Shown: in pieces, positions 1 through 64,000 of the stretch
How positions within the stretch are numbered: the first letter of the stretch is position 1
How the letters are laid out: the number at the start of each line of letters is the position of its first letter
Assembly (NCBI GenBank): GCA_016206155.1
Contig: JACQSC010000004.1
Span: 217,910 to 281,909 of the forward strand
Direction of reading: 5' to 3'
DNA: 64,000 nucleotides
DNA from: Candidatus Uhrbacteria bacterium
GTDB lineage: Bacteria; Patescibacteriota; Patescibacteriia; JACQRZ01
Program-made: the position numbers and the translations under genes
The notes under the pieces: generated by a model
What the model was told of the DNA's origin: nothing
Databases searched by the model: none
Seen by the model: the letters and a program-made list of their open reading frames with translations, nothing else

Positions 1-2380
1 CAAGGAGGAGAGCAGAGTGAGCAAGACACCCGTCGGGGTGCAGAAGTGGGGCGGGGTTTACACGAATAACTGTTGGGTTTTGATCCTTATCAACCCTGAT
101 TTTAATATGCGCATAATCCCGACATTCTAATATATTGTACGCATCAAGAGCAATTTCGGTAATCAATGATTCAAGCTTTTTTGGAATGTTTTTCGGCGGT
201 CGATGAATAATCGTAGGAGTATCATCAATGCGTTCCGGCGTATTCATCGTGTGAGAATAAAGAGGCCATGGAACCTCAGGGTGCGGAGAAAAGATGATGC
301 GCGTGAGCGGGAGGACGCGTGCGTCTGTGTCGTTACCAAGAATGATAACATGATATTCATCCCCATCAATGTATTCTTCAATACATACAGGCAGCTCTTG
401 AGCGACAATGGCGGCAATAGCGCTTTTTAGCGTTTCGGGATCAGAGACGACCGCGGGGGAAACAGGGTCGCGCGTGTCATCGTGAAGCGCGGGTTTTACG
501 ACAAGGGGAAAATGAAGATCTTCGTTGATCGGGTCGGCGTCGGTGTAGGCGTAATCCCATCGTGGAGTTGGAATTCCATGGTAGTTCAGGAGTTTTTTTG
601 TATGAATGGCATCGGCGCAGACACCAAGCGCAAGGGGGTCTGGCCCCGCGTATGGTATGTCTAGCATATCGAGAAGGGCTGCGGTATGGAGTTCCAGCGA
701 GCGCGATTGAGCGATGCGCGCGCGGACATTAAGAATGAGGTTCACGTCGCTGGCAAGGAGGGCTGAGCATGTTGTCTGAAGTGTTGAACAGTCAAACATG
801 CGCACGGTATATCCGCGTCGTGAGAGCGTTTCTTCAAGCGCATGAGCGGTTGGTGAGAGCTCTTGGTTTGAGGCGCCGAGAAGTTCGTTTGGTGTATTAT
901 GCAGTATGCCGATCTGTACATTGTGAATATCTTCACGGGAAAGCCGCTTCATGGTCTCTCTTTTTGCGGCCCGAAGGAGCAAGTCTTTGGTAATGGAGGC
1001 AGCGGCAAATCGTGTTTTTCGCGACGTGCGGCCAATCGCGGAGTCGCGATTGAATTTTGCCACCTCGTAGTGCACTTGTTTCATGATTGCGGAAAGATTG
1101 TCTTGAGCGTCAATTGGATTGTCGCCAGAAACGGTTATCCAGCCCAGATATTCATATCCTTCAGGTGGAACAAGCACCGGATCGCCAACTTTCTTGTACA
1201 GAGCGAGATCTTCCACGCGCAAATCTTTTTTTATGGTGTCGCTGATATCAAGACGCGAGAGAATGCCCGATTCTTCCGAGAGAAAATAGCGACCTACCAT
1301 ATATCTATGAGGCCGGCCAAGACTTGGAATTGATTTGATATACATTCCGCAGGCAATTTTTGCCGCCTGCTCAATGAGGTCAACCCCCCACACACCCTTG
1401 ACGTAGGAATAGACCTGATCGCCACCCATGCGAAGATTAATCTCAATTGGTACGGGACCGCTCCGCGTTGATTTTGCCTCAAAGTGAACACACCCATTTT
1501 GTATGCCGAGTTTTTCGAGCGTCTCCTCCGCACATTCAATAAGCGCGCGCTGATCGAGTGGTGGGAGGCTGGAGGGAATGGCATCGCCGGTTTCAACAAA
1601 GAACGGCTCTCGTGTTTGAAAGTTGTCCGTCAGAGAATAAAATTTTATCTTTCCGTTTTGAAGAAGGATATCTATGTCAACTTCCTCTCCGTCAATGTAT
1701 TCCTCAACAAGGATATCAAGACCATTTGAGAGCGCCGACTCGGTTTCCGCCGATATGTTTTTCCGTATGTAGTCATAGGTTGTTATAAGTTCGTCGGGTG
1801 TTTGCACCTTGATGACATAGGCGCTGCTTGCGCCATATACCGGTTTTATGACAAGCGGAAAAGAACATTGCTCAATGGCGGCGGCGCAGTCGTCGCGAGA
1901 CTTAAGGAGGAGGTGGTGCGGCGCGCGAATGCCGTGTTCCCCGCAGAATTTTCTGAATAAAAATTTATTTCGGATTTTTTGCGCTACGGAAAACGGGATG
2001 CCAATGAAGTTAAACGCATCGATGATCTTTGACGTTAACAGCACATCATCCTCCCAGAACGTCAGCACCCCGTCAATTTTTCCATTGGATCCATCCTTGA
2101 TAAAGTCACGAATTGCATGTATTGATTCCTTCGCGTTTGTTGTGTCGGCGAGGATCCAGTGGTCCGCATAGCTTTGCGCCCAATTTTTTTCCTTATTCAG
2201 GACAATAATACACACCCCCAATTTTTTGAGCTGTTGCAGAACAATACGTTTTTTTATTGAGCCGGTGTTTACAAGGAGGATTGTCTTCCCAGGAAGTCCA
2301 GCCCCGTTAGACGGTTTGTTTTCCACATGAGAGATATGAACGATGCACCCCAGAGAGAGTTGACAGAAGTGGGTACACAT
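1..2380 (-). CDS. Fused tandem ATP-grasp ligase: N-terminal ATP-grasp amino-acid-ligase-like domain plus C-terminal D-Ala-D-Ala-ligase-like domain. The C-terminus lies beyond the window start.
   Basis: My own minus-strand translation from the ATG at 2380..2378 down to position 1 is a single uninterrupted frame. It reads MCTHFCQ...KTILLVNTGS...FPLVIKPVYGASS...VEEYIDGEEVDIDIL..., then ...LDIPYAGPDPLALGVCADAIHTKKLL...FPLVVKPALHDD...IEEYIDGDEYHVIILGND... The ORF track omits it because there is no in-window stop. The plus-strand ORFs at 203-2171 are antisense artefacts. Confidence 0.55.
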   Translation of the reverse strand, partial: MCTHFCQLSLGCIVHISHVENKPSNGAGLPGKTILLVNTGSIKKRIVLQQLKKLGVCIIVLNKEKNWAQSYADHWILADTTNAKESIHAIRDFIKDGSNGKIDGVLTFWEDDVLLTSKIIDAFNFIGIPFSVAQKIRNKFLFRKFCGEHGIRAPHHLLLKSRDDCAAAIEQCSFPLVIKPVYGASSAYVIKVQTPDELITTYDYIRKNISAETESALSNGLDILVEEYIDGEEVDIDILLQNGKIKFYSLTDNFQTREPFFVETGDAIPSSLPPLDQRALIECAEETLEKLGIQNGCVHFEAKSTRSGPVPIEINLRMGGDQVYSYVKGVWGVDLIEQAAKIACGMYIKSIPSLGRPHRYMVGRYFLSEESGILSRLDISDTIKKDLRVEDLALYKKVGDPVLVPPEGYEYLGWITVSGDNPIDAQDNLSAIMKQVHYEVAKFNRDSAIGRTSRKTRFAAASITKDLLLRAAKRETMKRLSREDIHNVQIGILHNTPNELLGASNQELSPTAHALEETLSRRGYTVRMFDCSTLQTTCSALLASDVNLILNVRARIAQSRSLELHTAALLDMLDIPYAGPDPLALGVCADAIHTKKLLNYHGIPTPRWDYAYTDADPINEDLHFPLVVKPALHDDTRDPVSPAVVSDPETLKSAIAAIVAQELPVCIEEYIDGDEYHVIILGNDTDARVLPLTRIIFSPHPEVPWPLYSHTMNTPERIDDTPTIIHRPPKNIPKKLESLITEIALDAYNILECRDYAHIKIRVDKDQNPTVIRVNPAPLLHPDGCLAHSALLL

Positions 2381-2426
2381 GAAAAAATTTTATCATACTG
2401 AAAAATAGTGTATAGATGCACCTCAT

Positions 2427-2852
2427 ATGAAAAAAGACATCAGAACGGATATGCTAAAAAATTTGTATTGTTCGCGGGCAGGGAAGAAGGGGCGCGGAAT
2501 CTTTACCTCGCGGCCAATTCGCACCGGCGCGGTGATAGAACGATGCGAGGTTATTTTTTTTCCTCGTCGAGAAGTCCCCGATATGCGCAGGACGCAGTTG
2601 GAATATTACTATTATTGGTGGAAATCGGGAAGCGCCGTGCTGCCGCTCGGGTTTGGCGTATTGTATAACCACTCCAAGCATCCGAACGCCGATTGGATAA
2701 ACGACTATCGTTCTCGGAGAATGATTCTTGTGGCGTTGCGCGCTATTTCAAAGGATGAAGAAATTACCGTAAACTACGGGCTTGATTCTGACGAGTTTTG
2801 GTTTTCGATCGTTGAAGACACCAAGGAAAAGAAGCGGAAGAAGCGTTCTTAG
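2427..2852 (+). CDS. SET-domain protein (putative protein lysine methyltransferase)
   Basis: 141 aa with three SET motifs: GKKGRGIFTSRPIRTGAVIE, NHSKHPNA (an NHSCxPN variant), and EEITVNYG (an ELxFDYG-like motif). Confidence 0.65.
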   Translation: MKKDIRTDMLKNLYCSRAGKKGRGIFTSRPIRTGAVIERCEVIFFPRREVPDMRRTQLEYYYYWWKSGSAVLPLGFGVLYNHSKHPNADWINDYRSRRMILVALRAISKDEEITVNYGLDSDEFWFSIVEDTKEKKRKKRS

Positions 2853-4699
2853 AGGAGGCCGCGTATTTTTTTAACGATAGCCGCGCCGTTGATATGCTCG
2901 GCGGCAAGGAGTTCGTCGGGTGTACCGCTATGAGGCATTGTGCGTACGGCAAGTGAATGGACGGGTGTTTTTGTGTGAGAGAGGGCGGCTGCTACTGCTT
3001 CGCCGATGCCGCCTTCGGGGAGATGATCTTCTACGGTGATGATCGCCTTTGTTTCTCGTGCTGCTTTTTCCAATGTCTCCATGTCGAGTGGTTTTATTGA
3101 GTAGAGGTCAATGACACGCGTTGAGATTCCTTCATGTTTTAGCGTCTCGTGCGCCGCAAGCGCTTCATGGAGTGTAATGCCCGCCGCAACAATTGTTGCT
3201 CGATCGGTTGGATCTTCTCGAAGTGTCATGCTTCCGCCAATGCGGAATTGGTCATCGGTTGTATAGAGGAGGGGGGTGTCTTTGCGCGTTGTGCGAATAT
3301 AGACAAGGCCGTGAGTTCCAAGCGCGCGCTCGACAAGGCGCTCGCAGGAGATCGCATCTGACGGGTAGAGAACGACACTGTCCAAAAGCGAGCGGAACAA
3401 TCCGATATCTTCAAGGCCCATTTGCGACGCACCGTCCTCGCCGATAGAAACACCCGCATGCGATCCGCAAAACACGATGTCCGAATTGGCATATTGGCAC
3501 ATGCGAATCTGGTCATGCGCGCGGCTGAAAAATGCGGCAAACGTCGAGATGCACGGTTTTTTCCCACGGCGCGAGAGTCCAAGCGCGGCCCCAACCATGT
3601 TTTGTTCCGCGATAAACATCTCAAAGAATCGATCGGGATACGCGTTTTTAAAAAACTCCGCATACGTTGAATTACTCACCTCCGCGTCAAGTACGACCAT
3701 GGCGGGGTATTCTTGTGCAAGACGTACGAGGGCATTGCCATACGCGCGTCGCGTTGCAACAGCTTTATCAGGAGGATACAACACCGGGTCAAGTTGTGAT
3801 GTGGCTTGCTTTTTGCTTAATTCTTGATTCTTAATTCTTGATTCTTGCATCGCCGGTTCTGTAAGTGTGCCACGAATATCATAATCAATCTCACCAAGTT
3901 CTGCGAGCGCTTGTTCATATTCCTCTTGCTTCAATGCTTTTCCGTGCCAACCGTCTTTATTTTCCATGAATGAAATACCATTTCCTTTCAGGGTTTTTGC
4001 AATAATCATCGTTGGCCGATTGGATTGCAATGTATATACCTGTGTATATACATTACAAATTTCCTCTATGGAATGTCCGTCGATCACGTACGTTTTCCAA
4101 CAAAATGCCGCAATGCGTTTTTCATATGTATCACAATTGTGTTCAAGCATCGTTGGACCGCGCTGACCAAGACGATTAACATCAAGGATACCGACAAGAT
4201 TTCCAAGAGAATAGTGGGATGCCAGGGCAAGCGCTTCCCATACCGACCCCTCTGCCATTTCACTATCGCCCAAAAGGATCGTTGTGCGATACGGGAGTTT
4301 ATCGAGGTATTTTGCATTGATCGCCATGCCAACGCCGACGGAAAGTCCCTGGCCCAGTGAACCGGTTGGCGTCTCGGTGTAGGGGAAGTCCATGGTTGGA
4401 TGCCCTTCAAGGCGACTCCCCAGTTTGCGAAGACTTAAGAGTTCATCTTCCGGAATTGCTCCAGCCGCTGCCCACAGTGAATAGAAGAGTGGAGACGCGT
4501 GGCCCTTTGAAAAGATCAGCCGATCGTTGTTGTGGTAAGCCGTATCGTCCTTTTTGAACCTAAAGAATCCGCCAAAGAAAAGAGCGGCCATTAACTCAAC
4601 CGCCGACAGGCTCGATGATGGATGTCCGGATCCCGCTTCTGTCGTTGAGCGAAGAATATAATAACGAAGGAGTTTTGCCAGCTTATCTAAATCATGCAT
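2849..4699 (-). CDS. tkt: transketolase
   Basis: Motifs GHPSSSLSAVELMAALFF, SKGHASPLFYSLWAAAGAI and GSLGQGLSVGVGMAINAKY. The ORF track extends it to 5164, but the most plausible start is the ATG at 4699..4697 (MHDLDKLAKLLRYY...). The upstream extension only reads through palindromic repeats. Confidence 0.9.
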   Translation of the reverse strand: MHDLDKLAKLLRYYILRSTTEAGSGHPSSSLSAVELMAALFFGGFFRFKKDDTAYHNNDRLIFSKGHASPLFYSLWAAAGAIPEDELLSLRKLGSRLEGHPTMDFPYTETPTGSLGQGLSVGVGMAINAKYLDKLPYRTTILLGDSEMAEGSVWEALALASHYSLGNLVGILDVNRLGQRGPTMLEHNCDTYEKRIAAFCWKTYVIDGHSIEEICNVYTQVYTLQSNRPTMIIAKTLKGNGISFMENKDGWHGKALKQEEYEQALAELGEIDYDIRGTLTEPAMQESRIKNQELSKKQATSQLDPVLYPPDKAVATRRAYGNALVRLAQEYPAMVVLDAEVSNSTYAEFFKNAYPDRFFEMFIAEQNMVGAALGLSRRGKKPCISTFAAFFSRAHDQIRMCQYANSDIVFCGSHAGVSIGEDGASQMGLEDIGLFRSLLDSVVLYPSDAISCERLVERALGTHGLVYIRTTRKDTPLLYTTDDQFRIGGSMTLREDPTDRATIVAAGITLHEALAAHETLKHEGISTRVIDLYSIKPLDMETLEKAARETKAIITVEDHLPEGGIGEAVAAALSHTKTPVHSLAVRTMPHSGTPDELLAAEHINGAAIVKKIRGLL

Positions 4700-4738
4700 A
4701 CTTAGTGTCTGTTTATACAAAGAAGCGACACTACTCGG

Positions 4739-4789
4739 TGTCATCCCGCCGAAGGGCGGGATCTGGATTCCGGCCTGCGCCGGAATGAC
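4739..4789. repeat. REP-like double palindrome: two adjacent perfect 8-bp-stem hairpins enclosed by a 5-bp outer stem
   Basis: atcccgcc-gaag-ggcgggat at 4743..4762 and attccggc-ctgc-gccggaat at 4767..4786, bracketed by gtcat/atgac. It lies between the gnd stop (4803) and the tkt start (4699). Confidence 0.6.
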
Positions 4790-4802
4790 AACAGTAGCCG
4801 TT

Positions 4803-5717
4803 TTAGTGTCCTGGTTGTTCGTTTGGTTTGATGCTGTGTCCCCCAAACTGGTTGCGCAGCATGTTGACGACACGGCAGATATACGGAGGTTTTTCTGATG
4901 AGTGAACTCGGTATTGATACGATCCTTCAATGATTGGAACGTCAACGCCATGCCGCTTTGCCTCTTTGACCGTCCATTCTCCTTCTCCGGTGTGTCCAAT
5001 GATTGAAGCAATATCGCCAAGATCTTCACCGTATGCTTCATATCCACTCTGCGCCCATTCAACGAGGCGGGATTCGATAACGCTGCCATGATTATACAGC
5101 TTACAGACATCAATGAGATTATATTTAAAGGGCGCATTTTTGAGAAGCGCAAATCCTTCCGCAATCGCCTGCATCATGCCGTACTCAATGCCATTGTGAA
5201 TCATTTTTGCGTAATGGCCCGCACCGGCAGGACCAAGGTGGGCGTAATACCCATCATCTTTTGCAATATCTTTAATAAGCGGGAGGAGTTTTTCATAATC
5301 TTCTTTTTCTCCCCCGATCATGAGACAAGCGCCGTTGCGGGCACCGCCGGGTCCGCCGCTCACGCCGACTTCCATAAAATGGACGCCCGCCTCAGTAACT
5401 TTTTTTGCGCGGCGCAGTGTCAATTCATATTGCGAGTTTGCCGCCTCTACGATCATATCACCCGTTGAAAGAAGGGGAACAAGCTCGGCGAGCATATCGT
5501 CAATCACTGCCGAGGGAATCATGCTCCAGATCACGCGGGGAGTCTCCAGTTGTGCGACCACACCCGCATATGAATCGACGACCGTCACGCCAAGCTCGGC
5601 TGTTTTTGCGCGCGCTTCTTCACTGGGATCATAGCCAACGATTTCATGCCCCTTTTCTTTGAGGCGCGCAACCATGTTGTGTCCCATCTTGCCAAGTCCT
5701 AGATAGCCGATCTTCAT
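4803..5717 (-). CDS. gnd: 6-phosphogluconate dehydrogenase (decarboxylating), short form
   Basis: N-terminus MKIGYLGLGKMGHNMVARL, an NAD(P)-binding Rossmann fold, and family-typical motifs. Confidence 0.85.
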   Translation of the reverse strand: MKIGYLGLGKMGHNMVARLKEKGHEIVGYDPSEEARAKTAELGVTVVDSYAGVVAQLETPRVIWSMIPSAVIDDMLAELVPLLSTGDMIVEAANSQYELTLRRAKKVTEAGVHFMEVGVSGGPGGARNGACLMIGGEKEDYEKLLPLIKDIAKDDGYYAHLGPAGAGHYAKMIHNGIEYGMMQAIAEGFALLKNAPFKYNLIDVCKLYNHGSVIESRLVEWAQSGYEAYGEDLGDIASIIGHTGEGEWTVKEAKRHGVDVPIIEGSYQYRVHSSEKPPYICRVVNMLRNQFGGHSIKPNEQPGH

Positions 5718-5797
5718 ACTCTTACGAATTACGAATCATTACTAATATACGAATTCAAAGTAAATCATAAATCATAAATCGTCAATCGTAAATTTTC

Positions 5798-7285
5798 TTA
5801 TATTTCCTCAATATGTTCTGACTCGATACGAATAGTATCGCTGTGTGGGGTGTAACTTTTCAGTGGGACACGATTTTTTTGCCATGCGCGTATGATGGGG
5901 TCTATGAATTTCCACATCGAGACAATCTCATCGGTTCGGACAAAGAGTGTTTGGTCGCCTGTGATACAGTCAAGGAGCAAACGCTCGTGCGCTTCGAGAG
6001 AACACGTATTCTTTGGTCCATCGGGGAACGAAAAACGCAACACCTGCTCTTCCATCGCATACTCAAATCCCGGTTTCTTTGCCCAGAAGTAGATAAGAAT
6101 TTCATCTTTGGGTTCCAGACGAAAGATGACACGATTTTTATAATGTTCAAGAACATTTGAAGGGCAGAGACAGGGAAAAGGATGGCGAAAGGTGATTTCA
6201 ATTTCTTTGCGCACCTCGTGCATGACCTTTCCTGATTCAAGATAGATCGGCATACCGCGCCACCGAGGCGCATCAAGGAGGGCGCGCACCTTAAAATATG
6301 TTTCCGTAACGGAGTTGCGCGCAACGCCGGGAATATCCCGATATCCATCATACTGGCCACGGAACGAATAGCGGAGAATATCTTTTTTTGTCGGACGATG
6401 AAGAGATGAAAGAAGTCGTGCGCGCGCCTCACGAATGGACCGCGCATCATAGGTACGCGGATGATCCATGGTGACGAGTGCAAGCATTTGTAAAAGATGA
6501 TTTTGTCCATAATCTTTGAGCGCGCCAATGGTATCGTAGAACCCCGCGCGTTCCTGGACACCAATTTTTTCAAGCGCGCGAACATTGATCTTTTCTATGG
6601 ATCGGGCAGTCCAGTTTTCTTCAAAGAGGTTATTTGAGAAGCGAAACGTGAGGATGTTCTGAAGCATTTCTTTTCCGAGATAGTGGTCAATGCGATATAT
6701 TTGAGTTTCTGCAAAGAGCGCGCCAAGCAGGCGGTCTAGATTTTGGGCGGTCTTCAGATTGGTGCCGAACGGTTTTTCTACAATAATACGAGTCCACCCA
6801 GCTCCAGTACTCTGGGGCTGGGCCCGCCCACCTTCATTCGCGCAGGATTTTGAAAGACCAGATTTCGCAAGATGACGAAGAATGATTTCATAGTTAAATG
6901 GGGATGCCGAGAGGTAGAACAATTTGTTTGAACACATGCCCCAGGCATCATCAATTTTTTTTAACTCATCTGCAAGGTTGTAAAAATCTCGGCTTTCAGA
7001 AAAATCACCCTGGTGGTATGAAAATAATTTGAGAAACGGACGAAGGTCTGCGCTCTTTGGTTTTCGCGAAAAGTGGCTTCGAATACTTTCGGTAAGGTGG
7101 GCGTAAAAGAAGTCTTTTGTCCACGCACGCCTCGCAAACCCGACAACGCGAAAGCGATCGGGCATCTTCTTTTTTTGAAAGAGATGAAACAGCGCGGGCG
7201 TAATTTTGAGTGATACCAGGTCGCCGGTTACGCCAAGAATAATGAGAATGGTTGGTGCTGCTCCGCGCTCGTCTGAAAACGTCAT
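5798..7285 (-). CDS. zwf: glucose-6-phosphate 1-dehydrogenase
   Basis: N-terminal GVTGDL, EKPFG, and the G6PD signature RIDHYLGKE. Confidence 0.9.
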   Translation of the reverse strand: MTFSDERGAAPTILIILGVTGDLVSLKITPALFHLFQKKKMPDRFRVVGFARRAWTKDFFYAHLTESIRSHFSRKPKSADLRPFLKLFSYHQGDFSESRDFYNLADELKKIDDAWGMCSNKLFYLSASPFNYEIILRHLAKSGLSKSCANEGGRAQPQSTGAGWTRIIVEKPFGTNLKTAQNLDRLLGALFAETQIYRIDHYLGKEMLQNILTFRFSNNLFEENWTARSIEKINVRALEKIGVQERAGFYDTIGALKDYGQNHLLQMLALVTMDHPRTYDARSIREARARLLSSLHRPTKKDILRYSFRGQYDGYRDIPGVARNSVTETYFKVRALLDAPRWRGMPIYLESGKVMHEVRKEIEITFRHPFPCLCPSNVLEHYKNRVIFRLEPKDEILIYFWAKKPGFEYAMEEQVLRFSFPDGPKNTCSLEAHERLLLDCITGDQTLFVRTDEIVSMWKFIDPIIRAWQKNRVPLKSYTPHSDTIRIESEHIEEI

Positions 7286-7335
7286 ATGGTGATTAGTATA
7301 TCACTGTATGGACGAAAGGGGAACGGGAGGGTATA

Positions 7336-8592
7336 GTGAGGAAATATATGAAAGAGTTTTTTCTTTGCGCATGGCGCGACGCGCGAGAGTGTATTTATCG
7401 CGGCGGTGTGGTTGTGTATATCACACTGTTTTTTATCGCCGTTATGCTTGCCTACAGCTTACAACCCTTCGGTGAGCAGCAGTATTCGTATCTTGCGCAA
7501 TCATTTCTTCACGGCAAACTTTATTTTCTCGAAAGCCCCGGGTGGTGGGGGGATGCGGTAGCATTTGGCGGAAAATACTATTGGCCTCTTGGACCGCTGC
7601 CCGCAATACTATTAATGCCCTTTGTGCTTTTGTTTTCTTTTTTTGGCGCGTTTTTTTACCAAGGATACGCGATTTTTTTCATTACGCTTATTATTCTTCT
7701 GCTGTGGTATCGCATTGTCCAGCTCTGCGGCTTCTCCAAAGATGACGCGCGTTACGCGGCGTTTGCCTTTTGTTTTGGGTCAAGCTACCTCATGGTTGCA
7801 TTGTGGCAGCGGAGCTGGTTTTTTGCGCATGCCGCTGTGATCCTGCTGTTGTCCTGTGCACTTTTTGAGTACCTCACAAAAAGGCGCTATTGGCTTATTG
7901 GTGTATTGATGGCAGCCGTTGCCATGACGCGGATGACGGCTGGCGTCGGTATTATTTTTTTTATCATTGATATTCTATTTCTCTCTTCTGCCCAATGGTC
8001 CGACAAAAGAAGATCGCTCACAGCGCTTCTGGCACCCCTCGGTGTTGCCGGTGTGCTTTTGGCAGGGTATAACGCTGCGCGATTTGGGAGTGTATTTGAA
8101 CAGGGATATGCGTTGCAGATTCTCATGATTGACGCCATAAGGAAGGCGCGCGATTACGGACTTTTTAGCCTTATTCATGTGCCGGCAAATCTCTATTATA
8201 TGTTTCTCGCGCCGCCCCTTCCCATTATTCGCGACGCATCTACGTTTGTCCTTCGCTTTCCCTATATTGTACCCAACCCGCTGGGCATGAGCATATTTCT
8301 TGTCTCGCCCTACCTGCTTACGCTCTTTTTTCAACGATTAAAGGACAGGCTTTCATGGGCGCTGCTTGTCACGTGTGGTGTTGTGAGCGCCCCTTTGATG
8401 CTTTATTACGCAACGGGATATTTTCAATTCGGCTATCGATATTCGCTCGATTTTTTTCCATTCCTCTTTTTGCTTTTTGTCCATCAGTATCGAAAAAAGA
8501 GTAGTACCTTTTCCCGCGGCCTTCGCTTTGTCATTATCGCAAGCGCACTGGTAAACCTCTTTTTGTTCCTCGCATTAATATATACGCAATAA
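7336..8592 (+). CDS. ArnT/PMT-like GT-C fold membrane glycosyltransferase
   Basis: Polytopic membrane protein with a GEQQYSYLAQSF loop motif after TM1 (DExxY-like). Confidence 0.5.
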   Translation: MRKYMKEFFLCAWRDARECIYRGGVVVYITLFFIAVMLAYSLQPFGEQQYSYLAQSFLHGKLYFLESPGWWGDAVAFGGKYYWPLGPLPAILLMPFVLLFSFFGAFFYQGYAIFFITLIILLLWYRIVQLCGFSKDDARYAAFAFCFGSSYLMVALWQRSWFFAHAAVILLLSCALFEYLTKRRYWLIGVLMAAVAMTRMTAGVGIIFFIIDILFLSSAQWSDKRRSLTALLAPLGVAGVLLAGYNAARFGSVFEQGYALQILMIDAIRKARDYGLFSLIHVPANLYYMFLAPPLPIIRDASTFVLRFPYIVPNPLGMSIFLVSPYLLTLFFQRLKDRLSWALLVTCGVVSAPLMLYYATGYFQFGYRYSLDFFPFLFLLFVHQYRKKSSTFSRGLRFVIIASALVNLFLFLALIYTQ

Positions 8593-9285
8593 TTGTCTAT
8601 GCCGCGCGTGTCGGTTGTTATTCCGTGCCACAATGAAGAGCAATCAATCGGGAGTGTTGTTGATGGCGCGAAACTTCACGCGCAGGAAATTATTGTCGTT
8701 GATAATAATTCAACGGATGCAACATCCCGCGTGGCGGAAAGCCATGGCGCACGCGTAGTTGTTGAGGAGTCGCCGGGGTATGGTGCGGCGCTGATGAGGG
8801 GGTTTGGAGAGGCCACGGGCGATATCATTGTAACGCTTGACGGAGATGGACAATACCCGGCGGAGAACATTGGCGAGCTGGCCGATCTGCTTTTGGACAA
8901 CAGCCTTGACTTCATCACCGCGAGCCGTTTTCCGCTTGAAAACAAACACGCCATGCCGCGCGTTCGACAGCTTGGCAATGCGTTTTTAACATCCGCGGCA
9001 AATACTCTCTTTGGATTGCAGCTTCGTGATTCGCAATCCGGGATGTGGGTATTTCATCGATCGGCGCTGTCCTTCTTTCAGCTCGAAAGCAAGGGAATGG
9101 CGCTTTCGGAGGAAATAAAAATTCGCTTTTTTCTGCATCCGCGCATGAAGTGCGCGGAATATCACATTTCCTATTACGAGCGGACAGGCTCATCAAAACT
9201 TTCCATTATTTCCGATGGGCTGGGGAATCTTGGGTACCTATTTGCGTTGAGGCGAAAGCTTCGCCATAACGACACACAACCATGA
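8593..9285 (+). CDS. GT2 glycosyltransferase (polyprenyl-phosphate sugar synthase-like)
   Basis: Motifs VSVVIPCHNEE, VVDNNSTD and TLDGDGQYP. Confidence 0.75.
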   Translation: MSMPRVSVVIPCHNEEQSIGSVVDGAKLHAQEIIVVDNNSTDATSRVAESHGARVVVEESPGYGAALMRGFGEATGDIIVTLDGDGQYPAENIGELADLLLDNSLDFITASRFPLENKHAMPRVRQLGNAFLTSAANTLFGLQLRDSQSGMWVFHRSALSFFQLESKGMALSEEIKIRFFLHPRMKCAEYHISYYERTGSSKLSIISDGLGNLGYLFALRRKLRHNDTQP

Positions 9286-10022
9286 ATCAACCCGGCGAGC
9301 GCTACGATTACGCATGCGTTTTTGTCCTCCCCGTTTTTAACGAGGCGACCATTGTTGAACAATCGGTAACCCTTCTTATGGAGGGCGCGTGTCATTCATT
9401 TGGCCCGGAAGAGCGGTGGAAGATTGTTGTTATCGACAATGGATCAACCGATGATACTCTTGCCATCGCGCACCGTTTTGCACAAGACCATAAGACCATT
9501 ACGGTACTTTCCTGTCCACGTCCTGGAAGGGGTAATGCGATAAAAAAGGCGCTGAGCACATTCCAATCGTCACAGATGTACTGCTACCTTGATATTGATA
9601 TTCCCATTGATACGCACGACATAGCACGCGTCATGGCTCCTATTGTTGAGGGGCGGGCTGACATGGTTATTCCTCGTCGCTGCGGTTCGCGGCCTCTGGT
9701 GCGGAGACTGCTCTCGCTCTGCTATCGCGCGTTGTTTTTTTCATTTTTTCATCTTCCGTATGGTGATGTGCAAGCAGGAGTAAAGGTTTTTTCCCGTCGC
9801 ATCGCGTCGTTGATTCTTGAGGCGTGTAATGAGGAGGGTTATTTTCTTGACACAGAGTGTGTTGTCATCGCGCGGAATAGAGGGTATGCCATTCAGGAGG
9901 TGCCGATTGCATGGATAGAAAAAAGATACGCCAACAGAAAAAGTAAAATATCCCCTATACGAGATTCTGTCTTGGCGCTTCGCGCATTGGCGCGAATATG
10001 GAGACGAATACACAATGTATGA
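9282..10022 (+). CDS. GT2 glycosyltransferase, second copy
   Basis: Motifs VFVLPVFNEA, VVIDNGSTDDT and LDIDIPID. Confidence 0.65.
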   Translation: MNQPGERYDYACVFVLPVFNEATIVEQSVTLLMEGACHSFGPEERWKIVVIDNGSTDDTLAIAHRFAQDHKTITVLSCPRPGRGNAIKKALSTFQSSQMYCYLDIDIPIDTHDIARVMAPIVEGRADMVIPRRCGSRPLVRRLLSLCYRALFFSFFHLPYGDVQAGVKVFSRRIASLILEACNEEGYFLDTECVVIARNRGYAIQEVPIAWIEKRYANRKSKISPIRDSVLALRALARIWRRIHNV

Positions 10023-11722
10023 GCAGGAGTGTACTACTTAAAAGCATCGTAGTTTTTCTTTTCGTGGGGGGCGTTTCATTTTTTGCCAATATCTTTCTTG
10101 CCAACTTTCTGTCAAAGGAGTCAGCCATTTATTACTGGGACTGGTCAACGTTTGAAGTACAGTATTCGCTGGTGACACAAGGCATGAAACATGACCCAGT
10201 GCAGACACTTGCCACTATCTACACCTCACTCATATTCCATCAGTATAGTTTTTTGATTGCGCTTTTTCTCGCGCCATGGGGCTTCCTGTTTGGTACCGAC
10301 AGGGCGGCGTACCTGTTTGGCGTACTGAATGTTTTCGGGCTTCCCGCATTGTTGGTGATCTGCGCTGTTTTTTGGAAATTTATCACGCGAATTGATAAAC
10401 CGACAGCGCCAATTTTTTTTATTCCGTTGGTGGTCGGCATTCTTGATCCTCATTTCTGGAAACCGATTCTTCAGGGATACTACGACGTTGCGGTTGTATT
10501 GGTCATGGGCGCTGTATGGTTGTGCGTGTTGGCACAACAGAAAAATCGAAAGACGTTTTTTAGCGTCACCGCCGGCGTTTTCTTGGCCCTGCTTGCGTTG
10601 ATGCGCCGCTGGACCCCCTTTTGGTCAGTGGCTTTTTTTGCCGCACTCGGCGTTGATTGGCTGATATGCAGAGCGCTCAAGAAAGAGCCGGTATGGAGTA
10701 TGCGCTCCATACTGTATTGCGGGGTTGCCGCACTTTTGAGCTTCTTTCTTATCGCGCCAACGGTTTTTATACACATGGGAACAACACCTTATGCAACCCT
10801 GTACTCTGCATACGCTCTGGGCCGTACACACCTCCAGCTTATGGGTGATGCAATGATTTCCTATGGACTGTTTGGGGTTGGTCTTGCGCTCTACGGATGC
10901 AGTGTCGCGCTTCGGGACAACAGAGTTCGATCATATGCTTTTGTTTTTATCGTGCAAACCCTTTTGACGCTTTTTTTCTTCACCGGCGTGCAGCGCCTTG
11001 ATCCGCACCACCACTATCCTATTGTGCTTGCGGTTATTTTTTTTGAATCCGTTGCCCTATGGTCTCTTTTGCGAAAAGGGATTGCCTCACCGCTTCGATT
11101 GGCGCTTGCAGCAATGGTGTTTATCCTGGCGGCGCTCAATTTTTCCCAGGCATTTATACCACCTGTCCGTGCGCAGATTTCTCAATCGATTTTTTTCTCA
11201 AACGTGTGGCACGACCCGCTGGTTCGCCATGACATTCCCGCGCTTAAAGCATTGATTACATTCGTTGAAGAGACGACACCGCGCAACTCGCCCATCTATG
11301 TCCTTGCGTCCTCCGGGATTCTGAACGATGATATCATAAAATATTCCTGTCGATACGCAAGATTACAGACGAGCCTGTGTGATCGTCTTCTTCCCACCAA
11401 CCACGTCGATCGACGCGACGGCTTTCCAAAGCATTTTTTCAATGCCGAGGCCGTGATTACAACGTCGCCCACCCAATACCATCTTCTCTCACGGGACCAG
11501 AAAGTCATCGGCGCTCTTGCCCAAGCGCTTCACGAGAAGCGCGCAGTCGGGCGCGCCTACAAGAAGGCAGATACGGTGTTCCGCCTTGATGATGGCGTCA
11601 CGGCGGAGGTGTATTACAAGATTCGGGATCCGCTGCCCGAGGAGCTGTCCGATCTTGATGAGATGTTTGAAAAAAATCCTCTCTGGGACGCGCCATCTAT
11701 CTTTTTTCAGGGCGCGCGGTAA
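9998..11722 (+). CDS. polytopic membrane protein with a C-terminal soluble domain (possible GT-C-like glycosyltransferase)
   Basis: At least 10 hydrophobic helices in the first ~380 aa, located in the glycosyltransferase cluster. Confidence 0.35.
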   Translation: METNTQCMSRSVLLKSIVVFLFVGGVSFFANIFLANFLSKESAIYYWDWSTFEVQYSLVTQGMKHDPVQTLATIYTSLIFHQYSFLIALFLAPWGFLFGTDRAAYLFGVLNVFGLPALLVICAVFWKFITRIDKPTAPIFFIPLVVGILDPHFWKPILQGYYDVAVVLVMGAVWLCVLAQQKNRKTFFSVTAGVFLALLALMRRWTPFWSVAFFAALGVDWLICRALKKEPVWSMRSILYCGVAALLSFFLIAPTVFIHMGTTPYATLYSAYALGRTHLQLMGDAMISYGLFGVGLALYGCSVALRDNRVRSYAFVFIVQTLLTLFFFTGVQRLDPHHHYPIVLAVIFFESVALWSLLRKGIASPLRLALAAMVFILAALNFSQAFIPPVRAQISQSIFFSNVWHDPLVRHDIPALKALITFVEETTPRNSPIYVLASSGILNDDIIKYSCRYARLQTSLCDRLLPTNHVDRRDGFPKHFFNAEAVITTSPTQYHLLSRDQKVIGALAQALHEKRAVGRAYKKADTVFRLDDGVTAEVYYKIRDPLPEELSDLDEMFEKNPLWDAPSIFFQGAR

Positions 11723-11756
11723 TATGGAATAGTAATTTCCTAAAAAAATTCATTCT

Positions 11757-12725
11757 ATGATGCACGAAGCTATTGCAGGTTTTGCAAAACAATTTGCATG
11801 GGAGCCTAAAGTTGAGAGACCAACAAAGAAAAAATTTAAAAGGGTGATCGTCGCGGGCATGGGGGGATCGCATTTGGCGGCAGACCTTCTCAAAAGCGTC
11901 CATAGGGAAATCCATATGAATATCCATAGGGATTATGGCTTGCCGTTTATTGCGCCAAGCGAGCGATCGGACACGCTCGTGATTGCAAGCTCGTATTCCG
12001 GAAACACTGAGGAAACAATCGATGCGTTTAAGGAAGCCGGAAAAAAGGGAGTCGCGCGCGCTGCAATAGCTATTGGAGGCAAACTTGAGAAGGTGGCTCG
12101 CGCCGCGCGAGTGCCGTATGTGCAGATGCCCGATACCGGCATTCAGCCTCGCTCGGCGCTGGGGTTTAGCATCAAAGGACTCGCCGCGCTGATGGAGCTT
12201 TCATCATTTACTATGGAGCTGTCGCGTCTCGCAAAAACATTAAAACCCGCGGCGAAGGAAGCACGAGGGAAAACACTTGCCAGAACACTCAAAGGAACCA
12301 TACCCATGGTCTATGCTTCGACCATGAATGAGGCGGTTGCGTATAATTGGAAGATTAAATGTAATGAGACCGGAAAAATTCCTGCGTTTTATAATGTTAT
12401 TCCAGAGCTTAACCACAATGAGATGACGGGATTTGACCATACGCTCAAGAGTGCGGGGCTTTCAAAAAAGTTTACGGTGTTGTTTCTTGCAGATGATGAT
12501 GATAATCCGCGAGTACAAAAACGCATGGCGATTCTTATAAAGCTTTACCGCAGCAGGGGACTTCAATGCGTTACCGTTCCCTTGAAAGGAGACGGCCGGT
12601 GGATGAAGATATTTTCATCCCTTGTACTTGCCGATTGGATTGCATACTATACGGCACTTTCCTACGGCGCAGAGCCAGAGCAGGTGCCGATGGTTGAGGA
12701 GTTTAAGGAGATGATTGCGCGATAA
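11757..12725 (+). CDS. SIS-domain bifunctional phosphoglucose/phosphomannose isomerase-like
   Basis: Motif VIVAGMGGSHLAADLL, a length of 322 aa, and archaeal-type PGI/PMI architecture. Confidence 0.55.
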   Translation: MMHEAIAGFAKQFAWEPKVERPTKKKFKRVIVAGMGGSHLAADLLKSVHREIHMNIHRDYGLPFIAPSERSDTLVIASSYSGNTEETIDAFKEAGKKGVARAAIAIGGKLEKVARAARVPYVQMPDTGIQPRSALGFSIKGLAALMELSSFTMELSRLAKTLKPAAKEARGKTLARTLKGTIPMVYASTMNEAVAYNWKIKCNETGKIPAFYNVIPELNHNEMTGFDHTLKSAGLSKKFTVLFLADDDDNPRVQKRMAILIKLYRSRGLQCVTVPLKGDGRWMKIFSSLVLADWIAYYTALSYGAEPEQVPMVEEFKEMIAR

Positions 12726-12858
12726 GAACTACTCTATCGGGTTATTGCCCATCGGGACCGGGTATTTTTCTGCTGAAAAATCCCTTAAACTCATGCCGTC
12801 GCATTCCGTATGTCCCTCTGGACAAAAACCCGATAGAGGGCTTCGTAATTTATGGAAA
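12726..12858. repeat. Structured intergenic element 'type A', copy 1: long closing stem plus internal hairpins, exactly filling the gap between convergent genes
   Basis: About 85% identical over ~100 nt to 26479..26613. The terminal stem ctctatcgggtt/aacccgatagag changes in a compensatory way in copy 2. Confidence 0.6.
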
Positions 12859-15798
12859 TTATAAACCGAGTGGCGCAAGGACAGAGGAATTCGGAAGATA
12901 GAACTGGGTCTGCGGAATAATCTCTTTTGGAATGCGGGAATGAGACCACGAGAGTCGAACGCGCGCATCGCCAGAATATTCTGCATAAACAACGCGGATA
13001 TAATAGAGGCGATCGCGCAAAAGCGTTTTTGTCGCTGTGTATTCTTGGGTTACGTTTGAACCTGTTGATATGAGCGGTGCCGCGGTTGGTGAAATGTGTG
13101 TATCGCCGATATAAAGAGCGGCGTGGTCGTCGGCTTGGAGATGGAACGTGTATGTTCCCTCATACTGGGGTTGGAGAAATCCCTCCCAACGAACAGAGTA
13201 GTTGTCTGTCGGAAGGCGCTCATCGACTTCACGTTCGCCCCATGGAAAATTAACTTTTACATCGGTCCGCTCAAAAACCGGATAAGGGAGCGCAACTTTT
13301 TCGGCAGTGTCAGCGCCCCTGTAATACCGTCCGCGCAAACCCGTTCCGTTACCACGCGGGCGGATCGGTTCAGGCGCAGGGTAGAGATATGCGCGGGGTA
13401 CAATTTCACGTGCGCGCCCACCTCGTTCCCAGAGGAGCTGGATGCCGGTTGGTCCGTCAACATCATAGGTTTCAATGCGAATAGGATATTTACCATGGTC
13501 GAGATATTTTGAAACACGATATTCGGTCGGATATGTCGATACCCGTCGCCATTCGTTCATAAGCATTGCGCTATTTTGATCAACCTCTTGAGATCCTTTG
13601 TCCCCGATCCACAAGTGAATACCGTCATCGACTCGTACGGTAAAGGTATATGTTCCTTTTTCCGGCGCCTCAATCCAACCGGTCCAGCGGACGGAGAAGT
13701 GATCGCGGGGAATTGCGGGGTCGGGCGTACCGTCCCCCCAGAGCAAATTAATTGTTGGATCGATTCGCGTAATGCCAAGCAAGGAAAGGCGGTCATCAAT
13801 AAAGTACTCACCCCAGAGGCCGGTTCCCGTTCCGTTCGCGCTACCAGATCCGCTTGCCCCACCAGTTCCGGCAGATGATATATCCGTCTTTGGAAGCGGG
13901 GTTGGATAGAGATGCTTTTTTGAGATGATTTCTCGGGCGGAACCCTTTCGTTGCCAGAACAGCTGAATGCCCGCTGGGCTGTCGAATTCAAAGTATTCCA
14001 CCCGTATCGGATATCGTTGCCCCGCCTCAAACCTTTTTTCCGCTGTATACTCTTCCATATAGTTCGACACGCGCCGCCATTCGTCCATAAGTTTCTCCTC
14101 GTCAATCCAGAGACGAATACCGTCGTCAACCCGCGCGACGATGGTATACGTTCCGCTCTCCGGCGCCTCAATCCAGCCGGTCCAGCGCGCGGAAAAGTGG
14201 TCTGCGTGCACAGCGGGGTCAGGAGCACGTTCGCGCCAGTCAAAGTTGATTGCTTCAGCCGGGTGTTGTGCCTTTAATGTCTCAAAGTTTTCTCCATCAA
14301 AATACTCGCCGAGTAGTCCTGTCCCTTGAAGCTTCGGCACGAGGGTGGCATACAGCGCCTCGCGCGGGACGATGGTGCGCTTGCCGTCAGATCCAGACCA
14401 CTGCAGGTTTATATTCGCAGTTTGGGTGTATTCTGTATACTCGAGCGCTAAAGAATACCGACGGCCCTGCTCAAGAAGAATCGGAAGCGCATGATTTATT
14501 TTTCCCGCGCGCATGCCCGTGGTATCAAGTACCGCATGCCCATCAATCGTAAGTTTTATACGATCGTCAACCCGGCTTGAGAATTGATAAAAGTCTGTCC
14601 GTTGTGCCTCTATTTCCCCGGTCCACTTCACTGAAAAATGATCGCTGTTGACCGGTCCGGTTTTCGGCGATCCGCGCCCCCAATCAAAGTTGATTGTCGG
14701 ATCAAGACGGGAAAAAGCCTGCTGTTCAAAATGTTCCCCGTTGTAGTACAGCCCCGCAAGGCCAGTTCCTTGCTTTTTTGGCTGTTGCTGTGCGCGGAGA
14801 GGAGCATAGAGCGCAGAGCGGGGAATGAGCTCCTTTTCCGGCGAAACAGCGTTTGACCAGAGGAGGCGCGCGCGGGCAACGCCACTTTCTTGGCGATAGG
14901 TCAGCGTGAAAGGATATAGTTTTCCCGCGACGAGAAACACCGACCCGGTTCGCTGTTCTGCCGGACCCTCGGATTGCGTTGATATCTCGGCTTTTCCATC
15001 TTCCCCTTGAAGTGAAAACGCAACGGGTCCGTCCGCGCTCGTATGAAAGCGGTAAAACGTAGATATGCGCGGCTCGATCTCTCCTGACCACGCAACGTCG
15101 AAGCGAAATTTTTCTTTGTTTTGAAAATCGACAGGAAGATCGAGTGAAACCGTTTGATCGGTGCGCGTGACCCGATAGGTCTCTGAATCAATATATTGCG
15201 TGATTGTTGCAAGGGCTCCGCTTCCTTTTCCTGCTGGAAGAAGTGCGGGAAGCGGCTCGGCGGAAAGATAGCGTGACGGAATAATTTCCCATACGCCGTC
15301 TGGTGTGCGCCACCAAAGCTGAACAAGGCCATTGTTCTGGCTGTGGCGTGATTTTAATCTGAGATGATAGGTGCGCCCCAGCTCAAAAAACGATTTCCTC
15401 GAAGAGGTGAATTCATAGGTGCCGGGCGTGCGCACGACAGCATCAGAGGGGGCGCCCTCGATAAGGAGCTCGTCGTTGACCCACAGCGCCGCCGCGCCAT
15501 CGCTAATAATGGTGAAAGCATACGTTCCGGTTGCGGGAGGATGGAGGTCGCCCCTCCACTCGGCTGTAAAAAAATCACTGCCAACCGGCGGGCGATTGGT
15601 CGCGTCCCATCGAAAGGAAATGCGCTCATCGGTGCGCATGGCGCCGATGTCACTGTTTCGTTCGATGCGCGTGATGGGATCGCCCGTGCTGTCATAATAG
15701 ATGCCGCGCAGTCCCGCAGACTCCTCGGCAAAAACGTCGCTTACAGCGGACATGGCAAGAAACAGCGCCAAAAGAAAGATACGTGCAAGATATTTCAT
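12859..15798 (-). CDS. Secreted protein with about five tandem PA14 domains
   Basis: Signal peptide MKYLARIFLLALFLAMSAVS. Repeated GL[RAL]G.Y[YF].....INF.W....P......F.S.RWTG.I.....Y.F....DDG..L.I motifs. Confidence 0.7.
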   Translation of the reverse strand: MKYLARIFLLALFLAMSAVSDVFAEESAGLRGIYYDSTGDPITRIERNSDIGAMRTDERISFRWDATNRPPVGSDFFTAEWRGDLHPPATGTYAFTIISDGAAALWVNDELLIEGAPSDAVVRTPGTYEFTSSRKSFFELGRTYHLRLKSRHSQNNGLVQLWWRTPDGVWEIIPSRYLSAEPLPALLPAGKGSGALATITQYIDSETYRVTRTDQTVSLDLPVDFQNKEKFRFDVAWSGEIEPRISTFYRFHTSADGPVAFSLQGEDGKAEISTQSEGPAEQRTGSVFLVAGKLYPFTLTYRQESGVARARLLWSNAVSPEKELIPRSALYAPLRAQQQPKKQGTGLAGLYYNGEHFEQQAFSRLDPTINFDWGRGSPKTGPVNSDHFSVKWTGEIEAQRTDFYQFSSRVDDRIKLTIDGHAVLDTTGMRAGKINHALPILLEQGRRYSLALEYTEYTQTANINLQWSGSDGKRTIVPREALYATLVPKLQGTGLLGEYFDGENFETLKAQHPAEAINFDWRERAPDPAVHADHFSARWTGWIEAPESGTYTIVARVDDGIRLWIDEEKLMDEWRRVSNYMEEYTAEKRFEAGQRYPIRVEYFEFDSPAGIQLFWQRKGSAREIISKKHLYPTPLPKTDISSAGTGGASGSGSANGTGTGLWGEYFIDDRLSLLGITRIDPTINLLWGDGTPDPAIPRDHFSVRWTGWIEAPEKGTYTFTVRVDDGIHLWIGDKGSQEVDQNSAMLMNEWRRVSTYPTEYRVSKYLDHGKYPIRIETYDVDGPTGIQLLWERGGRAREIVPRAYLYPAPEPIRPRGNGTGLRGRYYRGADTAEKVALPYPVFERTDVKVNFPWGEREVDERLPTDNYSVRWEGFLQPQYEGTYTFHLQADDHAALYIGDTHISPTAAPLISTGSNVTQEYTATKTLLRDRLYYIRVVYAEYSGDARVRLSWSHSRIPKEIIPQTQFYLPNSSVLAPLGL

Positions 15799-15919
15799 AG
15801 TGTCAACCCTATCACGCCGGCGCCATAAAATCAACTGATCTCGCACGCGCAGACCGCGTGCATTTCATTGACGAAAAAAATATGGTATGCTTGAAGTATA
15901 ATTCTTCACAAAGATCAAT

Positions 15920-16618
15920 ATGTGGAAAAAGTACGGTCTCATTATTGGCGCGTTGGTGATTGGGCTTGTCGGTGTCGTCTATTATGCCGTGCAGTTTGCT
16001 TCTTATCAGAAGCCCGAAAAGCAGGAGCCACAAGAACAGGCTCAAGCTGGAGAATGGTTTGACGGTGCATCGGGCGGCGGGCCTGGCGGTGGTGCACTTG
16101 AGGGCGCATCTGGCGGCGGTGCATCGGGCGGCTGGCCTGGCGGTGGTGCACCAGATGGCGCGGCAGTGGCGCCGCTCGCAGGGACGTCAGAGATTCCCAA
16201 TGCCGGATCAGCAGAAGGGATGACACTTCCTCCGGCACAGCCCCCTACTTTTGGCACGACAGTGCCACCGGTTGGTACGCCATCAGCAGCAGCGCCGGCG
16301 GATGCCGGCACTCCTCCTCCTGCGCCAATCGTTATTTCCTATGACGGAAAATCGTATACTCCCGCAAGCGTTGAAATAAAAAAGGGTGACCTTGTCATGT
16401 TTGTGAACATGGGAGAAGGAGAGATGTGGCCCGCATCGGCCATGCACCCAACGCACGCGGTCTACCCAACGATAGGCGTGTGTGGTGGAAGCACCTTTGA
16501 TGCTTGTGCCGGAGTTCCTGCCGGTGGGCAGTGGTCGTTTGTTTTTGACAAAGTGGGAAGCTGGAAATATCACGACCACCTCAATCCAAGCGTTCGCGGA
16601 ACGGTTAATGTGAAATAA
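15920..16618 (+). CDS. Membrane-anchored protein with a Gly/Pro-rich linker and a C-terminal cupredoxin-like domain
   Basis: N-terminal TM helix, then EIKKGDLVMFVNMGEGEMWPASAMHPTH and WKYHDHLNPSVRGTVNV near the C-terminus. Confidence 0.3.
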   Translation: MWKKYGLIIGALVIGLVGVVYYAVQFASYQKPEKQEPQEQAQAGEWFDGASGGGPGGGALEGASGGGASGGWPGGGAPDGAAVAPLAGTSEIPNAGSAEGMTLPPAQPPTFGTTVPPVGTPSAAAPADAGTPPPAPIVISYDGKSYTPASVEIKKGDLVMFVNMGEGEMWPASAMHPTHAVYPTIGVCGGSTFDACAGVPAGGQWSFVFDKVGSWKYHDHLNPSVRGTVNVK

Positions 16619-17439
16619 TGAAGCTTCAGCTTTACCTTACAACTGCCCTCTTGTCCGGCGCGGCATATCTCCTTTCGCTCTACGCAACGTCGGAGCGGGG
16701 CGAGCTTGATTTTTCTGCGCCTGCGACAGTCGTGGGGAGCGGTGGCGTTGATGAGCTTCTTTTGTTCCTTCTCTTTTTTGCCTGCGCAACCGCGTTTATG
16801 ATTGCTCTCTTTCGCATCTATCGGGGGACCGCGCTTTATCGAGTGCTGTTTTCGCTGGTTGCGGTTTTGGGGCTGGTGAAGCTGTTTGAAACAGTTTTTC
16901 CGCTCGAGTTCTCCGCAACGGTTGCGCTTGTCTTTCTTCTTGGGCTCTTTGTTGTTCCGACGGTATGGACGCACGATATCATTGTTATACTTGCGTCAGC
17001 GGGTATCGGATCGATGTTTGCCTTAAACTTTTCTGAATACACCGCGATCGCTCTTCTCTTGATCCTTTCTCTCTATGATGGCATCGCTGTTGTTGTCACG
17101 AAGCATATGATCGCGCTTGCGCATGAAATGATTCGCCATCAGGCAACATTTGCTCTTTTTGTTCCCGAACGATTGCGCGGCTTTGCCGCAGCGATCGGTA
17201 CGATTCGTCCAGGCGCCGGTTTCCTTGTCTTTGGCGGGGGCGATCTTGTTCTTCCGATGATATACTTATCTGTAATTGCCCGGGAGAGTACAACGCTCGC
17301 TGGATATGGCGTTGGCGGAGCTCTTGTTGGACAGTTCCTTAATCATATGTTTCTCACCACGCTACGAAAGCCAATACCGGCGCTCCCTTTAATCGCGCTG
17401 GGTGCGATTGCGGGCGTAGCGCTGGGGCGCTTTATATGA
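16618..17439 (+). CDS. GxGD intramembrane aspartyl protease, presenilin/SPP-like
   Basis: Motifs LYDGIAV (YD), FGGGDLVLP (GxGD) and KPIPALPL (PAL), each within a hydrophobic segment. Confidence 0.5.
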   Translation: MKLQLYLTTALLSGAAYLLSLYATSERGELDFSAPATVVGSGGVDELLLFLLFFACATAFMIALFRIYRGTALYRVLFSLVAVLGLVKLFETVFPLEFSATVALVFLLGLFVVPTVWTHDIIVILASAGIGSMFALNFSEYTAIALLLILSLYDGIAVVVTKHMIALAHEMIRHQATFALFVPERLRGFAAAIGTIRPGAGFLVFGGGDLVLPMIYLSVIARESTTLAGYGVGGALVGQFLNHMFLTTLRKPIPALPLIALGAIAGVALGRFI

Positions 17440-18905
17440 AAACACTGATATTCAAACGGACGCTTCTGCTCGGCGCCATTGTCATTGCACTGTCAACGAT
17501 GGGGCTCTCGTGTACTTTTTTTCAATCGGAAGACGCTGTTAAAGAGGCACAACGTCCCATTACGCTTGAGTTCTGGGGTGTTTTTGATGAAGGATCCTCA
17601 TTTGATCCTCTCATCGCCGCGTATCGAATAGAACATCCAAACGTTACCATCAATTACCGTAAATTTCGCCCCGAGGAATACGAGCAGGAGATTATTGAGG
17701 CGCTTGCCGAGGATCGCGGACCAGATATCCTTGCCATTCATAACACATGGGTAGACAAGTACATCAACAAGCTGGCGCCAATGCCACCGGTGATGAATAT
17801 CAGTTTTGTTGTGACAAAGGGCAAGGTAAAACAGGTGACCGAGGCAGAGGTGCGCCAGATAAAAGGATACACGCCCGCCTCTATTCAAGAGGCATTTGTG
17901 CCGACGGTAGTTGACGATGTGATTCGGTTCATTGACGGGAGTCCGCGCATTCTCGGCCTGCCGTTCTCGGTTGATACGCTCGCGCTTTTTTATAATCAGA
18001 CACTCTTGCGAAACACCGGCGTGATTCTCGCGCCGCCAAAGTATTGGGCGGTTTCGGATGACGATCCTCAGGCGACGCAGAAGCGCGTGTTGTTTCAGGA
18101 TTTTGTATCGCAGGCAGCGAGATTGACCGTCTTTACTGACGAGATGACAAGGGAAATTATTCAATCCGGCGCGGCATTTGGCAGCGCGAATAACATCGCG
18201 CGCGCCAACGACATACTTGCAACCCTTATGCTGCAGAACGGCAGCCAGATGGCTGGTGATAGTACGGTTAACTTCGATTACGACCCTTCCTTCCCGCGCC
18301 CGCTTGCCGTCAATCCGGGTGTTGAGGCGTTGCGCTTCTACACGGATTTTGCCTCTCCGTCTAAACAGATCTATGTCTGGAACGAGACGTTCCCTGAGAG
18401 TTTTGAGGCGTTTGCGCAAGGCAGAACAGTGATGTTTTTTGGCTATTCGTATCATGCGAGCCAGCTGGCGTCGCGCGCGCCCCAGCTTCGGTTGGGGGTG
18501 GCGCCTGTTCCTCAAATTAATCCAAACCGGCCGGCTGTTTCCGCCAACTATTGGGTGAATGGCGTTTCACGGAAATCAAAGAACCAAGAGTATGCGTGGG
18601 ATTTTTTGCGCTTTGCAACACAGCCGGAAGTGCTAAAAGGTTATCTTGCGGCCGCCAAGCGCCCCACACCACTGCGCAGCCTCATTGATGAGCAAAAAAA
18701 AGATCCACAACTCGAACCGTTTGTGTCCCAGCTTTTTTATGCCCGTAACTGGTATCATGGCAAGAACCCCTCCTCTATGGAAAATGCATTTACCGAAATG
18801 ATTAACGGCGCGTTTCAGAGCAAAGCCTCATCGAACGAGGAGCATCGTGCAGAATTGACCCGCCTCATGGACGACGCGCAAAAAATCATCCAAAATGGGT
18901 GGTGA
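17436..18905 (+). CDS. ABC transporter solute-binding lipoprotein (carbohydrate-type)
   Basis: N-terminus LSTMGLSCTFF (lipobox-like), with overall extracellular solute-binding protein features. Confidence 0.6.
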   Translation: MKTLIFKRTLLLGAIVIALSTMGLSCTFFQSEDAVKEAQRPITLEFWGVFDEGSSFDPLIAAYRIEHPNVTINYRKFRPEEYEQEIIEALAEDRGPDILAIHNTWVDKYINKLAPMPPVMNISFVVTKGKVKQVTEAEVRQIKGYTPASIQEAFVPTVVDDVIRFIDGSPRILGLPFSVDTLALFYNQTLLRNTGVILAPPKYWAVSDDDPQATQKRVLFQDFVSQAARLTVFTDEMTREIIQSGAAFGSANNIARANDILATLMLQNGSQMAGDSTVNFDYDPSFPRPLAVNPGVEALRFYTDFASPSKQIYVWNETFPESFEAFAQGRTVMFFGYSYHASQLASRAPQLRLGVAPVPQINPNRPAVSANYWVNGVSRKSKNQEYAWDFLRFATQPEVLKGYLAAAKRPTPLRSLIDEQKKDPQLEPFVSQLFYARNWYHGKNPSSMENAFTEMINGAFQSKASSNEEHRAELTRLMDDAQKIIQNGW

Positions 18906-18953
18906 TAAAAAAATTTCAGATTTCAGATTTATGATTTTTGACGAAATATAGTC

Positions 18954-20120
18954 ATGAAATGGATTCACCCCACTGTCATTTCCCTGATGAGCGTTATCGG
19001 AGCTGCATTTTTTCTCTTTCCCGGAGAGGTGTCGGCGCAAGAGGGAATTATTCCCCAGTGTGCCTGGGCAGCAGGAGAGACCTATGGCCTTGGCGCGTTT
19101 ACCCTACTTGCGATAAACGTTCTCAAGTTCATCTGGGGCATTTTAGGCAGTCTTGCCCTCGTGATGTTCGTCTGGGGCGGTTTTCTCTGGCTCACTGCGC
19201 GCGGAGAAGAGAATCAAATTAAGCAGGGATGGGACACGCTCGTCAACGCCGCTATAGGCCTCTTAATAGTGCTTGGCAGCTGGCTGATTATCAATACGAT
19301 TATCCTCTCCCTGACAACGCCGGGCGACTGGAGTAAAGTCGCGCGGGTTTTTTCCAAGGATTGGTCTGAGCTTGTCAGAGGAGATATTTGCGTCAATGTT
19401 GCCGCGAGCGTGAAAAGCTGGGGAATGGGAAAGGCGGCATCCGGCTCGGCGGCAACCGGTGGGGGGGATGGTGTATGTTGTCTGGAGAGTAATTTAGGCG
19501 CAGTATTTAACAAGGGCGTAAATGAAGATCGTTGCAAGCAGCTATTAATCAAACTTGCAAATAACGGTGCTAGCAGACAGCCGACAGCATACTATTGTCC
19601 TTCATCTGTCGATGAATCCGTATGTGGAAACAAAGAGATACGAGGGGGCGCTCGCTATAATCCTGATGACAAGACGGGTGAATATTGGAGAATGAATTGT
19701 TCTTCTGGACAGGTAGTCTACTCGATTATAAATAAAGGTGATGTATGCGCGGATGATAAAAAAATTTGCCGGGAACCTTATGTGTGTCTCCCAACGGGAG
19801 GGGGGAAGAAGTGTGTCGATGAGAACGAACAAGGAAAGTGTGTTTTGGTTGTTTCGGCTACCCTTGGTAGCGAGACGAAAAAAATTGTTGCGACATTCGA
19901 TACTGGCACGAAGAGAGATGATTGCAAAGGAAAAACATATCCAAACACAACGATTACTATGAATTCGCAGAGTTGGACTATAACGGGCGTTGAATATATT
20001 CAATGGTGTGAACAAGACGCATCAGATGGAAGCGTGTGGTCATCCGATTCTTCGCCAGGAATCAACGCAGTTGAAAAAGAATTTGGAAGGTGGGGAAGAA
20101 CGTGCGTTTCTGTAAAGTAG
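18954..20120 (+). CDS. Pilin-like paralog P1: TrbC/VirB2-like two-helix core followed by a 270-aa Cys-rich C-terminal extension
   Basis: Signal peptide, then the core FVWGGFLWLTARGEENQIKQGWDTLVNAAIGLLIVLGSW. Confidence 0.55.
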   Translation: MKWIHPTVISLMSVIGAAFFLFPGEVSAQEGIIPQCAWAAGETYGLGAFTLLAINVLKFIWGILGSLALVMFVWGGFLWLTARGEENQIKQGWDTLVNAAIGLLIVLGSWLIINTIILSLTTPGDWSKVARVFSKDWSELVRGDICVNVAASVKSWGMGKAASGSAATGGGDGVCCLESNLGAVFNKGVNEDRCKQLLIKLANNGASRQPTAYYCPSSVDESVCGNKEIRGGARYNPDDKTGEYWRMNCSSGQVVYSIINKGDVCADDKKICREPYVCLPTGGGKKCVDENEQGKCVLVVSATLGSETKKIVATFDTGTKRDDCKGKTYPNTTITMNSQSWTITGVEYIQWCEQDASDGSVWSSDSSPGINAVEKEFGRWGRTCVSVK

Positions 20121-20125
20121 CATCG

Positions 20126-20933
20126 AGTGATGGGGTCAGTAATGCAGTAATGGGGTCAGTGCAGTAATGGGGTCAGGAGCCATTATTTTTAAGTTATGAT
20201 ATGCTATAATCATGCCACGAACTATACGATCCGATATTGCCGACATGAGCTATCACGTTATTAATCGAGCCAATGCTCGTGTGCAGATTTTTTCTACCCA
20301 GCAAGAATTTCGACAATTCGAAGACGCTCTTTCAGAAGCGCGTGAAAAGACTGGGATGCGTATTTATGCATACGTTATCATGCCAAACCACTGGCATTTA
20401 GTTGTTTCACCATGTGCTGATGGAGATCTTAAACGATTTATGGCGTGCCTTACCATGACGCATACACAACGCTGGCACAGAGACCACAATTCCGTTGGCA
20501 CGGGGCATCTTTATCAGGGGCGATATAAAGCGTTTATTGTTGGTACAGATGACTATTTTATTACAGTTTGTCGTTATGTTGAACAAAATCCACTACGCGC
20601 AAACCTTACACCTCGTGCGGATGAGTGGAGGTGGGGCAGTCTCTGGAGAAGACAGTTTGGGTCAAGAGAAGAAAAAGCAATGCTTTCATCATGGATAACG
20701 GAAGCGCCACGATCATATCTTCAGTGGGTGAACGAGCGCGATGAAGATGATCGCCTTGAACGTATTCGTACATGTGTGAATAGGGGGCGCCCCTTTGGCT
20801 CTCCGACTTGGACAGAAGAAATAGTTAAGCGTTTTAAGTTAGAATCAACCCTTCGTTCTGTCGGGAGGCCATGGGATAAAAATAATGGCTCCTGACCCCA
20901 TTAACCTTTGAACTGACCCCATTAACCTTTGAA
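20126..20933 (+). mobile_element. REP-RAYT unit: inverted REP-like repeats flanking an IS200-like Y1 transposase
   Basis: Three copies of GCAGTAATGGGGTCAGT at 20126..20177 and two copies of CTGACCCCATTAACCTTTGAA at 20892..20933, in opposite orientations. Confidence 0.7.
20212..20895 (+). CDS. REP-associated tyrosine transposase (IS200/IS605-like Y1 TnpA)
   Basis: HuH motif PNHWHLVV and catalytic Tyr context YQGRYK. Confidence 0.8.
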   Translation: MPRTIRSDIADMSYHVINRANARVQIFSTQQEFRQFEDALSEAREKTGMRIYAYVIMPNHWHLVVSPCADGDLKRFMACLTMTHTQRWHRDHNSVGTGHLYQGRYKAFIVGTDDYFITVCRYVEQNPLRANLTPRADEWRWGSLWRRQFGSREEKAMLSSWITEAPRSYLQWVNERDEDDRLERIRTCVNRGRPFGSPTWTEEIVKRFKLESTLRSVGRPWDKNNGS

Positions 20934-21710
20934 ATGAGAAAAATGAGAATTGACACCATTTTACTTTTGCTGAGCGGGATTTTATTTTTCGCGGGAAGTG
21001 GCGACATTGCTTTTGCTGGAAGGGGCGGTAATACACCATGTCCAGACACCTACGCCGTTAGATCACCCTATTTGGCGACACCTGCCGGCTGCAGCAGTTT
21101 ATGTGTGAGCGAAGGGTATGCCTATGGCAGTGCAACTACATGTGACAATGAGACGGCATGCCTTTGTTCTGGCACTGGCACTGGCGGTGGAGGGGCTGGC
21201 GGGTCTGGAGCTAGCGCGGGATCCGGTTCGGGAAGCGGTGGATCTACTGGTGCGGCAAAGTCCGCGTGCCCCGGAGCATTTTTGAGTCCGCCTTCGGACC
21301 CAGTTGCGTGTGGAGTGGCGTGCGGGAAAGCAGATTTTCGTCAGTCGAAGTTTGATAGTGATGGATTTTCAAACGGAGCCGCAAAATGCTGTTGTTACGA
21401 ACGTAGGGGAGCCAGTACACCAAATGATGAAAAAAATAAGGCGGCATTCGGACCCGAAGTCGCCAGTCCCTTTGGGCCTAAGTTTAACGTTCCCGAACTT
21501 ATCGGAGACACACTTCGGCGGTTTTTGGAAATTATCGGCATCATCGCGCTGGTGATTTTTATCTACGGTGGATTTCTGTGGATGATATCGCTTGGGGACG
21601 AGACGCGGGTCAAACGCGGCCGCGAAACCATGATCTGGGCGGGTATGGGGCTCATCGCGATTTTGGGAAGCTATATTGTTATTAAATTTATCCTCGACGC
21701 CGTGCTTTAA
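20934..21710 (+). CDS. Pilin-like paralog P2 (Cys/Gly-rich ectodomain plus conserved C-terminal core)
   Basis: C-terminal core IYGGFLWMISLGDETRVKRGRETMIWAGMGLIAILGSY. Confidence 0.6.
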   Translation: MRKMRIDTILLLLSGILFFAGSGDIAFAGRGGNTPCPDTYAVRSPYLATPAGCSSLCVSEGYAYGSATTCDNETACLCSGTGTGGGGAGGSGASAGSGSGSGGSTGAAKSACPGAFLSPPSDPVACGVACGKADFRQSKFDSDGFSNGAAKCCCYERRGASTPNDEKNKAAFGPEVASPFGPKFNVPELIGDTLRRFLEIIGIIALVIFIYGGFLWMISLGDETRVKRGRETMIWAGMGLIAILGSYIVIKFILDAVL

Positions 21711-21747
21711 CCATTGACACAATTTTCCAAAAGTATATACTATTGGT

Positions 21748-22029
21748 ATGAATACATACGCTGTTGTCAATATAAAAACCGACCCAAAGGTCAAGGATCG
21801 CGCAGCGCGCGTTGCGGAGAAACTCGGGGTGAGCATCAACGCCGTACTCAACAACGAGCTCCGTCGTTTTGCCCTTGAAGAGAGCGTAACGTTTGACACA
21901 CCGTCCGCGCCGAATCTCAGCACGCAAAAAACGCTTACTCGCTCTCGTAAGCAGATTGAGCGGGGCGATTATTATCGTTTTCAGGACAACGGGGCGGCTA
22001 TTGATTTTTTGCGCTGCGAACTTCAATGA
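21748..22029 (+). CDS. dinJ: RelB/DinJ-family antitoxin
   Basis: N-terminus NIKTDPKVKDRAARVAEKLGVSINAVLN. Confidence 0.65.
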   Translation: MNTYAVVNIKTDPKVKDRAARVAEKLGVSINAVLNNELRRFALEESVTFDTPSAPNLSTQKTLTRSRKQIERGDYYRFQDNGAAIDFLRCELQ

Positions 22030-22283
22030 TTATTTCGTATTCAAAAAATTTTATAAAGCAGGCGAAAAAACTTCCCCATCCCATTCGCGAACAACTCACA
22101 GAACGTATCATCCGTTTTAGCACAAACCCCCTTGACCCGCTTCTTCGGAATCATAAACTTAAAGGCGCATGGAGAGAATATGGAAGTATAAATGTTACCG
22201 GCGATTATCGAGCACTCTATTTTTTGCGTGGCGATGAAGTAATTTTTGACCACGTTGGCACTCATGCACAGCTCTATGAATAA
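22026..22283 (+). CDS. yafQ: RelE/YafQ-family mRNA-interferase toxin
   Basis: 85 aa, overlaps dinJ by 4 nt, C-terminal motif GDYRALYFLRGDEVIFDHVGTHAQLY. Confidence 0.6.
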   Translation: MIISYSKNFIKQAKKLPHPIREQLTERIIRFSTNPLDPLLRNHKLKGAWREYGSINVTGDYRALYFLRGDEVIFDHVGTHAQLYE

Positions 22284-22326
22284 AGAAACGAGACGCGTGT
22301 CAAAGGCGGCGCGTTAAATACGATAT

Positions 22327-22875
22327 ATGAAAAGGACTATCTTTTTTGTAGCAGTAATTTTTTTGGGGAGCGGTTTTTCTTTGCCAATACCCGCCAGTGC
22401 CCTTAACGCATGTGGGGGCCAGCCACTTGCCGGGACAGTATCCAATCCTATTAATAGTGAGGGGGAATGCAGAACAAAATGTTCAGGCCTTGGAGGGGGG
22501 TATACATTTAAAGAGTATAGCGCCGGCGGTTTTACCGGACTCGATCCGAGCAAAAAATTTACATGTTGCTGTGGGAGACAGCCAGCCGGAGGCGCAGTCT
22601 GCCCTGCCGGTCTGACGTGCCTTGACGATCCGCTTGGCACTGCGGACATTCCTACACTCATCGGTTTGGTTCTGCGCGGGCTCTTTGCCATCATCGGCGC
22701 CATTGCGCTTATTATTTTCATTTATGGCGGCGCGCTCTGGATGACGGCATTTGGGGAAGAGGCAAAAGTGAAGAGGGGATGGGACACCATGATCTGGGGG
22801 GCTATCGGGTTGGTGGTGATCTTTGGCAGCTACGTCGCGGTTGACTTTATCCTCAAGGCAATCCTTGGAAGCTAG
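22327..22875 (+). CDS. Pilin-like paralog P3
   Basis: Core IYGGALWMTAFGEEAKVKRGWDTMIWGAIGLVVIFGSY. Confidence 0.6.
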   Translation: MKRTIFFVAVIFLGSGFSLPIPASALNACGGQPLAGTVSNPINSEGECRTKCSGLGGGYTFKEYSAGGFTGLDPSKKFTCCCGRQPAGGAVCPAGLTCLDDPLGTADIPTLIGLVLRGLFAIIGAIALIIFIYGGALWMTAFGEEAKVKRGWDTMIWGAIGLVVIFGSYVAVDFILKAILGS

Positions 22876-22929
22876 ACAAGTCACGCCGAAGCTCGCCACC
22901 GCCGAAGGCTATGGCGCAGCGAAGGTGGA

Positions 22930-22959
22930 TTGACACCATTTGGCGTTTTTTTGTATAAT
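22930..22959 (+). promoter_or_regulatory. sigma70-like promoter upstream of P4
   Basis: TTGACA at 22930..22935, an 18-nt spacer, and TATAAT at 22954..22959. Confidence 0.45.
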
Positions 22960-22975
22960 ATAAGAAGCATCTCTG

Positions 22976-23416
22976 TTGATAACTTTTAACCATATAAGAA
23001 TAGGTATGGGTACACAATTTTTGCGACACGTGATCGCAGGAGCGATGTTCTCGTTTCTTGCGTTTGGACTTTTGGGCGCCCCGGCATTTGCCGAGGAGTT
23101 TAATGTGAATAACCCGTTGGATTATATCCGTCCGGGAAGTAACACAGTTGAGGACGCCATTCCGGGGAGATACAAAGACCCCCGCGAGATTGTCAGGGAT
23201 ATTATTAACATTTTTTTGGGGTTCTTGGGGGTTATTGCCGTGATTATCATCCTCATGGCTGGCTTCCAGTGGATGACCGCCGGCGGTGAGGAGGAAAAGG
23301 TTGCCGAGGCGCGCCAGCGTTTGATCCAGGGTGCCATCGGACTGGTACTGATTATTGCCGCGTGGATCATCGCGTACTTCGTTATAGACCAGCTCGTTAA
23401 GGCAATTCAGAGATAA
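22976..23416 (+). CDS. Pilin-like paralog P4
   Basis: Core MAGFQWMTAGGEEEKVAEARQRLIQGAIGLVLIIAAW. Confidence 0.65.
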   Translation: MITFNHIRIGMGTQFLRHVIAGAMFSFLAFGLLGAPAFAEEFNVNNPLDYIRPGSNTVEDAIPGRYKDPREIVRDIINIFLGFLGVIAVIIILMAGFQWMTAGGEEEKVAEARQRLIQGAIGLVLIIAAWIIAYFVIDQLVKAIQR

Positions 23417-23571
23417 TTGAATCTGGCGAATAACATTCACCAGATTCATCCCGCACATGGTTGCGGGATCCAGAAGCACTATCTGTAAAGACATTCATTC
23501 AATAGTAACACACCATAGGTCAGTAAAAAACGTTTCTTGCTAATTTCAATTAATATTAATAATAGAAAAAT

Positions 23572-24015
23572 ATGAGTACACGACTCATGAAACACATTAT
23601 GGCGGGAGCGATGTTCTCGTTCCTTGCATTGGGACTATTGGGCGGACCAATGCTTGCTGGCGCAGCGGATGGTCCGACAATTGACCCAAAGACTTTCAAG
23701 GTAAATGCTCCGGAGCAGTATTTTGGCGCGAATTCCGGAGAAGGATATACGAGTGTTGGCCCCGGCAAGTACAAGGATCCGCGGGAGCTTGCAAAGAACA
23801 TTATCAATATCATTCTTGGCTTTCTCGGTATTGTTGCCGTGATCATCATCCTCATGGCGGGCTTCCAGTGGATGACCGCCGGCGGAGAAGAGGAAAAGGT
23901 TACCGAGGCACGCCAGCGTTTGATTCAGGGCGCCATCGGACTTGTGCTCATTATCGCCGCATGGATTATCGCCTACTTCGTTATTGACCAGCTCGTTAAG
24001 GCAATTCAGACGTAA
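23572..24015 (+). CDS. Pilin-like paralog P5
   Basis: Its C-terminal 70 aa are nearly identical to P4; the N-terminal ectodomain is different. Confidence 0.65.
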   Translation: MSTRLMKHIMAGAMFSFLALGLLGGPMLAGAADGPTIDPKTFKVNAPEQYFGANSGEGYTSVGPGKYKDPRELAKNIINIILGFLGIVAVIIILMAGFQWMTAGGEEEKVTEARQRLIQGAIGLVLIIAAWIIAYFVIDQLVKAIQT

Positions 24016-24021
24016 CTATTC

Positions 24022-24462
24022 GTGAGAATGACCATCCAAGACACCGTCGAAAACGTGTCAAGGGCGGAGCGCTTGAGGATACTGCTTGGCAGGGCGGTGT
24101 TGGGGCTTTTAGGCGCGGCGCTGCTCTTTGCGCCGCTCGTCGTGGCACAAGGAGCCATAACGTCTGCAAATACGGGATTGAACGAAACCGCAAGAAATGC
24201 GGGGTATCAGACGACCAATGTCTCGATCCCCCAGTTTGTCGGAACGGTTATTAATGCCGCACTCGGCATTATCGGTGTTATCTTCTTGGTGCTTATCGTC
24301 TATGGCGGTATGCTCTGGATGCTTTCGGAGGGAGATGAAACGAAGATTGGCAGCGCCCGAGGGCTCATCTTCCACTCGATTATCGGTTTGATTCTTGTTC
24401 TTTCTGCCTACGCGATCACTTCGTTTGTTGTGGGATCCATTATAAAAGGCACGCTGAATTAA
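24022..24462 (+). CDS. Pilin-like paralog P6
   Basis: Core VYGGMLWMLSEGDETKIGSARGLIFHSIIGLILVLSAY. Confidence 0.6.
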   Translation: MRMTIQDTVENVSRAERLRILLGRAVLGLLGAALLFAPLVVAQGAITSANTGLNETARNAGYQTTNVSIPQFVGTVINAALGIIGVIFLVLIVYGGMLWMLSEGDETKIGSARGLIFHSIIGLILVLSAYAITSFVVGSIIKGTLN

Positions 24463-24503
24463 AGTACGACTTGCGCAGGCGGGCACATTTCATCGTCGTG
24501 GGG

Positions 24504-24821
24504 CCACCATTTATGGCAAACCTTAAACAGGAGATAAACGCAAAACTTCAAAACGCCGGAGAAGCGAATGCGGGGTATGCGAGCACAGATATCGCAGCAG
24601 TTATCGGCAACGTCGTTCTCACTCTTTTAACGATTCTTGGCGTTGTCTTTATTGTTCTCATTGTCTTTGCGGGATTTAGGTGGATGCTCGCGCAGGGCGA
24701 GGAGCAAAAAATTACCGAGGCCCGCAATCTCATCATTCATTCAATTATCGGACTTCTGGTCGTATTAGCCGCATATGCCATCAGTTACTTTGTCATCAGC
24801 GCACTCCAAAAAGCCGTCTAG
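24504..24821 (+). CDS. Pilin-like paralog P7 (core only, no obvious signal peptide)
   Basis: Core FAGFRWMLAQGEEQKITEARNLIIHSIIGLLVVLAAY. Start chosen at MANLKQ; the ORF track starts it at 24471. Confidence 0.5.
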   Translation, partial: PPFMANLKQEINAKLQNAGEANAGYASTDIAAVIGNVVLTLLTILGVVFIVLIVFAGFRWMLAQGEEQKITEARNLIIHSIIGLLVVLAAYAISYFVISALQKAV

Positions 24822-25230
24822 ACTAGAAGGGGTTGGTCGTACGCTTGCGCGACTTACTCTTGTTTCAAGCGCGCTTTCCTTCATCGTCGCGCTTCTTGTT
24901 GTAACCACGGAGACCCACGCGCTCACCGCGCCAATACTTGAGAAGCTGAATATCGCGCGCAACGTTGCCTGGGGGCCGACGGCGCAGCAGAGCATCGGCC
25001 TTATCGTCGGAAGCGTTATCCTTACAGCTCTTGGCTTGCTCGGCGTTATATTTGTGGTACTCTTAACCTATGGAGGGTTCCTGTGGCTTACGTCCGCCGG
25101 CGAGGAGGACAAGGCAAAAAAAGCGCGGGATCTCATTGTTAACTCACTGATAGGCATCTTCATCGTGATTGCGGCGTACAGCATCGGCTACTTTGTCCTT
25201 TCGCGATTGAGTGAGGCAGTAGTAACATGA
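24775..25230 (+). CDS. Pilin-like paralog P8
   Basis: Core TYGGFLWLTSAGEEDKAKKARDLIVNSLIGIFIVIAAY. It overlaps the end of P7, and I found no alternative in-frame start. Confidence 0.55.
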   Translation: MPSVTLSSAHSKKPSRLEGVGRTLARLTLVSSALSFIVALLVVTTETHALTAPILEKLNIARNVAWGPTAQQSIGLIVGSVILTALGLLGVIFVVLLTYGGFLWLTSAGEEDKAKKARDLIVNSLIGIFIVIAAYSIGYFVLSRLSEAVVT

Positions 25231-25628
25231 AAAAGTTTTTTCTCCTTTTTGGCATAGCTCTTTTTTTGGCCACGCCGACACTAGCATTCGGTGCAAGCGT
25301 TCTTGAGAATGCCCTGTACGCAGATCCGACCTCCGAAACCAATAAGCTGCTCAATAAATTTGTGCCCGGGGCAGGGGTGATAAAAACACCAGGTGTTATT
25401 GTCTTTGAAGTTCTTCAAATTATTTTGGGATTCCTTGGCATTGTCGGTGTTATCATGATGATTTATGCCGGTTTTCTCTGGCTCACCGCCGGTGGGGAAG
25501 AAGAGAAGGCAAAGCAAGGGCGCACCATTCTCTTTCAGGCAATTATTGGAATTCTTATTGTCTTGGCGTCGTATACTATTACCTATTTTATCATTGCGCA
25601 GCTTACCACCGCGGTTGTAAACCGATAG
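25227..25628 (+). CDS. Pilin-like paralog P9
   Basis: Core IYAGFLWLTAGGEEEKAKQGRTILFQAIIGILIVLASY. Confidence 0.65.
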   Translation: MKKFFLLFGIALFLATPTLAFGASVLENALYADPTSETNKLLNKFVPGAGVIKTPGVIVFEVLQIILGFLGIVGVIMMIYAGFLWLTAGGEEEKAKQGRTILFQAIIGILIVLASYTITYFIIAQLTTAVVNR

Positions 25629-25632
25629 GGCC

Positions 25633-26067
25633 ATGGGGAAAACACCTTTCATTTTTTTTTCACTCCTCCTCGCGTTGTTTTTTATCCTATCGCCGGTATT
25701 TGCGGAAAATCCGCTCCAGGCAGGCACCACGCGCACTACTATTCTTGGGAATTACGTCCACGGGGAAACTACTCAGTTTAATTGGTTTACAAAAGGATTT
25801 GGCGTCGATGATGTTTCCGATGTTGCGTGGCCCAATACCATTGCACGAAGGATAGTTAACATCGTGTTTAGTTTTTTGGGCATTGTTACCGTTATCGTTA
25901 TTATCTATGCCGGCTTCCTCTGGATAACCGCCGGCGGGGAAGAGGAAAAGGCAAAGCAGGGCCGCACGCTCCTATTCCAGGCGTTTATTGGTTTGGTTAT
26001 TATTTTATCAGCCTATCTTGTTTCCTACTTTACCATAGACCAGCTCGTTAAAGCGATTATGAAATGA
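25633..26067 (+). CDS. Pilin-like paralog P10
   Basis: Core IYAGFLWITAGGEEEKAKQGRTLLFQAFIGLVIILSAY. Confidence 0.65.
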   Translation: MGKTPFIFFSLLLALFFILSPVFAENPLQAGTTRTTILGNYVHGETTQFNWFTKGFGVDDVSDVAWPNTIARRIVNIVFSFLGIVTVIVIIYAGFLWITAGGEEEKAKQGRTLLFQAFIGLVIILSAYLVSYFTIDQLVKAIMK

Positions 26068-26474
26068 GGTATATTTTTACATTTTTTTTTGTTGCCATAA
26101 GCATTGCTATGATTGCGAGCTTGCCGACGTTTGCGGCAACCAGCCAATTGAAGGATGCCGCACTTTTTGGCGACAACTCTCAATTCAAAGAGTTTTTGGA
26201 AAAATGGGGCGTAACAAAGGATAAACCTCCCACAGAACCAGGCACAATTGCCCAGCGCATTGTTGCGGTTGTCTTTAGCTTTCTTGGCATTGTTGCCGTT
26301 ATTGTGATGATCTATGCGGGCTTTCTTTGGATGACCGCCGGCGGGGAGGAAGAGAAGGCAAAACAGGGCCGCACGCTCCTGTTTCAGGCGTTTATCGGAT
26401 CACTCATCGTGCTTGCGTCGTATTCAGTCACATATTTTGTACTATATATGCTCACTCTCTCAGTCTCTCCCTAG
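26064..26474 (+). CDS. Pilin-like paralog P11
   Basis: Core IYAGFLWMTAGGEEEKAKQGRTLLFQAFIGSLIVLASY. Confidence 0.65.
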   Translation: MRYIFTFFFVAISIAMIASLPTFAATSQLKDAALFGDNSQFKEFLEKWGVTKDKPPTEPGTIAQRIVAVVFSFLGIVAVIVMIYAGFLWMTAGGEEEKAKQGRTLLFQAFIGSLIVLASYSVTYFVLYMLTLSVSP

Positions 26475-26478
26475 CTTT

Positions 26479-26613
26479 GAATTACGAAACTCCTCTGTAT
26501 CGCGTATTGTCCATAGGGACCGGGTATTTTTCTGCTGAAAAATCCCTTAAACTCGGGCCGTCGCCCTCCGTATGTCCCTCTGGACAACAACCCGATACAG
26601 AGTTTCGTAATTC
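26479..26613. repeat. Structured intergenic element 'type A', copy 2
   Basis: Outer stem gaattacgaaactc/gagtttcgtaattc; inner stem ctctgtatcg/cgatacagag; core highly similar to 12733..12838. Confidence 0.6.
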
Positions 26614-28375
26614 AAGGCTCCCTAGGAATGAAAATAATCATTTCATCGTCGCGATAGGCCTCGCTAAATTCTGGAATTCCCAGAATTTTTTCTTGCAGCC
26701 CTTCATTGAGGTGCGTGATAACGACTGCCGACGGGTTAAATGTTGCGACAAGCTTCTCGGTTTCTGCGCGTTCGGCTCGAGGCGTGCAAGCAAAAAAGAG
26801 TGATCGCGCATCATGCTTTGAGTCTAAAGACGACGAGGCGGCGGTGCACAGCCCTCGATATCCGAACGTTTCTGCAAGATCATTGCCTTGCGAAAACGCG
26901 GTGTACTTCTTTGCTCGCTCAGGATTTTTTTCATACAAGAAGCGGGGATCAAGGCCGGAAACATAGCCATACTCGGGGGCATGATAGTAGAACAGGGGAA
27001 AGTCATCCCATCGATTGTGGACAATGCGTCCGCCCGCCGGAATGGTATCTGCAAGCCAGCGCATGCCGTTAGCATACTGAGAAAAACGATAGCCGCTTTG
27101 AAAATCAGCGGTAACGGACGAGATGCTTGCGCCGATAATTACGGGCGCCGCAAAGAAAAAATAAAGCACGATCATGCCGCGCGCCGTTCGCGGAGAGCGA
27201 AGCGATTCTTTGATATATCCCCAGAGGTGCAGAAAAAGTTCTTTTGAAAAGAGCGGGGCAAGGACAAGGCTTGAGAACAATGTCGCAAGCGGCGCGAAAT
27301 ATTCGCCATAGCGCCGCGATTTAAGCGTGAGCGCAAAAAAGAGAACGGTCATGACGAACATGAACCACTGCGCATAGGTGCGGCGCAAAGGGGGGGTGCG
27401 GAAGACCGCCACAAAGAGCCCGGGAAACAAGAAGGCGCAAAGGGAGAATACAAGCAGCATGAGTGTCGGCCCATGAAGCGGAATGAACGAGACGCCGGCA
27501 GAATACCATTCACTTCCGACCGGAACGTCGGTTAAGATGTTTACAATTGCGATCTTGAATGTTTGGATCCAGTAAAAGAAGACGTTGGTTGGAAAATACG
27601 GATTGATGATAAGACCGGCAAGAGCGCCGGAGAGCGATGCAAGAGGAAGTGCTACGTTTTTTTGTGAGAAAAGACGCGCAACGATATTGCAACTTGCAAC
27701 TTTTAATTTGCAACTTTCAGTCGGAGAGCCCTTAAAGTTTAAAGTAGAAAGTTGAAATTTTTTTGTATCAATTGATATGCGAAAATCAGAGAAGGCGCGC
27801 ACGATCCAGGCGATGGTCGCTGACAACGGGAGTAATGGCCATCCGGCGTAGAGCCAGACATAGAGGAATGAAAGGCCAAAAAGATGAGCCGGGCGATTTT
27901 TTAGGATTGCATAGATGCCTGCAAAAAAAACGATGAGCGAGACAGCGGGGATTTTTGCAAGGTTTATGCGGAAAAGAAACACGCTGTTAAGCGCCAAGAG
28001 CACAAGAAAAAAAAGAGCGCAGGAGCGCGACTGATGGGTGGCGCGGCGCAAGAGCCAGTAAAAGAATGCAAGAAACAGCGAGGCAAAAATAACCGTTGAA
28101 ATCTTGATGCCAATCAAGGGGTTGAAAAACGTAACAAAGGGAATAAGGAGAACGTGGTAGAGAAAATGATGATCAATAAAAACGTCGGACAGCGCTGTGT
28201 CGGGAAGGGCGGAAAAGGAAATAATCGGCCCGCGCACCATGTCTGCCGCGATGCGCGCATGATAAAATGAGTCTGGGTCTGGGAAGAATGGGTGTAGCTG
28301 GAGAAGAGAAAGTAACAGAATGCTGGCAAGAAATACCGGCACATACTCAAATTTTCGCAAAATATAAAGAATCAT
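26612..28375 (-). CDS. ArnT/PMT-like GT-C fold polytopic membrane protein
   Basis: DPDSFYHARIAADM loop motif after TM1 and more than 10 hydrophobic helices. Confidence 0.45.
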   Translation of the reverse strand: MILYILRKFEYVPVFLASILLLSLLQLHPFFPDPDSFYHARIAADMVRGPIISFSALPDTALSDVFIDHHFLYHVLLIPFVTFFNPLIGIKISTVIFASLFLAFFYWLLRRATHQSRSCALFFLVLLALNSVFLFRINLAKIPAVSLIVFFAGIYAILKNRPAHLFGLSFLYVWLYAGWPLLPLSATIAWIVRAFSDFRISIDTKKFQLSTLNFKGSPTESCKLKVASCNIVARLFSQKNVALPLASLSGALAGLIINPYFPTNVFFYWIQTFKIAIVNILTDVPVGSEWYSAGVSFIPLHGPTLMLLVFSLCAFLFPGLFVAVFRTPPLRRTYAQWFMFVMTVLFFALTLKSRRYGEYFAPLATLFSSLVLAPLFSKELFLHLWGYIKESLRSPRTARGMIVLYFFFAAPVIIGASISSVTADFQSGYRFSQYANGMRWLADTIPAGGRIVHNRWDDFPLFYYHAPEYGYVSGLDPRFLYEKNPERAKKYTAFSQGNDLAETFGYRGLCTAASSSLDSKHDARSLFFACTPRAERAETEKLVATFNPSAVVITHLNEGLQEKILGIPEFSEAYRDDEMIIFIPREP

Positions 28376-28430
28376 ATGATGGAATCATACGATTCTTTTG
28401 TTCATTGAGCAAATGTCCTGTCGTTCTGGG

Positions 28431-28547
28431 GGCGTACGGAGTTTGATGCAATTCAAGGCGTCGCCGAGAAACGCAGTAAGGCGTACACAGCAGTACGGTG
28501 TCGAGTATCGCAGGCGACAACGCAGAAGTGCGCTAACTCCGTACGCC
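28431..28547 (-). repeat. Structured element 'type B', copy 1 (sense strand is minus, downstream of gene 28552..29322)
   Basis: Terminal stem ggcgtacggagtt/aactccgtacgcc. The core aligns at about 80% identity with the reverse complement of 30150..30269. Confidence 0.55.
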
Positions 28548-28551
28548 CTCG

Positions 28552-29322
28552 CTACTCCGCGAAGGGGCTCAGTTCGGAGTACAGCATATGCTGCGCTGAA
28601 ACGGTCTCTATTTTTTCCGGATCGTCACCACTGCTGACAAAGACAAACATGCCCTCTTTCATCTGATCGAGAGATCCCGGTTCGGGTGCGAAGAGCGGTG
28701 CGGTAAGATTGTCCTTTTCCCGCGGGTTTTGATAAGTATATTCGGTGTCAGCGCTCACGCGGACAACAAAGGCCTTGGCCTGTCTTGGCTTTTCTTCACC
28801 TCTCTCGAGGGGAAGAGGAGGTAGGAGCTCTTGCACGATGACGACGTCTTTCTCTTTGGAAAGAATTGTTCCGTAGAACCCAAACTCTTCTTGTTCGGGA
28901 ATGCTATCATTTTGCGCCACAGTTGAAGGAAGCGTAGGCGTGGCTGGGTTATTCCCTGATAGCGGCGCCGCATAAGAGTATTGCGAGGATTGAAACTTGG
29001 CAACGATAGGAGGAAGAATCACAAAGCCCAAGAGCAGCCCAAGTGTAATGGTACCCGCAAGACACACAACACCTCCGTAGAGAAAGCACTCAGTTGATGT
29101 TATTGCCCGCTGTTTTGCCTGCACACGAATGTGGGGGGCGGACGGTGCGGATTTGGGAGGCGCCGCAGGAGGCATGACATCTGAGACTGTGGTGGAAGGA
29201 GTTTTTTTCTTTCGCGCAAGTGGCGCGCGTCGAGGCGCCCGCTTTTTCTTTGGACGTTCTTTTGTTGGTTCTGCGGTAACGGACGGCGCGGATTGCGTCG
29301 GAGTTGTTTTGCGACGAGGCAT
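28552..29322 (-). CDS. hypothetical membrane-anchored protein with a basic N-terminus
   Basis: 256 aa, K/R/P-rich N-terminus, one TM segment, and no recognisable motifs. Confidence 0.4.
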   Translation of the reverse strand: MPRRKTTPTQSAPSVTAEPTKERPKKKRAPRRAPLARKKKTPSTTVSDVMPPAAPPKSAPSAPHIRVQAKQRAITSTECFLYGGVVCLAGTITLGLLLGFVILPPIVAKFQSSQYSYAAPLSGNNPATPTLPSTVAQNDSIPEQEEFGFYGTILSKEKDVVIVQELLPPLPLERGEEKPRQAKAFVVRVSADTEYTYQNPREKDNLTAPLFAPEPGSLDQMKEGMFVFVSSGDDPEKIETVSAQHMLYSELSPFAE

Positions 29323-29443
29323 AAAATAATTTACGATTTTAGATTTGCAATTTAAGAATTATAGCACATTATCTTTATATTATCACGTGCGGGTGTGCAT
29401 AACCTTTACAGCGCGCGCAGAGCGTGTACTATATTGGGGTATG

Positions 29444-29579
29444 CCCCGCACTTAAGAACGATTGTTGCTCATTAATTCATCCATACGTTTATGATGCACG
29501 CCGCTATTATTATTGATCAAGCGATTTTCTCCGTGTATACACGACGCAACACGAGGATGAATCGTTCTTAAGTGCGGGG
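29444..29579. repeat. MITE-like element with 20-bp perfect terminal inverted repeats, inserted at the ruvA start codon
   Basis: CCCCGCACTTAAGAACGATT at 29444..29463 and AATCGTTCTTAAGTGCGGGG at 29560..29579, flanked by direct repeats TATG (GGGGTATG). Confidence 0.5.
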
Positions 29580-29580
29580 T

Positions 29581-30147
29581 ATGATTGGCTATCTTCAAGG
29601 AACTATTATTTTCAAGGAAGACTCATTGATCATTCTTCTCGTTGGCGGTGTTGGGTATCGTGTATTTCTTCTTGAAAGAAAAATAAACGCACACGCAGTC
29701 CACAGTGAGTGTTCTCTATTTATCTTCCCGTATGTTCGCGAGGGTAATGTGGAGCTTTATGGATTTGACCACCATGATGACCTTCACGTATTCGAGCGCC
29801 TTATCTCAGTTTCGGGAGTGGGTCCCAAGTCGGCGTTTGCAATTTTGCGCCTAGCGTCATCAGATGATATTTGCATTGCCATTCAGCGCGGAGACGCCGA
29901 TCTTCTTAAAAAGGTTTCCGGCGTCGGGAACAAAACCGCACAGCGCATTATCATTGAATTGAAGAATGTATTTGACCGTACACGCGAGGAGGTGGGGAGT
30001 GTCGGAATGGATTCCCAAGACCTTGTTGATGCATTGGTGCGCCTTGGCTATTCACGCGTCGCTGCGCGAGAAGCGCTCTCTCATGTTCCAGCAACTGTCG
30101 AAACACCGTCAGAGCGCATACGCCACGCCTTGAAATATATTCAATGA
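29581..30147 (+). CDS. ruvA: Holliday junction DNA helicase RuvA
   Basis: N-terminus MIGYLQGTII and the helix-hairpin-helix region VSGVGPKSAFAIL...VSGVGNKTAQRIIIEL. Confidence 0.85.
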   Translation: MIGYLQGTIIFKEDSLIILLVGGVGYRVFLLERKINAHAVHSECSLFIFPYVREGNVELYGFDHHDDLHVFERLISVSGVGPKSAFAILRLASSDDICIAIQRGDADLLKKVSGVGNKTAQRIIIELKNVFDRTREEVGSVGMDSQDLVDALVRLGYSRVAAREALSHVPATVETPSERIRHALKYIQ

Positions 30148-30149
30148 TA

Positions 30150-30269
30150 CGACTTACGCAGTTGGCACATTTCTTTGTTGCCGCCTCCGGTACTCGACAC
30201 CGTACCACAGAGTACGCCTTACTCCGTTCCTCGGCGGCGCCTAGAACTGCACTCAACTGCGTAAGTCGT
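30150..30269 (+). repeat. Structured element 'type B', copy 2 (sense strand is plus, downstream of ruvA)
   Basis: Terminal stem cgacttacgcagttg/caactgcgtaagtcg, with internal hairpins ggtac-ucgacacc-guacc and gagua-cgccu-uacuc. Confidence 0.55.
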
Positions 30270-30313
30270 GTTAATGAATCAATTTTGTATTCAGTAGCGC
30301 ACACCAACAATAC

Positions 30314-30385
30314 GCCCCCGTAGTTTAATGGATAAGACGCAGGCCTCCGAAGCCTGAAATAGAGGTTCGATTCCTCTCGGGGGCA
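30314..30385 (+). tRNA. tRNA-Arg (anticodon CCG)
   Basis: Cloverleaf read by eye: acceptor gcccccg/cgggggc, anticodon loop cuCCGaa, T-arm gguucgauucc. Confidence 0.75.
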
Positions 30386-30590
30386 AAAAGGAAAATACGG
30401 GAAAAGGGGATGAGTGGTGCGCATGCAGATAGTGGAGGAATATGTGGATAACCTGTGGGCAGTTTGTGATTTCTGTTGATACAATAAATGACTCAAAAGT
30501 TATTTTTTTGAGAACGATAGAGAAAAAACACCGATTTTCCTTATATTTGTAAGCATTTTCAATAATATGCGTAAATTCCGCCCAATGCTC

Positions 30591-30619
30591 TTGACAGGGG
30601 GTTGGTTTTGTGATATTTT
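30591..30619 (+). promoter_or_regulatory. candidate sigma70-like promoter for rpoB
   Basis: TTGACA at 30591..30596, followed about 15-17 nt later by a tgtGATATTTT extended -10-like sequence. Confidence 0.3.
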
Positions 30620-30752
30620 TACAAAGCTTTTTTGAAAATCACGAACCCGTGCTTGTTTTTTTGATTTACTCTCTCCTCAAAAATTCATGTATTCTTTCAA
30701 GTAATTGAACAAAAATACTCACCGCCCATCACTCGCTGGTGAATTTTTTTTT

Positions 30753-33700
30753 ATGCCACGCAAGAGTACGCGCAGCTATTTTACAACAAAGCACGAAGTT
30801 GTCCCCCTTCCCCATCTTATCGAGGTACAGATGGATTCTTTTCGCTGGTTTCTTGATACGGGGTTGCGCGATCTCCTAGACTGGGTTTCACCCATTCGGG
30901 ATTTTACCGGAAGAGATCTCGAGCTTTCATTCGTCGATTATTATTTTGACGAGTCGAAGTTCGACCAACAGACCAGCCTTGCAAAAAATCTTACTTATGA
31001 ATCTGCCCTGTGGGTAAAGTCTCGTCTTGTCAATCGACGGACAAATGAGTCAAAAGATCAAGATATTTATCTTGGAGACTTTCCGATTATGACCGATCGG
31101 GGAACCTTCATTATTAACGGCGTCGAACGCGTTGTTGTTTCTCAGCTTATCCGGTCTGCGGGTGTGTTTTTTTCCTCAGAGCCCGCGAAGGGGTCGCAGC
31201 GGCGGCTATATGGGGCTAAGCTTATCCCGAATCAGGGCGCGTGGCTGGAGTTCGAGACCGATGAAAATGATATTATCTCTGTCAAGATTGATCGCAAGCG
31301 AAAGGTGCCAGTCACAACATTTTTGCGCGCGTTGGGATTGTTTGATACCGAGGAGATAGAAAAGCGATTTACAGACATTGATACGGATCCCGATCATCGC
31401 TACCTTGAAGCAACGCTTGCCAAGGATCAGACCGACGACGAAGTGGCCGCCCTTATCGAGGTGCACAAGCGCATTCGCCCAGGTGATCTTGCAACGCCGG
31501 ATAATGCGCGACAGCTGATTCATGACATGTTTTATCGCTTCGATCGCTATGATTTGGGACGCGTTGGGCGCCACAAAATGAATCAGCGGTTTGGGCTTGA
31601 TTTTTCCCCAAAGGAAAAAGAAGATCGGATTCTTAAAATCGACGACGTTGTTGCGATTGTCCGTGAAATCATTTCCTATAACATTTCTCAGGCCGATGCC
31701 GATGATATCGACCACTTGGGCAACCGACGCATTCGGGGCGTTGGTGAACTGATTCAGAACCGTTTTCGCGTCGGCCTTGACCGCATGCGCCGCATTATTC
31801 GCGATCGCATGAGTACGCTTGATGTTGGCAGTCTGTCGCCGACAAAATTGATCAACGCGCGGCCGGTCATTATTGCGGTGAAGGAATTCTTTATGTCTTC
31901 CCAACTCTCGCAGTTCATGGATCAGACCAATCCGCTGTCTGAACTTGAGCACAAGCGCCGCATCTCCGCACTGGGTCCCGGCGGTCTTTCTCGGGAGCGC
32001 GCAGGGTTTGAGGTGCGCGACGTGCATCCAACGCACTATGGGCGCATCTGTCCCATTGCAACGCCGGAAGGTCCTAACATCGGTTTGGTCGGACACCTCT
32101 CTTCACACGCCCGCCTCAATGAATTTGGATTTATTGAAACGCCGTTTCGAAAGGTTGTATTAGAGAAAGACGGGCGAAAACGAGCAACAAAAGATGTGGC
32201 CTATCTCGATGCATTTGCCGAAGAGAAACATATTACGACCTCGGCAACTGTGCCTCTTGACGAGAAGGGATATTTTACGACCGACAAGGTCGAGGCGCGA
32301 AAATACGGACAGCCAGCGCTGGCGTCAATTGATGAGGTTGAATATATGGATGTTGCGCCCAATCAGATCGTGAGCGTTTCAACATCTCTCATTCCGTTTT
32401 TGGAACACGATGATGCCGCCCGCGCGCTTATGGGATCGAATATGCAGCGCCAGGCGGTTCCGCTAATTCGTCCGCAAGCGCCGGTTGTGGGAACGGGTAT
32501 CGAAGCGCGCGCGGCATATGACTCCGGGCGCATGCTTATTTCAAAACATCAGGGAACGGTCGTCGGTATTGAAGCGGACCAAATTACCATCCAGACCGCG
32601 GAGGGAGACGTTGTTGATTATCCGCTTGAAAAATTTTTGCGGTCAAACGCATCAACATGCATCAATCAAAAACCGCTTGTCGCAAAGGGCGACGTGGTCG
32701 CTGTTGGCGATTCGCTTGCCGACGGTCCTGCCATTGAAAAGAGCGAATTGGCGCTCGGGCAAAACGTGCTCGTTGCGTTTATGTCGTGGGAGCTTGGCAA
32801 CTACGAAGATGCCATACTTATCTCCGAACGACTTGTCCACGACGACCGATTCACCTCCATTCATATTGAGAATTATCCCATTTCAGTCCGTGACACCAAA
32901 CTGGGACCCGAGGTGATTACCCGCGACATACCAAATGTCAGCGAGGAAAAATTAAAGGATCTCGATGAAGACGGCATTGTGCGGATCGGCGCGGAGGTTT
33001 CTTCGGGCGATATTCTTGTTGGAAAGATTACGCCAAAAGGTGAGACCGAGCTTTCCCCGGAAGAAAAGCTTCTCAGGGCGATTTTTGGAGAAAAGGCAAA
33101 GGACATTCGCGACTCTTCACTCTATCTCGAACACGGCGAACACGGGAAGGTCATCGATATAAAGATTTTTTCTCGCGAGAACGGCGACAAGCTGCCGGCG
33201 GGAGTTCTTAAAACCGTTCAGGTGACGGTTGCTCATCTACGCAAGATTCAGGTTGGTGACAAGATGGCCGGACGCCATGGAAACAAAGGTGTTATTTCCC
33301 GCGTCGTTCCTATCGAGGATATGCCAGTGATGGAGGACGGTCGTTCTATAGACATTATTCTCTCGCCGCTTGGCGTTATCTCTCGTATGAACCTGGGGCA
33401 GATTCTCGAGACTCATCTTGGCATGGCGGCGCGTTCGCTGAATATAACTGTTGCCTCGCCGGCGCTTGACGGTATTCCCGAAAGCGTACTCAAAGAGCAA
33501 CTCGCACGGGCCGGATGGACAACGGATGGCAAGCATCAATTGGTCGACGGCCGTACCGGCGAACAATTTAAAGAAAAGACCGTTGTCGGAGTCATGTACA
33601 TGATGAAATTGATTCATATGGTGGAGGACAAGATTCATCAGCGATCCATCGGACCCTACTCTCTGATTACCCAGCAGCCGTTGGGCGGTAAAGCGCAGAG

Positions 33701-33962
33701 CGGCGGGCAGCGTTTTGGAGAGATGGAAGTCTGGGCGCTCGAGGCATATGGCGCGGCGCATACCTTGCAGGAAATTTTGACGATTAAGTCCGACGATGTC
33801 ACCGGACGCTCAAAGGCGTACGAATCGATTATTAAAGGAGAGCCGATAAAGAAACTTAACGTCCCCGAGGCATTTAACGTTCTTGTGCGGGAGCTCAAAG
33901 GCCTCGGACTGGACGTTGAATTGAAGAAGTCCAAAGCGTCCGCTGAGCAGGACGACGAATAA
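30753..33962 (+). CDS. rpoB: DNA-directed RNA polymerase beta subunit
   Basis: Diagnostic rpoB motifs. Start chosen at MPRKSTRSY. Confidence 0.95.
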   Translation: MPRKSTRSYFTTKHEVVPLPHLIEVQMDSFRWFLDTGLRDLLDWVSPIRDFTGRDLELSFVDYYFDESKFDQQTSLAKNLTYESALWVKSRLVNRRTNESKDQDIYLGDFPIMTDRGTFIINGVERVVVSQLIRSAGVFFSSEPAKGSQRRLYGAKLIPNQGAWLEFETDENDIISVKIDRKRKVPVTTFLRALGLFDTEEIEKRFTDIDTDPDHRYLEATLAKDQTDDEVAALIEVHKRIRPGDLATPDNARQLIHDMFYRFDRYDLGRVGRHKMNQRFGLDFSPKEKEDRILKIDDVVAIVREIISYNISQADADDIDHLGNRRIRGVGELIQNRFRVGLDRMRRIIRDRMSTLDVGSLSPTKLINARPVIIAVKEFFMSSQLSQFMDQTNPLSELEHKRRISALGPGGLSRERAGFEVRDVHPTHYGRICPIATPEGPNIGLVGHLSSHARLNEFGFIETPFRKVVLEKDGRKRATKDVAYLDAFAEEKHITTSATVPLDEKGYFTTDKVEARKYGQPALASIDEVEYMDVAPNQIVSVSTSLIPFLEHDDAARALMGSNMQRQAVPLIRPQAPVVGTGIEARAAYDSGRMLISKHQGTVVGIEADQITIQTAEGDVVDYPLEKFLRSNASTCINQKPLVAKGDVVAVGDSLADGPAIEKSELALGQNVLVAFMSWELGNYEDAILISERLVHDDRFTSIHIENYPISVRDTKLGPEVITRDIPNVSEEKLKDLDEDGIVRIGAEVSSGDILVGKITPKGETELSPEEKLLRAIFGEKAKDIRDSSLYLEHGEHGKVIDIKIFSRENGDKLPAGVLKTVQVTVAHLRKIQVGDKMAGRHGNKGVISRVVPIEDMPVMEDGRSIDIILSPLGVISRMNLGQILETHLGMAARSLNITVASPALDGIPESVLKEQLARAGWTTDGKHQLVDGRTGEQFKEKTVVGVMYMMKLIHMVEDKIHQRSIGPYSLITQQPLGGKAQSGGQRFGEMEVWALEAYGAAHTLQEILTIKSDDVTGRSKAYESIIKGEPIKKLNVPEAFNVLVRELKGLGLDVELKKSKASAEQDDE

Positions 33963-33974
33963 TCAAACCAACCT

Positions 33975-36900
33975 ATGCCTCCACGCGAAGAACGAAAAGA
34001 CGCAATTCAATCCCTCGATTTTGACGCAATCCGCCTCAAGATCGCAAGCCCCGATGACGTCAAGCGATGGTCATACGGCGAGGTTACGCGCCCCGAAACC
34101 ATTAATTACCGAACCCAGCGTCCCGAGAAGGACGGGTTGTTTTCGGAGCGCATTTTTGGTCCGACAAAAGATTGGGAATGTTATTGCGGCAAGTACAAAA
34201 AGATTCGATACAAAGGAATTATCTGCGACAAGTGCGGCGTTGAGGTTACGCGATCGATTGTCCGCCGCGAACGCATGGGGCACATCGAGCTCGCCACACC
34301 CGTGTCGCACATTTGGTTTTATCGCAGCGTCCCCTCAAAGATCGGACTGATGCTCGATATGTCGGTTGCCGCGCTTCATAACGTCATCTATTTCGCGCAG
34401 TTTATTATTATGGATGTGAATGAGGAGTCTAAGAAGCAGACGATTGAGTCTGTGCGCGAAGAGTACAAGAGCACAAAGAAGAATTTTGAAAACGAGTGCA
34501 ACATGAAGATGAACGCCGTGCGAGCAAAGGAATCAAAGGCGGCGGCAAAGGAAGAGAAAGCCGCACTGGAAGGGGAAATGAATGCAATCGCGCGCCAGCG
34601 GGACAAAGAGCTTACACGCCTTGAGGAGAACCTCCACGCCGTTGAAGAAGAACTCAAAAGCATCAAGCCAATGGCATTCCTTTCCGAGAGTAGATACCGT
34701 GAATTGTCCCTGCCTTACGGACACTTGTTCGAGGCCGGTATCGGTGCGGAGGCCATTCGAAAACTTTTGGAGCGACTTGATCTTGACGCGCTTGAGCAAC
34801 AACTCAGCGAAGACGTTGAAAACGCCCAAGGACTGAAGAAGGAAAAGCTCGTACGTCGCGCAAAGCTTGTGAAGAGCTTTCGGGCAAACGGCATACGTCC
34901 GGAGTGGATGATTATGACCATGCTTCCCATCATCCCCCCGGATCTGCGCCCGATGGTTGCGCTTGACGGCGGACGGTTCGCAACATCCGACCTGAACGAT
35001 CTGTATCGCCGCGTTATCAATCGCAACAATCGCCTCAAACAGCTTATTGAGCTGAAGGCGCCAGAAGTGATTGCGCGAAACGAAAAGCGCATGTTACAGG
35101 AAGCGGTTGATGCGCTGATTGATAATTCTGCGCGCCAAGGAAAAACGGTCATGGCGGCGACCGGACAGAAGCGCACCCTTAAGAGCCTTGCCGATATGCT
35201 GAAAGGGAAGCGGGGCCGCTTCCGCCAAAACCTTTTGGGGAAACGTATCGACTATTCGGGACGCAGTGTTATTGTTGTCGGCCCCTCGCTCAAACTTCAT
35301 CAATGCGGACTTCCAAAATCAATGGCGCTCGACCTTTTTAAGCCATTTGTCATGAGTCGCTTGATTCAGGACGGGACCGTGTACAATGTTCGAAGCGCAA
35401 GCCGCTTTATCGAGAGTGGCCGCGACGAAGTGTGGGATATTTTGGAAGACATTGTCAAGGAAGCGTTCGTGCTTCTCAATCGTGCGCCAACACTCCACCG
35501 CCTTGGTATTCAGGCCTTTAAGCCCATTCTTATTGAGGGTAAGGCAATCCAGGTTCACCCTCTTGTGTGTCCTGCGTTCAACGCAGACTTTGACGGTGAC
35601 CAGATGGCGGTACACGTTCCTCTCTCCGATGAGGCGCGGCGTGAAGCTGCCGACATCATGCTCTCTTCGCATAATCTTTTGAAGCCGGCAAGCGGACACC
35701 CGATCGCAGTTCCACAGCAAGACATTGTATGGGGCGCTTTCTATATGACCTATATCCAGGATGGCGAGGACTCTATTCCTCCTCAGGAACAGATGAAAAA
35801 GTTTTGCCATGAGAACGAGGCGGTATCGGCATACCTGATGAAATTAATCACACTTCAGGAGCCGATTCTCGTACGGTTTGGCGAGACAACACGCGAACGC
35901 ATGAGCGATGCGGACAAAAAGGACACGCGTCGCACGACCACGGTCGGACGCATCTTGTTTAATAACATACTTTCGCCAGAGATGCCGTTTTACAACGCGC
36001 GCATTGATAAGAAAACCATGGGAGAACTCGTCGCAATATCGCTTGAGCGATGCGGTATTGAGCGGACGGCGGAGATGCTTGATAACATTAAGGAGGTGTG
36101 CGCAAAGTATCTGACTGAATCAGGGTTATCCTTCGGCATGGACGATATTCCCGTTCTTCCCCAAAAGAAAGAGCTTATCGCAGAGGCGGAGGCGCGCATC
36201 GACGAGGTTCAGAACCAGTATGACATGGGGCTTCTCACATTTCATGAGCGAAAAAACAAAGTCATTTCTCTGTGGACTGAAACGAGAGAAAAAATCGCGC
36301 GCCTTTCCAAGAATTCTCTTGACGTGCGCGGATCCGTTTACTCTATTATCGAATCCGGCGCTCGCGGAACGTGGGCACAGCTCAATCAGATCATCGGTAT
36401 GAAGGGGCTCTTAACGAACCCATTGGGAGAGATCATCGAGCTCGCCGTGAAAAGCAGTTTTAAGGAGGGTCTTGGGGTGCTCGAATATTTTATTTCAACG
36501 CACGGTGCGCGAAAGGGGCTGGTTGATACTGCGTTGCGCACCTCAAATGCGGGGTATCTTACGCGTCGGTTGGTTGATGTCGCTCAAGATGTGGTCGTGA
36601 ACGAGGCGGACTGCCAGGAGAAAGAAGGATATTGCGTCACTCGAGCCGAGTGTGAACAGAATGATGTCGACCTTACGGATCGTATTGTGGGCCGGTGCGC
36701 AGCGCAGGATATTAACGCCCTTGACGGCTCGTTGCTTGCGAAGCGGAATGAATTAATTACCAAGGAGCTTGCCAAGACAATAAAAGAATCGGGATGCACA
36801 GAGGTTGCGATTCGCTCCATCCTTACCTGCCGGACTGCGCGCGGCGTTTGCCAGAAATGTTACGGTCTCGATTTGGGAAAAAACAGCTTGGTGGTTGCAG

Positions 36901-37976
36901 GTACCGCGGTCGGTATCATTGCCGCCCAGAGTCTTGGAGAGCCCGGAACTCAGCTGACGATGCGCACGTTCCATACTGGAGGTGTTGCGGGAGCCGGAGA
37001 TATTACGCAAGGACTGCCGCGCGTTGAAGAACTCTTTGAAGTGCGCACGCCAAAAAACAAAGCAATTGTCGCGGAGGTTTCTGGGCGCTCTTCAGTAAGC
37101 GACAAGCAAAAGAGTGTTGTGAGCCCCCTTGGCGAAGAGAGCGTGCAGACTGAACACGGCCAGAAGACGGTTTCGATTCATTACAAAGAAACAGAGGAGG
37201 AGGTGTATAAGTTTTCGAGCAAACGGAAAGCGGCCGAAAAGACAGCAACTGAAAAGAAAACAAAAAAGGAAAAGGTGCGCACTATTCTCGTGCAAGACGG
37301 GCAGTCCGTGCGCGAGGGAGCGGTGCTTTTTACGGTTGGCCAGACCGAGACGCGCGCGCGCCGCAGTGGCGTTGTAAAGGTTGGAAGCGCAAGCATCTCG
37401 ATTGTCGGCGACAGCGAGGGGGTGCGCGAGTATGTCATTCCTCAGGGAGCCTATTTGACCATTGGCGACGGCGATCTCGTCACCGCGGGCGACCCATTGA
37501 CCGAAGGAGATATTGACCTGCAATCCTATTTCCGATATAAGGGGAAGCTCGAGACGCAGAAATATATCATCAATGAGATTTATCGCATTTATACAAGTCA
37601 GGGACAAAAAGTGAACACCAAGCATATCGAAGTCATTGTTCGTCAGATATTTTCGCGCGTGATGGTTGCCGATGCAGGAGATACCGATCTGCTCGCGGGC
37701 GAGATTGTTGAGTTCTCAGAACTCCTGGAGCAGAATAAGAAAACAAAAGTCGATGGCGGGAAAGAAGCAAAAGCCGCCGAGCTGCTGATGGGAATCACAA
37801 AAGCATCGCTTTCTACGCGTAGCTGGCTTTCTGCGGCCTCCTTCCAAGAAACCGCGCGCATCCTGATCAACGCCGCCGTAACAGGGAAAGCCGACTATTT
37901 GGAAGGCTTAAAAGAAAATGTGATCATCGGCCGCCTCATTCCTGTCGGGACAGGATACCACACGAAAAAAAAGTAA
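33975..37976 (+). CDS. rpoC: DNA-directed RNA polymerase beta-prime subunit
   Basis: Zinc-binding CGKYKKIRYKGIICDKCG and the catalytic NADFDGDQM motif. Confidence 0.95.
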   Translation: MPPREERKDAIQSLDFDAIRLKIASPDDVKRWSYGEVTRPETINYRTQRPEKDGLFSERIFGPTKDWECYCGKYKKIRYKGIICDKCGVEVTRSIVRRERMGHIELATPVSHIWFYRSVPSKIGLMLDMSVAALHNVIYFAQFIIMDVNEESKKQTIESVREEYKSTKKNFENECNMKMNAVRAKESKAAAKEEKAALEGEMNAIARQRDKELTRLEENLHAVEEELKSIKPMAFLSESRYRELSLPYGHLFEAGIGAEAIRKLLERLDLDALEQQLSEDVENAQGLKKEKLVRRAKLVKSFRANGIRPEWMIMTMLPIIPPDLRPMVALDGGRFATSDLNDLYRRVINRNNRLKQLIELKAPEVIARNEKRMLQEAVDALIDNSARQGKTVMAATGQKRTLKSLADMLKGKRGRFRQNLLGKRIDYSGRSVIVVGPSLKLHQCGLPKSMALDLFKPFVMSRLIQDGTVYNVRSASRFIESGRDEVWDILEDIVKEAFVLLNRAPTLHRLGIQAFKPILIEGKAIQVHPLVCPAFNADFDGDQMAVHVPLSDEARREAADIMLSSHNLLKPASGHPIAVPQQDIVWGAFYMTYIQDGEDSIPPQEQMKKFCHENEAVSAYLMKLITLQEPILVRFGETTRERMSDADKKDTRRTTTVGRILFNNILSPEMPFYNARIDKKTMGELVAISLERCGIERTAEMLDNIKEVCAKYLTESGLSFGMDDIPVLPQKKELIAEAEARIDEVQNQYDMGLLTFHERKNKVISLWTETREKIARLSKNSLDVRGSVYSIIESGARGTWAQLNQIIGMKGLLTNPLGEIIELAVKSSFKEGLGVLEYFISTHGARKGLVDTALRTSNAGYLTRRLVDVAQDVVVNEADCQEKEGYCVTRAECEQNDVDLTDRIVGRCAAQDINALDGSLLAKRNELITKELAKTIKESGCTEVAIRSILTCRTARGVCQKCYGLDLGKNSLVVAGTAVGIIAAQSLGEPGTQLTMRTFHTGGVAGAGDITQGLPRVEELFEVRTPKNKAIVAEVSGRSSVSDKQKSVVSPLGEESVQTEHGQKTVSIHYKETEEEVYKFSSKRKAAEKTATEKKTKKEKVRTILVQDGQSVREGAVLFTVGQTETRARRSGVVKVGSASISIVGDSEGVREYVIPQGAYLTIGDGDLVTAGDPLTEGDIDLQSYFRYKGKLETQKYIINEIYRIYTSQGQKVNTKHIEVIVRQIFSRVMVADAGDTDLLAGEIVEFSELLEQNKKTKVDGGKEAKAAELLMGITKASLSTRSWLSAASFQETARILINAAVTGKADYLEGLKENVIIGRLIPVGTGYHTKKK

Positions 37977-38079
37977 GGATGCAGTGCGTTGCACAGTGTA
38001 CAGTGCAAATTTCTGAAGCGCTATGCTATACTGTGGTAGTGTTTTTAGAGACTCCATAAATCTGAAATCTGAAATCAGT

Positions 38080-40299
38080 ATGCCTCGTCATTCACGAAAG
38101 CGGACCCATCGATCGATGGAACGGCTTGCGTACCGTGCACCGCGCGTATTGTTTCATTCGCTTTCTCCCGAGGCGCGGCAAGGCATAGCGGTTGTATGTG
38201 TTCTGATGCTGGTGTTGCTTTCGGTGTTGAGTCTCCTTGACCTCGCGGGGACGGTTGGGCAGGCGCTTAACCGTGTTTTTGGTCTTCTCTTTGGAAACGC
38301 AAAGTATGGCGCCCCGCTCTTTATTCTTATCGGTGGAATTTTTTTTATTCGGCGCACATCCGTAACCGTGCACATTACACAAGCAATCGGTCTTGTTTTT
38401 TTTATTCTTTCACTGACAGCATTTTGGCACCTTCAGTACCCGCTCGAGGAATCATATGCGCGCGCGCGGGAGGGATCGGGAGGCGGTATGTTGGGATTTT
38501 TTTTGGCGTATTCGCTTCAGTCAATTCTGCAGTTTTGGGGCGCGTTGATTGTCCTGCTGTCCATATTTCTCATTTCTTTTTTTATCATTCTTAACACGTC
38601 GCTTGGCGATTATGTCGCTCGTGTCAAGGAGCTTGGCGCTCTTCTTGCCCGCAGTGCGGCATATGTGGCGTCTGTAACTCGCAAGAATCGTCTGGCTCCA
38701 GAGCAAACGTTCTACGAGAATGCGGAGGGTGAGGAAGAGCGCCATGAAAAAATTGAAGCGCCAACGTTTTCGCGAGGAACACTTCCCATATCAGAATCCG
38801 CGACCTCTCAAGAAGAATTGCCAGCATCCAAAGAGGAGATTGAAATCTTAAAAGCTCCAAAAAGAAAAACGCCCGTCCAGATCCCCTTGAGTTTGTTGAG
38901 CGAAAAGCAGGGGCCGCCCACGAGCGGAGACATCAAGTCAATAAAGCTGATTATTCAAAAAACGCTTGAGAATTTTGGCATTCCCGTTGAAATGGGTGAG
39001 GTAAACGTGGGACCAACCGTTACGCAATATACGCTCAAGCCAGCCGAAGGCATAAAGCTTTCGACCCTGACCGGACTTCACAATGATCTTGCTTTGGCGC
39101 TCGCCGCACACCCAATCCGTATCGAAGCGCCAATTCCGGGGAAGGCGCTTGTTGGCATTGAGGTGCCAAATGTGAAGGTCGCGCGTGTGACGTTGCGGGA
39201 ACTCATGGAGTCCGAGCCATTTCGAAAGCGAAAAACGTCCCTCGAGCTGGTGCTTGGGAAGGATGTTTCCGGTACTCCTCGCCTTGCGTCGCTTCTGACA
39301 ATGCCCCACCTGCTCATTGCGGGATCGACCGGGTCTGGCAAAACCGTATGCATTAATACGATTATCACCACGCTTCTGTTTCAGAATGGACCCGACATGC
39401 TTCGATTCATTCTTGTCGACCCAAAGCGCGTTGAGCTCCCATGCTATAACGATACGCCACACCTTCTTACCCCTGTTGTCACAGATATTAAAAAGACGCT
39501 CAACGCACTGCGGTGGTCTATTGGTGAAATGGAGCGGAGATTTGACGTTTTGGCAAAAGCGGGAAAGCGCGATCTTCGTTCGTATAATGAATGGAGTGAG
39601 GAAAAAATGCCCTATATCGTCATCGTCATTGACGAGTTGGCTGATATCATGGCAACGGTCGGCGCGGAAGCCGAGAATCTGATTATTCGCTTGGCACAAA
39701 TGGCACGCGCCGTTGGCATTCATCTTATTCTGGCAACGCAGCGCCCTTCCGTTGATGTGATTACCGGACTCATTAAGGCAAACATTACGTCGAGGATTGC
39801 CTTTGCCGTTGCGTCACAGATGGATTCGCGCACTATTCTTGATACAGCTGGCGCGGAGCGTCTTGTGGGGCGAGGTGATATGCTTTTTGTCTCGGCAGAT
39901 TTGAGTAGGCCTGTTCGTATCCAGGGAGCCTATTTGTCCGATGAGGAGATCGAACGGGTTGTTTCGTTTCTCAAGAGTCAGGGCGAGCCATCGTATACCG
40001 ACGGTATTGTAGAAAAACAATCGTCCATGCAAGGTGGCGGGTTTACCTCAGATGACGAGGAAGATGACCTACTCCCCGAAGCGCGCCAGATCATTGTGCA
40101 GTCGGGCAAAGCCTCTGCCTCACTCTTGCAGCGCCGACTGCGCATTGGATACGCGCGCGCCGCTCGCATCCTTGATTTATTGGAAGCGGAGGGGTTTATC
40201 GGTCCGGGCGAGGGAGCAAAACCTCGCAGGATTCTCGGCGGGGGCGGGGGTGGCGATCAGGAGTTTGAGGATTCGATTGACGATGAAACAATCTATTGA
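38080..40299 (+). CDS. ftsK: DNA translocase FtsK/SpoIIIE
   Basis: N-terminal TM helices, Walker A GSTGSGKT, and a C-terminal winged-helix region. Start chosen at MPRHS. Confidence 0.9.
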   Translation: MPRHSRKRTHRSMERLAYRAPRVLFHSLSPEARQGIAVVCVLMLVLLSVLSLLDLAGTVGQALNRVFGLLFGNAKYGAPLFILIGGIFFIRRTSVTVHITQAIGLVFFILSLTAFWHLQYPLEESYARAREGSGGGMLGFFLAYSLQSILQFWGALIVLLSIFLISFFIILNTSLGDYVARVKELGALLARSAAYVASVTRKNRLAPEQTFYENAEGEEERHEKIEAPTFSRGTLPISESATSQEELPASKEEIEILKAPKRKTPVQIPLSLLSEKQGPPTSGDIKSIKLIIQKTLENFGIPVEMGEVNVGPTVTQYTLKPAEGIKLSTLTGLHNDLALALAAHPIRIEAPIPGKALVGIEVPNVKVARVTLRELMESEPFRKRKTSLELVLGKDVSGTPRLASLLTMPHLLIAGSTGSGKTVCINTIITTLLFQNGPDMLRFILVDPKRVELPCYNDTPHLLTPVVTDIKKTLNALRWSIGEMERRFDVLAKAGKRDLRSYNEWSEEKMPYIVIVIDELADIMATVGAEAENLIIRLAQMARAVGIHLILATQRPSVDVITGLIKANITSRIAFAVASQMDSRTILDTAGAERLVGRGDMLFVSADLSRPVRIQGAYLSDEEIERVVSFLKSQGEPSYTDGIVEKQSSMQGGGFTSDDEEDDLLPEARQIIVQSGKASASLLQRRLRIGYARAARILDLLEAEGFIGPGEGAKPRRILGGGGGGDQEFEDSIDDETIY

Positions 40300-40314
40300 T
40301 ACCATGTAAATAGT

Positions 40315-41031
40315 ATGGATAGTTCCGCAGCACACACACCACCATCACTGGGCACCTTGTTTCGGCGCGCGCGCCGCTCATTCGGGTTGAGTATTGACGA
40401 TATTTCTGAGGATATAAAAATTCGATCAGAGATACTTAACGCGATAGAGCATGGCGCATTCGAGCGAATCGACGAACCTGTCTATCGTACACTCATGGTA
40501 AAGACCTACGCCGAGTACCTTGGTATTTCGTGGGATACTATTGAAGATGTATACATTCGCGAATCAGTCTATATACCTGTGCTCCCTCACGCAAAAGGAG
40601 TGAACACAAAGCATATTCAAAGCGGCGACCTTATGGTCGTTCCGCGCCTTCTTAAACACGTTTTTCTGTCTGCCGCGATGATTGGAGTCTTTTTTTACTT
40701 CATGGTTCTTGCGGGGAGTGCGCTGCAGCGTCCCGCATTGACAGTCATCAATCCGCCTGAACGGTTTATGAGCCCCGCGAAAACAATCCGTATCGAAGGT
40801 TCTGTTTCTGCAGAGGCAACGCTCGCCATTAACGGACAAGAGGTAACCAAGACTAATGATGGCCATTTTTATCAGGATCTTACACTTTCGGACGGCCTGA
40901 ACACCATTCGCATTTCCGCATCAAAAAAATACAGCAAGGAAACTGTAGTAACGCGTACGGTACTCTATCAAGCGCCGTCTGCCCCACTTAGTTTTAATGA
41001 GTATGATTATGGCAAAACAACCACACGATGA
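40315..41031 (+). CDS. HTH (Xre-type) plus transmembrane protein, RodZ-like
   Basis: N-terminal [24 protein letters not shown] and a central TM segment. Confidence 0.45.
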
Positions 41032-42100
41032 TCCGCGCGCACAGGCCGTCACTGCGGCGCTCGAACAAATACGCGATCGCTTCGGCGAGGGATCAATTAT
41101 GAAATTGGGAGAGGCAAAGACCATGAATGTTGACGTCGTGACAACCGGATGCCTTTCGCTTGATATTGCCCTTGGTGTTTGGGGCATGCCTCGTGGCAGA
41201 ATTATTGAAATTTACGGACCGGAATCGTCTGGAAAGACGACGCTTGCGCAGCACGTTATCGCCGAGGTGCAGAAGCAAAAAGGGATCGCCGCATTTGTCG
41301 ACGCTGAGCATGCGCTAGACCCTGATTATGCTCGCAAGCTTGGCATTAATATCAATGAGATGTTTATCTCGCAGCCCGATAATGGCGAGCAGGCGCTTGA
41401 GATTGTCGAGACGTTGGTGCGTTCAAACGCCGTTGACGTCATTGTGATTGATTCTGTTGCCGCATTGACGCCAAAAGCGGAAATAGAAGGGGATATGGGT
41501 GACTCTCATATGGGATTGCAGGCGCGCTTGATGAGCCAAGCGCTTCGCAAACTGACAGGCATTGTCAGCAAGACAAAAACCATTGTGATTTTTATCAATC
41601 AAACACGTCAGAAGATTGGCGTGTATTTCGGCAACCCCGAAACAACAACGGGTGGCACGGCGCTAAAGTTTTACTGCTCAGTACGTATCGAGATTCGCCG
41701 TGCGGCACAGATCAAGCAAGGAGAAAAAATTATCGGCAATCGCGTCAAGGTCAAGATTGTGAAAAACAAAGTTGCTCCACCGTTCCAAACCACCGAGTTT
41801 GATATCATGTACAATGAGGGTATCTCTATCCCCGGCGATCTTTTGGATACGGGGGTTGCATATAAGATAATTGTCAAAAGCGGCAACACGTATTCGTTTG
41901 GAGATGATAAACTCGGCGTTGGCCGCGAAAACGCGAAAACATATCTTGCAAGCCGCCCTGATTTGATGGCCGCTATCAGGCAGCAAACTCTTGCAGCTAC
42001 AAAACCCGAAGCCGAGGCTGATAGTGTGCCGCACGACGATTTCATTCCACCTCTTCCCAGCGCCAGTGATGAAATAGAGCAAGAGATGGGGGTAGTATAA
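41009..42100 (+). CDS. recA: recombinase RecA
   Basis: Walker [10 protein letters not shown] and conserved RecA motifs throughout. Confidence 0.95.
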
Positions 42101-42173
42101 AATCCATGCGCGTTGTTGACAGAATTGGAAAATAAAATATACTTAAGTCTATAACTAATATATTAGATTAAAT

Positions 42174-42974
42174 ATGAAATCGAAAGGACTTTCTGCGTTA
42201 GGTATCGCATTGGCAGTCATTGCAGTCATCGCAATTATTTTTGGCGCTATAAGCTGGAGTAAATTTGGAATCGTGGTCGAAAACGAGCAATCGAAAGGAC
42301 AAGTCTCGAAAGAGCAAGAGGTGACGGCAGTACAGGGACAGCAAGCGAATCAGGTCGCACAACAAGGAACCCAATATACATTGGAGTCCGGAATTTCATT
42401 CACCTATCCGATAGGGTATACTGCGGAAAAAAATGACGAAAATGACGGAGAGGTGATTCTTACGAAAAATGGAGAATGGTATATTCGGATCATACCTTTT
42501 ACAATGGAGGGAAGTTATGAGTCACTCGATGAGCTTCTTAAAGCGAATCCTAATGTTAAAGATGGAAATTTCGCTCCTCCTGAAAAGAAAGGGGAATCAT
42601 TAAATCCCGACTTGTTCTACATCGCCGGTATTGTTTGTTCCTCTGCTGGGGATCGAATAGATGGAATGGGTGGAAATGATGTTAGCATTTCTTGTGCGGA
42701 TAAGCCAGTATCCAAAAAGACACTTAACATTAACGGGTATACGGTGTACGAATACTACGCCAAACGTATCGAAGAGGATTTTTCGAAGAAAACAGAAGAT
42801 GCGACTGTTATCGGCCCAATTTATGTCTTCGATGTTACAAAGAATTTTACTGATGGATATGCACATGCCTTGGTCGTTACTCCAGATGGTGAGATCTTCG
42901 TTGCGAATAAGAACAATCCACAGTTCCAAGCCGATCTTTTGGCGATCGCACAATCAGTAGAATCAAAAAAGTAA
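42174..42974 (+). CDS. hypothetical N-terminally anchored extracytoplasmic protein
   Basis: One N-terminal TM helix and no recognisable motif. Confidence 0.4.
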   Translation: MKSKGLSALGIALAVIAVIAIIFGAISWSKFGIVVENEQSKGQVSKEQEVTAVQGQQANQVAQQGTQYTLESGISFTYPIGYTAEKNDENDGEVILTKNGEWYIRIIPFTMEGSYESLDELLKANPNVKDGNFAPPEKKGESLNPDLFYIAGIVCSSAGDRIDGMGGNDVSISCADKPVSKKTLNINGYTVYEYYAKRIEEDFSKKTEDATVIGPIYVFDVTKNFTDGYAHALVVTPDGEIFVANKNNPQFQADLLAIAQSVESKK

Positions 42975-43006
42975 GTACTTCCATATTTAATCTGCAAAGA
43001 TAAACC

Positions 43007-43038
43007 AAAAAAAGCCCCATTGAACAGGGGCTTTTTTG
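43007..43038. terminator. bidirectional intrinsic terminator between the 42174-42974 gene and efp
   Basis: Hairpin agcccc-attgaaca-ggggct flanked by an A-run and a T-run. Confidence 0.7.
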
Positions 43039-43081
43039 GATGGCGCTGAGCCATCTGTGCGCGCAAATAAGGTTGGCGTTA

Positions 43082-43651
43082 TTACGTGACGCGTTCGGCG
43101 TACTCGAGCGTGTCAGTGTTGACGCGGATAGTGTCGCCCTCTTTGACGAAGAGTGGTGCGTTGACGACAAGGCCGGTTTCCAGGGTGACCTGCTTTGTTG
43201 CATTGCCGGCCGTATCTCCCTTAATGCCCGGCGGCGCCGAGGTAACTTTAAAATCTATTTTTGGCGGAAAGCTGACGGCAATAGGCCGCTCATCAAAGTA
43301 TAAAACATCTACCTGGGTTCCTTCTTTCAGAAGCTTTACGCGGTCACCGAGCAGTGTTTGCTCAATGACAAACTGTTCATAACTCTCCGCATCCATGAAG
43401 TATGAGCCGGTTTGATCGGTATACAAATAGTCGCACTTTTTTCGTTCTAGATCAGCTTCCTCCACTTTTTCACCCGCTTTAAAACTATATTCCAATACTT
43501 TGCCGTTGACGATGTTTTTCATTTTTGTCTGCATGACAGGCTTTCTCTGTTGCATGCGTACAAAGTTTGCGGTCTGCACCTGATACGGCTCACCATTAAA
43601 AAGAATCGTGAGGCCGACCTTTATGGAATTGAGCGATGGAAGAACGGACAT
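43082..43651 (-). CDS. efp: elongation factor P
   Basis: 189 aa with KPGKG-type loop context and the EF-P domain order. Confidence 0.9.
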   Translation of the reverse strand: MSVLPSLNSIKVGLTILFNGEPYQVQTANFVRMQQRKPVMQTKMKNIVNGKVLEYSFKAGEKVEEADLERKKCDYLYTDQTGSYFMDAESYEQFVIEQTLLGDRVKLLKEGTQVDVLYFDERPIAVSFPPKIDFKVTSAPPGIKGDTAGNATKQVTLETGLVVNAPLFVKEGDTIRVNTDTLEYAERVT

Positions 43652-43784
43652 ACGAGACAGAATTAAGAATCAAGAATTAAGTATCAAGCAGTGCAAGAGG
43701 ATCGTAATTCTTCATTCGTAATTCTTGATTCTACGTGGATAAAGATAAAATCAATGTAAGGAGACCAGCTCTTCGATTGAGCAG

Positions 43785-44027
43785 TTACTGTATGACGAAC
43801 GGAAGCAACGCCATCACCCGTGCGCGCTTAATCGCGATACTCAGTTTTCGCTGGTGTTTGGCGCATACGCCGCTTCGGCGGCGAGGCGCGATCTTGCCAT
43901 AAGAGGAAATAAAGCGGCGCAGGGTCGTGATATCCTTGTAATCAATTTCACTTTTTTGCTTGACGCAGAAATGGCACGATTTTTTCTTTTGAGGTATCGA
44001 TGATTTTTGTGTTCTTGATTGGAACAT
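43785..44027 (-). CDS. rpsR: 30S ribosomal protein S18
   Basis: Motif [15 protein letters not shown]...[10 protein letters not shown]. Confidence 0.9.
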
Positions 44028-44038
44028 AGCGCAGGTTG

Positions 44039-44476
44039 TTAGAATGGAATTTCTTCAATGGTGCGTTCGGCGTCATCATTCGCGCGTGGAGCGGGAACCG
44101 CCGATGTCGGGGTATCATTCTGGGCAAATGCGCCGCGCTGCCCCCCCGGTCCGCTATCGAGCATAATCATATTTTCTGCAATGACTTCGGTGCTATAGCG
44201 GCGGACACCGTCTTGTCCCACCCAGTCGCGCGTCTGAAGGCGTCCTTCGAAATAGGCTCGCCGCCCCTTGGAGAGGTACTGTCCGCAAATGTCCGCAAGC
44301 TTTCCCCATACAACGATATTGTGGAATTCCGCTTTTTCCTGCTTTTGTCCTTGTGTGTCGGTGTACACGCGGTTTGTGGCAACAGAAAAGCTTGACACAG
44401 ACGTTCCGCCCGGCGTTGCGCGAACTTCTGGATCCTTTGTAAGCCGGCCGATAAGCATTACTTTGTTTAAATCCAT
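44039..44476 (-). CDS. ssb: single-stranded DNA-binding protein
   Basis: N-terminus [17 protein letters not shown] and an acidic C-terminal tail ending IPF. Confidence 0.9.
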
Positions 44477-44544
44477 ACACGTAATTTATAATTTTCTATT
44501 TAAGATTTATGAATTTAAGATTTATGAAATTTGAAATCAGAAAT

Positions 44545-45138
44545 TTAAATAATATCATCGGAAAGAAGTTCATTCAATTTCTTATCAAGATCTTCGTAGC
44601 TGACTTTTTTCGCCTTTTTCTTTCCGGTATCATCGGTTGTCGCCTGTTCGTCCGATTCGGTCTTTTCTTCGGGCGCTGGCTCAGGTGCGGTATCGTCAAG
44701 CGTGACAGGAGGGGCGCTTGGCATCACCGGCGCTTCTTCTGCAAGTGGCGCTCGACCAAGAAGCTCCTCGTCTTGCGTTTTGCGCGTTGGTCGACCATCT
44801 CGAGGGCGCATCTCTTCCTCGCGACGTTCAAATGGCGTTGGTGTGCCAACGGTTTTTCTCCGCACAATGCAATGTCGCAGCAGTTCGGTTGTCAGCGACA
44901 TGGCTCGTTCGAGTTTTTTAATATGCTCTCCCGGGGCATCAAATTCGCACAGGAGATATGTTCCATATCCTTGGTGGTTGATCGGGTATGCCAGTTTTCG
45001 TCGTCCCGCATTGTGGACATAGTGGATGGAAGAGACATGCTTTTTGAGAAGATCTTCAAAGGTCTTCTTGAATGTTTCGAGTTCCGAATCAGGGATGCGA
45101 CCATCAACGATCGCGAGCAGCTCGTAGTGATTTGTCAT
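44545..45138 (-). CDS. rpsF: 30S ribosomal protein S6 with a long acidic C-terminal extension
   Basis: N-terminus MTNHYELLAIV. The ORF track extends upstream to 45315, but the S6-like start is the ATG at 45138..45136. Confidence 0.8.
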   Translation of the reverse strand: MTNHYELLAIVDGRIPDSELETFKKTFEDLLKKHVSSIHYVHNAGRRKLAYPINHQGYGTYLLCEFDAPGEHIKKLERAMSLTTELLRHCIVRRKTVGTPTPFERREEEMRPRDGRPTRKTQDEELLGRAPLAEEAPVMPSAPPVTLDDTAPEPAPEEKTESDEQATTDDTGKKKAKKVSYEDLDKKLNELLSDDII

Positions 45139-45280
45139 AGAAATAAAAAAAATAAGGCTGTGGAGTTCCTTTTCGCTTGCCTTGTGGGGACCCGAATCGA
45201 AGTGCTTTCGGGGCGAAAATGAGACAGAACCATGTTGTGTGCCAAGTATAGCACGGGGTAAAAAATATGCAAGAGTACCC

Positions 45281-46711
45281 CTAGATTCTCTTTTCTGGAA
45301 GAAGGGAGGCGACAAGTTCCCTGGTCAGCGCTCCGGTGAGGAACAAAACGATTATATATACAAGGGCGCCGGCCAGAACTTTGACCGCGCTTGGCCAGAG
45401 GGGGAACGCATAGAGAAAGATTCCCATGGCACCGCTTGCCATGAGCGCTTTTGCGCACAGTGCCAGCGATGGCATCACGCGTGTTTTTGCGTAGAAGACG
45501 CTAAACCCAAATAGGGCGATGAGCATCTCGGTTACGATCGTAATGAGTGCCGCCGCCCAATATGAATAGAGGGGAATAAAATAGAGATATGCCAAGAGAC
45601 CGCCGAGGGCAACAGCTCCATACCCGACGAGCATCGTGCGTTGGGCATGAATGACATTGATCAGATTCCCAAAGAGCGATCCAAAGAAAACAGCGCCGAC
45701 GGCAATCATGAGAAGTTTTAGTATCGCGCCTGATGCATAAAATGAAGGGCCGGTGATTGCGACCATAAGTTCTGTCCCAACAAACCACGTGCCAACAACG
45801 AGTGGGAACGCTGCAAGGGCCATAACATCAAAACTTTTCTGAAAATACCGAGCAAACGTCACGCGGTCGCCACTCGACCATGCTCGCGCAAAACTGGAAA
45901 TGGTAAGGCCAATGAACATGAGCGGCAACGTCATCATCACCTCAAGAACCCGAAATGCGGCGCCATAAATGCCAACGTCACCCTGAGACTGCGACAACGA
46001 CAAGACGATCGTGTCCGCCCTCATATAGACGACATTGCATACGATTGACAGCGCGATGGGCCATGTGCGCGAAGCGATGTCGCGCCACACATCCCAATCA
46101 AACGCAAGAGGGGGCAGATACCACGATCGATTACCGCAAAGAAGAATCACCCACTGAATGAGGTTGTTTAGGAGGATCATAACGAGAATGCCGACAAGGC
46201 CCAAATCAGACGCCGCGACAGCCGCAATTCCCCCGATGAGGAAAAACTTGCTTGCAATTTCTGCAATAACGGGAATGCGCATTTTAATTCCCGCTTGATA
46301 GGGGACGGTGGATATTTGAATGAGCGATGAGATGAAAAAAGAAGGAGCCATGACCAGCACGCCGAATTTTACCGCTTCGGGATAGGGGAGTATGAGTACG
46401 ACGAGCGGCGCAAGAAGGTAGATGAAAACGCCGGATATGAGCCGGATGGTAAACAGGTTGCGGAAATTTTTCTGATGATCATATCCCGTCTCAGAGACCA
46501 TTTGGATAGCAATGACCGTCAGGCCCATGTCTACCAGAATGCCAAAGAATTGCAAAAAGGCGGTGATGGTCGTATAGGCGCCAAATCCGTCAGTGTCCAG
46601 ATACCGCGCCATGAGGCCAAAGGCAACGATGGCAAACAGCGTTCCGACGATTTTTGCGATAAGCTGAAGGAGCGCGTTATAGGCTATTGAGCGGGAAAGG
46701 GATATGATCAT
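45281..46711 (-). CDS. MOP-superfamily polysaccharide/oligosaccharide flippase (Wzx-like)
   Basis: 476 aa with about 12-14 TM helices. Confidence 0.6.
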   Translation of the reverse strand: MIISLSRSIAYNALLQLIAKIVGTLFAIVAFGLMARYLDTDGFGAYTTITAFLQFFGILVDMGLTVIAIQMVSETGYDHQKNFRNLFTIRLISGVFIYLLAPLVVLILPYPEAVKFGVLVMAPSFFISSLIQISTVPYQAGIKMRIPVIAEIASKFFLIGGIAAVAASDLGLVGILVMILLNNLIQWVILLCGNRSWYLPPLAFDWDVWRDIASRTWPIALSIVCNVVYMRADTIVLSLSQSQGDVGIYGAAFRVLEVMMTLPLMFIGLTISSFARAWSSGDRVTFARYFQKSFDVMALAAFPLVVGTWFVGTELMVAITGPSFYASGAILKLLMIAVGAVFFGSLFGNLINVIHAQRTMLVGYGAVALGGLLAYLYFIPLYSYWAAALITIVTEMLIALFGFSVFYAKTRVMPSLALCAKALMASGAMGIFLYAFPLWPSAVKVLAGALVYIIVLFLTGALTRELVASLLPEKRI

Positions 46712-46809
46712 TTTCGATGTATGATTTCAGATTTCAAATTGGCTTGAGTAAAAACTGTACTCAATATATAACCATTGTCAAACGTTGCTCAATATGGTAT
46801 AATAAATAT

Positions 46810-48768
46810 ATGAAACCTTTAACAGGATTATTTGTAAAAGGCGTAGTTGGTTTTTCCTTTGTTGGAGCTCTTATTCTTGCCCCAACTGTATCATATGCCG
46901 CGGACAAGAGCAATGAAGGAGGGGCGCTTCGTCTCATCCAAAGCGATTTTTCACTCTCCCTCAAACCGCTCGAACAGCATCGGTTCGGCGTTGGCTTTAA
47001 AAATACCGGCAGCACGACCTGGAAAAAGGGGCGCGATGCAATGACGCTGCGTGCAAAGGCAAAGAAGGAGAGCTACTTTTATCATGTATCATGGAAGAGC
47101 GGAACCATAGTTATGGACCTTCCTGGAGACGTAAAAAGCGGAGAGGTTGTTTATTTTTGGTTTACTCTTGAGGCGCCAAAAACAACGGGTTCGTATGTTG
47201 AAGAGCTGACGCTCTATCGTGACGGGCAAGCTCTTGCCGGAAGCGTTACGCGTATTCCCATCAGCGTGCAGGGGAGCGCCGAGTATAAGCCGCTTGCCGC
47301 GACCCCAACCGCGACGCTTGCGGCCCCAGCCCAACAGTCAGTTGTTCAGCTTACCGCGACCAAGCTCATTCAGAGCGCCCCGAGTCTTACCATGAAACAA
47401 TACGAACGCACAACGTTTGGCATCGGATTCAAGAATACCAGCACGCGCCCATGGTCCTCTGCCGATGCGATCACCTTGCGCGCCAAGGCCGCGAAAGAAA
47501 GTTATTTTTATGATTCCTCATGGAAGAGCGGAACCGTTGTGATGGATCTTCCGCGGGAGGTACAACCCGGTGAGGTTGTCTATTTTTGGTTTACGCTGTT
47601 TGCGCCCATTTATCCGCGCACCTACGAGGAAAAACTTTTCCTCTATGCGGGGGAGACAAAGATTGTTGGAAGTGACGTTGCCATTCCCATCGTCGTAGTT
47701 CCCGCCTCCTCCTCGGCGCTGACCACGGCCACGCCTGAGGACACATCGCGCCCGAGCACAACGCTTATTGAGACAGCGGCTCCTCAGGCGCGGTCCGGTA
47801 TCATCGACGACAAAACAGAGGTCGAACCATTTATCCGTGTTGGCCTCTATCACACAACCGAACCAATTCGAATAACCGCGCAGAAGGAGTATGATGTTCG
47901 CGACGAGGATGGAACAGCGCTTGCCCATGAACAAGCGGGAGCCGTGACAACGATAACATTCGATTTTGCGACAAAGGCATATACAATAACAACGCCCTCC
48001 ACAAGCGTGATGACATCGAAGTATGTGCGCCTGCGCGGATCCACCCTGCCCTATCGTCTGGTGACGCGGCAAGACGGGTCTATTGTCGTAGAACCCGTAG
48101 CGGATCAAGATACCATTTTTGAAATTCTTTCATACTCAAACCGCCCGACATGGTCGAGCACACTGAACGATAATACATTTCGCGGTGAGCTCGAGGTGAG
48201 GTACGCGCCCCTCACTGACCGTCTATGGGTTGTCAATGAGCTCTTGTTTGAGCAGTATTTGAAGGGCATTGCCGAGACGTCAAATAGTTCACCGTACGAG
48301 TATCAGAAAGCATTGATTATCGCAGCGCGCACTTACGCGAAATATCATATTGATCGCAACACTAAGCACGCATCAGAGGGATTTACAGTCAAGCCGACCG
48401 AGGCCGATCAGGTGTATCGCGGCTATGGCGCGGAAAAGAGGCTATCCAATATTTCACGCGCGATTGACGAAACGCGCGGCGTGATTGTGTACTATGGGGA
48501 TACGCTTGCCATCACGCCGTATTCTTCTAATACGGACGGACGCACGCGAAGCTGGGAAGAGGTGTGGGGCGGTTCACCAAAACCATGGCTTGTAAGCGTT
48601 CCTGATCCGTGTTGTACCGGCATGGCTATGCGCTATTCGAACAACAGCTATAGTCATGGTGTTGGTATGTCTGCGCGCGGAGCGCTTGCCATGGCGCTTG
48701 ACAATAAAGGATTTGAGGAAATTTTAAAATACTACTATACTGGTATTGAACTCCATAAAAAATACTAA
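46810..48768 (+). CDS. SpoIID/LytB-domain protein with two N-terminal Ig-like repeats
   Basis: Signal peptide and an internal ~130-aa duplicate (FGVGFKNTGSTTWKK... and FGIGFKNTSTRPWSS...). The ORF track starts it at 46717. Confidence 0.6.
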   Translation: MKPLTGLFVKGVVGFSFVGALILAPTVSYAADKSNEGGALRLIQSDFSLSLKPLEQHRFGVGFKNTGSTTWKKGRDAMTLRAKAKKESYFYHVSWKSGTIVMDLPGDVKSGEVVYFWFTLEAPKTTGSYVEELTLYRDGQALAGSVTRIPISVQGSAEYKPLAATPTATLAAPAQQSVVQLTATKLIQSAPSLTMKQYERTTFGIGFKNTSTRPWSSADAITLRAKAAKESYFYDSSWKSGTVVMDLPREVQPGEVVYFWFTLFAPIYPRTYEEKLFLYAGETKIVGSDVAIPIVVVPASSSALTTATPEDTSRPSTTLIETAAPQARSGIIDDKTEVEPFIRVGLYHTTEPIRITAQKEYDVRDEDGTALAHEQAGAVTTITFDFATKAYTITTPSTSVMTSKYVRLRGSTLPYRLVTRQDGSIVVEPVADQDTIFEILSYSNRPTWSSTLNDNTFRGELEVRYAPLTDRLWVVNELLFEQYLKGIAETSNSSPYEYQKALIIAARTYAKYHIDRNTKHASEGFTVKPTEADQVYRGYGAEKRLSNISRAIDETRGVIVYYGDTLAITPYSSNTDGRTRSWEEVWGGSPKPWLVSVPDPCCTGMAMRYSNNSYSHGVGMSARGALAMALDNKGFEEILKYYYTGIELHKKY

Positions 48769-48800
48769 ACCCTAAACCCTAAACCCTAAACCCTAAACCC
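48766..48800. repeat. Perfect tandem heptamer (TAAACCC)x5, complement GGGTTTA, overlapping the upstream stop and ending 6 nt before the pilT ATG
   Basis: taaaccctaaaccctaaaccctaaaccctaaaccc. Confidence 0.9.
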
Positions 48801-48806
48801 TATCCT

Positions 48807-49835
48807 ATGACCATTGACGAAATACTTAATCTCGCGATTAAAAAAAATTCTTCTGATATCCACCTAGCGATTCATAAACGTCCGGTATTTCGTATGGACG
48901 GGCAGCTGGTTGAGCAGGAGGAATTCGCGGTTTTTGAAGACGTAGAATTAAAAAACACCATTCTCGAGCCGCTTTCTGATTATCAGAAGAAGGAACTTGA
49001 AGCAGAGCGTGAACTCGCGTTCGTGTACTCGCTGCCCGACCATCACCGGTTTCGCGTAAACGTGTTTTGGGATCAGGGACGCCTCGCATTGGCCGCGCGC
49101 GCCATTCCCTCAACGGTTCCAACCATGGAACAGGTGGGTCTGCCAAAAGTTGCCTATGATTTTCTCAATCTCGACAAGGGTCTCATTATCCTCACCGGCC
49201 AAACAGGAAACGGCAAGTCAACGAGCCTTGCCGCGATGATTGATCATGTTAACAAGACACGCGCTGCTCACATCATCACCTTTGAAGATCCGATTGAATT
49301 TGTCTTCAAGTCAGAAAGCTCCATTGTGCGACAGCGCGAATACGGAGCGGATTTTACAAGCTTTGAGAAAAGTTTGAAGTTCGTGGTGCGTCATGACCCC
49401 AACGTTATTATGGTAGGCGAGATGCGCGATCCGGAGACTATTGCAACAACCATCACGCTTGCAGAAACAGGGCACCTGGTGCTCACCACCCTCCATACCT
49501 TTGACGCCGCGCAAACCATCTATCGCATCATCGATTATTTCCCGTCAGATCAGCAGGATCAGATTCGACTGCAGCTTGCGCTCACACTGCGCGGCATCAT
49601 CTCTCAATTGCTCCTGCCAAAAGTCGGCGGCGGGCGTATTCCGGCGCGCGAGATTTTGGTCAACACGCCGGCAATCGCGAACCTTATTCGTGAAAACAAA
49701 ATCGAACACATTCCATCCATACTCCAGACCGGACAGGATCATGGCATGACGACCATGGATCAGGCGCTACAAGACCTTCTCGGTAAGAAGTTGATTACCG
49801 ATGACACAGCTCGGGCACACATGACAAGGACGTAA
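48807..49835 (+). CDS. pilT: type IV pilus retraction ATPase PilT
   Basis: Walker A GQTGNGKST and PilT/PilU family length. Confidence 0.85.
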   Translation: MTIDEILNLAIKKNSSDIHLAIHKRPVFRMDGQLVEQEEFAVFEDVELKNTILEPLSDYQKKELEAERELAFVYSLPDHHRFRVNVFWDQGRLALAARAIPSTVPTMEQVGLPKVAYDFLNLDKGLIILTGQTGNGKSTSLAAMIDHVNKTRAAHIITFEDPIEFVFKSESSIVRQREYGADFTSFEKSLKFVVRHDPNVIMVGEMRDPETIATTITLAETGHLVLTTLHTFDAAQTIYRIIDYFPSDQQDQIRLQLALTLRGIISQLLLPKVGGGRIPAREILVNTPAIANLIRENKIEHIPSILQTGQDHGMTTMDQALQDLLGKKLITDDTARAHMTRT

Positions 49836-49893
49836 GTCAGCCACTATCCCTTCACAAAATAATCACGGCACGGTACACTTGCCGTATATTTTA

Positions 49894-49965
49894 GCGCCCG
49901 TCGTTCAATGGATAGGACGCGTGACTTCGAATCACGCGATGGGGGTTCGATTCCCTCCGGGCGCA
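49894..49965 (+). tRNA. tRNA-Arg (anticodon TCG)
   Basis: Acceptor gcgcccg/cgggcgc, anticodon stem gtga/tcac with loop cuUCGaa, T-arm gguucgauucc. Confidence 0.7.
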
Positions 49966-50088
49966 AGAGAGCGAAGCGAACGGGAGCGCGCGGAAGCAAC
50001 AGCCAGTGGCTGTTGCGTGGGATGAGAACGGGTGGTGAGTGCGCGCAACCACCCAGGACAGCGAGCCTGCCTGCGGTAGGCAGGTCGG

Positions 50089-50736
50089 ATGCGAAGCGGC
50101 GATTCTCTCCGGGAGTTTAATGGCGCGCCACGTTTTCTTGGCACTGACGAGAAGGGGCGGGAAGTGCTTACGTTTATCAAGGGCGAAGTGCCGCACAGAG
50201 AAATAGATTGGACTGACGATCAGCTCATTGTTGTTGTTCAGATGCTTAAACGTTTTCACGATGCAACAGCGGGAAGCACACTTGCCGGCAATCATGAAGT
50301 TGTTTGCCATAATGACGCGGCTCCATGGAACATCGTACTGGACGATACTACGCCGGTTGCATTCATAGATTTTGACGGTGCGAGTCCGGGCAATCGCGCT
50401 GATGATCTGGCATATTTTCTGTGGACATTCCTTCGGCTGGGTAGTGACATTCCAGCCGACCAGCAAGCGCGAAAGATACGAACGCTCTGTGAAGAGTATG
50501 GATTTGCCGATGGGCAGGCATTATTTGAAGCGCTTATTAAACAGCAGAAAAAGATTTTAGCAAAAAGAGAACTATTGGCACAAGAAGCTCCTGACGAAGA
50601 GTCGCGTGAGTTTTCCAGGACACGAGCCACAAACATCCGTTCGGAAATTGAGTGGGTTCAATCACACAAGACATTGTTTGAAAATCTGTTTCATGGCCAA
50701 GGCACCCACCTGCCGGAAAGGCCCATTCGTCCTTGA
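50089..50736 (+). pseudogene. APH/choline-kinase-family phosphotransferase, C-terminal-lobe fragment
   Basis: Catalytic loop VCHNDAAPWNIVLDD and metal-binding FIDFDGAS are present, but the N-terminal nucleotide-binding lobe is missing. Confidence 0.4.
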
Positions 50737-50788
50737 CAGAAAATAATACTATTTGTATACTGTATATATAGTTTAGTAATACCCCGCT

Positions 50789-51967
50789 ATGATGTATCCA
50801 AGAACTATTTATTCCCGTATCAAGGCGCATCTCGGCACGAAGTCAGTTGTTGTCCTCACGGGAATGAGAAGGACCGGAAAGACGACTATTCTGAAACATA
50901 TTCTGTCCGAGATACGTTCGGATAATAAGGCATACTTTGATCTGGAAAAAATAAGCGACCGCGAATTTTTTGATCGCAAAAATTATGATTCCATACTGCT
51001 TGACCTCGCGCAACGAGGACTTGAGCCGAAAAAAAAGCTCTATCTTTGCATTGACGAAATACAGTTCCTGCCGAATATCACGAGTGTCATTAAATATCTC
51101 TATGATCACCATCGTATAAAATTTTTCGCTACCGGATCGAGCTCGTATTATTTGAAGAATCTGTTTACCCAATCGCTTGCCGGACGAAAAATTGTCTTTG
51201 AGCTTTTCCCGCTTGATTTTTGCGAGTTTCTCACCTTCAAGGATGTTCCCCATAGAGAAGGTTCGTTTCTTAAAAATGCCTTCTCGCGAGCAGAGTATGA
51301 ACGCCTTCGATTTTATTATGAGGAATTTATTGAGTTTGGCGGATTTCCGGAAGTTGTGTTGACAAAAAGCAAAGTTCTTAAAAAAGAGATGCTGAATGAT
51401 ATTATCAGCTCCTATATCAATATTGACATACAGTCGTTGGCCGATTTTCGGAAAGGCAAGGATATATACAATCTTATCAAAATGCTTGCATCTCGCTGTG
51501 CAACGCGGCTTGATTACAGCAAGCTTGCCAGTATGAGCGGTTTATCGCGCCCCACAGTTGAATCGTACGTAGATTTTTTTGAGAAGACCTACCTTATTAC
51601 CCGCGTCCCGGTCTTTACTCGCAATACAGACAGGGAAATCGTCAAGGCACGTAAGATCTTTTTTTGTGATAATGGTCTTATGGGTATTCTTGCACAAAAC
51701 AGCAGTGGAGTACTATTTGAAAATGCGCTTTTCAATCAGTTGCGCCACAAAGGCGAAGTGCGCTATTATGCGCTCAAGGATGGAAGCGAGATCGATTTTA
51801 TTCTTGATGGAACAATGGCTCTCGAGGCGAAGGAGTCGCCAACAGGCGTTGACCTGAATACGCTTGCACGGTTGAGCAGAATCGCGAAATTAAAAAAAAT
51901 CCATCTTGTTGGCCGTTACGAAGTACCGCGATTTAACGATTATATCTGGGGCGGAGCTATTCGATAG
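50789..51967 (+). CDS. AAA-family ATPase with a C-terminal DUF4143-like domain
   Basis: Walker A GMRRTGKTT. Confidence 0.6.
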   Translation: MMYPRTIYSRIKAHLGTKSVVVLTGMRRTGKTTILKHILSEIRSDNKAYFDLEKISDREFFDRKNYDSILLDLAQRGLEPKKKLYLCIDEIQFLPNITSVIKYLYDHHRIKFFATGSSSYYLKNLFTQSLAGRKIVFELFPLDFCEFLTFKDVPHREGSFLKNAFSRAEYERLRFYYEEFIEFGGFPEVVLTKSKVLKKEMLNDIISSYINIDIQSLADFRKGKDIYNLIKMLASRCATRLDYSKLASMSGLSRPTVESYVDFFEKTYLITRVPVFTRNTDREIVKARKIFFCDNGLMGILAQNSSGVLFENALFNQLRHKGEVRYYALKDGSEIDFILDGTMALEAKESPTGVDLNTLARLSRIAKLKKIHLVGRYEVPRFNDYIWGGAIR

Positions 51968-51971
51968 GTGT

Positions 51972-52427
51972 ATGCGAAGAATCAAACGAGAAATAGTGTC
52001 AGCGCTGATTTTTTCACAAGAAGGTAAACTCTTTCAAGGGAAAAAAGACCCGGCGAAAGGTGGCGTCTATAGTGATGCGTGGCATCTTCCGGGCGGAGGC
52101 ATTGAAGAAGGGGAGGACACTATAACTGCGCTCAAGCGAGAGATACTGGAGGAAACAGGAATTGATATTTCCCCATACCCCATTGAATTGATCGACGATG
52201 TCGGACGGGGCGAATCGGAAAAGACACTTGAAGATGGCGAGCAGGTGATATGCGAGATGGTATTTAATGTTTACGGGGTGACAATCTACGACAAGAAAGC
52301 AGATGAGATCGTCGTGAATTTGGACGGTGATCTGATCGAATACGCGTGGCGCAGCATTTCAGAATTGAAAAATATTGTGCTCACGCCACCGTCAAAAGAG
52401 CTATTTACTCGTCTTGGATATATATGA
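51972..52427 (+). CDS. NUDIX hydrolase
   Basis: Nudix box GGGIEEGEDTITALKREILEETGI. Start chosen at MRRIKREIV. Confidence 0.7.
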   Translation: MRRIKREIVSALIFSQEGKLFQGKKDPAKGGVYSDAWHLPGGGIEEGEDTITALKREILEETGIDISPYPIELIDDVGRGESEKTLEDGEQVICEMVFNVYGVTIYDKKADEIVVNLDGDLIEYAWRSISELKNIVLTPPSKELFTRLGYI

Positions 52428-53116
52428 TTGATCTTAAAGGAAAAGTCATTGTTATTACCGGCGCAAGCAGGGGGTTGGGTCGCGCACTTGCGAGAGTCCT
52501 TGCGCAAGAGGGTGCGCAATTAGTGCTTGCGAATCGTAATGTCGAAGAGTTGAATGAGGTTGCGCAAGAGACTGGCGGCATTGCGGTTGTTGCTGACGTT
52601 TCCGACGAAGCACAGGTACAGGGCCTTGCTCGTACCACAATAGAAAAATATGGACGCATCGATATCTGGATAAACAACGCCGGTATCTGGATGCCGCATG
52701 TGCCGATTGAGGAACTGAACTGGAAGCGTGTTCACGAGATTTTTGAAGTCAATGTTTTCGGTTTGATGTATGGGTCGAAGGAAGCGCTGGTACAGATGAA
52801 AAAACAACAATCGGGAACAATCATTAATATTATTTCTGTCCGTGGTGTTGACCCCCTTCCAAACGAAGCGGGGTATACGGCAAGTAAGTTCGCGGCAACA
52901 GGGTTTACGAAATGTTTGCGCCTCGAAGCCGAACCATTCGGTGTTCGTGTCTTTGGCATTTACCCCGGCGGCATGAAAACCCATCTCTTTGATGAAGCGC
53001 CGCGCGCAGAATACAACGAATTCATGGACCCTGCCGATGTCGCGCAAAAGATAATCAGCCACATCAAAGATGAGCATGCCGATCCCGATCTCATTCTCAA
53101 ACGCCCAAACACATAG
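52424..53116 (+). CDS. short-chain dehydrogenase/reductase (SDR)
   Basis: Motifs GKVIVITGASRGLGRALA, NNAG and YTASK. Start at MIDLKGKV, overlapping the NUDIX stop. Confidence 0.8.
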   Translation: MIDLKGKVIVITGASRGLGRALARVLAQEGAQLVLANRNVEELNEVAQETGGIAVVADVSDEAQVQGLARTTIEKYGRIDIWINNAGIWMPHVPIEELNWKRVHEIFEVNVFGLMYGSKEALVQMKKQQSGTIINIISVRGVDPLPNEAGYTASKFAATGFTKCLRLEAEPFGVRVFGIYPGGMKTHLFDEAPRAEYNEFMDPADVAQKIISHIKDEHADPDLILKRPNT

Positions 53117-53122
53117 CTATCT

Positions 53123-53437
53123 ATGCCATCAGAAACGCGCGCATGCCAGAACCGTAATCATCAGTGCACGAACGCGTTCAAAGTGTTGAGCGTGGATCTT
53201 GATTTTTATCGAGCGCATCATCTGCCGATCCACAGACTATGCCCTAATTGCCGCCATTATGAACGTCTCGCAAAACGAGAACCGGTTCAGCTCTGGAGCC
53301 GAACCTGCATGTGCGCAGGCGCGCCTTCTCATGCGCATGGCACGTTGCCTTGTACCGTATCATTTCAAACGTCGTACGCACTCTATCGACCGGAGATTAT
53401 CTATTGCGAAGCGTGCTATCAGCAGGAGGTTGTGTAA
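53123..53437 (+). CDS. Cys-rich zinc-ribbon family, miniature member A (degenerate N-ribbon fused to the C-terminal module)
   Basis: Sequence ELxFYRAHHLPIHRLCPNCRHYERL...CTVSFQTSYALYRPEIIYCEACYQQEVV. Confidence 0.5.
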   Translation: MPSETRACQNRNHQCTNAFKVLSVDLDFYRAHHLPIHRLCPNCRHYERLAKREPVQLWSRTCMCAGAPSHAHGTLPCTVSFQTSYALYRPEIIYCEACYQQEVV

Positions 53438-53502
53438 GTATTTGACAATGTCGCACGGCGGCGTATACTATGGAGTGTTATTAATAATTAACAACAAAAC
53501 AT

Positions 53503-53769
53503 ATGGCACGTACCGTATTTACCACAACCATCTCGCTTCCTAAAACAATGGCCGCAACATTGAAGCAAATGGAGCGGGAAGAGGGACGTACAACCAGCGG
53601 GCTTATACAAGAAGCGCTTCGGCATTATGAGCGCTTTCATCGTTTCGAGAGTGGTCGGCGACACATAAGCTGGAACATCCTTAAAAAAGATCTTGCACGC
53701 ATTTCAAAGGCTGGGCGACAAAATGTCAACCTCGCGGATGCTATTGCACGAGATCGACTCTCTCATTAG
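53503..53769 (+). CDS. ribbon-helix-helix (CopG-like) antitoxin
   Basis: N-terminus TTISLPKTMAATLKQMEREEGRTTSGLIQEALRHY. Confidence 0.6.
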   Translation: MARTVFTTTISLPKTMAATLKQMEREEGRTTSGLIQEALRHYERFHRFESGRRHISWNILKKDLARISKAGRQNVNLADAIARDRLSH

Positions 53770-53778
53770 GGTAGCAGT

Positions 53779-54231
53779 ATGATGATATCACATCTGTACA
53801 TCCTTGACGCATCCGTTATTGTTAAGTTATTCAATAAGGAATGTGAAGAATCGACAGAGGAAGCCGAAGATATTCTCGATGCCGCGCACCGCGGCATTCA
53901 TCTTTTGGCGACATGCGATCTCGCCGTACATGAAGTATTCAATGTTCTGATCCGTTCGAAGGGGGTGAGAGGGCGCGATCTTGAACTTGCTGTTGAGCGA
54001 TTTTTTGCTCTTCCTTGCCAGCTTCTTCAAACAGACGCGTCGTGCGCGGCGCTCGCGGCGATGATTGCCACGGAATCAGGCATCACATTTTACGACGCCG
54101 TGTATTTGGCTCAGACGCAGAGGCGCAACGCGCCGCTTATCACTGCGAATCCCAAGCATCAACGATCGTCGCGGGGGATAGAGGTTATCTCACTCGATCA
54201 GTGGTTTTCATTCAAGCAAAAAACAGCATAG
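53779..54231 (+). CDS. PIN-domain (VapC-like) toxin
   Basis: Motifs YILDASVIVK, E at aa 52 in HEVFNV, ITFYDAVYLAQT. Confidence 0.6.
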   Translation: MMISHLYILDASVIVKLFNKECEESTEEAEDILDAAHRGIHLLATCDLAVHEVFNVLIRSKGVRGRDLELAVERFFALPCQLLQTDASCAALAAMIATESGITFYDAVYLAQTQRRNAPLITANPKHQRSSRGIEVISLDQWFSFKQKTA

Positions 54232-54246
54232 CGAGGAGATGACGCT

Positions 54247-54726
54247 ATGAACAGTGAACAAAGAATCTGCCAGAACTGTAAACAATCCTTCATTATAGAA
54301 TCGGAGGACTTTATGTTTTACGAAAAGATGAAAGTCCCGCCGCCGACGTGGTGTCCCGAGTGCACGAATGTAAGTTTTTCATTGAATCTTCAAAATTGCA
54401 TGGACTGTTTTGGGTGCGTGAATTTGAAGAATAAACAGCACTGTATTTTTAATGAGCAGTATACGAAAGAAGAATACGAACAAAAGATGAAGGAATTTGA
54501 TTTCGGCTCCTACTCGTTTGTTCAAGAGATGAAAAAGAAGGTTTCTGAACTTTCATTGAAGTATCCACGACGATATGTTGAGGGGCTGAATAATGAACAG
54601 GTGGTCGGTGACTACATTTTTAATTCAAAGAATGTAGCACAGTGCACCGAAGTGACCGATTGCGAGAACTGCAAACCACCCATTGAAATATCAAAAGTGT
54701 TACCTATGTATGCGTCTTGTACATGA
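54247..54726 (+). CDS. Cys-rich zinc-ribbon family, truncated member B (N-terminal part only)
   Basis: Sequence CQNCKQSFIIESEDFMFYEKMKVPPPTWCPEC...CFGCVNLKNKQHCIFNEQYTKEEYE. Confidence 0.55.
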   Translation: MNSEQRICQNCKQSFIIESEDFMFYEKMKVPPPTWCPECTNVSFSLNLQNCMDCFGCVNLKNKQHCIFNEQYTKEEYEQKMKEFDFGSYSFVQEMKKKVSELSLKYPRRYVEGLNNEQVVGDYIFNSKNVAQCTEVTDCENCKPPIEISKVLPMYASCT

Positions 54727-54765
54727 TTTTGACAAACGCACAATGCTTTGTTAGTATAGAGCAAT

Positions 54766-55023
54766 ATGGAACAGAGATTGCTCAATTACGTTGTTATATT
54801 GGAGTCCGATATTCGAACGGGGAGCGATGAGCCCTGCTATAGTATTTATTGCCCCTCGTTGGGACTCTCTGATAGCGGTGATACTATTGAGGATGCGCTT
54901 GAAAATATGAAAGACCTTATTGTATTTCACCTCGATTCTCTTCGCAAAGAGCAGGAACCGATCCCTACGGCGGGTATTGCTCAACCCCTTATTGCAACAG
55001 TGCAAGTCGCCTATCCGAGTTAA
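54766..55023 (+). CDS. hicB: HicB-family antitoxin
   Basis: Motif YCPSLGLSDSGDTIEDALENMKDLIVFHLD. Confidence 0.6.
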   Translation: MEQRLLNYVVILESDIRTGSDEPCYSIYCPSLGLSDSGDTIEDALENMKDLIVFHLDSLRKEQEPIPTAGIAQPLIATVQVAYPS

Positions 55024-55027
55024 TGGT

Positions 55028-55249
55028 ATGCCGAAACTCGCAGAGGTTATGCCAAAGGACCTTTTGAAAGCTCTTCTTAAGGGTGGTTTTGTCATTACAA
55101 ATCAATCCGGAAGTCATGTGCGTCTCCATCATTTTGATGGACGAAAGACGACCCTTGCGGTTCACGCAAAACCGCTTCCGAAAGGAACGCTCGCGTCGAT
55201 TCTCCGTCACACCCAGATTTCCAGAGAAGAACTTGAACATTTATTATGA
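55028..55249 (+). CDS. hicA: HicA-family toxin
   Basis: Sequence MPKDLLKALLKGGFVITNQSGSHVRLHHFDGRKTTLAVHAKPLPKGTLASIL. Confidence 0.6.
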   Translation: MPKLAEVMPKDLLKALLKGGFVITNQSGSHVRLHHFDGRKTTLAVHAKPLPKGTLASILRHTQISREELEHLL

Positions 55250-57039
55250 AGTCAGCAGAAGATAGTATCTGCCAGAACTGTAAACAATCCTTCATTATAG
55301 AACCGGAGGATTTTGCGTTTTATGAAAAGATGAACGTCCCGCCGCCGACGTGGTGCCCCGAGTGCAGGCTCATTCGGCGACTGGCGTTTGATAATCTGCG
55401 AACCATCTATAGCGGCGGGAGGTGCGTAAAATGCGAAAAGGGGATTATTACATCTTTGCCGCCAAACACTGAGCGGACCGTCTATTGCAACACTTGCTGG
55501 TGGGGTGATTCGTGGGATGGTTTTGAGTATGGTCGGGATGTTGATTTTGATAAACCATTTCTCCAGCAAGTGAAAGAGCTCATGGCTGTTGTTCCGCAGA
55601 TGGCGCGCGCAAACGACGAGCCGACACTGGTAAACTCTGACTACACCATGAACGTTGGACATCTCAAAAATTGCTATCTCGTATTTCATGCTGATTTTGA
55701 TGAGGATTGCGCTTATTGCGACACCATAGATGGTGTGAAGGATTCTCTTGATTGCAGCCGATTGAGCGGATGCGAATTATGCTATGAGTGTGTCAATCTG
55801 AAAACCTGCTACAAGGCGGTTACTTGCGTGGATTGTGAGAACTCAAATGACATTATGTTCTGCCGTGATTGCATCGGGTGTACGAATTGCTTTGGTTGTG
55901 TTGGGTTGCGCAATAAAGAGTATTGTTATTTCAATGAACAGCTTACCCGCGAAGAGTACGAGAAGCGGATGGCGGAATTTCGTCACGGATCATATACGGC
56001 AATGGAAGAGATGAGAGGACGAGCCCGGGAATTTTGGGAAACCATGCCGCGCCGGTATATGCACGGGAAAAACAATGAAGACGTTTCTGGCGACTATATT
56101 GATCGCTCAAAAAATACACACCATTCATTTCAAGTTTCGCAATGCGAGGACAGCAAGTTCATTGCCATTGTCGGTATCCAACCGACAAAGGATTCCTATG
56201 ATTACTATTCTTGGGGAAGCGGCGTTTCGCGTATCTATGAATGCGCCGCGGTTGGCGAAAATGCCGACAGGGTGAAATTTACATTTATGTCATGGCCGTC
56301 GTGCAGTGAGGTTGAGTATTCGATGTATGCAGTGAGCTCATCAAACTGTTTTGGGTGTGTTGGGATACGGAACAAGAACTATTGCATTCTCAACAAGCAA
56401 TATACGAAAGAAGAATATGAGATGCTGGTGCAAAAAATAAAACACCACATGAACGATATGCCCTATATTGATGCGGTTGGCCGCGAATATCGGTATGGAG
56501 AATTTTTTCCGACAGAACTGTCGGCATTTGCCTATAACGAGAGCCGGGTACAAGAATATTTTCCGCTCACAAAAGAAGAAGCGCTTGAAAAGGGGTATGC
56601 GTGGCGCGATAGAGTAGGGGGAACTGTTTTACCAACCATTCATTGCACTGGTTTGCCTGATGACATTCACGATGTTCCCGATACGATAACCAAGGAGATC
56701 ATTGAATGTACGCATATCGAGCAGTGCAACCATGAATGCAAGCTGGTATTCAAGGTCATAGCGCAAGAGCTCGCGTTTTACAAAAAAATGAACATCCCTC
56801 TCCCGCGCCTTTGTTTTAATTGCCGCTACGCAGAACGTATCAAGCTTCGCAACCCCATGAAACTCTGGTTGGGCCAGTGCCAATGCGGGGGAGAAAAGTC
56901 GCAGAGCGGTGTCTATAAAAATACTGCACAACACACTCACGGCGCGTCACCATGCGCTGTGACATTTCAGACATCATATGCCCCGGACAGGCCGGACATT
57001 GTCTACTGCGCCGAGTGCTATCAGCAGGAGGTTCTTTGA
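55246..57039 (+). CDS. Cys-rich zinc-ribbon family, full-length member C (597 aa)
   Basis: N-terminus CQNCKQSFIIEPEDFAFYEKMNVPPPTWCPEC. Internal Cys-periodic repeats with two CFGCVGxRNKxYC units. C-terminus ELAFYKKMNIPLPRLCFNC...CAECYQQEVL. Confidence 0.6.
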   Translation: MKSAEDSICQNCKQSFIIEPEDFAFYEKMNVPPPTWCPECRLIRRLAFDNLRTIYSGGRCVKCEKGIITSLPPNTERTVYCNTCWWGDSWDGFEYGRDVDFDKPFLQQVKELMAVVPQMARANDEPTLVNSDYTMNVGHLKNCYLVFHADFDEDCAYCDTIDGVKDSLDCSRLSGCELCYECVNLKTCYKAVTCVDCENSNDIMFCRDCIGCTNCFGCVGLRNKEYCYFNEQLTREEYEKRMAEFRHGSYTAMEEMRGRAREFWETMPRRYMHGKNNEDVSGDYIDRSKNTHHSFQVSQCEDSKFIAIVGIQPTKDSYDYYSWGSGVSRIYECAAVGENADRVKFTFMSWPSCSEVEYSMYAVSSSNCFGCVGIRNKNYCILNKQYTKEEYEMLVQKIKHHMNDMPYIDAVGREYRYGEFFPTELSAFAYNESRVQEYFPLTKEEALEKGYAWRDRVGGTVLPTIHCTGLPDDIHDVPDTITKEIIECTHIEQCNHECKLVFKVIAQELAFYKKMNIPLPRLCFNCRYAERIKLRNPMKLWLGQCQCGGEKSQSGVYKNTAQHTHGASPCAVTFQTSYAPDRPDIVYCAECYQQEVL

Positions 57040-57092
57040 CTCTATTTTGATATTTTGACATGAAGGCTCATTCATGATAGCGTTTAGGTAGT

Positions 57093-57362
57093 ATGAGGCT
57101 ATCAATAAACAAATATATTGTCTCTGATTCCGACATTTGTCATGGAAAACCAACGTTTAAAGGAACGCGGGTTATGGTGTGGCAGATTCTTTCCATGCTC
57201 TCCCACGGCGAATCAACACAGAATATTCTTGAGGAGCATCCATCCTTGACAACACGACATATTCAGGCAGCGCTTGATTATGCTTCATCCCTTACCCAAG
57301 AACATTATGTCATCGTCAACACGCAAGCCCCGGCTTTTGCTGGACGAGAACGTACGGTTTGA
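57093..57362 (+). CDS. DUF433-type small protein (antitoxin-like)
   Basis: Motif GKPTFKGTRVMVWQILSMLSHGESTQNILEEHPSLTTRHIQAALDYA. Confidence 0.55.
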   Translation: MRLSINKYIVSDSDICHGKPTFKGTRVMVWQILSMLSHGESTQNILEEHPSLTTRHIQAALDYASSLTQEHYVIVNTQAPAFAGRERTV

Positions 57363-57660
57363 CCTCTATCGGTATGTGCAGAACGAGGGATATGATGTTG
57401 TCCGGTCCGCAATTTCGACAAGCGATCACCTTCTCGCCAAAAGAACAATAAAGGAGCGCAGAATTCTTGTTACGAACGATCAAGACTTTTTATGGTATCC
57501 GCGCCATACTATTTTTTCTGTTATTATTTTGCGGATACCACAATATGACGGAAGCGCTCTTCTTTCTTCATTCTCGAAACTCATGGCGGAGGAAAAGAAA
57601 TTTCAGGGTTTTGCCTTTATTCTTTATCCCGGTTCGTGGGATAAGGAGAAGTTAGCGTAA
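57307..57660 (+). CDS. DUF5615/Mut7-C-like PIN-related protein (toxin-like partner of DUF433)
   Basis: Motifs LLLDENV and RILVTNDQDF. The start is uncertain and overlaps the upstream gene. Confidence 0.45.
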   Translation: MSSSTRKPRLLLDENVRFDLYRYVQNEGYDVVRSAISTSDHLLAKRTIKERRILVTNDQDFLWYPRHTIFSVIILRIPQYDGSALLSSFSKLMAEEKKFQGFAFILYPGSWDKEKLA

Positions 57661-57678
57661 TACGATTGAGCGTGTTAT

Positions 57679-59475
57679 ATGTCACCAGAGACTCTGACCT
57701 GCCAAAACTGCAAATCCCCCTTCACTATCGAGCCGGAGGACTTTGCATTTTATAAAAAAATAAAAGTCCCAGCCCCGACGTTTTGTCCGGTTTGCCGTCT
57801 GCAGAGGAGGCATACATGGCGCAATATGCGTTCACTCTATCGGCGGCCGTGTGATCTGTGTAAACAAGACAAGATTGGTATGTATGCACCGGACAAGCCG
57901 CACATAGCATTCTGTCCGCGCTGTTGGTGGTCTGATGGATGGGACGGCTTTGACTATGGTTGCGCGTTTGATTTTTCGCGAAGTTTTTTTGTGCAGTTTG
58001 CCGAGCTCTTAAGGCGCGTGCCCCTTATCGCTCGCTCCGTGTATGAAGATACGCTCGTCAACTCGGAGTATACAAACATGGCGCATTCACTGAAGGACTG
58101 CTATCTTGTGTTTTTGAGTGTGACGTGCGAGCGAAGCGCGTATTGCCAATCAATTGATGGCGGGAAGGACTGCCTCGATGTTTCGTGGTCCAACGATGTC
58201 CAGCTTTGCTATGAAGGAATCAATCTCCATAATTGTTATAAGGTGTTTTACTCAAAAGATTGCCTGTCCTGCTCGCATTCCTATTTTCTGAATGATTGCG
58301 TTAACTGCAGCAACTGTTTTGGGTGCGCGGGATTGCGCAACAAACAGTATCATATTTTTAACGAACCGTATTCACCGGAACAGTACGCAGATAAATTAAA
58401 GGAGATTGGGTTTCAATCAGAGAAATACAGTTCGGTTAAAGAATTCAAGCAGAGAGCCAAAGATTTGTGGTCGTGCTATCCGGTAAAGTATGTTCATGGG
58501 TCGAACAATCAAGATGCTTCGGGCGACTACATCTATAACGCAAAAAATACCAAACATTCTTTTTTCGTAAACGCTATCGAGGACTCAAAATTCTGCTCCC
58601 TGTTGATGTTTGGCAAACCGGTACGAGAATCCTACGACTGGACACAGTACGGTGATAATGGAGAACTGATGTACGAGGTGGCGCAGTCCGGCGGCGGAGT
58701 CTACAATAATCATTTTGGCTGGATGATCTTGCGCGGATGCCGCGATGTTGAGTACTGCGCCCTCATGAATAATTGTTCGGATTGTTTTGGATGTGTGGGG
58801 CTGAAGAATAAAAAGTTTTGCATTTTTAACACACAATACACAGAGGATGAGTATCGAATAATGCGCAAACGCATCATTGTGCAGATGGCAGAGATGCCCT
58901 ACATTGATGCGAAGGGGAGGATGTATCGGTATGGTGAATTCTTTCCACCAGAGTTGTCGCCTTTTGCATACAACGAGTCCGCTGCGCAAGAGGAATTTCC
59001 GCTCACTGAAAAAGAAGCAGGAGACCGAGGATTTTTGTGGAGAGACGAGAAACAAGACGTATCATATACGATAACAAAACAGGCGCGTGATCTCCCTGAC
59101 GCGTCGCACGAAAATGGTGATTTTACAAAAGATATTATTGGATGCGAGTCGTGCGGCAAAGGGTACCGCTTTGTAAAGATGGAGCTTGCTTTTTATCGCG
59201 ATCATCACATTCCCTTGCCGCGAACATGTTCGAACTGCCGGTATCAAGAACGATTAGAGTGGCGCGGCCGTACGCTCCTGACAGAGCGCCAGTGCCAGTG
59301 CGGGGGAGCAAAGTCGCAGAACGGCATGTACAAAAATACGGCGCAACATGCACATGGAGGCGCGCCTTGTCCAATGACATTTCAAACTGCATACGCCAAG
59401 CCTGAAGGCAGGGCAAGCACCCTGCGACCCGAGATTGTCTACTGCGCCGAGTGCTATCAGGGTGAGGTCATTTGA
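57679..59475 (+). CDS. Cys-rich zinc-ribbon family, full-length member D (598 aa)
   Basis: Same architecture as C; CFGCAGLRNKQY and CFGCVGLKNKKFC; C-terminus IVYCAECYQGEVI. Confidence 0.6.
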   Translation: MSPETLTCQNCKSPFTIEPEDFAFYKKIKVPAPTFCPVCRLQRRHTWRNMRSLYRRPCDLCKQDKIGMYAPDKPHIAFCPRCWWSDGWDGFDYGCAFDFSRSFFVQFAELLRRVPLIARSVYEDTLVNSEYTNMAHSLKDCYLVFLSVTCERSAYCQSIDGGKDCLDVSWSNDVQLCYEGINLHNCYKVFYSKDCLSCSHSYFLNDCVNCSNCFGCAGLRNKQYHIFNEPYSPEQYADKLKEIGFQSEKYSSVKEFKQRAKDLWSCYPVKYVHGSNNQDASGDYIYNAKNTKHSFFVNAIEDSKFCSLLMFGKPVRESYDWTQYGDNGELMYEVAQSGGGVYNNHFGWMILRGCRDVEYCALMNNCSDCFGCVGLKNKKFCIFNTQYTEDEYRIMRKRIIVQMAEMPYIDAKGRMYRYGEFFPPELSPFAYNESAAQEEFPLTEKEAGDRGFLWRDEKQDVSYTITKQARDLPDASHENGDFTKDIIGCESCGKGYRFVKMELAFYRDHHIPLPRTCSNCRYQERLEWRGRTLLTERQCQCGGAKSQNGMYKNTAQHAHGGAPCPMTFQTAYAKPEGRASTLRPEIVYCAECYQGEVI

Positions 59476-59521
59476 CAAGGGGTATTTGTGTGCTACGGTA
59501 AAAGTATAAAAAAGTATCTCT

Positions 59522-59797
59522 ATGTCAAACGATTTGATAAAAAATGCGGACATTCAGCACATTGCTGATCAGGGAGCGAAAATCTACGGAGGAATTAAAG
59601 ATCAATACGACCCCAAAGAAAGAGGAAAGTTTCTCGCTATTGATATAGAAAGCAGAGACGTGTATCTCGGTGAGACAAGCGCCGAAGCTCTTGAACGGGC
59701 GCTCGAACAGCACCCACACAAGATTTTTTATGTTGTCAAAATCGGGTATGATGTTGCCGAGACAGTTGCGCATTCATTTTCGAAGACACGACAATGA
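59522..59797 (+). CDS. small protein (DUF5678-like), upstream partner of the retropepsin-like gene
   Basis: 91 aa, GAKIYGG...RGKFLAIDIESRDVYLGE, overlaps the next gene by 4 nt. Confidence 0.35.
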   Translation: MSNDLIKNADIQHIADQGAKIYGGIKDQYDPKERGKFLAIDIESRDVYLGETSAEALERALEQHPHKIFYVVKIGYDVAETVAHSFSKTRQ

Positions 59798-60162
59798 TTA
59801 CGGGATCTTTTGTTGACAATACGCCGTTTGTTCGTATTGCGATAGGATGGGGGCGTTCAGTGCAGACGCCCCTTGTTGTTTTAGATACTGGTTTAACTGG
59901 TGACCTTCAGGTTACCCCAAAGATAGCGCGCGAGCTTGACCTTGAGGTTATTGGCGCCACAGAAGCACGGATTGCAAGCGGTGATGTTGTTCGTGTTCCT
60001 GTTGCTATCGCACTTGCCGCCATGGAGGGCATGACGCAAACGATTCAGGTCATCATCTCCGAAAGCATTCCATTGGTTGGGATTGGCTTTCTTTCAAAAT
60101 TTGAATACAAAGCGATTCTTGACTGTAAGGATAAAACAGTTGTTTTGGAACGAAAAAAATAG
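59794..60162 (+). CDS. retropepsin-like (clan AA) aspartic protease
   Basis: Active-site D-T-G within VVLDTGLTGD; 122 aa. Confidence 0.6.
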   Translation: MITGSFVDNTPFVRIAIGWGRSVQTPLVVLDTGLTGDLQVTPKIARELDLEVIGATEARIASGDVVRVPVAIALAAMEGMTQTIQVIISESIPLVGIGFLSKFEYKAILDCKDKTVVLERKK

Positions 60163-60169
60163 TATGCCG

Positions 60170-60523
60170 TCCGAGATTCGCACGTGCCAAAACTGCAAAC
60201 AGTCCTTCGTTGTCTAGCCGGAGGATTTTGCATTTTATGAAAAAATGAACGTTCCTCCGCCGACGTGGTGTTCCGAGTGTCGTCACAAGTCTCGATTTGC
60301 CATGTGCACGCCATACAAGCTTTGGTCTCGGCAGTGCATGTGTGATCGTGCGGAGCACGATCACCGCGCCATAGTCGCGCCAGAGCTTGGGCGGCGGCCG
60401 ACGGAGGCGGGTCAATGTTCCACCACTTTTCAGACCGCATACGCCCCGCCTGAAGGCCGGGCAAGCACCCTCCGACCCGAAATCATTTACTGCGAGGAGT
60501 GCTATCAGAAGGAGATTGTTTAG
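60170..60523 (+). pseudogene. Cys-rich zinc-ribbon family, miniature member E with an in-frame TAG
   Basis: MPSEIRTCQNCKQSFVV(TAG at 60215..60217)PEDFAFYEKMNVPPPTWCSEC...IIYCEECYQKEIV. Confidence 0.5.
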
Positions 60524-60584
60524 CGGCATTGACAGGTGTATTACATAGTACTATAATTGTAATACATACTATTTACTCTCGTGT

Positions 60585-60854
60585 ATGCGTAAAGTTATAG
60601 CAATTTCTCTGCCGGAAGCGACCGCTCGCCAGGTAGACCGTATCGTCGTGAAGGAGGGATATACAAGCACAAGCGAATTATTTCGCGATCTTCTGCGTGG
60701 ACGGGGAGCGTATACGGATACACGGGGACGCGAAAAAATGTGCGTTATGCCATTTCGCGCAGATGCGTTCATTCGAGCAGTGAAGCGACATGCGCAGAAA
60801 GGAGCGCCAAAAACACTTTCTCACAACCACGATCGTTATCTCTATGGAAAATGA
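60585..60854 (+). CDS. ribbon-helix-helix antitoxin
   Basis: N-terminus VIAISLPEATARQVDRIVVKEGYTSTSELFRDLLR. Confidence 0.55.
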   Translation: MRKVIAISLPEATARQVDRIVVKEGYTSTSELFRDLLRGRGAYTDTRGREKMCVMPFRADAFIRAVKRHAQKGAPKTLSHNHDRYLYGK

Positions 60855-61257
60855 ATTCCTTGCCGACGCTGATTTTTTGATTGCATTGTATAGTAAAAAT
60901 GACACGAATCATGCGAAGGCGCTGAAGTTGCTCGAACGCGTTGCTGATTTTTTTCGCCCGCGAATTGTTATATCCATGCTTGTCTACGGCGAGGTTGTGA
61001 CAATTCTTTCACAACGTGTTGCGCAAAAAACCGCGCACCATTTCATGGATGACAGTGAGCAACAGGGAATCACGGTGATGGCTATTACTCAAGAGATATT
61101 TCGCTTTGCGCAGGATATTTTTCGCAGGCAGCGATCAAAAAATGTCAGCTTTGTTGATGCGACGAATATCGCACTCATGCAGAATAAATCCTTCATGGGT
61201 CTCTTGAGCTTTGATCGCGATTATCTTAAAAATGGCATTCGCCTTTTCAATCCTTGA
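60847..61257 (+). CDS. PIN-domain (VapC-like) toxin
   Basis: Motifs FLADADFLIALY and SFVDATNIALMQ. Confidence 0.55.
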   Translation, partial: ENEFLADADFLIALYSKNDTNHAKALKLLERVADFFRPRIVISMLVYGEVVTILSQRVAQKTAHHFMDDSEQQGITVMAITQEIFRFAQDIFRRQRSKNVSFVDATNIALMQNKSFMGLLSFDRDYLKNGIRLFNP

Positions 61258-61296
61258 TTTTTTTCTTTTGTTCGATATACTGCATCCATCATTTAC

Positions 61297-61369
61297 GCGC
61301 CCATAGCTCAGTTGGTAGAGCTGCTCGCTCTTAACGAGAAGGTCGCAGGTTCGAGTCCTGCTGGGCGCA
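61297..61369 (+). tRNA. tRNA-Lys (anticodon CTT)
   Basis: Acceptor gcgccca/tgggcgc, anticodon loop cuCUUaa, close to the canonical tRNA-Lys D- and T-arms. Confidence 0.75.
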
Positions 61370-61385
61370 AAAGTAAACATTCAGC

Positions 61386-61415
61386 AAAAACGGCCTCTTG
61401 CCGTTTTTGTTTTTC
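61386..61415 (+). terminator. intrinsic terminator after tRNA-Lys
   Basis: Hairpin aaaacggc-ctctt-gccgtttt followed by a T-run. Confidence 0.7.
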
Positions 61416-61441
61416 ACTGTGAGTGATACAATGAGAGGACT

Positions 61442-63181
61442 ATGGCTGTCTTGCACAATCAACGAATAGCGCGATTGCTCAACGAAATGTCAGAATATCT
61501 TGAGGTGCAGGATGTGCCGTTCAAGCCCTCTGCCTATGCTCGTGCAGCGGGTATCATTGCGGGAATGACCGACGAGGTGACTGACATCTATGACCAGAAT
61601 GGCAAAAAGGGATTGGATGGTATTCCTGGTGTCGGGAAGGGAATTGCGGAAAAGATCGAGGAATACATCACGACCGGATCGATAAAAGAGCTCGAGCAAA
61701 TGAAGAAAAAGTTTCCGGTCAATGTGAGCGAGCTATCGGCTGTTCAGGGAGTGGGACCGAAGAAAATTGCGGCGCTGTATAAAAAATTGAATATAAAAAA
61801 TTGTGCTGACCTTGAGCGCGCAGTGCGAGCGCACAAGGTTGCTGGGCTTGCACATTTTGGAAAAAAATCAGAGGAGCAAATCCTCAAAGGAATCGAGTTT
61901 TTGAAAAAAGGACGCGGGCGCATGCTCCTCGGGACGGTGGTGCCTCTTGCGCAAGATATTGAAGCGCGGCTGAGAAGTGTTCCGGGTGTTGCGCGCGTGA
62001 CAGTCGCCGGCTCCATCCGCAGGAGACAGGAAACGATTGGGGACATTGATATCGTTGCAACAACCGCACACCCAAAACGCGTCATGGATGCGTTTATTGC
62101 ATTGCCCGAAGTTGAGCATGTGTATAGCAGTGGTCCGACAAAAACAATGGTGCGTTTGTCAATTGGCATTGATGCGGATTTGCGTGTTGTGAAAAAAGAC
62201 TGTTATGGCGCGGCGCTACAATATTTCACCGGCGACAAACAGCATAATATTGAGGTGCGAAAAATCGCGATCAAAAAGGGCTATAAACTTTCAGAATACG
62301 GGTTGTTCAAGGAAAAAAAACTCATAGCCGCGAAAACAGAAGAAGAAATTTATAAAAAACTAGGGTTAGCGTATATACCGCCGGAACTTCGCACCGCGTC
62401 AGGGGAGATCGAGGCTGCCCGCAGAAACGGATTGCCCGATTTGATTCCCTATGGAAGTATTCGCGGCGATCTTCAGGTGCAAACTAACTGGACCGACGGC
62501 AACGCGTCGATTGAAGAAATGGCAAAGGCGGCAATGAACGCTGGGCTTGAGTATATCGCGATCACCGACCACACGCAGTCACTCGCCATGACGGGCGGGC
62601 TCGACGAGAAGAAGCTTGCGCGGCAAGGCAAGGAAATTGATGCACTCAATAAAAAATTCAAACAGAAAAAGTTTCACATTCTCAAAAGCGCCGAGGTGAA
62701 TATCATGAAAGACGGATCTCTTGATATCTTTGACGCGGCTCTCAAAAAACTTGATCTCGTCTGTGTGGCGGTGCACTCGCATTTTGCATTATCAGAAAAA
62801 GAGCAGACCGAGCGCATTATTCGCGCGCTCAAGCACCCCCTCGTGAATATTCTTTTCCATCCCACCGGTCGGCGCATCGGTCGTCGCGAGGCGTATGCGC
62901 TTGACATGGAGAGTACTCTTCGCGCAGCAAAAGAATACGGTGTTGCCATGGAGGCCAATGCCTCTACTGACCGGCTTGATCTGAAGGATGCGCACATTCG
63001 TCGCGCGATTGAATTGGGCGTGAACATTGTTGTCAACTCCGATGCGCACGCGCCAGGACACTTTGCCAACCTCGATCTCGCGATTGCCCAAGTCCGCCGT
63101 GGCTGGGGAAAAAAGAGCGACGTCCTCAACACTCTTTCGGTGGACAAGTGTCTAGCGTTTTTGAAACGGCTCAAGAAGTAA
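61442..63181 (+). CDS. polX: family X DNA polymerase with a C-terminal PHP domain
   Basis: HhH motifs GIPGVGKGIAEKI and VQGVGPKKIAALY, palm aspartates GDIDIV, and a PHP-domain histidine cluster. Confidence 0.85.
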   Translation: MAVLHNQRIARLLNEMSEYLEVQDVPFKPSAYARAAGIIAGMTDEVTDIYDQNGKKGLDGIPGVGKGIAEKIEEYITTGSIKELEQMKKKFPVNVSELSAVQGVGPKKIAALYKKLNIKNCADLERAVRAHKVAGLAHFGKKSEEQILKGIEFLKKGRGRMLLGTVVPLAQDIEARLRSVPGVARVTVAGSIRRRQETIGDIDIVATTAHPKRVMDAFIALPEVEHVYSSGPTKTMVRLSIGIDADLRVVKKDCYGAALQYFTGDKQHNIEVRKIAIKKGYKLSEYGLFKEKKLIAAKTEEEIYKKLGLAYIPPELRTASGEIEAARRNGLPDLIPYGSIRGDLQVQTNWTDGNASIEEMAKAAMNAGLEYIAITDHTQSLAMTGGLDEKKLARQGKEIDALNKKFKQKKFHILKSAEVNIMKDGSLDIFDAALKKLDLVCVAVHSHFALSEKEQTERIIRALKHPLVNILFHPTGRRIGRREAYALDMESTLRAAKEYGVAMEANASTDRLDLKDAHIRRAIELGVNIVVNSDAHAPGHFANLDLAIAQVRRGWGKKSDVLNTLSVDKCLAFLKRLKK

Positions 63182-63236
63182 ATAAAAAAGCGCTATACTG
63201 TATACATACATATTCCTTTGAATTACGATATAAAAT

Positions 63237-63270
63237 AAACCCCCCCTCGATGCTGAGGGGGGTTTACCTT
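63237..63270. terminator. bidirectional intrinsic terminator between polX and hup
   Basis: Hairpin cccccctc-gatgct-gagggggg flanked by aaac and ttta. Confidence 0.7.
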
Positions 63271-63290
63271 TTGAATTCAGGGAGCGTTGC

Positions 63291-63575
63291 TTATTTTACG
63301 GCGTCTTTGAGCCCTTTGCCAACGCGGAAGCGCGCAACAGTGCTTGCCGGAATCTGAACCTTTATCGAAGGATCCTTCGGGTTGATACCCATGCGTCCTT
63401 TTCGCTGCTTGGTCAGGAAGGTGCCAAAGCCGGTAAAGGTAAGCTCATCGCCCCTTTTCAAGAGAGCGGTGATGTACTCAAGCATTGTCTCAACCGCATC
63501 TTCCGCCTGACGCTTTGAGAGCGCGAGCTTCTCCGCCAAGTGTTCGACGAGGTCGCTTTTCTTGTATTTCGCCAT
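63291..63575 (-). CDS. hup: DNA-binding protein HU
   Basis: Motif GFGTF...R.GRNP. Confidence 0.9.
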   Translation of the reverse strand: MAKYKKSDLVEHLAEKLALSKRQAEDAVETMLEYITALLKRGDELTFTGFGTFLTKQRKGRMGINPKDPSIKVQIPASTVARFRVGKGLKDAVK

Positions 63576-63599
63576 ACTTTTGTATTTAAGAATTAATGG

Positions 63600-64000
63600 C
63601 TAAATGATTATCTCTTTTTGAATGCGTGTGATGGATACGGTTTTTCGCGTCTCCGAATCAATCGCAAGCAGGATACTATTAAACACCGTCAAGCCCGACT
63701 CCGCTATCTCAAAGTGGCTGGGCATTCGGGTGAGAAAGCGTTTAATGCCGCTCTCATAGGTAACCCCAATCAATGTGTCGCGCACACCAATCATCCCCGT
63801 GTCGGACTGGAACCCTGTTCCTCCCGGCAAGATCCGCTCATCTGCGGTTGGTACATGGGTGTGGGTCCCTACTACCGCGGACACACGTCCATCGCTATAC
63901 AGGGCTACCGCATGCTTTTCGCTTGTCGTCTCCGCATGGATGTCAACGATAATGCCGGCAAGGGGAGTCGTGCGGTACTTTTCAAGGATGGCGTCAAGTG
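63600..64000 (-). CDS. YmdB-like metallophosphoesterase (2',3'-cNMP phosphodiesterase family), partial
   Basis: C-terminal part with the VVGTHTHVPTADERILPGGT motif. The N-terminus and start codon lie beyond the window end. Confidence 0.5.
   Translation of the reverse strand, partial: LDAILEKYRTTPLAGIIVDIHAETTSEKHAVALYSDGRVSAVVGTHTHVPTADERILPGGTGFQSDTGMIGVRDTLIGVTYESGIKRFLTRMPSHFEIAESGLTVFNSILLAIDSETRKTVSITRIQKEIII

Follow-up and report, generated by a model that had tools for sequence, protein, structure and literature searches.

The two structured intergenic blocks at positions 12,722-12,855 and 26,475-26,617 of the window (the whole 64,000-nucleotide stretch of DNA analysed here, from Candidatus Uhrbacteria) in all likelihood belong to a family of non-autonomous DNA transposons, MITEs of approximately 144 bp that occur in Patescibacteria related to Candidatus Uhrbacteria; we put the probability of this reading at about 0.88. 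The assignment is based on terminal inverted repeats (TIRs), an 8-bp target-site duplication, an orthologous site without the element (locus L028) and the occurrence of 14 or more copies in a related MAG, CAYJLM01. The original prediction had offered a bidirectional terminator-like RNA and, as the alternative, a MITE family; these four observations uphold the latter. The element is small, has no transposase ORF, and occurs as dispersed copies at sites that were found both filled and empty.

Copy 1 (plus strand, 134 nt) and copy 2 (plus strand, 143 nt from TIR to TIR) are separated by 13.8 kb, have the same orientation and share approximately 113 nt at 89% identity in a pairwise alignment. A block of 39 nt, GGGACCGGGTATTTTTCTGCTGAAAAATCCCTTAAACTC, is identical in the two copies (2 matches in the window versus 0.00 expected from shuffles), and a 20-nt block is also exactly common to them; the two predicted copies with their core of approximately 100 nt were thus confirmed where they had been placed. 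The covariance model R1, which was built from 17 copies of the family, matched copy 1 at 12,713-12,855 (123 bits, E=2e-28) and copy 2 with 152 bits (E=1e-35), and found only these two copies in the window. The left terminal repeat of copy 1 is eroded, with about 8 nt (GAAACTCC) absent, and the TAA stop codon of the neighbouring PGI gene (12,723-12,725) lies within its remnant.

Both copies are predicted to fold into a long outer stem around a three-way junction with two small hairpins, and the folds of the two copies on either strand have z values between -5.3 and -10.8 relative to shuffled sequence (-10.7 for copy 2). The left arm of the outer stem of copy 1, CTCTATCGGGTT (12,733-12,744, plus strand), has its partner, AACCCGATAGAG, at 12,827-12,838. 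The three-way-junction core of copy 1 (12,754-12,816, plus strand), a part that is near-invariant in the family alignment, consists of P3 (GGGAC), hairpin A (12,760-12,784, loop TGCT), the junction TTAAACTC (12,785-12,792), hairpin B (12,793-12,804, ATGC-CGTC-GCAT), the junction TCCGTAT and the closing GTCCC (12,812-12,816). The corresponding core of copy 2 extends from 26,516 to 26,578 on the plus strand, with hairpin A at 26,522-26,546 and hairpin B at 26,555-26,566 (GGGC-CGTC-GCCC). The stems differ between the copies by a compensated indel of 2 nt, copy 2 having CTCT[GT]ATCG/CGAT[AC]AGAG where copy 1 has CTCTATCG.../...CGATAGAG, and the inner hairpin covaries as well (AUGC..GCAU in copy 1 versus GGGC..GCCC in copy 2). 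The extra outer stem of copy 2 is GAATTACGAAACTC/GAGTTTCGTAATTC, of which copy 1 retains the right arm only. The claims that the enclosing stems had co-varied and that copy 2 possesses an additional outer stem were therefore correct. Rfam contained nothing relevant to the copies at the gathering score, which in the window yielded three tRNAs only, or at E <= 10 in the interval 12,500-13,100, and neither copy overlaps a tRNA or tmRNA.

The clearest traces of insertion are at copy 2. Its left TIR, CTTTGAATTACGAAACTC (26,475-26,492, plus strand, 18 nt; 2 matches in the window versus 0.09 expected), pairs with one mismatch with the right TIR, CCTTGAATTACGAAACTC (26,600-26,617, minus strand), so that the two ends of the copy read CTTTGAATTACGAAACTC / GAGTTTCGTAATTCAAGG; the terminal repeats are conserved across copies. 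The element is flanked by the octamer CTCCCTAG at 26,467-26,474 and again at 26,618-26,625, with all eight positions matching. The left octamer contains the TAG stop codon of a T4SS-pilin-like gene (26,064-26,474, plus strand; Pfam T4SS_pilin, E=3e-6). Locus L028 has the same convergent gene pair without the element, its 587-aa protein being 57% identical to that of the window. When the element and one CTCCCTAG are removed, the window sequence aligns without a gap to L028, which has CTCCGTAG once; this comparison was made by a reconstruction alignment.

On the right side of copy 2 lies the gene of the 587-aa protein (26,612-28,375, minus strand), which has no Pfam hit and whose product is 100% identical to HY623_03310 of Candidatus Uhrbacteria. 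The stop codon of this gene, TGA (complement of 26,612-26,614), is in the right TIR, and thus the element supplies the last codon and the stop of its neighbour. From the reconstructed site, as judged by eye, we infer that the convergent genes had originally overlapped and that the insertion replaced about nine C-terminal residues of the 587-aa protein. Copy 1 is situated between the bifunctional PGI/PMI (SIS) gene (11,757-12,725, plus strand; Pfam bact-PGI_C, E=4e-41), which ends at the left edge of the copy, and a PA14/GLEYA repeat protein gene (12,859-15,846, minus strand; Pfam PA14, E=5e-120), the end of which is 3 nt from the right edge. No exact-sequence record was found for the PGI and pilin proteins of the window. 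Both copies had been described as lying between the stop codons of convergent genes. This holds for the two gaps (PGI/PA14 and pilin-like/587-aa), with the correction that the 587-aa gene has its stop codon inside copy 2; the earlier label "GT-C" for the product of that gene is not matched by any Pfam hit.

Target-site duplications were sought at 12 complete copies of the family by determining the best match between 8-mers of the two flanks. Four copies gave scores of 8, 8, 7 and 7, the perfect duplications belonging to copy 2 and L014 and those with seven matches to L010 and L013. Among mismatched pairs of left and right flanks a score of 8 was never seen, and a score of 7 was obtained in 6 of 132. 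A recognisable duplication is thus kept in only about a third of the copies; none is recognisable in the flanks of copy 1, and for the copy in L004 none could be defined. The original prediction had treated target-site duplications and structural covariation as pointing in opposite directions. Duplications are indeed present, but the two properties are not exclusive, and covariation is present too.

The gap between the PGI and PA14 genes is informative in other genomes as well. It is filled by a copy of the element in the Logan contig L004, the PGI of which is 72% identical to that of the window, it is empty (20 nt) in L007, whose PGI is 90.7% identical to that of L004, and in L006 it measures 65 nt and has no element. 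Taking this distribution into account, the insertion in L004 is most simply explained as independent of copy 1, the same gap having been hit twice. At the gap of copy 2, L027 (587-aa protein 73% identical) has a different palindromic element, homologous to the "Type B" repeats of the window described below. These two cases show that convergent gaps are recurrent landing or survival sites of such elements, even though convergence is not a rule of the family. In L005 an AAA_14/DUF4143 ATPase gene (3,535-4,827) is located between PGI and the PA14 gene, with a distant paralogue in the window at 50,789-51,967 (24% identity); this gene is another sign that the PGI/PA14 gap tolerates insertions.

More copies, which the original prediction had proposed to look for, were found. 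The strict core pattern CCCTTAAACTCN{8,20}CCGTATGTCCC proved too strict and had no match in the viral, genome and metagenome collections, whereas a loosened pattern of junction and hairpin B loop was productive. With the latter, at least 14 copies were detected in CAYJLM01 among GTDB genomes and 4 further copies in metagenome loci; one more is in the Logan contig L004. Model R1 recovered all family copies with scores of 142-174 bits. The copies are 134-145 nt long. The record of CAYJLM01 is titled "uncultured Gammaproteobacteria bacterium", a taxonomic label that looks wrong. One of its loci, L021, is syntenic with positions 15,920-24,015 of the Uhrbacteria window at 38-65% amino acid identity, the T4SS-pilin arrays included, and CAYJLM01 is therefore a relative within the Patescibacteria. 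The species to which the window belongs is present in the samples SRR12113401, SRR12113390 and SRR12113432, and three independent Logan contigs of this species terminate inside the element, as expected for a repeat. BLASTN searches of plasmids and phages and searches of viral collections with the consensus gave no match, and searches of full-text literature turned up no described MITE family in Patescibacteria/CPR.

The sites occupied by the family are diverse. Thirteen could be classified: 3 are convergent gaps, 6 are tandem, 1 is divergent, and 3 are inside ORFs. The tandem copies are usually only 5-22 nt away from both neighbours, and both orientations relative to the host genes occur. With 3 of 13 sites convergent, the suggested preference for convergent gaps does not hold as a rule of the family.

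The three intragenic copies, all in CAYJLM01, are situated in long ORFs whose reading frame continues through the element. One is in Dus, a tRNA-dihydrouridine synthase (L012), where residues 245-297 of the query correspond to residues 224-237 of the chain in PDB 1vhn, the insert amounting to about 40 extra residues between the barrel and the C-terminal domain. A second is in a UvrD/AddA-like helicase-nuclease (L015), in which 93 residues take the place of 32 in 4c2u, and the third is a half copy, in frame, in a GT4 glycosyltransferase (L011). Frames +2 and -2 of the consensus, in which L012 and L015 are read, are free of stop codons, and the six frames together contain 9 stop codons versus approximately 16 expected (P = 0.01-0.04). 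The open frames encode peptides of only about 47 aa (e.g. SGPDIFLLKNSLNS) and there is no ORF for a transposase; a protein search with four concatenated element-encoded peptides returned no proteins. The intragenic copies retain the core at the nucleotide level. L011 also contains, at 1,444-1,485 and directly upstream of a gene start, a 36-nt remnant made up of two element termini only (CCTTGAATCACGAGATTC joined to GAGTTTCAAAATTAAAA), which may have arisen from the element by internal deletion or may be the footprint of its excision.

The alignment of 17 copies allowed the structure to be assessed on both strands. For the plus strand RNAalifold gave 39 base pairs, with 95.5% of the cells paired and double changes in 20 of the 39. 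None of 500 column shuffles reached as high a value for cells paired, for compensated pairs or for the covariation score, and in slid registers only 41-59% of the cells were paired. The minus strand gave 50 pairs (95.0% paired, 25 with double changes), and its RNA was predicted to be the more stable one in 17 of 17 copies, by 9.4 kcal/mol on average. Departures of the G-U type outnumber those of the A-C type when cells are counted (32 versus 15), but not when columns are counted (10 versus 13). The near balance of the columns fits a constraint that acts on DNA and is symmetric with respect to the strands, or inheritance from few master copies.

The element folds back on itself over nearly its whole length, and sequence conservation is concentrated in its centre. 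Columns 44-104, which contain P3, hairpin A (loop UGCU), the junction CUUAAACUC, the CGUC loop of hairpin B and the junction UCCGUAUG, are near-invariant among genomes whose flanking proteins are 38-75% identical, whereas the identity of the arms between copies is 52-89%. The three outer pairs of hairpin B occur in seven forms, mostly complementary; no link between these variants and the target sequence was apparent by eye, in a comparison of three nucleotides that has no statistical power. A conserved centre combined with variable termini and outer stems is the reverse of what is found in a textbook MITE and hints at a function of the core of its own. Most duplications have decayed and yet 95% of the stem cells pair, which suggests that complementarity was kept after insertion or within master lineages. 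Selection on the fold-back form and arm-to-arm templated repair are candidate causes; templated repair accounts more readily for the 2-nt indel, compensated in the opposite arm, by which the window copies differ.

These properties bear differently on the explanations that compete with, or extend, the MITE reading. A recent segmental duplication, by which one intergenic region would have been copied to the other, could account for two copies in the same orientation only 13.8 kb apart, and the original prediction had named such a duplication, with the flanking genes included, as a finding that would refute it. It retains almost no probability: the two regions resemble each other only within the element and have unrelated genes on either side, copy 2 is flanked by a duplication of its own and is absent from the orthologous site in L028, and many copies are present at unrelated loci elsewhere. 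The Y1 (IS200/RAYT-like) transposase encoded at 20,212-20,895 might be thought to mobilise the blocks as REP/BIME-like elements, since the gene, with its perfect 27-nt inverted repeats, is only 6 kb from copy 2, and transposases of this class act on single-stranded hairpins, which would fit the covariation of the arms. Y1 transposases are not known to leave target-site duplications on insertion; nor are REPs, which have a length of approximately 35 bp and are associated with RAYTs. The 8-bp duplication and the length of 144 bp do not agree with this expectation, the element termini show no relationship to the repeats that flank the Y1 gene (TAATGGGGTCAG...), and we rejected this enzyme as the mobiliser; a REP/BIME-like identity is accordingly very improbable.

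More can be said for a host-encoded bidirectional terminator or 3'-end RNA hairpin of convergent genes. Both window copies and the copy in L004 occupy precisely the space between two convergent stop codons, their hairpins have a very high stability on either strand, the stems covary, and there are precedents in SPRITE and some REP elements, which are biased to convergent 3' ends (PMC3184786). However, scans of copies 1 and 2 for promoters and terminators found none; neither copy has a U-tract or a terminator consensus on either strand, and no T-runs flank the outer stems. Six copies are 5-22 nt from neighbours of the same direction, a position in which strong termination would have polar effects, one occupies a divergent gap and three lie within ORFs, the orientation relative to the host genes is mixed, and the target-site duplication with the empty site shows that the block arrived by insertion. 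These findings speak against the terminator-like RNA of the original prediction, and such a primary identity is improbable, although the hairpin at both convergent 3' ends may influence RNA ends as a side effect. The explanation least easily dismissed, and still an unlikely one, is that the core together with the hypervariable, paired hairpin is a functional module carried by the mobile element: a cis-acting single-stranded DNA or RNA fold-back structure used in mobilisation, or a small RNA co-opted by the host, in which case the MITE label would be half the story. The near-invariance of columns 44-104 between flanking proteins and arms that have diverged so much further, the invariant loops and junctions next to a hairpin B stem with seven variants, nearly all paired, the consistently greater stability of the minus-strand RNA (50 versus 39 pairs), the pairing of 95% of the stem cells when most duplications have decayed, and the retention of the core nucleotides in intragenic copies all agree with such a module. 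Against it stand the lack of an Rfam match even at E <= 10, the lack of a promoter or terminator consensus inside the element, the mixed orientation relative to host transcription and the approximately balanced G-U and A-C columns; moreover, gene conversion or recent horizontal spread could keep the core uniform.

If the element is a MITE, as we favour, a DDE-type transposase encoded elsewhere would mobilise it in trans by binding the TIRs and making cuts staggered by 8 bp; the DDE class is suggested solely by the terminal repeats and the 8-bp duplication. An autonomous element with matching termini was not found in the window, in the 28 loci or in viral contigs, nor was a second pair of element termini present in the window or the fetched loci. 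The viral contigs gave 17 single hits with a 17-mer of the terminal repeat, which we attribute to chance. Three of these hits have a weak inverted match at a spacing of 451 nt, and the one of the three that was inspected (L030) proved to be unrelated, its sequence not resembling the element. The fold-back form, as single-stranded DNA or RNA, would matter for spread or persistence of the element, a step suggested by the compensated substitutions and the 2-nt indel, which preserve the arms while most duplications decay. Any effect on transcript 3' ends, with the hairpin acting as a barrier or as a stabiliser, would be incidental and not the reason for the presence of the element.

Several known repeat families resemble the element in part. 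Bacterial MITEs such as Correia/NEMIS, ERIC, RUP and Nezha are similar in their small size, TIRs, target-site duplication, lack of transposase coding capacity, high copy number, mostly intergenic location and folding into a long hairpin. The present element differs from them in having a centre more conserved than its termini, in its Patescibacteria host, and in that no parent insertion sequence was found. The Rickettsia palindromic elements (RPE; Ogata et al. 2000) are described in PMC10969869 and PMC3184786 as palindromic repeats found between genes and in frame within genes. In common with these, the element is a palindromic repeat (approximately 105-150 bp) of a reduced genome that has open frames and both intergenic copies and copies in frame in mutually unrelated housekeeping genes; unlike RPE, it has clear TIRs and an 8-bp duplication, it has so far provided only 3 intragenic cases, and it comes from another phylum. 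By analogy it appears to work like an RPE, which is not a claim that it belongs to the RPE sequence family. According to PMC3184786, bcr1 of the Bacillus cereus group is a mobile repeat of about 155 bp with short direct repeats, in which compensatory changes keep a cruciform-like structure. Its locations are not conserved between relatives and its stems show compensatory changes, as is the case here, whereas its direct repeats of 5 bp and its known transcription set it apart from an element with an 8-bp duplication. SPRITE of S. pneumoniae (PMC3184786) has a motif resembling a Rho-independent terminator; SPRITE and some REPs share the enrichment near convergent 3' ends, and the terminator motif of SPRITE has no counterpart in the element. 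There is thus a precedent for each feature: gene invasion in RPE, stem compensation in bcr1, and enrichment at convergent 3' ends in SPRITE and some REPs.

For annotation these results mean that structured intergenic blocks of Uhrbacteria-like genomes should be recorded as mobile repeats and not as regulatory RNAs, and that the element breaks short-read assemblies and changes the 3' ends of genes, as seen from the supplied stop codon and the replaced C-terminus. The genomes of Patescibacteria are tiny and densely packed and are usually deemed to contain little mobile DNA. The persistence of a MITE family there shows that selfish DNA can survive in streamlined genomes, by using repeatedly "safe" gaps and by being tolerated in frame in Dus, the helicase and the glycosyltransferase, in parallel to RPE in Rickettsia, an unrelated lineage with reduced genomes. 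Should the core prove functional, core and gene invasions together would constitute a second, independent "protein-coding palindrome" system, in the ultra-small genomes of Patescibacteria. If the core structure is needed for movement, this would be an unusual, hairpin-dependent transposition in which one arm templates the repair of the other. With its invariant core and freely covarying stems the family is a tractable object for distinguishing DNA-level from RNA-level maintenance of MITE structure.

The window contains other repeats besides the two copies of the element, referred to here as Type A. The Type B palindromic family (approximately 150 nt) has copies at 28,415-28,575 (minus strand) and 30,125-30,295 (plus strand), which are inverted relative to each other and 80% identical over 109 nt, one of them overlapping the stop codon of RuvA. 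Its homologue in L027 (3,570-3,725) is in the gap between the pilin and 588-aa genes, exactly where the window has Type A. A further palindrome, Type C (29,441-29,582), whose arms of 30 nt have 87% complementarity and enclose 82 nt, is located just upstream of ruvA and has no similarity to Type A. Approximately nine small paralogous T4SS-pilin-like genes are arranged in tandem at 22,976-26,474, where they give rise to the repeat families D1, D3, D12 and D14, and this array is conserved in L027. Within the pilin gene cluster, the segment 20,129-20,923 encodes the Y1 transposase mentioned above (227 aa; ORF 20,212-20,895, plus strand; Pfam Y1_Tnp, IS200-like, E=1e-18); its perfect 27-nt inverted repeats are at 20,165-20,191 and 20,877-20,903, tandem (T)AATGGGGTCAG motifs are present on both sides (5 matches versus 0.73 expected), and the unit looks RAYT/REPtron-like or IS200-like. 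At 53,336-60,521 the direct-repeat families D2, D4, D7 and D9-D11 point to a putative cluster of paralogous genes or repeated domains approximately 2.4 kb apart.

Follow-up and report, generated by a model that had tools for sequence, protein, structure and literature searches.

A putative chromosomal array of eleven VirB2-like pilin genes in Candidatus Uhrbacteria

The open reading frames on the + strand at positions 18954-26474 of this Candidatus Uhrbacteria (Patescibacteria, class ABY1) window, by which we mean the whole 64-kb stretch of DNA analysed here, raise the question of whether they encode a set of pilins, and whether such a set varies rapidly, as an earlier note proposed in calling it a surface-diversification locus. 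Eleven of these frames (P1-P11) had a module in common, consisting of a hydrophobic helix, the motif (Y/A)(G/A)GF(L/Q)WMTAGGEE.K and a second hydrophobic helix, in which the residues G, G, W, G, E and G were unchanging. In a Pfam profile search, all eleven exceeded the gathering threshold of PF18895 (T4SS_pilin), with scores of 26.8-48.1 bits versus 26.6; the shared module was thus confirmed in every paralogue, and the CPR/Firmicutes 'T4SS pilin' family named in the earlier note proved to be this one. An HMM built from the array cores recovered P1-P11, far beyond chance, and no twelfth copy in the 64 kb searched. The mean pairwise identity of the eleven pilins was 25.2%, all genes were full length with their own starts, and no silent cassettes were present among the array frames. 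Judged from these sequence features, the eleven genes appear to be pilin genes of the VirB2/TrbC superfamily, arrayed on the chromosome (table 1).

Table 1. Features of the predicted pilin array and its flanks (window positions)
Feature	Position	Strand	Description	Evidence
SBP	17436..18905	+	orphan extracellular solute-binding protein (SBP_bac_8/SBP_bac_1)	Pfam match
P1	18954..20120	+	signal peptide, core aa 41-122, 266-aa Cys-rich C-terminal tail	PF18895 39.1 bits
Left repeats	20127..20191	+	three GTAATGGGGTCAG repeats and left arm of 27-nt perfect inverted repeat around transposase gene	
Transposase	20212..20895	+	IS200-like Y1 (tyrosine) transposase, RAYT-like	PF01797 67.9 bits
Right repeats	20877..20933	-	inverted-repeat right arm and two inverted copies of the repeat (tandem 21-mer)	
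P2	20934..21710	+	signal peptide, two 6-Cys modules with Gly/Ser linker, C-terminal core	PF18895 27.3 bits
Toxin pair	21748..22283	+	RelB antitoxin (21748-22029) and YafQ/ParE-type toxin (22026-22283), insertion inside array	
P3	22327..22875	+	signal peptide, one 6-Cys module and extra Cys pair, core	PF18895 36.1 bits
P4 promoter	22930..22959	+	sigma-70-type consensus TTGACA-N18-TATAAT with TG extension, upstream of P4	12/12 match
P4	23006..23416	+	small pilin	PF18895 48.1 bits, TrbC E 2.5e-4
Stem-loops	23419..23469	+	two stable stem-loops directly 3' of P4 stop codon	MFE -29.5 kcal/mol, z -4.7
P5	23572..24015	+	P4 duplicate, lineage-specific	core 89% identical to P4
P6	24022..24462	+	pilin; L001_5 orthologue 70% identical	PF18895 33.7 bits
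P7	24513..24821	+	102-aa pilin without signal peptide	PF18895 39.1 bits
P8	24775..25230	+	pilin	PF18895 28.6 bits
P9	25227..25628	+	pilin	PF18895 26.8 bits
P10	25633..26067	+	pilin	PF18895 38.7 bits
P11	26064..26474	+	P10 duplicate, lineage-specific; core 72% identical to P10	PF18895 27.6 bits
HY623_03310	26612..28375	-	587-aa polytopic membrane protein	GT-C glycosyltransferase fold

The genes all lie on one strand, as previously described, but they are not consecutive, for a Y1 transposase gene interrupts the array between P1 and P2 and a RelB plus YafQ/ParE-type pair between P2 and P3. The transposase, a 70% identical orthologue of which occupies the same position in a related locus (L087), is a resident insertion and no pilin. 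The RelB pair, with a predicted promoter motif of its own at 21714-21741, was missing from the arrays of L001 and L002, the loci of two other Uhrbacteria-like species used for orthology. An equivalent of the consensus promoter upstream of P4 precedes the position-4 gene in both of these species (three genomes in all); P4 itself probably starts at the ATG at 23006, although its frame opens with a TTG at 22976.

Hydropathy, visual inspection and an AlphaFold model served to call signal peptides and helices. A signal peptide followed by two hydrophobic segments was observed in 10 of the 11 pilins, one fewer than the earlier note had supposed; the exception is P7, whose frame opens at 24471 and whose 102-aa orthologues (L001_6 and L002_7) begin at the M15 equivalent. 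P7 and P8 overlap by 47 nt, as do their L001 orthologues. In the AF2 model of P5, the helices span residues 70-102 and 107-146 (pLDDT 84-92) and the N-terminal segment is of low confidence. The ectodomains had been described as often Cys-rich, which holds for P1, P2 and P3, with 16, 12 and 8 Cys, and not for P4-P11, with none; these even counts are confined to the predicted outside parts. The reversed layout of P1, core first, was upheld, with 15 of its Cys in the tail; this gene (HY623_03240 of a Candidatus Uhrbacteria MAG to which the window is 100% identical) matches MBI4253162.1 at 100%, the NCBI start lying 11 codons further downstream, and its orthologues L001_1 and L002_1 hold 16-22 Cys. 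The statement that the regions before the core differ completely was too strong, in that P2 and P3 have a C...C-x3-C...CCC framework in common (weakly supported, z about 2.5) and the variable segments of P4 and P5 are partly alignable.

Comparison with VirB2 proteins agreed with the TrbC/VirB2 architecture previously suggested. The TrbC/VirB2 profile PF04956 gave sub-threshold matches only, down to E 2.9e-5 (best 24.6 versus a gathering score of 27.9). The hhalign comparison of the core (the value given for P5) with seven annotated VirB2/TrbC proteins of MPF_T plasmids reached 91.8% probability (E about 7e-7), which supports a VirB2-like reading, over an alignment spanning only 39 columns, helix 1 and the turn. 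Many orthologues carry precomputed matches to both PF18895 and PF04956 and the NCBI/JGI names 'pilin' or 'VirB2 component'. All 8 pilins scanned matched nearly the full profile of NCBIfam NF045849 (Mbov_0395 family) below its equivalog cut-off, P5 coming near it (39.1 bits versus 40). Fold searches returned generic helical hairpins only.

As the earlier note had stated, the window contains no VirB4 or VirD4 gene; VirB6 and other T4SS genes were likewise absent from 19 kb upstream to 37 kb downstream of the array, and no virB4 or T4SS genes were found beside the arrays of the related loci tested. A gene for a PilT-like T2SSE ATPase is indeed present at 48807-49835; however, to cite it for the array mixes two systems, because PilT is part of the type IV pilus system, to which VirB2-type pilins have no relation. 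The class-III prepilin motif with its following hydrophobic stretch was absent from all 11 pilins, and the sole permissive regex match, in P9, fell at the Sec cleavage site with hydrophilic sequence after it. Among 25 array-type loci, 19 had a homologue of the orphan SBP directly upstream of or within the array, which makes it the conserved upstream partner. On the other side, HY623_03310 gave a confident AF2 model (pLDDT 91, pTM 0.90), the predicted GT-C fold of which seems closest to the STT3/PglB/AglB oligosaccharyltransferases (Foldseek vs PDB, E 1.5e-8, probability 1.0), together with a weak TIGR04154 match; a homologue, in most cases adjoining the array, occurred in the surrounding sequence of 11 of the 25 loci, which makes this protein the conserved downstream neighbour. 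The array-flanking genes were 42-64% identical between this genome and related loci.

We propose that the array probably encodes VirB2-like hairpins with outward ends, which a T4SS encoded elsewhere would assemble into a pilus-like filament or conduit. The products are small membrane proteins, ten of them with a Sec-type signal peptide, in which helix 1 and helix 2 flank a tight turn of the AGGE type, its loop first acidic and then basic; if this loop is cytoplasmic, as predicted, both termini face outward. The exposed ends would then be paralogue-specific: P4-P11 would each present a short N-terminal segment, P2 and P3 their disulfide-type Cys modules and P1 its long tail. Such a both-ends-out hairpin fits Cys-rich domains on either the N-terminal (P2, P3) or the C-terminal (P1) side of the core. 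Their homology to VirB2 and to the Ca. Southlakia epibionticum pilin series makes it most likely that the subunits are pulled from the membrane and built into the filament or conduit, presumably by a monoderm-type T4SS. The make-up of the set recalls a single abundant subunit accompanied by others that are minor and decorated or that bear adhesins, and the P4 type would be the best candidate for the abundant one because of its conserved consensus promoter, post-gene hairpins and best-conserved core. Counted against the filament reading were the lack of T4SS genes nearby, the missed PF04956 threshold, the 39-column hhalign match and P7 without its signal peptide, and also the generic fold matches and the relatives with Ig-like or six-core fusions.

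An unlikely alternative is that the proteins act in surface display, with the two-helix hairpin as a membrane anchor, possibly self-associating, that shows variable or adhesin-like ectodomains and has the SBP and the OST-like GT-C protein, not a VirB4 machine, as partners. The recurrence of these two neighbours and the lack of virB4 beside the arrays examined are consistent with this, as are relatives in which the same core is joined to Ig-like domains (Big_5/TIG/fn3) totalling 800-1800 aa and one natural relative in which a lone signal peptide precedes six head-to-tail copies of the core; such proteins are hard to accommodate as ordinary subunits of a tight VirB2-type filament, whereas the six-core arrangement also fits a both-ends-out hairpin. 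Top fold matches included hairpins that form rings, ATP synthase subunit c for example, though these are not specific, and a filament of such proteins has not been observed in any Patescibacteria, a 2025 review treating it as still a possibility (PMC12857230). Against display stand the homology of the core to VirB2 pilins, turn and loop residues (W, G, E and basic ones) more strongly conserved than a plain anchor would require, and the absence of N-x-S/T sequon enrichment in the ectodomains (24 observed vs 22.3 expected). Also against display, a pilin gene lies near virB4 in 1135 of 1948 Patescibacteria assemblies (PMC12102498), and the Southlakia pilins sit inside an essential T4SS cluster (PMC10633639).

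Returning to the pilin array, we addressed whether its genes exchange ectodomains. A locus for antigenic or host-range variation, in which recent recombination or gene conversion would shuffle ectodomain cassettes among near-identical cores, seems very improbable. In its favour, cores are better conserved than ectodomains, the P4 and P5 cores (89% identical) follow mature N-termini that have diverged and differ by an indel of 10 aa, domain content varies between relatives (the L087 orthologue of P2 has an additional C-terminal tail of ~300 aa), and the survey raised the analogy of Bartonella and Anaplasma VirB2 paralogues (PMC12102498). However, the P4/P5 cores showed dS of 0.55-0.96 with dN/dS of 0.03-0.06, and all other pairs were near saturation; thus, the protein identity of this pair (63% full length, with signal peptides 80% identical at the DNA level) reflects an old duplication under purifying selection and not the recent cassette-like exchange previously inferred. 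A long DNA repeat (82% identity) was shared by one array pair only, leaving no substrate for, and no trace of, recent conversion. Across pairs, core dN/dS was 0.03-0.23 and pre-core dN/dS, where estimable, was 0.17-0.69; the comparison of ectodomains with cores that had been suggested as a check therefore gave no value above 1. In addition, the array was collinear, position by position, with the orthologues of L001 and L002 (cores 45-80% identical, pre-core regions 22-58%), and each position had an orthologue in another species aligning over nearly the whole length, ectodomain included (P4 and L001_4, 54% over 150 aa). This collinearity suggests a conserved subunit set and not a fast-switching locus. 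The highest similarities were between adjacent genes, which points to serial tandem duplication, and P10 and P11 both mapped onto L001_9 and L002_10. Taken together, about nine differentiated subunits seem to form an old set, collinear between species, to which the P4/P5 and P10/P11 duplications were added later.

That these are unrelated two-TM proteins (holin-like, immunity or transporter-accessory), pilin-like by composition only, is extremely unlikely: spurious HMM matches are common for such proteins, weak Cyt_bd_oxida_II, ABC2_membrane_3 and DUF898 matches were seen and some JGI homologue names ('amino acid transporter') are plainly arbitrary, but all eleven lie above one family's curated threshold, their non-hydrophobic motif DP...G..G...W.TAGGEE.K aligns with VirB2 DP...G..G...W, and the family comprises 73,393 representative clusters at E <= 1e-3.

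Several known systems resemble the array in part. The Agrobacterium/MPF_T VirB2/TrbC T-pilin likewise has a signal peptide and, on either side of a short loop, two hydrophobic helices, with the helix-1 motif DP....NI...I.G..G...AV......G..WM in common; unlike it, the array pilins miss the PF04956 gathering score, carry an acidic-then-basic loop (GGEEEK.K.GR) and have extended or domain-bearing mature N-termini, and their genes have no adjacent virB genes and belong to a monoderm host. The NF045849 protein of Mycoplasma ICEs, from a wall-less monoderm, has a similar 80-aa two-helix core but is a single-copy gene of a conjugative element, whereas here eleven chromosomal copies occur with no ICE genes nearby. 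Type IV pilus major and minor pilin sets offer an analogy only, as several differentiated, co-conserved subunits together, one probably abundant; they differ in fold and machinery, and the PilT-like gene of the window belongs with them. Bartonella and Anaplasma phagocytophilum VirB2 clusters, as summarised in PMC12102498, also arose by tandem amplification, for which wider surface variation or host interaction was proposed; compared with that summary, the Uhrbacteria paralogues are ancient, collinear and under purifying selection, and show no sign of ongoing exchange. In Ca. Southlakia epibionticum ML1, the essential pilin series (Wang et al. 2023, Cell; PMC10633639), which a later review (PMC12857230) describes as six VirB2-like pilins, lies within a T4SS cluster, whereas the Uhrbacteria array is not beside virB4. 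VirB2-like pilin arrays in Patescibacteria are an already published phenomenon, with 441 arrays of 2-11 genes and a mean identity of 25% (Quinonero-Coronel et al. 2025, Microb Genom; PMC12102498). These are of the same PF18895 family and the same phylum, and the present array stands at the top of their size range with practically their mean identity. It differs in its class, the published arrays being most abundant in Microgenomatia and Saccharimonadia, in the full-length identity of P4 and P5, which exceeds the published maximum of 54%, in the two non-pilin genes that split P2 from P3, and in its conserved SBP and GT-C neighbours, the terms 'solute-binding' and 'glycosyl' being absent from the main text of that survey. 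Since arrays of this kind have been catalogued across ultra-small CPR bacteria, we regard the Uhrbacteria array as real but ordinary for its group.

The eleven pilin-like proteins P1-P11, numbered 5' to 3', had in common a module (the core) of about 75 amino acids, in which a hydrophobic helix was followed by (Y/A)(G/A)GF(L/Q)WMTAGGEE.K..(G/A)R and a second hydrophobic helix; six columns of the core alignment were invariant (G, G, W, G, E, and G). In searches with the whole-protein HMM of Pfam family PF18895 (T4SS_pilin, "Type IV secretion system pilin"), all eleven passed the curated gathering score of 26.6 bits, with 26.8-48.1 bits, and only P9, P2, and P11 did so narrowly. Moreover, an HMM built from the core found precisely these eleven in the whole 64 kb and no further pilin core. 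Because all eleven exceeded the PF18895 threshold and the core HMM was limited to them, the shared two-helix module described in the earlier note for eleven same-strand genes is real and far beyond chance. We consider the family membership of P1-P11 secure, and we concluded that the locus is a true VirB2-like (PF18895) pilin array of large size, of a kind already known from Patescibacteria. The family is very large: the core profile matched 73,393 representative clusters when E was limited to 1e-3 and 22,526 when it was limited to 1e-10, and homologues were usually named "pilin" (NCBI) or "VirB2 component" (JGI).

The relationship to VirB2 itself was more distant. None of the eleven reached the gathering score of PF04956 (TrbC/VirB2; 27.9 bits); the best was P5 (24.6 bits, E 2.9e-5), five others matched more weakly below the threshold, and five had no match, and a precomputed PF04956 match was carried by many close orthologues. 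An hhalign comparison of 62 P5 relatives with seven annotated VirB2/TrbC sequences, obtained from MPF_T plasmid records by tblastn with a VirB2 probe, gave a probability of 91.8% and an E value of 7.4e-7 over 39 columns spanning helix 1 and the turn, and paired P5 68-106 (KDPRELAKNIINIILGFLG-IVAVIIILMAGFQWMTAGGE) with VirB2 54-93 (TDPATMVNNICTFILGPFGQSLAVLGIVAIGISWMFGRAS). Among the NCBIfam models there were near-threshold matches to the "Mbov_0395 pilin-like conjugal transfer protein" of a Mycoplasma ICE (P5, 39.1 against a cut-off of 40), and sequence and profile searches of the PDB returned no match for the core. Together, the PF18895 and hhalign results bear out the earlier note, which had pointed to a CPR/Firmicutes family of T4SS pilins with the TrbC/VirB2 architecture. 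Topology was assessed by hydropathy, inspection, and an AlphaFold model. By hydropathy and inspection, ten of the eleven pilins began with what looked like a canonical Sec signal peptide, with a cleavage site of the A-x-A type. It was followed by two hydrophobic helices that flank a short charged loop; by the heuristic measures of hydropathy and the AlphaFold2 hairpin, this is the VirB2/TrbC layout. The AlphaFold2 model of P5 (62 homologues) contained a signal-peptide helix, a low-confidence segment (30-69), and helices at 70-102 and 107-146 (pLDDT 84-92). P7 lacked a signal peptide, and since its orthologues are 102 aa long, its start is probably an internal ATG.

Features of the pilin array and its surroundings (positions in the window)
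Feature	Position	Strand	Basis or location	PF18895 (bits)
P1	18954-20120	+	ORF listing 17.5-28 kb	39.1
P2	20934-21710	+	ORF listing 17.5-28 kb	27.3
P3	22327-22875	+	ORF listing 17.5-28 kb	36.1
P4	22976-23416	+	ORF listing 17.5-28 kb	48.1
P5	23572-24015	+	ORF listing 17.5-28 kb	48.1
P6	24022-24462	+	ORF listing 17.5-28 kb	33.7
P7	24471-24821	+	ORF listing; probable start ATG 24513	39.1
P8	24775-25230	+	ORF listing 17.5-28 kb	28.6
P9	25227-25628	+	ORF listing 17.5-28 kb	26.8
P10	25633-26067	+	ORF listing 17.5-28 kb	38.7
P11	26064-26474	+	ORF listing 17.5-28 kb	27.6
IS200-like Y1 transposase	20212-20895	+	between P1 and P2	
RelB antitoxin + YafQ/ParE-type toxin pair	21748-22283	+	between P2 and P3	
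Promoter	22930-22959		before P4	
Two stem-loops	23419-23469	+	right after P4 stop	
995-aa PA14/GLEYA protein	12859-15846	-		
Signal-peptide peptidase (SPP)	16618-17439	+	two genes upstream of array	
Solute-binding protein (SBP)	17436-18905	+		
587-aa protein (HY623_03310)	26612-28375	-	after array	
FtsK	38023-40299			
PilT-like ATPase	48807-49835			
159-aa ORF	54247-54726	+		
597-aa ORF	55246-57039	+		
598-aa ORF	57679-59475	+		

Although all the genes lie on the same strand, they are not strictly consecutive as had been claimed: the transposase splits P1 from P2, and the toxin-antitoxin pair splits P2 from P3, so that P1 and P2 are one gene apart, P2 and P3 are two genes apart, and P3-P11 form nine uninterrupted genes. 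In a survey of VirB2 arrays in Patescibacteria with PF18895 and PF04956, an array was defined as a minimum of two genes of the VirB2 family that lie in tandem or with one non-pilin gene between them, in a Patescibacteria genome (Quinonero-Coronel et al. 2025, PMC12102498). The P1-P11 locus falls within this definition; because of the two genes between P2 and P3, a strict count could split it into 2 + 9. The genes from P5 to P11 are tightly packed, with gaps of about 50 nt down to overlaps, and P7 and P8, read in different frames, share 47 nt (24775-24821), as do their orthologues in the related locus L001 (7037-7083). P1 matched MBI4253162.1 ([quoted passage not shown]) at 100% identity, and exactly 14 genes fit between HY623_03240 and HY623_03310. 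Elsewhere the window contains ordinary chromosomal genes (transketolase, G6PD, PGI, RpoB, RpoC, FtsK, RecA, and RuvA).

The flanks of the Y1 transposase gene (20127-20933) held three direct and two inverted copies of GTAATGGGGTCAG, together with a 27-nt perfect inverted repeat, in a RAYT/REP-like arrangement; nowhere else in the window was this motif found. A 70% identical orthologue of the transposase occupies the same P1|P2 junction in L087, the corresponding locus of a closer relative. Thus, the transposase is a resident gene and not a recent insertion, and with the motif confined to its surroundings, we rejected it as a mark of recent array mobility. In L087, the P2 orthologue (11986-13650) is 554 aa long and has an additional Gly/Ser linker and, at its C-terminus, a beta-rich tail of about 300 aa; P2 of the window ends right after the core and the RelB/toxin pair comes next. 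A 23-nt piece of loop-coding DNA of P2 (21598-21620) was found repeated at 91% identity just past the toxin gene (22288-22310). The insertion of the toxin-antitoxin pair may have truncated P2.

The description of the ectodomains (the paralogue-specific remainders) as often Cys-rich held for P1, P2, and P3, with 16, 12, and 8 Cys, but P4-P11 contained none; a C...C-x3-C...C(C)C framework occurred twice in P2 and once in P3, at a z of only about 2.5. The reversed layout of P1 was verified, with its core at residues 41-122 and a 266-aa tail containing 15 Cys. Core identities grouped by neighbourhood (P2/P3, 57%; P4/P5, 89%; P6/P7/P8, about 50%; P9/P10/P11, 60-72%), a pattern as would be expected of serial tandem duplication.

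The near-identical cores of P4 and P5 had been taken as a sign of recent cassette-like exchange. The signal-peptide DNA of the two genes was 80% identical and their last 255 nt were 82% identical, the latter being the sole long repeat in the array, and their mature N-terminal segments differed by a 10-aa indel and by 37% non-synonymous differences per site. By the Nei-Gojobori method, dS was 0.96 in the core and 0.55 in the last 56 codons, where dN/dS was 0.03; all other pilin pairs were near saturation in dS, and pre-core dN/dS, where estimable, ranged from 0.17 to 0.69. A dS of at least 0.55 combined with a low dN/dS indicated that the P4/P5 similarity reflects purifying selection on an old duplication, and not recent exchange. 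In addition, loci of the pilE/pilS type, which vary by gene conversion, have silent cassettes and exchange-driving DNA tracts, whereas the array has neither: all copies are full length, and silent partial cassettes and long near-identical tracts were absent.

A scan of one genome per species recovered 76 related loci, the best of them in Ca. Uhrbacteria, Falkowbacteria, and Magasanikbacteria. Two of these, L001 and L002, showed the gene order of the window (SPP, SBP, array, and 587-aa protein); L001 continued with a 256-aa gene and RuvA, and the L002 contig ended within the 587-aa gene. Their arrays were collinear with that of the window: P1, P2, and P3 corresponded to genes 1, 2, and 3; P4/P5 to gene 4 in L001 and to genes 4 and 5 in L002; P6, P7, P8, and P9 to the next four genes; and P10/P11 both to the last gene. 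The 90% identity between genes 4 and 5 of L002 suggests that this duplication was independent. Between orthologues, cores were 45-80% identical and pre-core regions 22-58%, and the flanking SBP, SPP, membrane protein, and RuvA were 42-64% identical. The ectodomains evolve more quickly than the cores and vary in the domains they contain, as in the long extra tail of the L087 P2 orthologue; even so, about nine positions are conserved across species. The conservation of these positions points to a set of differentiated subunits and away from a locus that switches, and with position-by-position collinearity the proposal of a surface-diversification locus was not upheld. Judged from these alignments, a fixed multi-subunit architecture, rather than variation, is suggested.

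Signals of expression centred on P4. The promoter before P4 matched the sigma-70 consensus at 12 of 12 positions and had a TG extension, and in both L001 and L002 the gene at position 4 has an equivalent promoter ahead of it. Two adjacent stable stem-loops (-29.5 kcal/mol, z -4.7) without a T-tract directly follow the P4 stop and could act as an attenuator or an RNA-stabilising element. The P4-type protein would thus be the highly expressed subunit and is a candidate for the major one.

As for function, P1-P11 most likely provide the subunits of a T4SS-dependent pilus-like structure in host interaction. In Ca. Southlakia epibionticum, the one tractable species, pilin genes are essential (PMC10633639); a 2025 review counts six VirB2-like pilins there and treats a pilus only as a possibility, none having yet been shown in Patescibacteria (PMC12857230). 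Both assembly and T4SS dependence are what we infer for P1-P11, and the case for them is weakened by the lack of T4SS genes in the vicinity. A scan of all large ORFs of the window agreed with the earlier note in finding no VirB4 or VirD4, and VirB6 was likewise absent; no Walker A motif occurred in the unexplained large ORFs. FtsK was rejected as a T4SS coupling protein because its 4TM, alpha, and gamma domains are those of the chromosomal translocase. Around the arrays of the related loci that were inspected, no T4SS ATPase/VirB4, VirD4, or VirB6 was found up to a distance of about 10 kb.

The chief alternative is surface display independent of a T4SS, which we regard as unlikely; the missing T4SS genes accord with it, and some relatives of the array add to the case. 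In the Falkowbacteria locus L036 (CP066698.1), adjacent proteins of 887 and 1903 aa (7163-9826 and 9860-15571) each have a signal peptide, a PF18895 core at about residues 54-115, and long Big_5/TIG/fn3 regions, which is the layout of P1 on a much larger scale; a He_PIG protein comes next, virB4 was not found within 10 kb, and there are about 45 similar loci. The best family-wide matches (P0144-P0293) carried 2-17 pilin cores per polypeptide, as apparent fusions or gene-calling read-through, and the "polypilin" P0144 had one signal peptide, six cores, and no internal signal peptides. Both kinds of protein fit a hairpin with both ends outside, and they make it uncertain whether all members of the family are ordinary subunits of a filament. 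The VirB2 relationship and the fixed order of the subunits stand on the side of the pilus-like structure.

The neighbours of the array allow a further, quite improbable reading. The SBP (SBP_bac_1/8) had no adjacent ABC permease or ATPase, and in most ABY1 loci (19 of the 25 array-type loci) an SBP either immediately preceded the array or lay within it (within it in L061, L073, L075, and L076). Of these 25 loci, 11 had a homologue of the 587-aa protein in the DNA retrieved around the array, adjoining it in most. This polytopic membrane protein, with more than 1000 Patescibacteria homologues, matched no Pfam family, matched TIGR04154 only weakly (18 bits against a cut-off of 450), and had no match in PDB sequence and profile searches. 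Its AlphaFold2 model (pLDDT 91, pTM 0.90) retrieved STT3/PglB/AglB as the top Foldseek matches in the PDB (E 1.5e-8 to 1e-7, probability 1.0), and in its FPDPDSFYH loop motif P34, D35, S36, Y38, and H39 were invariant among 55 homologues, with F31, D33, and F37 conserved in at least 90%. The protein is thus predicted by its model to have a GT-C fold, closest to the oligosaccharyltransferases STT3/PglB/AglB, with the acidic motif in the first external loop. Under this reading, the ABY1 array would belong to a conserved, self-standing surface module uncoupled from virB4, in which the orphan SBP, about nine VirB2-like hairpin proteins, and the OST-like GT-C enzyme would together form a structure rooted in the membrane and possibly glycosylated, which would serve in host contact or nutrient capture; the pilin core would be a general surface-display/oligomerisation module, used also in giant Ig-domain adhesins and fused polypilins. 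N-x-S/T sequons were not enriched in the ectodomains of 30 pilins (24 observed against 22.3 expected), so a functional link between the 587-aa protein and the pilins remains a lead only; O-linked or other glycosylation may still occur. The SPP, two genes upstream, is presenilin-like (PF06550) and syntenic in L001, L002, and L087.

Other surface-related and repeated genes were noted in the window. The 995-aa protein, which contains six PA14 and three GLEYA domains, is syntenic in L087 and is likely a carbohydrate-binding surface adhesin. The ORFs of 159, 597, and 598 aa are paralogues that have in common the motif CQNCKQSFIIEPEDFAFYEKM.VPPPTWCPEC at the N-terminus, which is similar to a treble-clef zinc finger (weak match to zf_Tbcl); they had no other family match, and PIN-domain genes are interspersed.

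VirB2-like pilins of these monoderm, wall-bearing, ultra-small epibionts offer one of the rare molecular entry points to the ways in which Patescibacteria attach to their host cells and exploit them. The locus brings no new principle; it is a clean, large example (11 genes) of an array apart from T4SS genes in ABY1, the class to which the published survey assigns Uhrbacteria (PMC12102498). What is modestly new is that the array is collinear across species, that its position-4 promoter is conserved, and that it is linked to an SBP and an OST-like GT-C enzyme. If functional, this link would point to glycosylated or nutrient-capturing surface structures. The array is distinct from type IV pili, whose pilins have a class-III signal peptide (G/F-T-L-x-E) and then a single long hydrophobic helix: this motif was absent in context from P1-P11, the one permissive regex match, in P9, lying at the Sec cleavage site with hydrophilic sequence after it. 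The pilT gene remarked on earlier is present as a PilT-like ATPase, but it belongs to that different system. The array agrees very closely with those surveyed in Patescibacteria, where within-array identity had a mean of 25% and a maximum of 54% (PMC12102498): the full-length identity among P1-P11 was alike in its mean (25.2%) and slightly higher in its maximum (62.9%, P4/P5).

Follow-up and report, generated by a model that had tools for sequence, protein, structure and literature searches.

The two hairpin sequences described here, from a 64,000-nucleotide stretch of Candidatus Uhrbacteria DNA (the window), are probably both copies of a non-autonomous palindromic mobile element of about 123 nt, similar in kind to MITEs and ERIC sequences, whose family is dispersed in genomes of the CPR (Patescibacteria). 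As far as sequence comparison reaches, the element is a dispersed insertion and not a conserved non-coding RNA or 3′-UTR gene at fixed loci, since its sites are empty in syntenic relatives, it is bordered by a target duplication, and a copy with 99% identity lies in unrelated flanks. The family is best read as new in CPR bacteria, and in the literature searched, repeats of the MITE or REP type had not been described from CPR/Patescibacteria. A first-pass annotation of this DNA had proposed a novel family of non-coding RNAs, structured 3′ UTRs or terminators. The part of that proposal that stands is a conserved, covarying hairpin placed in sense 3′ of genes. A conserved structured RNA gene at a fixed locus was rejected given the empty syntenic sites and the lack of adjacent promoter-like sites.

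Both copies lie directly behind genes. Copy 2 begins at the base right after the TGA of ruvA and ends 43 nt before the tRNA-Arg gene; copy 1 begins 3 nt past the TAG of the minus-strand gene 28552-29322. As each starts just past the stop of a gene on its own strand, both are sense to their upstream gene, in agreement with the earlier description. The RuvA protein of the window matches a Candidatus Uhrbacteria RuvA at NCBI with 100% identity, and the 256-aa protein has orthologues in L027, L028 and L029. Exact-protein look-ups of the window proteins and of P0001 returned no record.

Table 1. Positions of the two hairpin copies, their parts and their neighbours in the window.
Feature	Position	Strand	Description
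ruvA	29581..30147	+	Pfam RuvA_N, HHH_5, RuvA_C; TGA stop 30145-30147; copy 2 abuts in sense
Copy 2, hairpin element	30148..30270	+	123 nt; covariance model R1 131.8 bits, E 1e-28
Copy 2, layout			From outside in: P1, bulged inner stem, conserved internal loop (YGTT / GCCT), stem P2, apical module
Copy 2, outer stem P1			ACGACTTACGCAGTTGG / CCAACTGCGTAAGTCGT; one bulge
Copy 2, apical module	30193..30222	+	CTCG-ACAC-CGTAC-(6-nt loop)-GTACG-CCTTAC; core conserved across phyla
Left target copy AATGA	30143..30147	+	Contains ruvA stop TGA; confirmed against L027/L028 empty sites
Right target copy AATGA	30273..30277	+
tRNA-Arg(CCG)	30314..30385	+	Downstream of copy 2
Gene for 256-aa lineage-specific protein	28552..29322	-	No Pfam match; copy 1 follows its stop in sense
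Copy 1, hairpin element	28428..28550	-	123 nt; covariance model R1 130.1 bits
Copy 1, outer stem			GGGCGTACGGAGTT / AACTCCGTACGCCC
Copy 1, apical module	28476..28505	-

The similarity of the pair, at ~80% identity, was reproduced both by a repeat search, which returned arms at 28435-28543 and 30155-30263 (109 nt, 80% complementary), and by a pairwise alignment with a mean column identity of 85% over the element. A 15-mer common to both copies, TACTCGACACCGTAC, has exactly two occurrences in the window; shuffled sequence contains 0.83 matches on average when ≤3 mismatches are allowed. Each copy has a closing stem of its own, as had been noted before. That of copy 1 is a perfect inverted repeat of 14 bp (28430-28443/28535-28548), and that of copy 2, ACGACTTACGCAGTTG/CAACTGCGTAAGTCGT, lies inside 30133-30164/30254-30285; at least three positions have changed on both sides with pairing kept. 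The predicted RNA folds reach −56.3 kcal/mol for copy 2 (z −7.4) and −53.4 kcal/mol for copy 1 (z −5.0), with none of 200 shuffles as good in either case. The 123-nt element holds no conserved ORF. These are the only two copies that a covariance-model search finds in the 64-kb window, and motif searches for extra ones yielded chance matches only, for example inside a pilT-like gene at 49720.

Beyond the window the element belongs to a larger family with covariation in an extended alignment, the outcome that the first-pass annotation would have led one to expect. Eleven copies were found in Uhrbacteria, other Patescibacteria and Saccharibacteria, the full ones scoring 90-132 bits with model R1; one of them, L027:2594-2717, was recovered by R1 even though it had been left out of model building. 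A metagenome scan gave two real further copies and one doubtful one, and decayed fragments lie beside the L027 copies. Copy number appears low, at ~1-2 per genome by the exact core pattern and two in the 64 kb examined here. Plasmids, phages and viral contigs gave no match, barring one chance 17-mer in a phage ORF. Neither the window nor the viral contigs yielded an autonomous partner in which the same ends enclose a transposase gene, and we know of no partner IS with ends matching those of the element. With Rfam 15 only three tRNAs in the window reach the gathering score; the best sub-threshold hit on the elements has E>2, and they match no Rfam family at the gathering score or at E≤10. SRP, 6S, 5S and Y RNA, considered from the shape, were rejected on the lack of an Rfam match, the multiple copies and the insertion.

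The relatives of the window offer both filled and empty sites, at the 3′ end of ruvA (L027 and L028) and at the site of copy 1 (L028). In L027 and L028 RuvA is 78-79% identical to that of the window and the gene order is the same. There the site at the ruvA stop is empty and reads CCAATGA|ATCAATTTTG, with the downstream flank also given as ATCAATTTTGT. The window instead reads TTCAATGA(insert)ATCAATTTTG, where the insert of ~125-130 nt runs TACGAC...GTCGTGTTAATGA and is followed by ATCAATTTTGT. As judged from these aligned loci, the comparison shows copy 2 to be an insertion at the ruvA stop codon that duplicated at least 5 bp of its target (AATGA). The GTT at 30270-30272, between the stem end and the right AATGA, is assignable to neither. 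The idea that P1 was already present as a terminator stem of the host and that a core inserted into it was rejected, as the empty site has no P1 and three copies at unrelated loci share it. At the copy-1 site L028 has a mere 54-nt spacer; an ancestral insertion followed by loss in L028 and two independent insertions cannot be told apart. The more distant syntenic loci L029-L031 hold no copy. An empty site for the L002 copy was sought via PilM homologues, of which the nearest relative is only 59% identical and not usable.

Within the young subfamily the flanking direct repeats are AATGA (window), TGATTAACT (L002) and TGATA (L012). Target duplications measure 5-9 bp and their register to the stem ends is not fixed; older copies have none. 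Such variable target duplication is untypical of a single DDE transposase. Near-identical copies at unrelated loci were also found: L012:1673-1795, from another Uhrbacteria MAG, is 99.2% identical to copy 2 in unrelated flanks, and the L002 copy is 93.5% identical, its flanks showing no similarity. Orthologues from the MAG of L012 and from the window share 44-53% identity in protein and ~64-70% in DNA. Given this distance between the genomes, and presuming correct binning of the two JACQWH01 contigs on which the 99% argument depends, the element appears to move and to spread horizontally.

Which parts of the element are retained across the family? The core common to the copies consists of the apical CTCGACACCGTAC-loop-GTACGCCTTAC and the loop motifs. 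The stems of the element vary freely yet stay paired, and the apical module and two internal-loop motifs keep their sequence. The apical module is invariant or nearly so across the copies from Uhrbacteria, other Patescibacteria and Saccharibacteria, and in L027 an apical pair has changed from C-G to T-A, which is compensatory. Over 10 copies, standard pairs fill 91.5% of the pair cells; sliding the 3′ partners lowers this to 30-40%. Changes on both sides are seen in 30 of 39 pairs. P1 forms a terminal inverted repeat of 14-18 bp in every copy. It is 100% conserved in the young subfamily while the interior differs by 8-9%, and each subfamily has outer stems of its own. When subfamilies and phyla are compared, the best-conserved part is the apex and not the termini, partly through ascertainment, since the copies were searched for with the apex motif. 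Classical MITEs are the reverse, with termini conserved most, whereas here it is the apex and the internal loops. One intergenic site carries copies in both the window and L027, 71% identical in their interior, with outer stems that are unrelated and fully paired.

The differing but pairing closing stems had been taken in the first-pass annotation as an argument for selection on RNA. This argument does not carry over to a mobile element. In a transposon a single protein binds both ends, which makes the two terminal inverted repeats co-vary, and pairing can likewise be restored by quasi-palindrome correction; for these reasons stem covariation is no proof of selection at the RNA level.

The placement of the copies follows a strict pattern. 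Each of the 10 copies that could be scored is sense to the upstream gene that it abuts, which extends what had been reported for the first two, and nine of the 10 start ≤5 nt from its stop codon, whichever stop codon is used. The upstream genes themselves are unrelated (ruvA, hypotheticals, aldehyde dehydrogenase, T4SS pilin, pseudopilin, rpsG and T2SSE ATPase); in one Saccharibacteria genome the copy comes directly after rpsG (S7), with more ORFs on the same strand. A riboswitch or leader was rejected because both upstream and downstream genes are unrelated across copies, and a template or variable repeat of a DGR because the copies are non-coding and do not differ specifically at adenines. 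GC skew is positive over the whole window, so the two inverted copies follow the direction of transcription and not that of replication. In seven of eight copies the antisense strand has the more stable fold of the two, by 2-15 kcal/mol. Positions with G-U as against A-C wobble lean to the antisense strand as well (11 vs 4, with the invariant pair left out), a difference that is not significant. A consensus scan detected neither a U-tract nor a terminator at either copy, no T-runs lie downstream of P1, and a promoter scan returned no promoter-like sites adjoining the copies. The intrinsic (Rho-independent) terminator was dropped for want of a U-tract after the stem, and the terminator option of the earlier proposal is thus not canonical.

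The same placement could also be the mark of a host-selected cis-acting RNA, whose hairpin might shield the 3′ end from exonucleases, be processed by RNase III, or act as a terminator or attenuator of an atypical kind. After its arrival it would be retained for its work in the mRNA, with selection on structure acting on the RNA. We regard this as possible but doubtful, and it can coexist with a mobile origin. It would account for the strictly sense (10/10) and directly post-stop (9/10) position, for covariation in all helices, interior ones included, and for loop sequences conserved across phyla; if the same-site copies of the window and L027 are orthologous, their unrelated but paired outer stems would further mean that pairing was maintained in place. 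However, empty sites in close relatives with the same genes imply that such a function is dispensable, the upstream genes have nothing in common, and no U-tract follows the stem. A strong terminator is made unlikely by the copy after rpsG with its further same-strand ORFs, and the greater stability of the antisense strand in seven of eight copies is odd for a function of the sense RNA. That asymmetry, the 2-15 kcal/mol in favour of the reverse strand together with the wobble-compatible positions (11 vs 4, invariant pair left out), would suit an independent small RNA gene on the strand antisense to the neighbour gene. We hold this to be very improbable: on that strand neither copy has a sigma-70-like promoter beside it, any promoter would need to lie inside the element given that copies have unrelated flanks, the wobble count lacks significance, and the copies are insertions at sites that are empty in relatives.

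Mobilisation as folded single-stranded DNA by a REP-associated Y1 tyrosine transposase (RAYT), making the element REPIN-like, seems improbable as well, even with a RAYT-like protein encoded in the window at 20212-20895 (Pfam Y1_Tnp, E 1e-18). This protein has HUH and Y motifs, its best NCBIfam match is the REP-associated tyrosine transposase at 68 bits against a cut-off of 80, and its gene is flanked by inverted repeat arrays. REP/REPIN sequences are palindromic extragenic repeats, with REP doublets forming ~100-nt hairpins (PMC3733652; PMC2817692), and REPs lie mostly downstream of coding regions (PMC3733652). The element is similarly a palindromic extragenic repeat downstream of genes, a hairpin of ~120 nt whose non-conserved wobble positions lean to one strand (11 vs 4). 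It is unlike them in that its arms are not REP-type small stem-loops and in that alignments A5 and A6 contain no conserved GTAG or CGTC terminal tag, the copies ending in ACGAC, GGGCG, AGGAC, GCAAC, GGTCC, GACCA and GTGAG. The RAYT-like gene is flanked by repeats of a 12-nt unit, TAATGGGGTCAG, that show no similarity to the element and are confined to this place in the window, and orientation tracks transcription instead of the replication strand. Y1 transposition of the IS200/IS605 kind is not known to make a target duplication, yet there is one here. An attC-type site of an integron, which closes a gene cassette on its 3′ side and is used as a folded bottom strand, is scarcely credible. Like such a site, the element is a structured imperfect palindrome of fitting size, follows ORFs in a single orientation, and has a bottom strand that folds better. 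However, the box order is reversed, the stems (...CAGTTG...CAACTG..., GTT first) giving no fit to RYYYAAC...GTTRRRY, and attC conserves its base where the element conserves its centre and varies at the base. Moreover, the insert lacks a cassette ORF, its target is duplicated, its neighbours are core genes (ruvA, tRNA, rpoB, rpsG), and no integrase is present among the genes examined.

A closer parallel to the mobile palindromic repeat favoured here may be drawn with ERIC/IRU sequences. These are imperfect palindromes of ~127 nt from Enterobacteriaceae and Vibrio with a conserved centre and no known transposase gene; they are known only from between genes in transcribed regions, at locations that differ between related species. 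Their orientation relative to the transcript matters, and their target duplication is TA. The element resembles them in its similar size, single long hairpin, conserved central part and lack of an encoded transposase, as well as in its place between genes in presumably transcribed DNA, its changing locations among relatives and the weight of orientation relative to the transcript, and differs in its CPR host, its strictly sense position abutting the stop codon, the outer stems that change between subfamilies, and a target duplication of 5-9 bp as opposed to the TA of ERIC. To our knowledge there is no evident sequence resemblance between the ERIC consensus and the element. With Correia/NEMIS of Neisseria and RUP of Streptococcus it has in common that it is short, non-coding and multi-copy, with terminal inverted repeats, target-site duplication, filled/empty polymorphism and, here presumably, co-transcription as a hairpin RNA. 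Unlike in these, the duplication length is not fixed, the apex and internal loops are conserved most, and the copy number per genome appears low.

How might such a palindromic repeat behave? It would be part of the mRNA of its upstream gene, either as 3′ UTR or between cistrons, and be mobilised by a trans-acting enzyme, probably with a staggered cut, that would recognise the terminal inverted repeat P1, the folded apex or both. The post-stop, sense-only pattern may mostly reflect those insertions that a compact genome tolerates: an insertion at this point would leave intact the promoter and ribosome-binding site that lie downstream, and of the two hairpins that can form, the sense transcript would give the weaker. 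Protection of the mRNA 3′ end by the hairpin may be a further benefit. A bolder proposal, which we think unlikely, is that of a structure-specific CPR element whose apical and internal-loop module would be recognised by a putative enzyme, whose substrate would be either the transcript or single-stranded DNA in folded form. The mechanism of insertion would be tied to the termination of transcription or translation, so that the element homes in sense to the first few nucleotides past any stop codon, and it would move between distant CPR lineages and phyla. The pattern of "just after the stop, sense only" is sharper than what we know of comparable elements, and if it stems from mechanism and not from selection, it would point to a new targeting principle.

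The genomes of CPR/Patescibacteria are tiny and compact. An element common to Uhrbacteria, other Patescibacteria and Saccharibacteria, with a 99% copy between genomes whose proteins are 44-53% identical, would, if true, show that small mobile DNA circulates among these episymbionts, and the element could then be used to trace recent exchange of DNA and to spot contaminated bins. Covariation of their stems could also lead to post-stop hairpin families being mis-called as non-coding RNA genes. The window holds other post-stop hairpin families too.

Two look-alike structured copies had been picked out in the first-pass annotation, and they are borne out here as an inverted pair with closing stems of their own and strong folding. 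A repeat search of the window pairs 28435-28543 with 30155-30263 (109 nt, 80% complementary), and the RNA of each copy folds into one long hairpin, at -53.4 kcal/mol for copy 1 (z -5.0) and -56.3 kcal/mol for copy 2 (z -7.4 versus shuffled controls in both cases). Copy 2 starts at the very next base after the stop codon of ruvA, whose product is 100% identical to an NCBI Candidatus Uhrbacteria protein, and is followed 43 nt downstream by tRNA-Arg(CCG). Copy 1 starts 3 nt past the stop of a 256-aa gene (28552-29322). The Rfam scan proposed for these copies places them in no Rfam 15 family, with no match at gathering score and none at E<=10.

To find relatives of this family, termed type B, species-representative genomes were scanned with the shared core CTCGACACCGTAC-N5-9-GTACGCC. 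Of the hits, 18 were coincidental ones within genes of unrelated phyla; five have the same hairpin architecture as the window copies. A metagenome scan added L026 and a truncated copy, L025, while a further hit, L024, is doubtful (17 bits, E 0.13). As proposed, a covariance-model search was also run: the model R1, trained on nine copies, recovers only copies 1 and 2 in the window and scores 117.8 bits on a copy elsewhere that was not among the nine, L027:2594-2717. One more member with a diverged apex, L027:4530-4652, was located by synteny, bringing the family to 11 copies; copy number seems low.

Features of the type-B element, its relatives and other repeats (window coordinates unless a locus is named)
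Feature	Location	Strand	Description
Type B, copy 1	28428-28550	-	closing stem 28430-28443/28535-28548, perfect, 14 bp
Type B, copy 2	30148-30270	+	closing stem ACGACTTACGCAGTTG/CAACTGCGTAAGTCGT
P1 outer stem	outermost part of element		14-18 bp
Short stem, conserved bulges	next inside P1		GCRC.TTYC / GAAY.TGCA
Internal loop	inside short bulged stem		invariant GTT (5' side), GCCT (3' side)
P2 variable stem	inside internal loop		6 bp in Uhrbacteria; <=18 bp in Saccharibacteria and L026
Apical module	innermost part		CTCG-ACAC-CGTAC-(variable loop, 4-7 nt)-GTACG-CCTTAC
L002, L012	Candidatus Uhrbacteria MAG JACQWH01		type-B hairpins, core-pattern scan
L009	Patescibacteria MAG		type-B hairpin, core-pattern scan
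L005, L020	uncultured Saccharibacteria MAG		type-B hairpins, core-pattern scan
Type-B remnant	L027 4440-4530		internally deleted copy beside full copy 4530-4652
Type-B remnant	L027 5538-5560		5'-arm fragment TACGACTTACACACTTGGCA immediately upstream of ruvA
RAYT-like gene	20212-20895 (region 20128-20925)	+	227-aa Y1/HUH transposase-like protein
Inverted repeat	20165-20191/20877-20903		perfect, 27 nt, around RAYT-like gene
Type A	29441-29582		30-nt terminal inverted repeat ATGCCCCGCACTTAAGAACG.../...CGTTCTTAAGTGCGGGGTAT
Type C	~26473-26620		at/overlapping stop of plus-strand pilin gene 26064-26474
Type C	~12723-12860		at/overlapping stop of plus-strand phosphoglucose isomerase gene 11757-12725
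ruvA stop to tRNA-Arg	L028 2211-2288; L027 6151-6228		about 61 nt incl. promoter-like TTCACT...TATACT
Corresponding window spacer	30278-30313		19 unrelated nt in place of that stretch
Pilin array	18954-26474		paralogous small genes, T4SS_pilin/TrbC-like domains
Direct-repeat families	53336-60521		within large plus-strand ORFs 55246-57039 and 57679-59475

Across ten copies, standard pairs fill 91.5% of pair cells, a share that drops to 30-40% if the 3' partners are shifted by 1-3 columns. Both sides have changed at 30 of 39 pairs, and none of 500 shuffles reached the covariation score; the pairing figures are to be read with the alignment, A6, having been fitted to the model. Conservation of the apex is partly ascertainment, since the apex was the search query, and its 5-bp stem carries one compensatory change (C-G to T-A in L027). 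Neither GTT nor GCCT of the internal loop was part of the search pattern.

How did the copies arrive at their sites? Two Logan contigs, L027 and L028, share with the window the gene order pilins, 588-aa gene, 255-aa gene, ruvA, tRNA-Arg and rpoB (RuvA 78-79% identical, coding DNA about 75-86%). Both read ...AAATATATCCAATGA|ATCAATTTTGT... at the ruvA 3' end, whereas the window reads ...AAATATATTCAATGA[TACGAC...GTCGTGTTAATGA]ATCAATTTTGT...; comparison of these empty sites with the window junction indicates that copy 2 is a 125-130-nt insert between duplicated AATGA, the duplication taking in the ruvA stop codon. At the copy-1 site L028 has a mere 54-nt spacer and L027 a type-B member with an unrelated outer stem, GCAACCCATTCAGCT/AGCTGGATGGGTTGC; the more distant syntenic loci L029-L031 hold no type-B copy. 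L027 and L028 group together to the exclusion of the window, so that parsimony by itself does not separate a gain at ruvA on the branch to the window from a loss in the ancestor shared by the two relatives. Near-identical copies elsewhere settle the matter in favour of recent gain: L012 shares 99.2% identity with copy 2 over 123 nt, L002 93.5%, both with unrelated flanks and neighbouring genes, in a genome whose orthologues of window genes show just 44-53% protein identity, an argument for horizontal transfer that rests on MAG binning.

Direct repeats flank three young copies (AATGA at copy 2, TGATTAACT at L002, TGATA at L012); among type-B copies, the target duplication is constant neither in length nor in register. 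Degenerate fragments adjoin L027:4530 and lie upstream of the L027 ruvA, which suggests repeated insertion and decay in the same spacers. The orthologous pilin 3' site carries type B in L027 and another hairpin family, type C, in the window.

The sense placement 3' of a gene, claimed earlier for the window pair, holds throughout: all ten copies with an identifiable neighbour carry ACACCGTAC...GTACGCCTTAC on the same strand as the coding sequence of the gene that they abut on the upstream side. Nine of the ten have an outer stem that overlaps the upstream stop codon or begins no more than 5 nt from it, L012 (26 nt) being the sole exception. TGA, TAA and TAG all occur as these stops, and the genes are unrelated (ruvA, two hypotheticals, aldehyde dehydrogenase, T4SS pilin, pseudopilin, ribosomal protein S7, T2SSE ATPase). 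GC skew is positive along the entire window, so the inverted copies 1 and 2 follow the direction of transcription and not of replication, which argues against the insertion into one specific replication strand that characterizes IS200/IS605. For 7 of 8 copies, RNA of the strand antisense to the neighbouring gene folds at the lower energy, and non-Watson-Crick positions would be wobbles 11 times antisense versus 4 times sense once the invariant U-G pair is removed, a suggestive but not significant difference. A sense transcript would form the weaker hairpin, and sense insertions might be better tolerated inside operons; this reading fits both the folding asymmetry and the orientation bias, and a copy directly after rpsG is consistent with such tolerance.

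What, then, is the element? The initial proposal of a novel ncRNA or structured 3'-UTR/terminator family stands in its real hairpin, its covariation and its absence from Rfam, but the element is inserted and mobile, and lacking a U-tract it is no canonical terminator. An attC identity was rejected on the reversed box order, the conserved centre and an insert without ORF. REP/REPIN repeats were dismissed for want of a GTAG or CGTC tag and because the RAYT-like gene in the window is flanked by unrelated 12-nt repeats. In other phyla, REP-type repeats are mostly found 3' of coding sequence (PMC3733652); for CPR/Patescibacteria, literature searches returned no account of MITE- or REP-type repeats. 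The evidence best fits a MITE/ERIC-like family of palindromic mobile elements, new and belonging to CPR bacteria, whose copies would be transcribed together with the upstream gene as a hairpin in its 3' UTR or between cistrons.

A real constraint keeps the hairpin paired, and three sources are candidates for it: a mobilising enzyme that recognises folded DNA or RNA, both ends co-evolving with one binding protein, or a role at the RNA level. Among copies of the young subfamily, conservation of P1 is 100%, whereas the interiors differ by 8-9%, the pattern that would be expected of transposase-bound ends; the window and viral contigs yielded no partner enzyme for the family.

The RAYT-like protein matches Pfam Y1_Tnp (E 1e-18), has HWH and YVEQNP motifs and finds its best NCBIfam match in REP-associated tyrosine transposase (68 bits, under the 80-bit cut-off). 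Its gene lies between inverted arrays of the unit TAATGGGGTCAG, three direct upstream and two inverted downstream. This layout, here in a CPR genome, resembles that of RAYT loci; the window has no other occurrence of the unit.

The space separating the ruvA ATG from a promoter-like site (29405-29432) holds a further hairpin element, type A, which is missing from the corresponding position in L027 and L028. TATG appears duplicated in the window, which would have recreated the ruvA start codon. The two type C copies share 89% identity across 113 nt; their outer stems have diverged in sequence and keep their pairing. As the promoter-like stretch between ruvA and tRNA-Arg is missing in the window, transcription of this tRNA may rely on polymerase reading from ruvA through the hairpin. 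The pilin array is long, contains many internal direct repeats (D1, D3, D12, D14) and is conserved in L027, L029, L030 and L031. The diverged direct-repeat families (50-140 nt, 63-91% identical, about 0.5-2.5 kb apart) look like paralogous genes or repeated domains with Cys-rich motifs.
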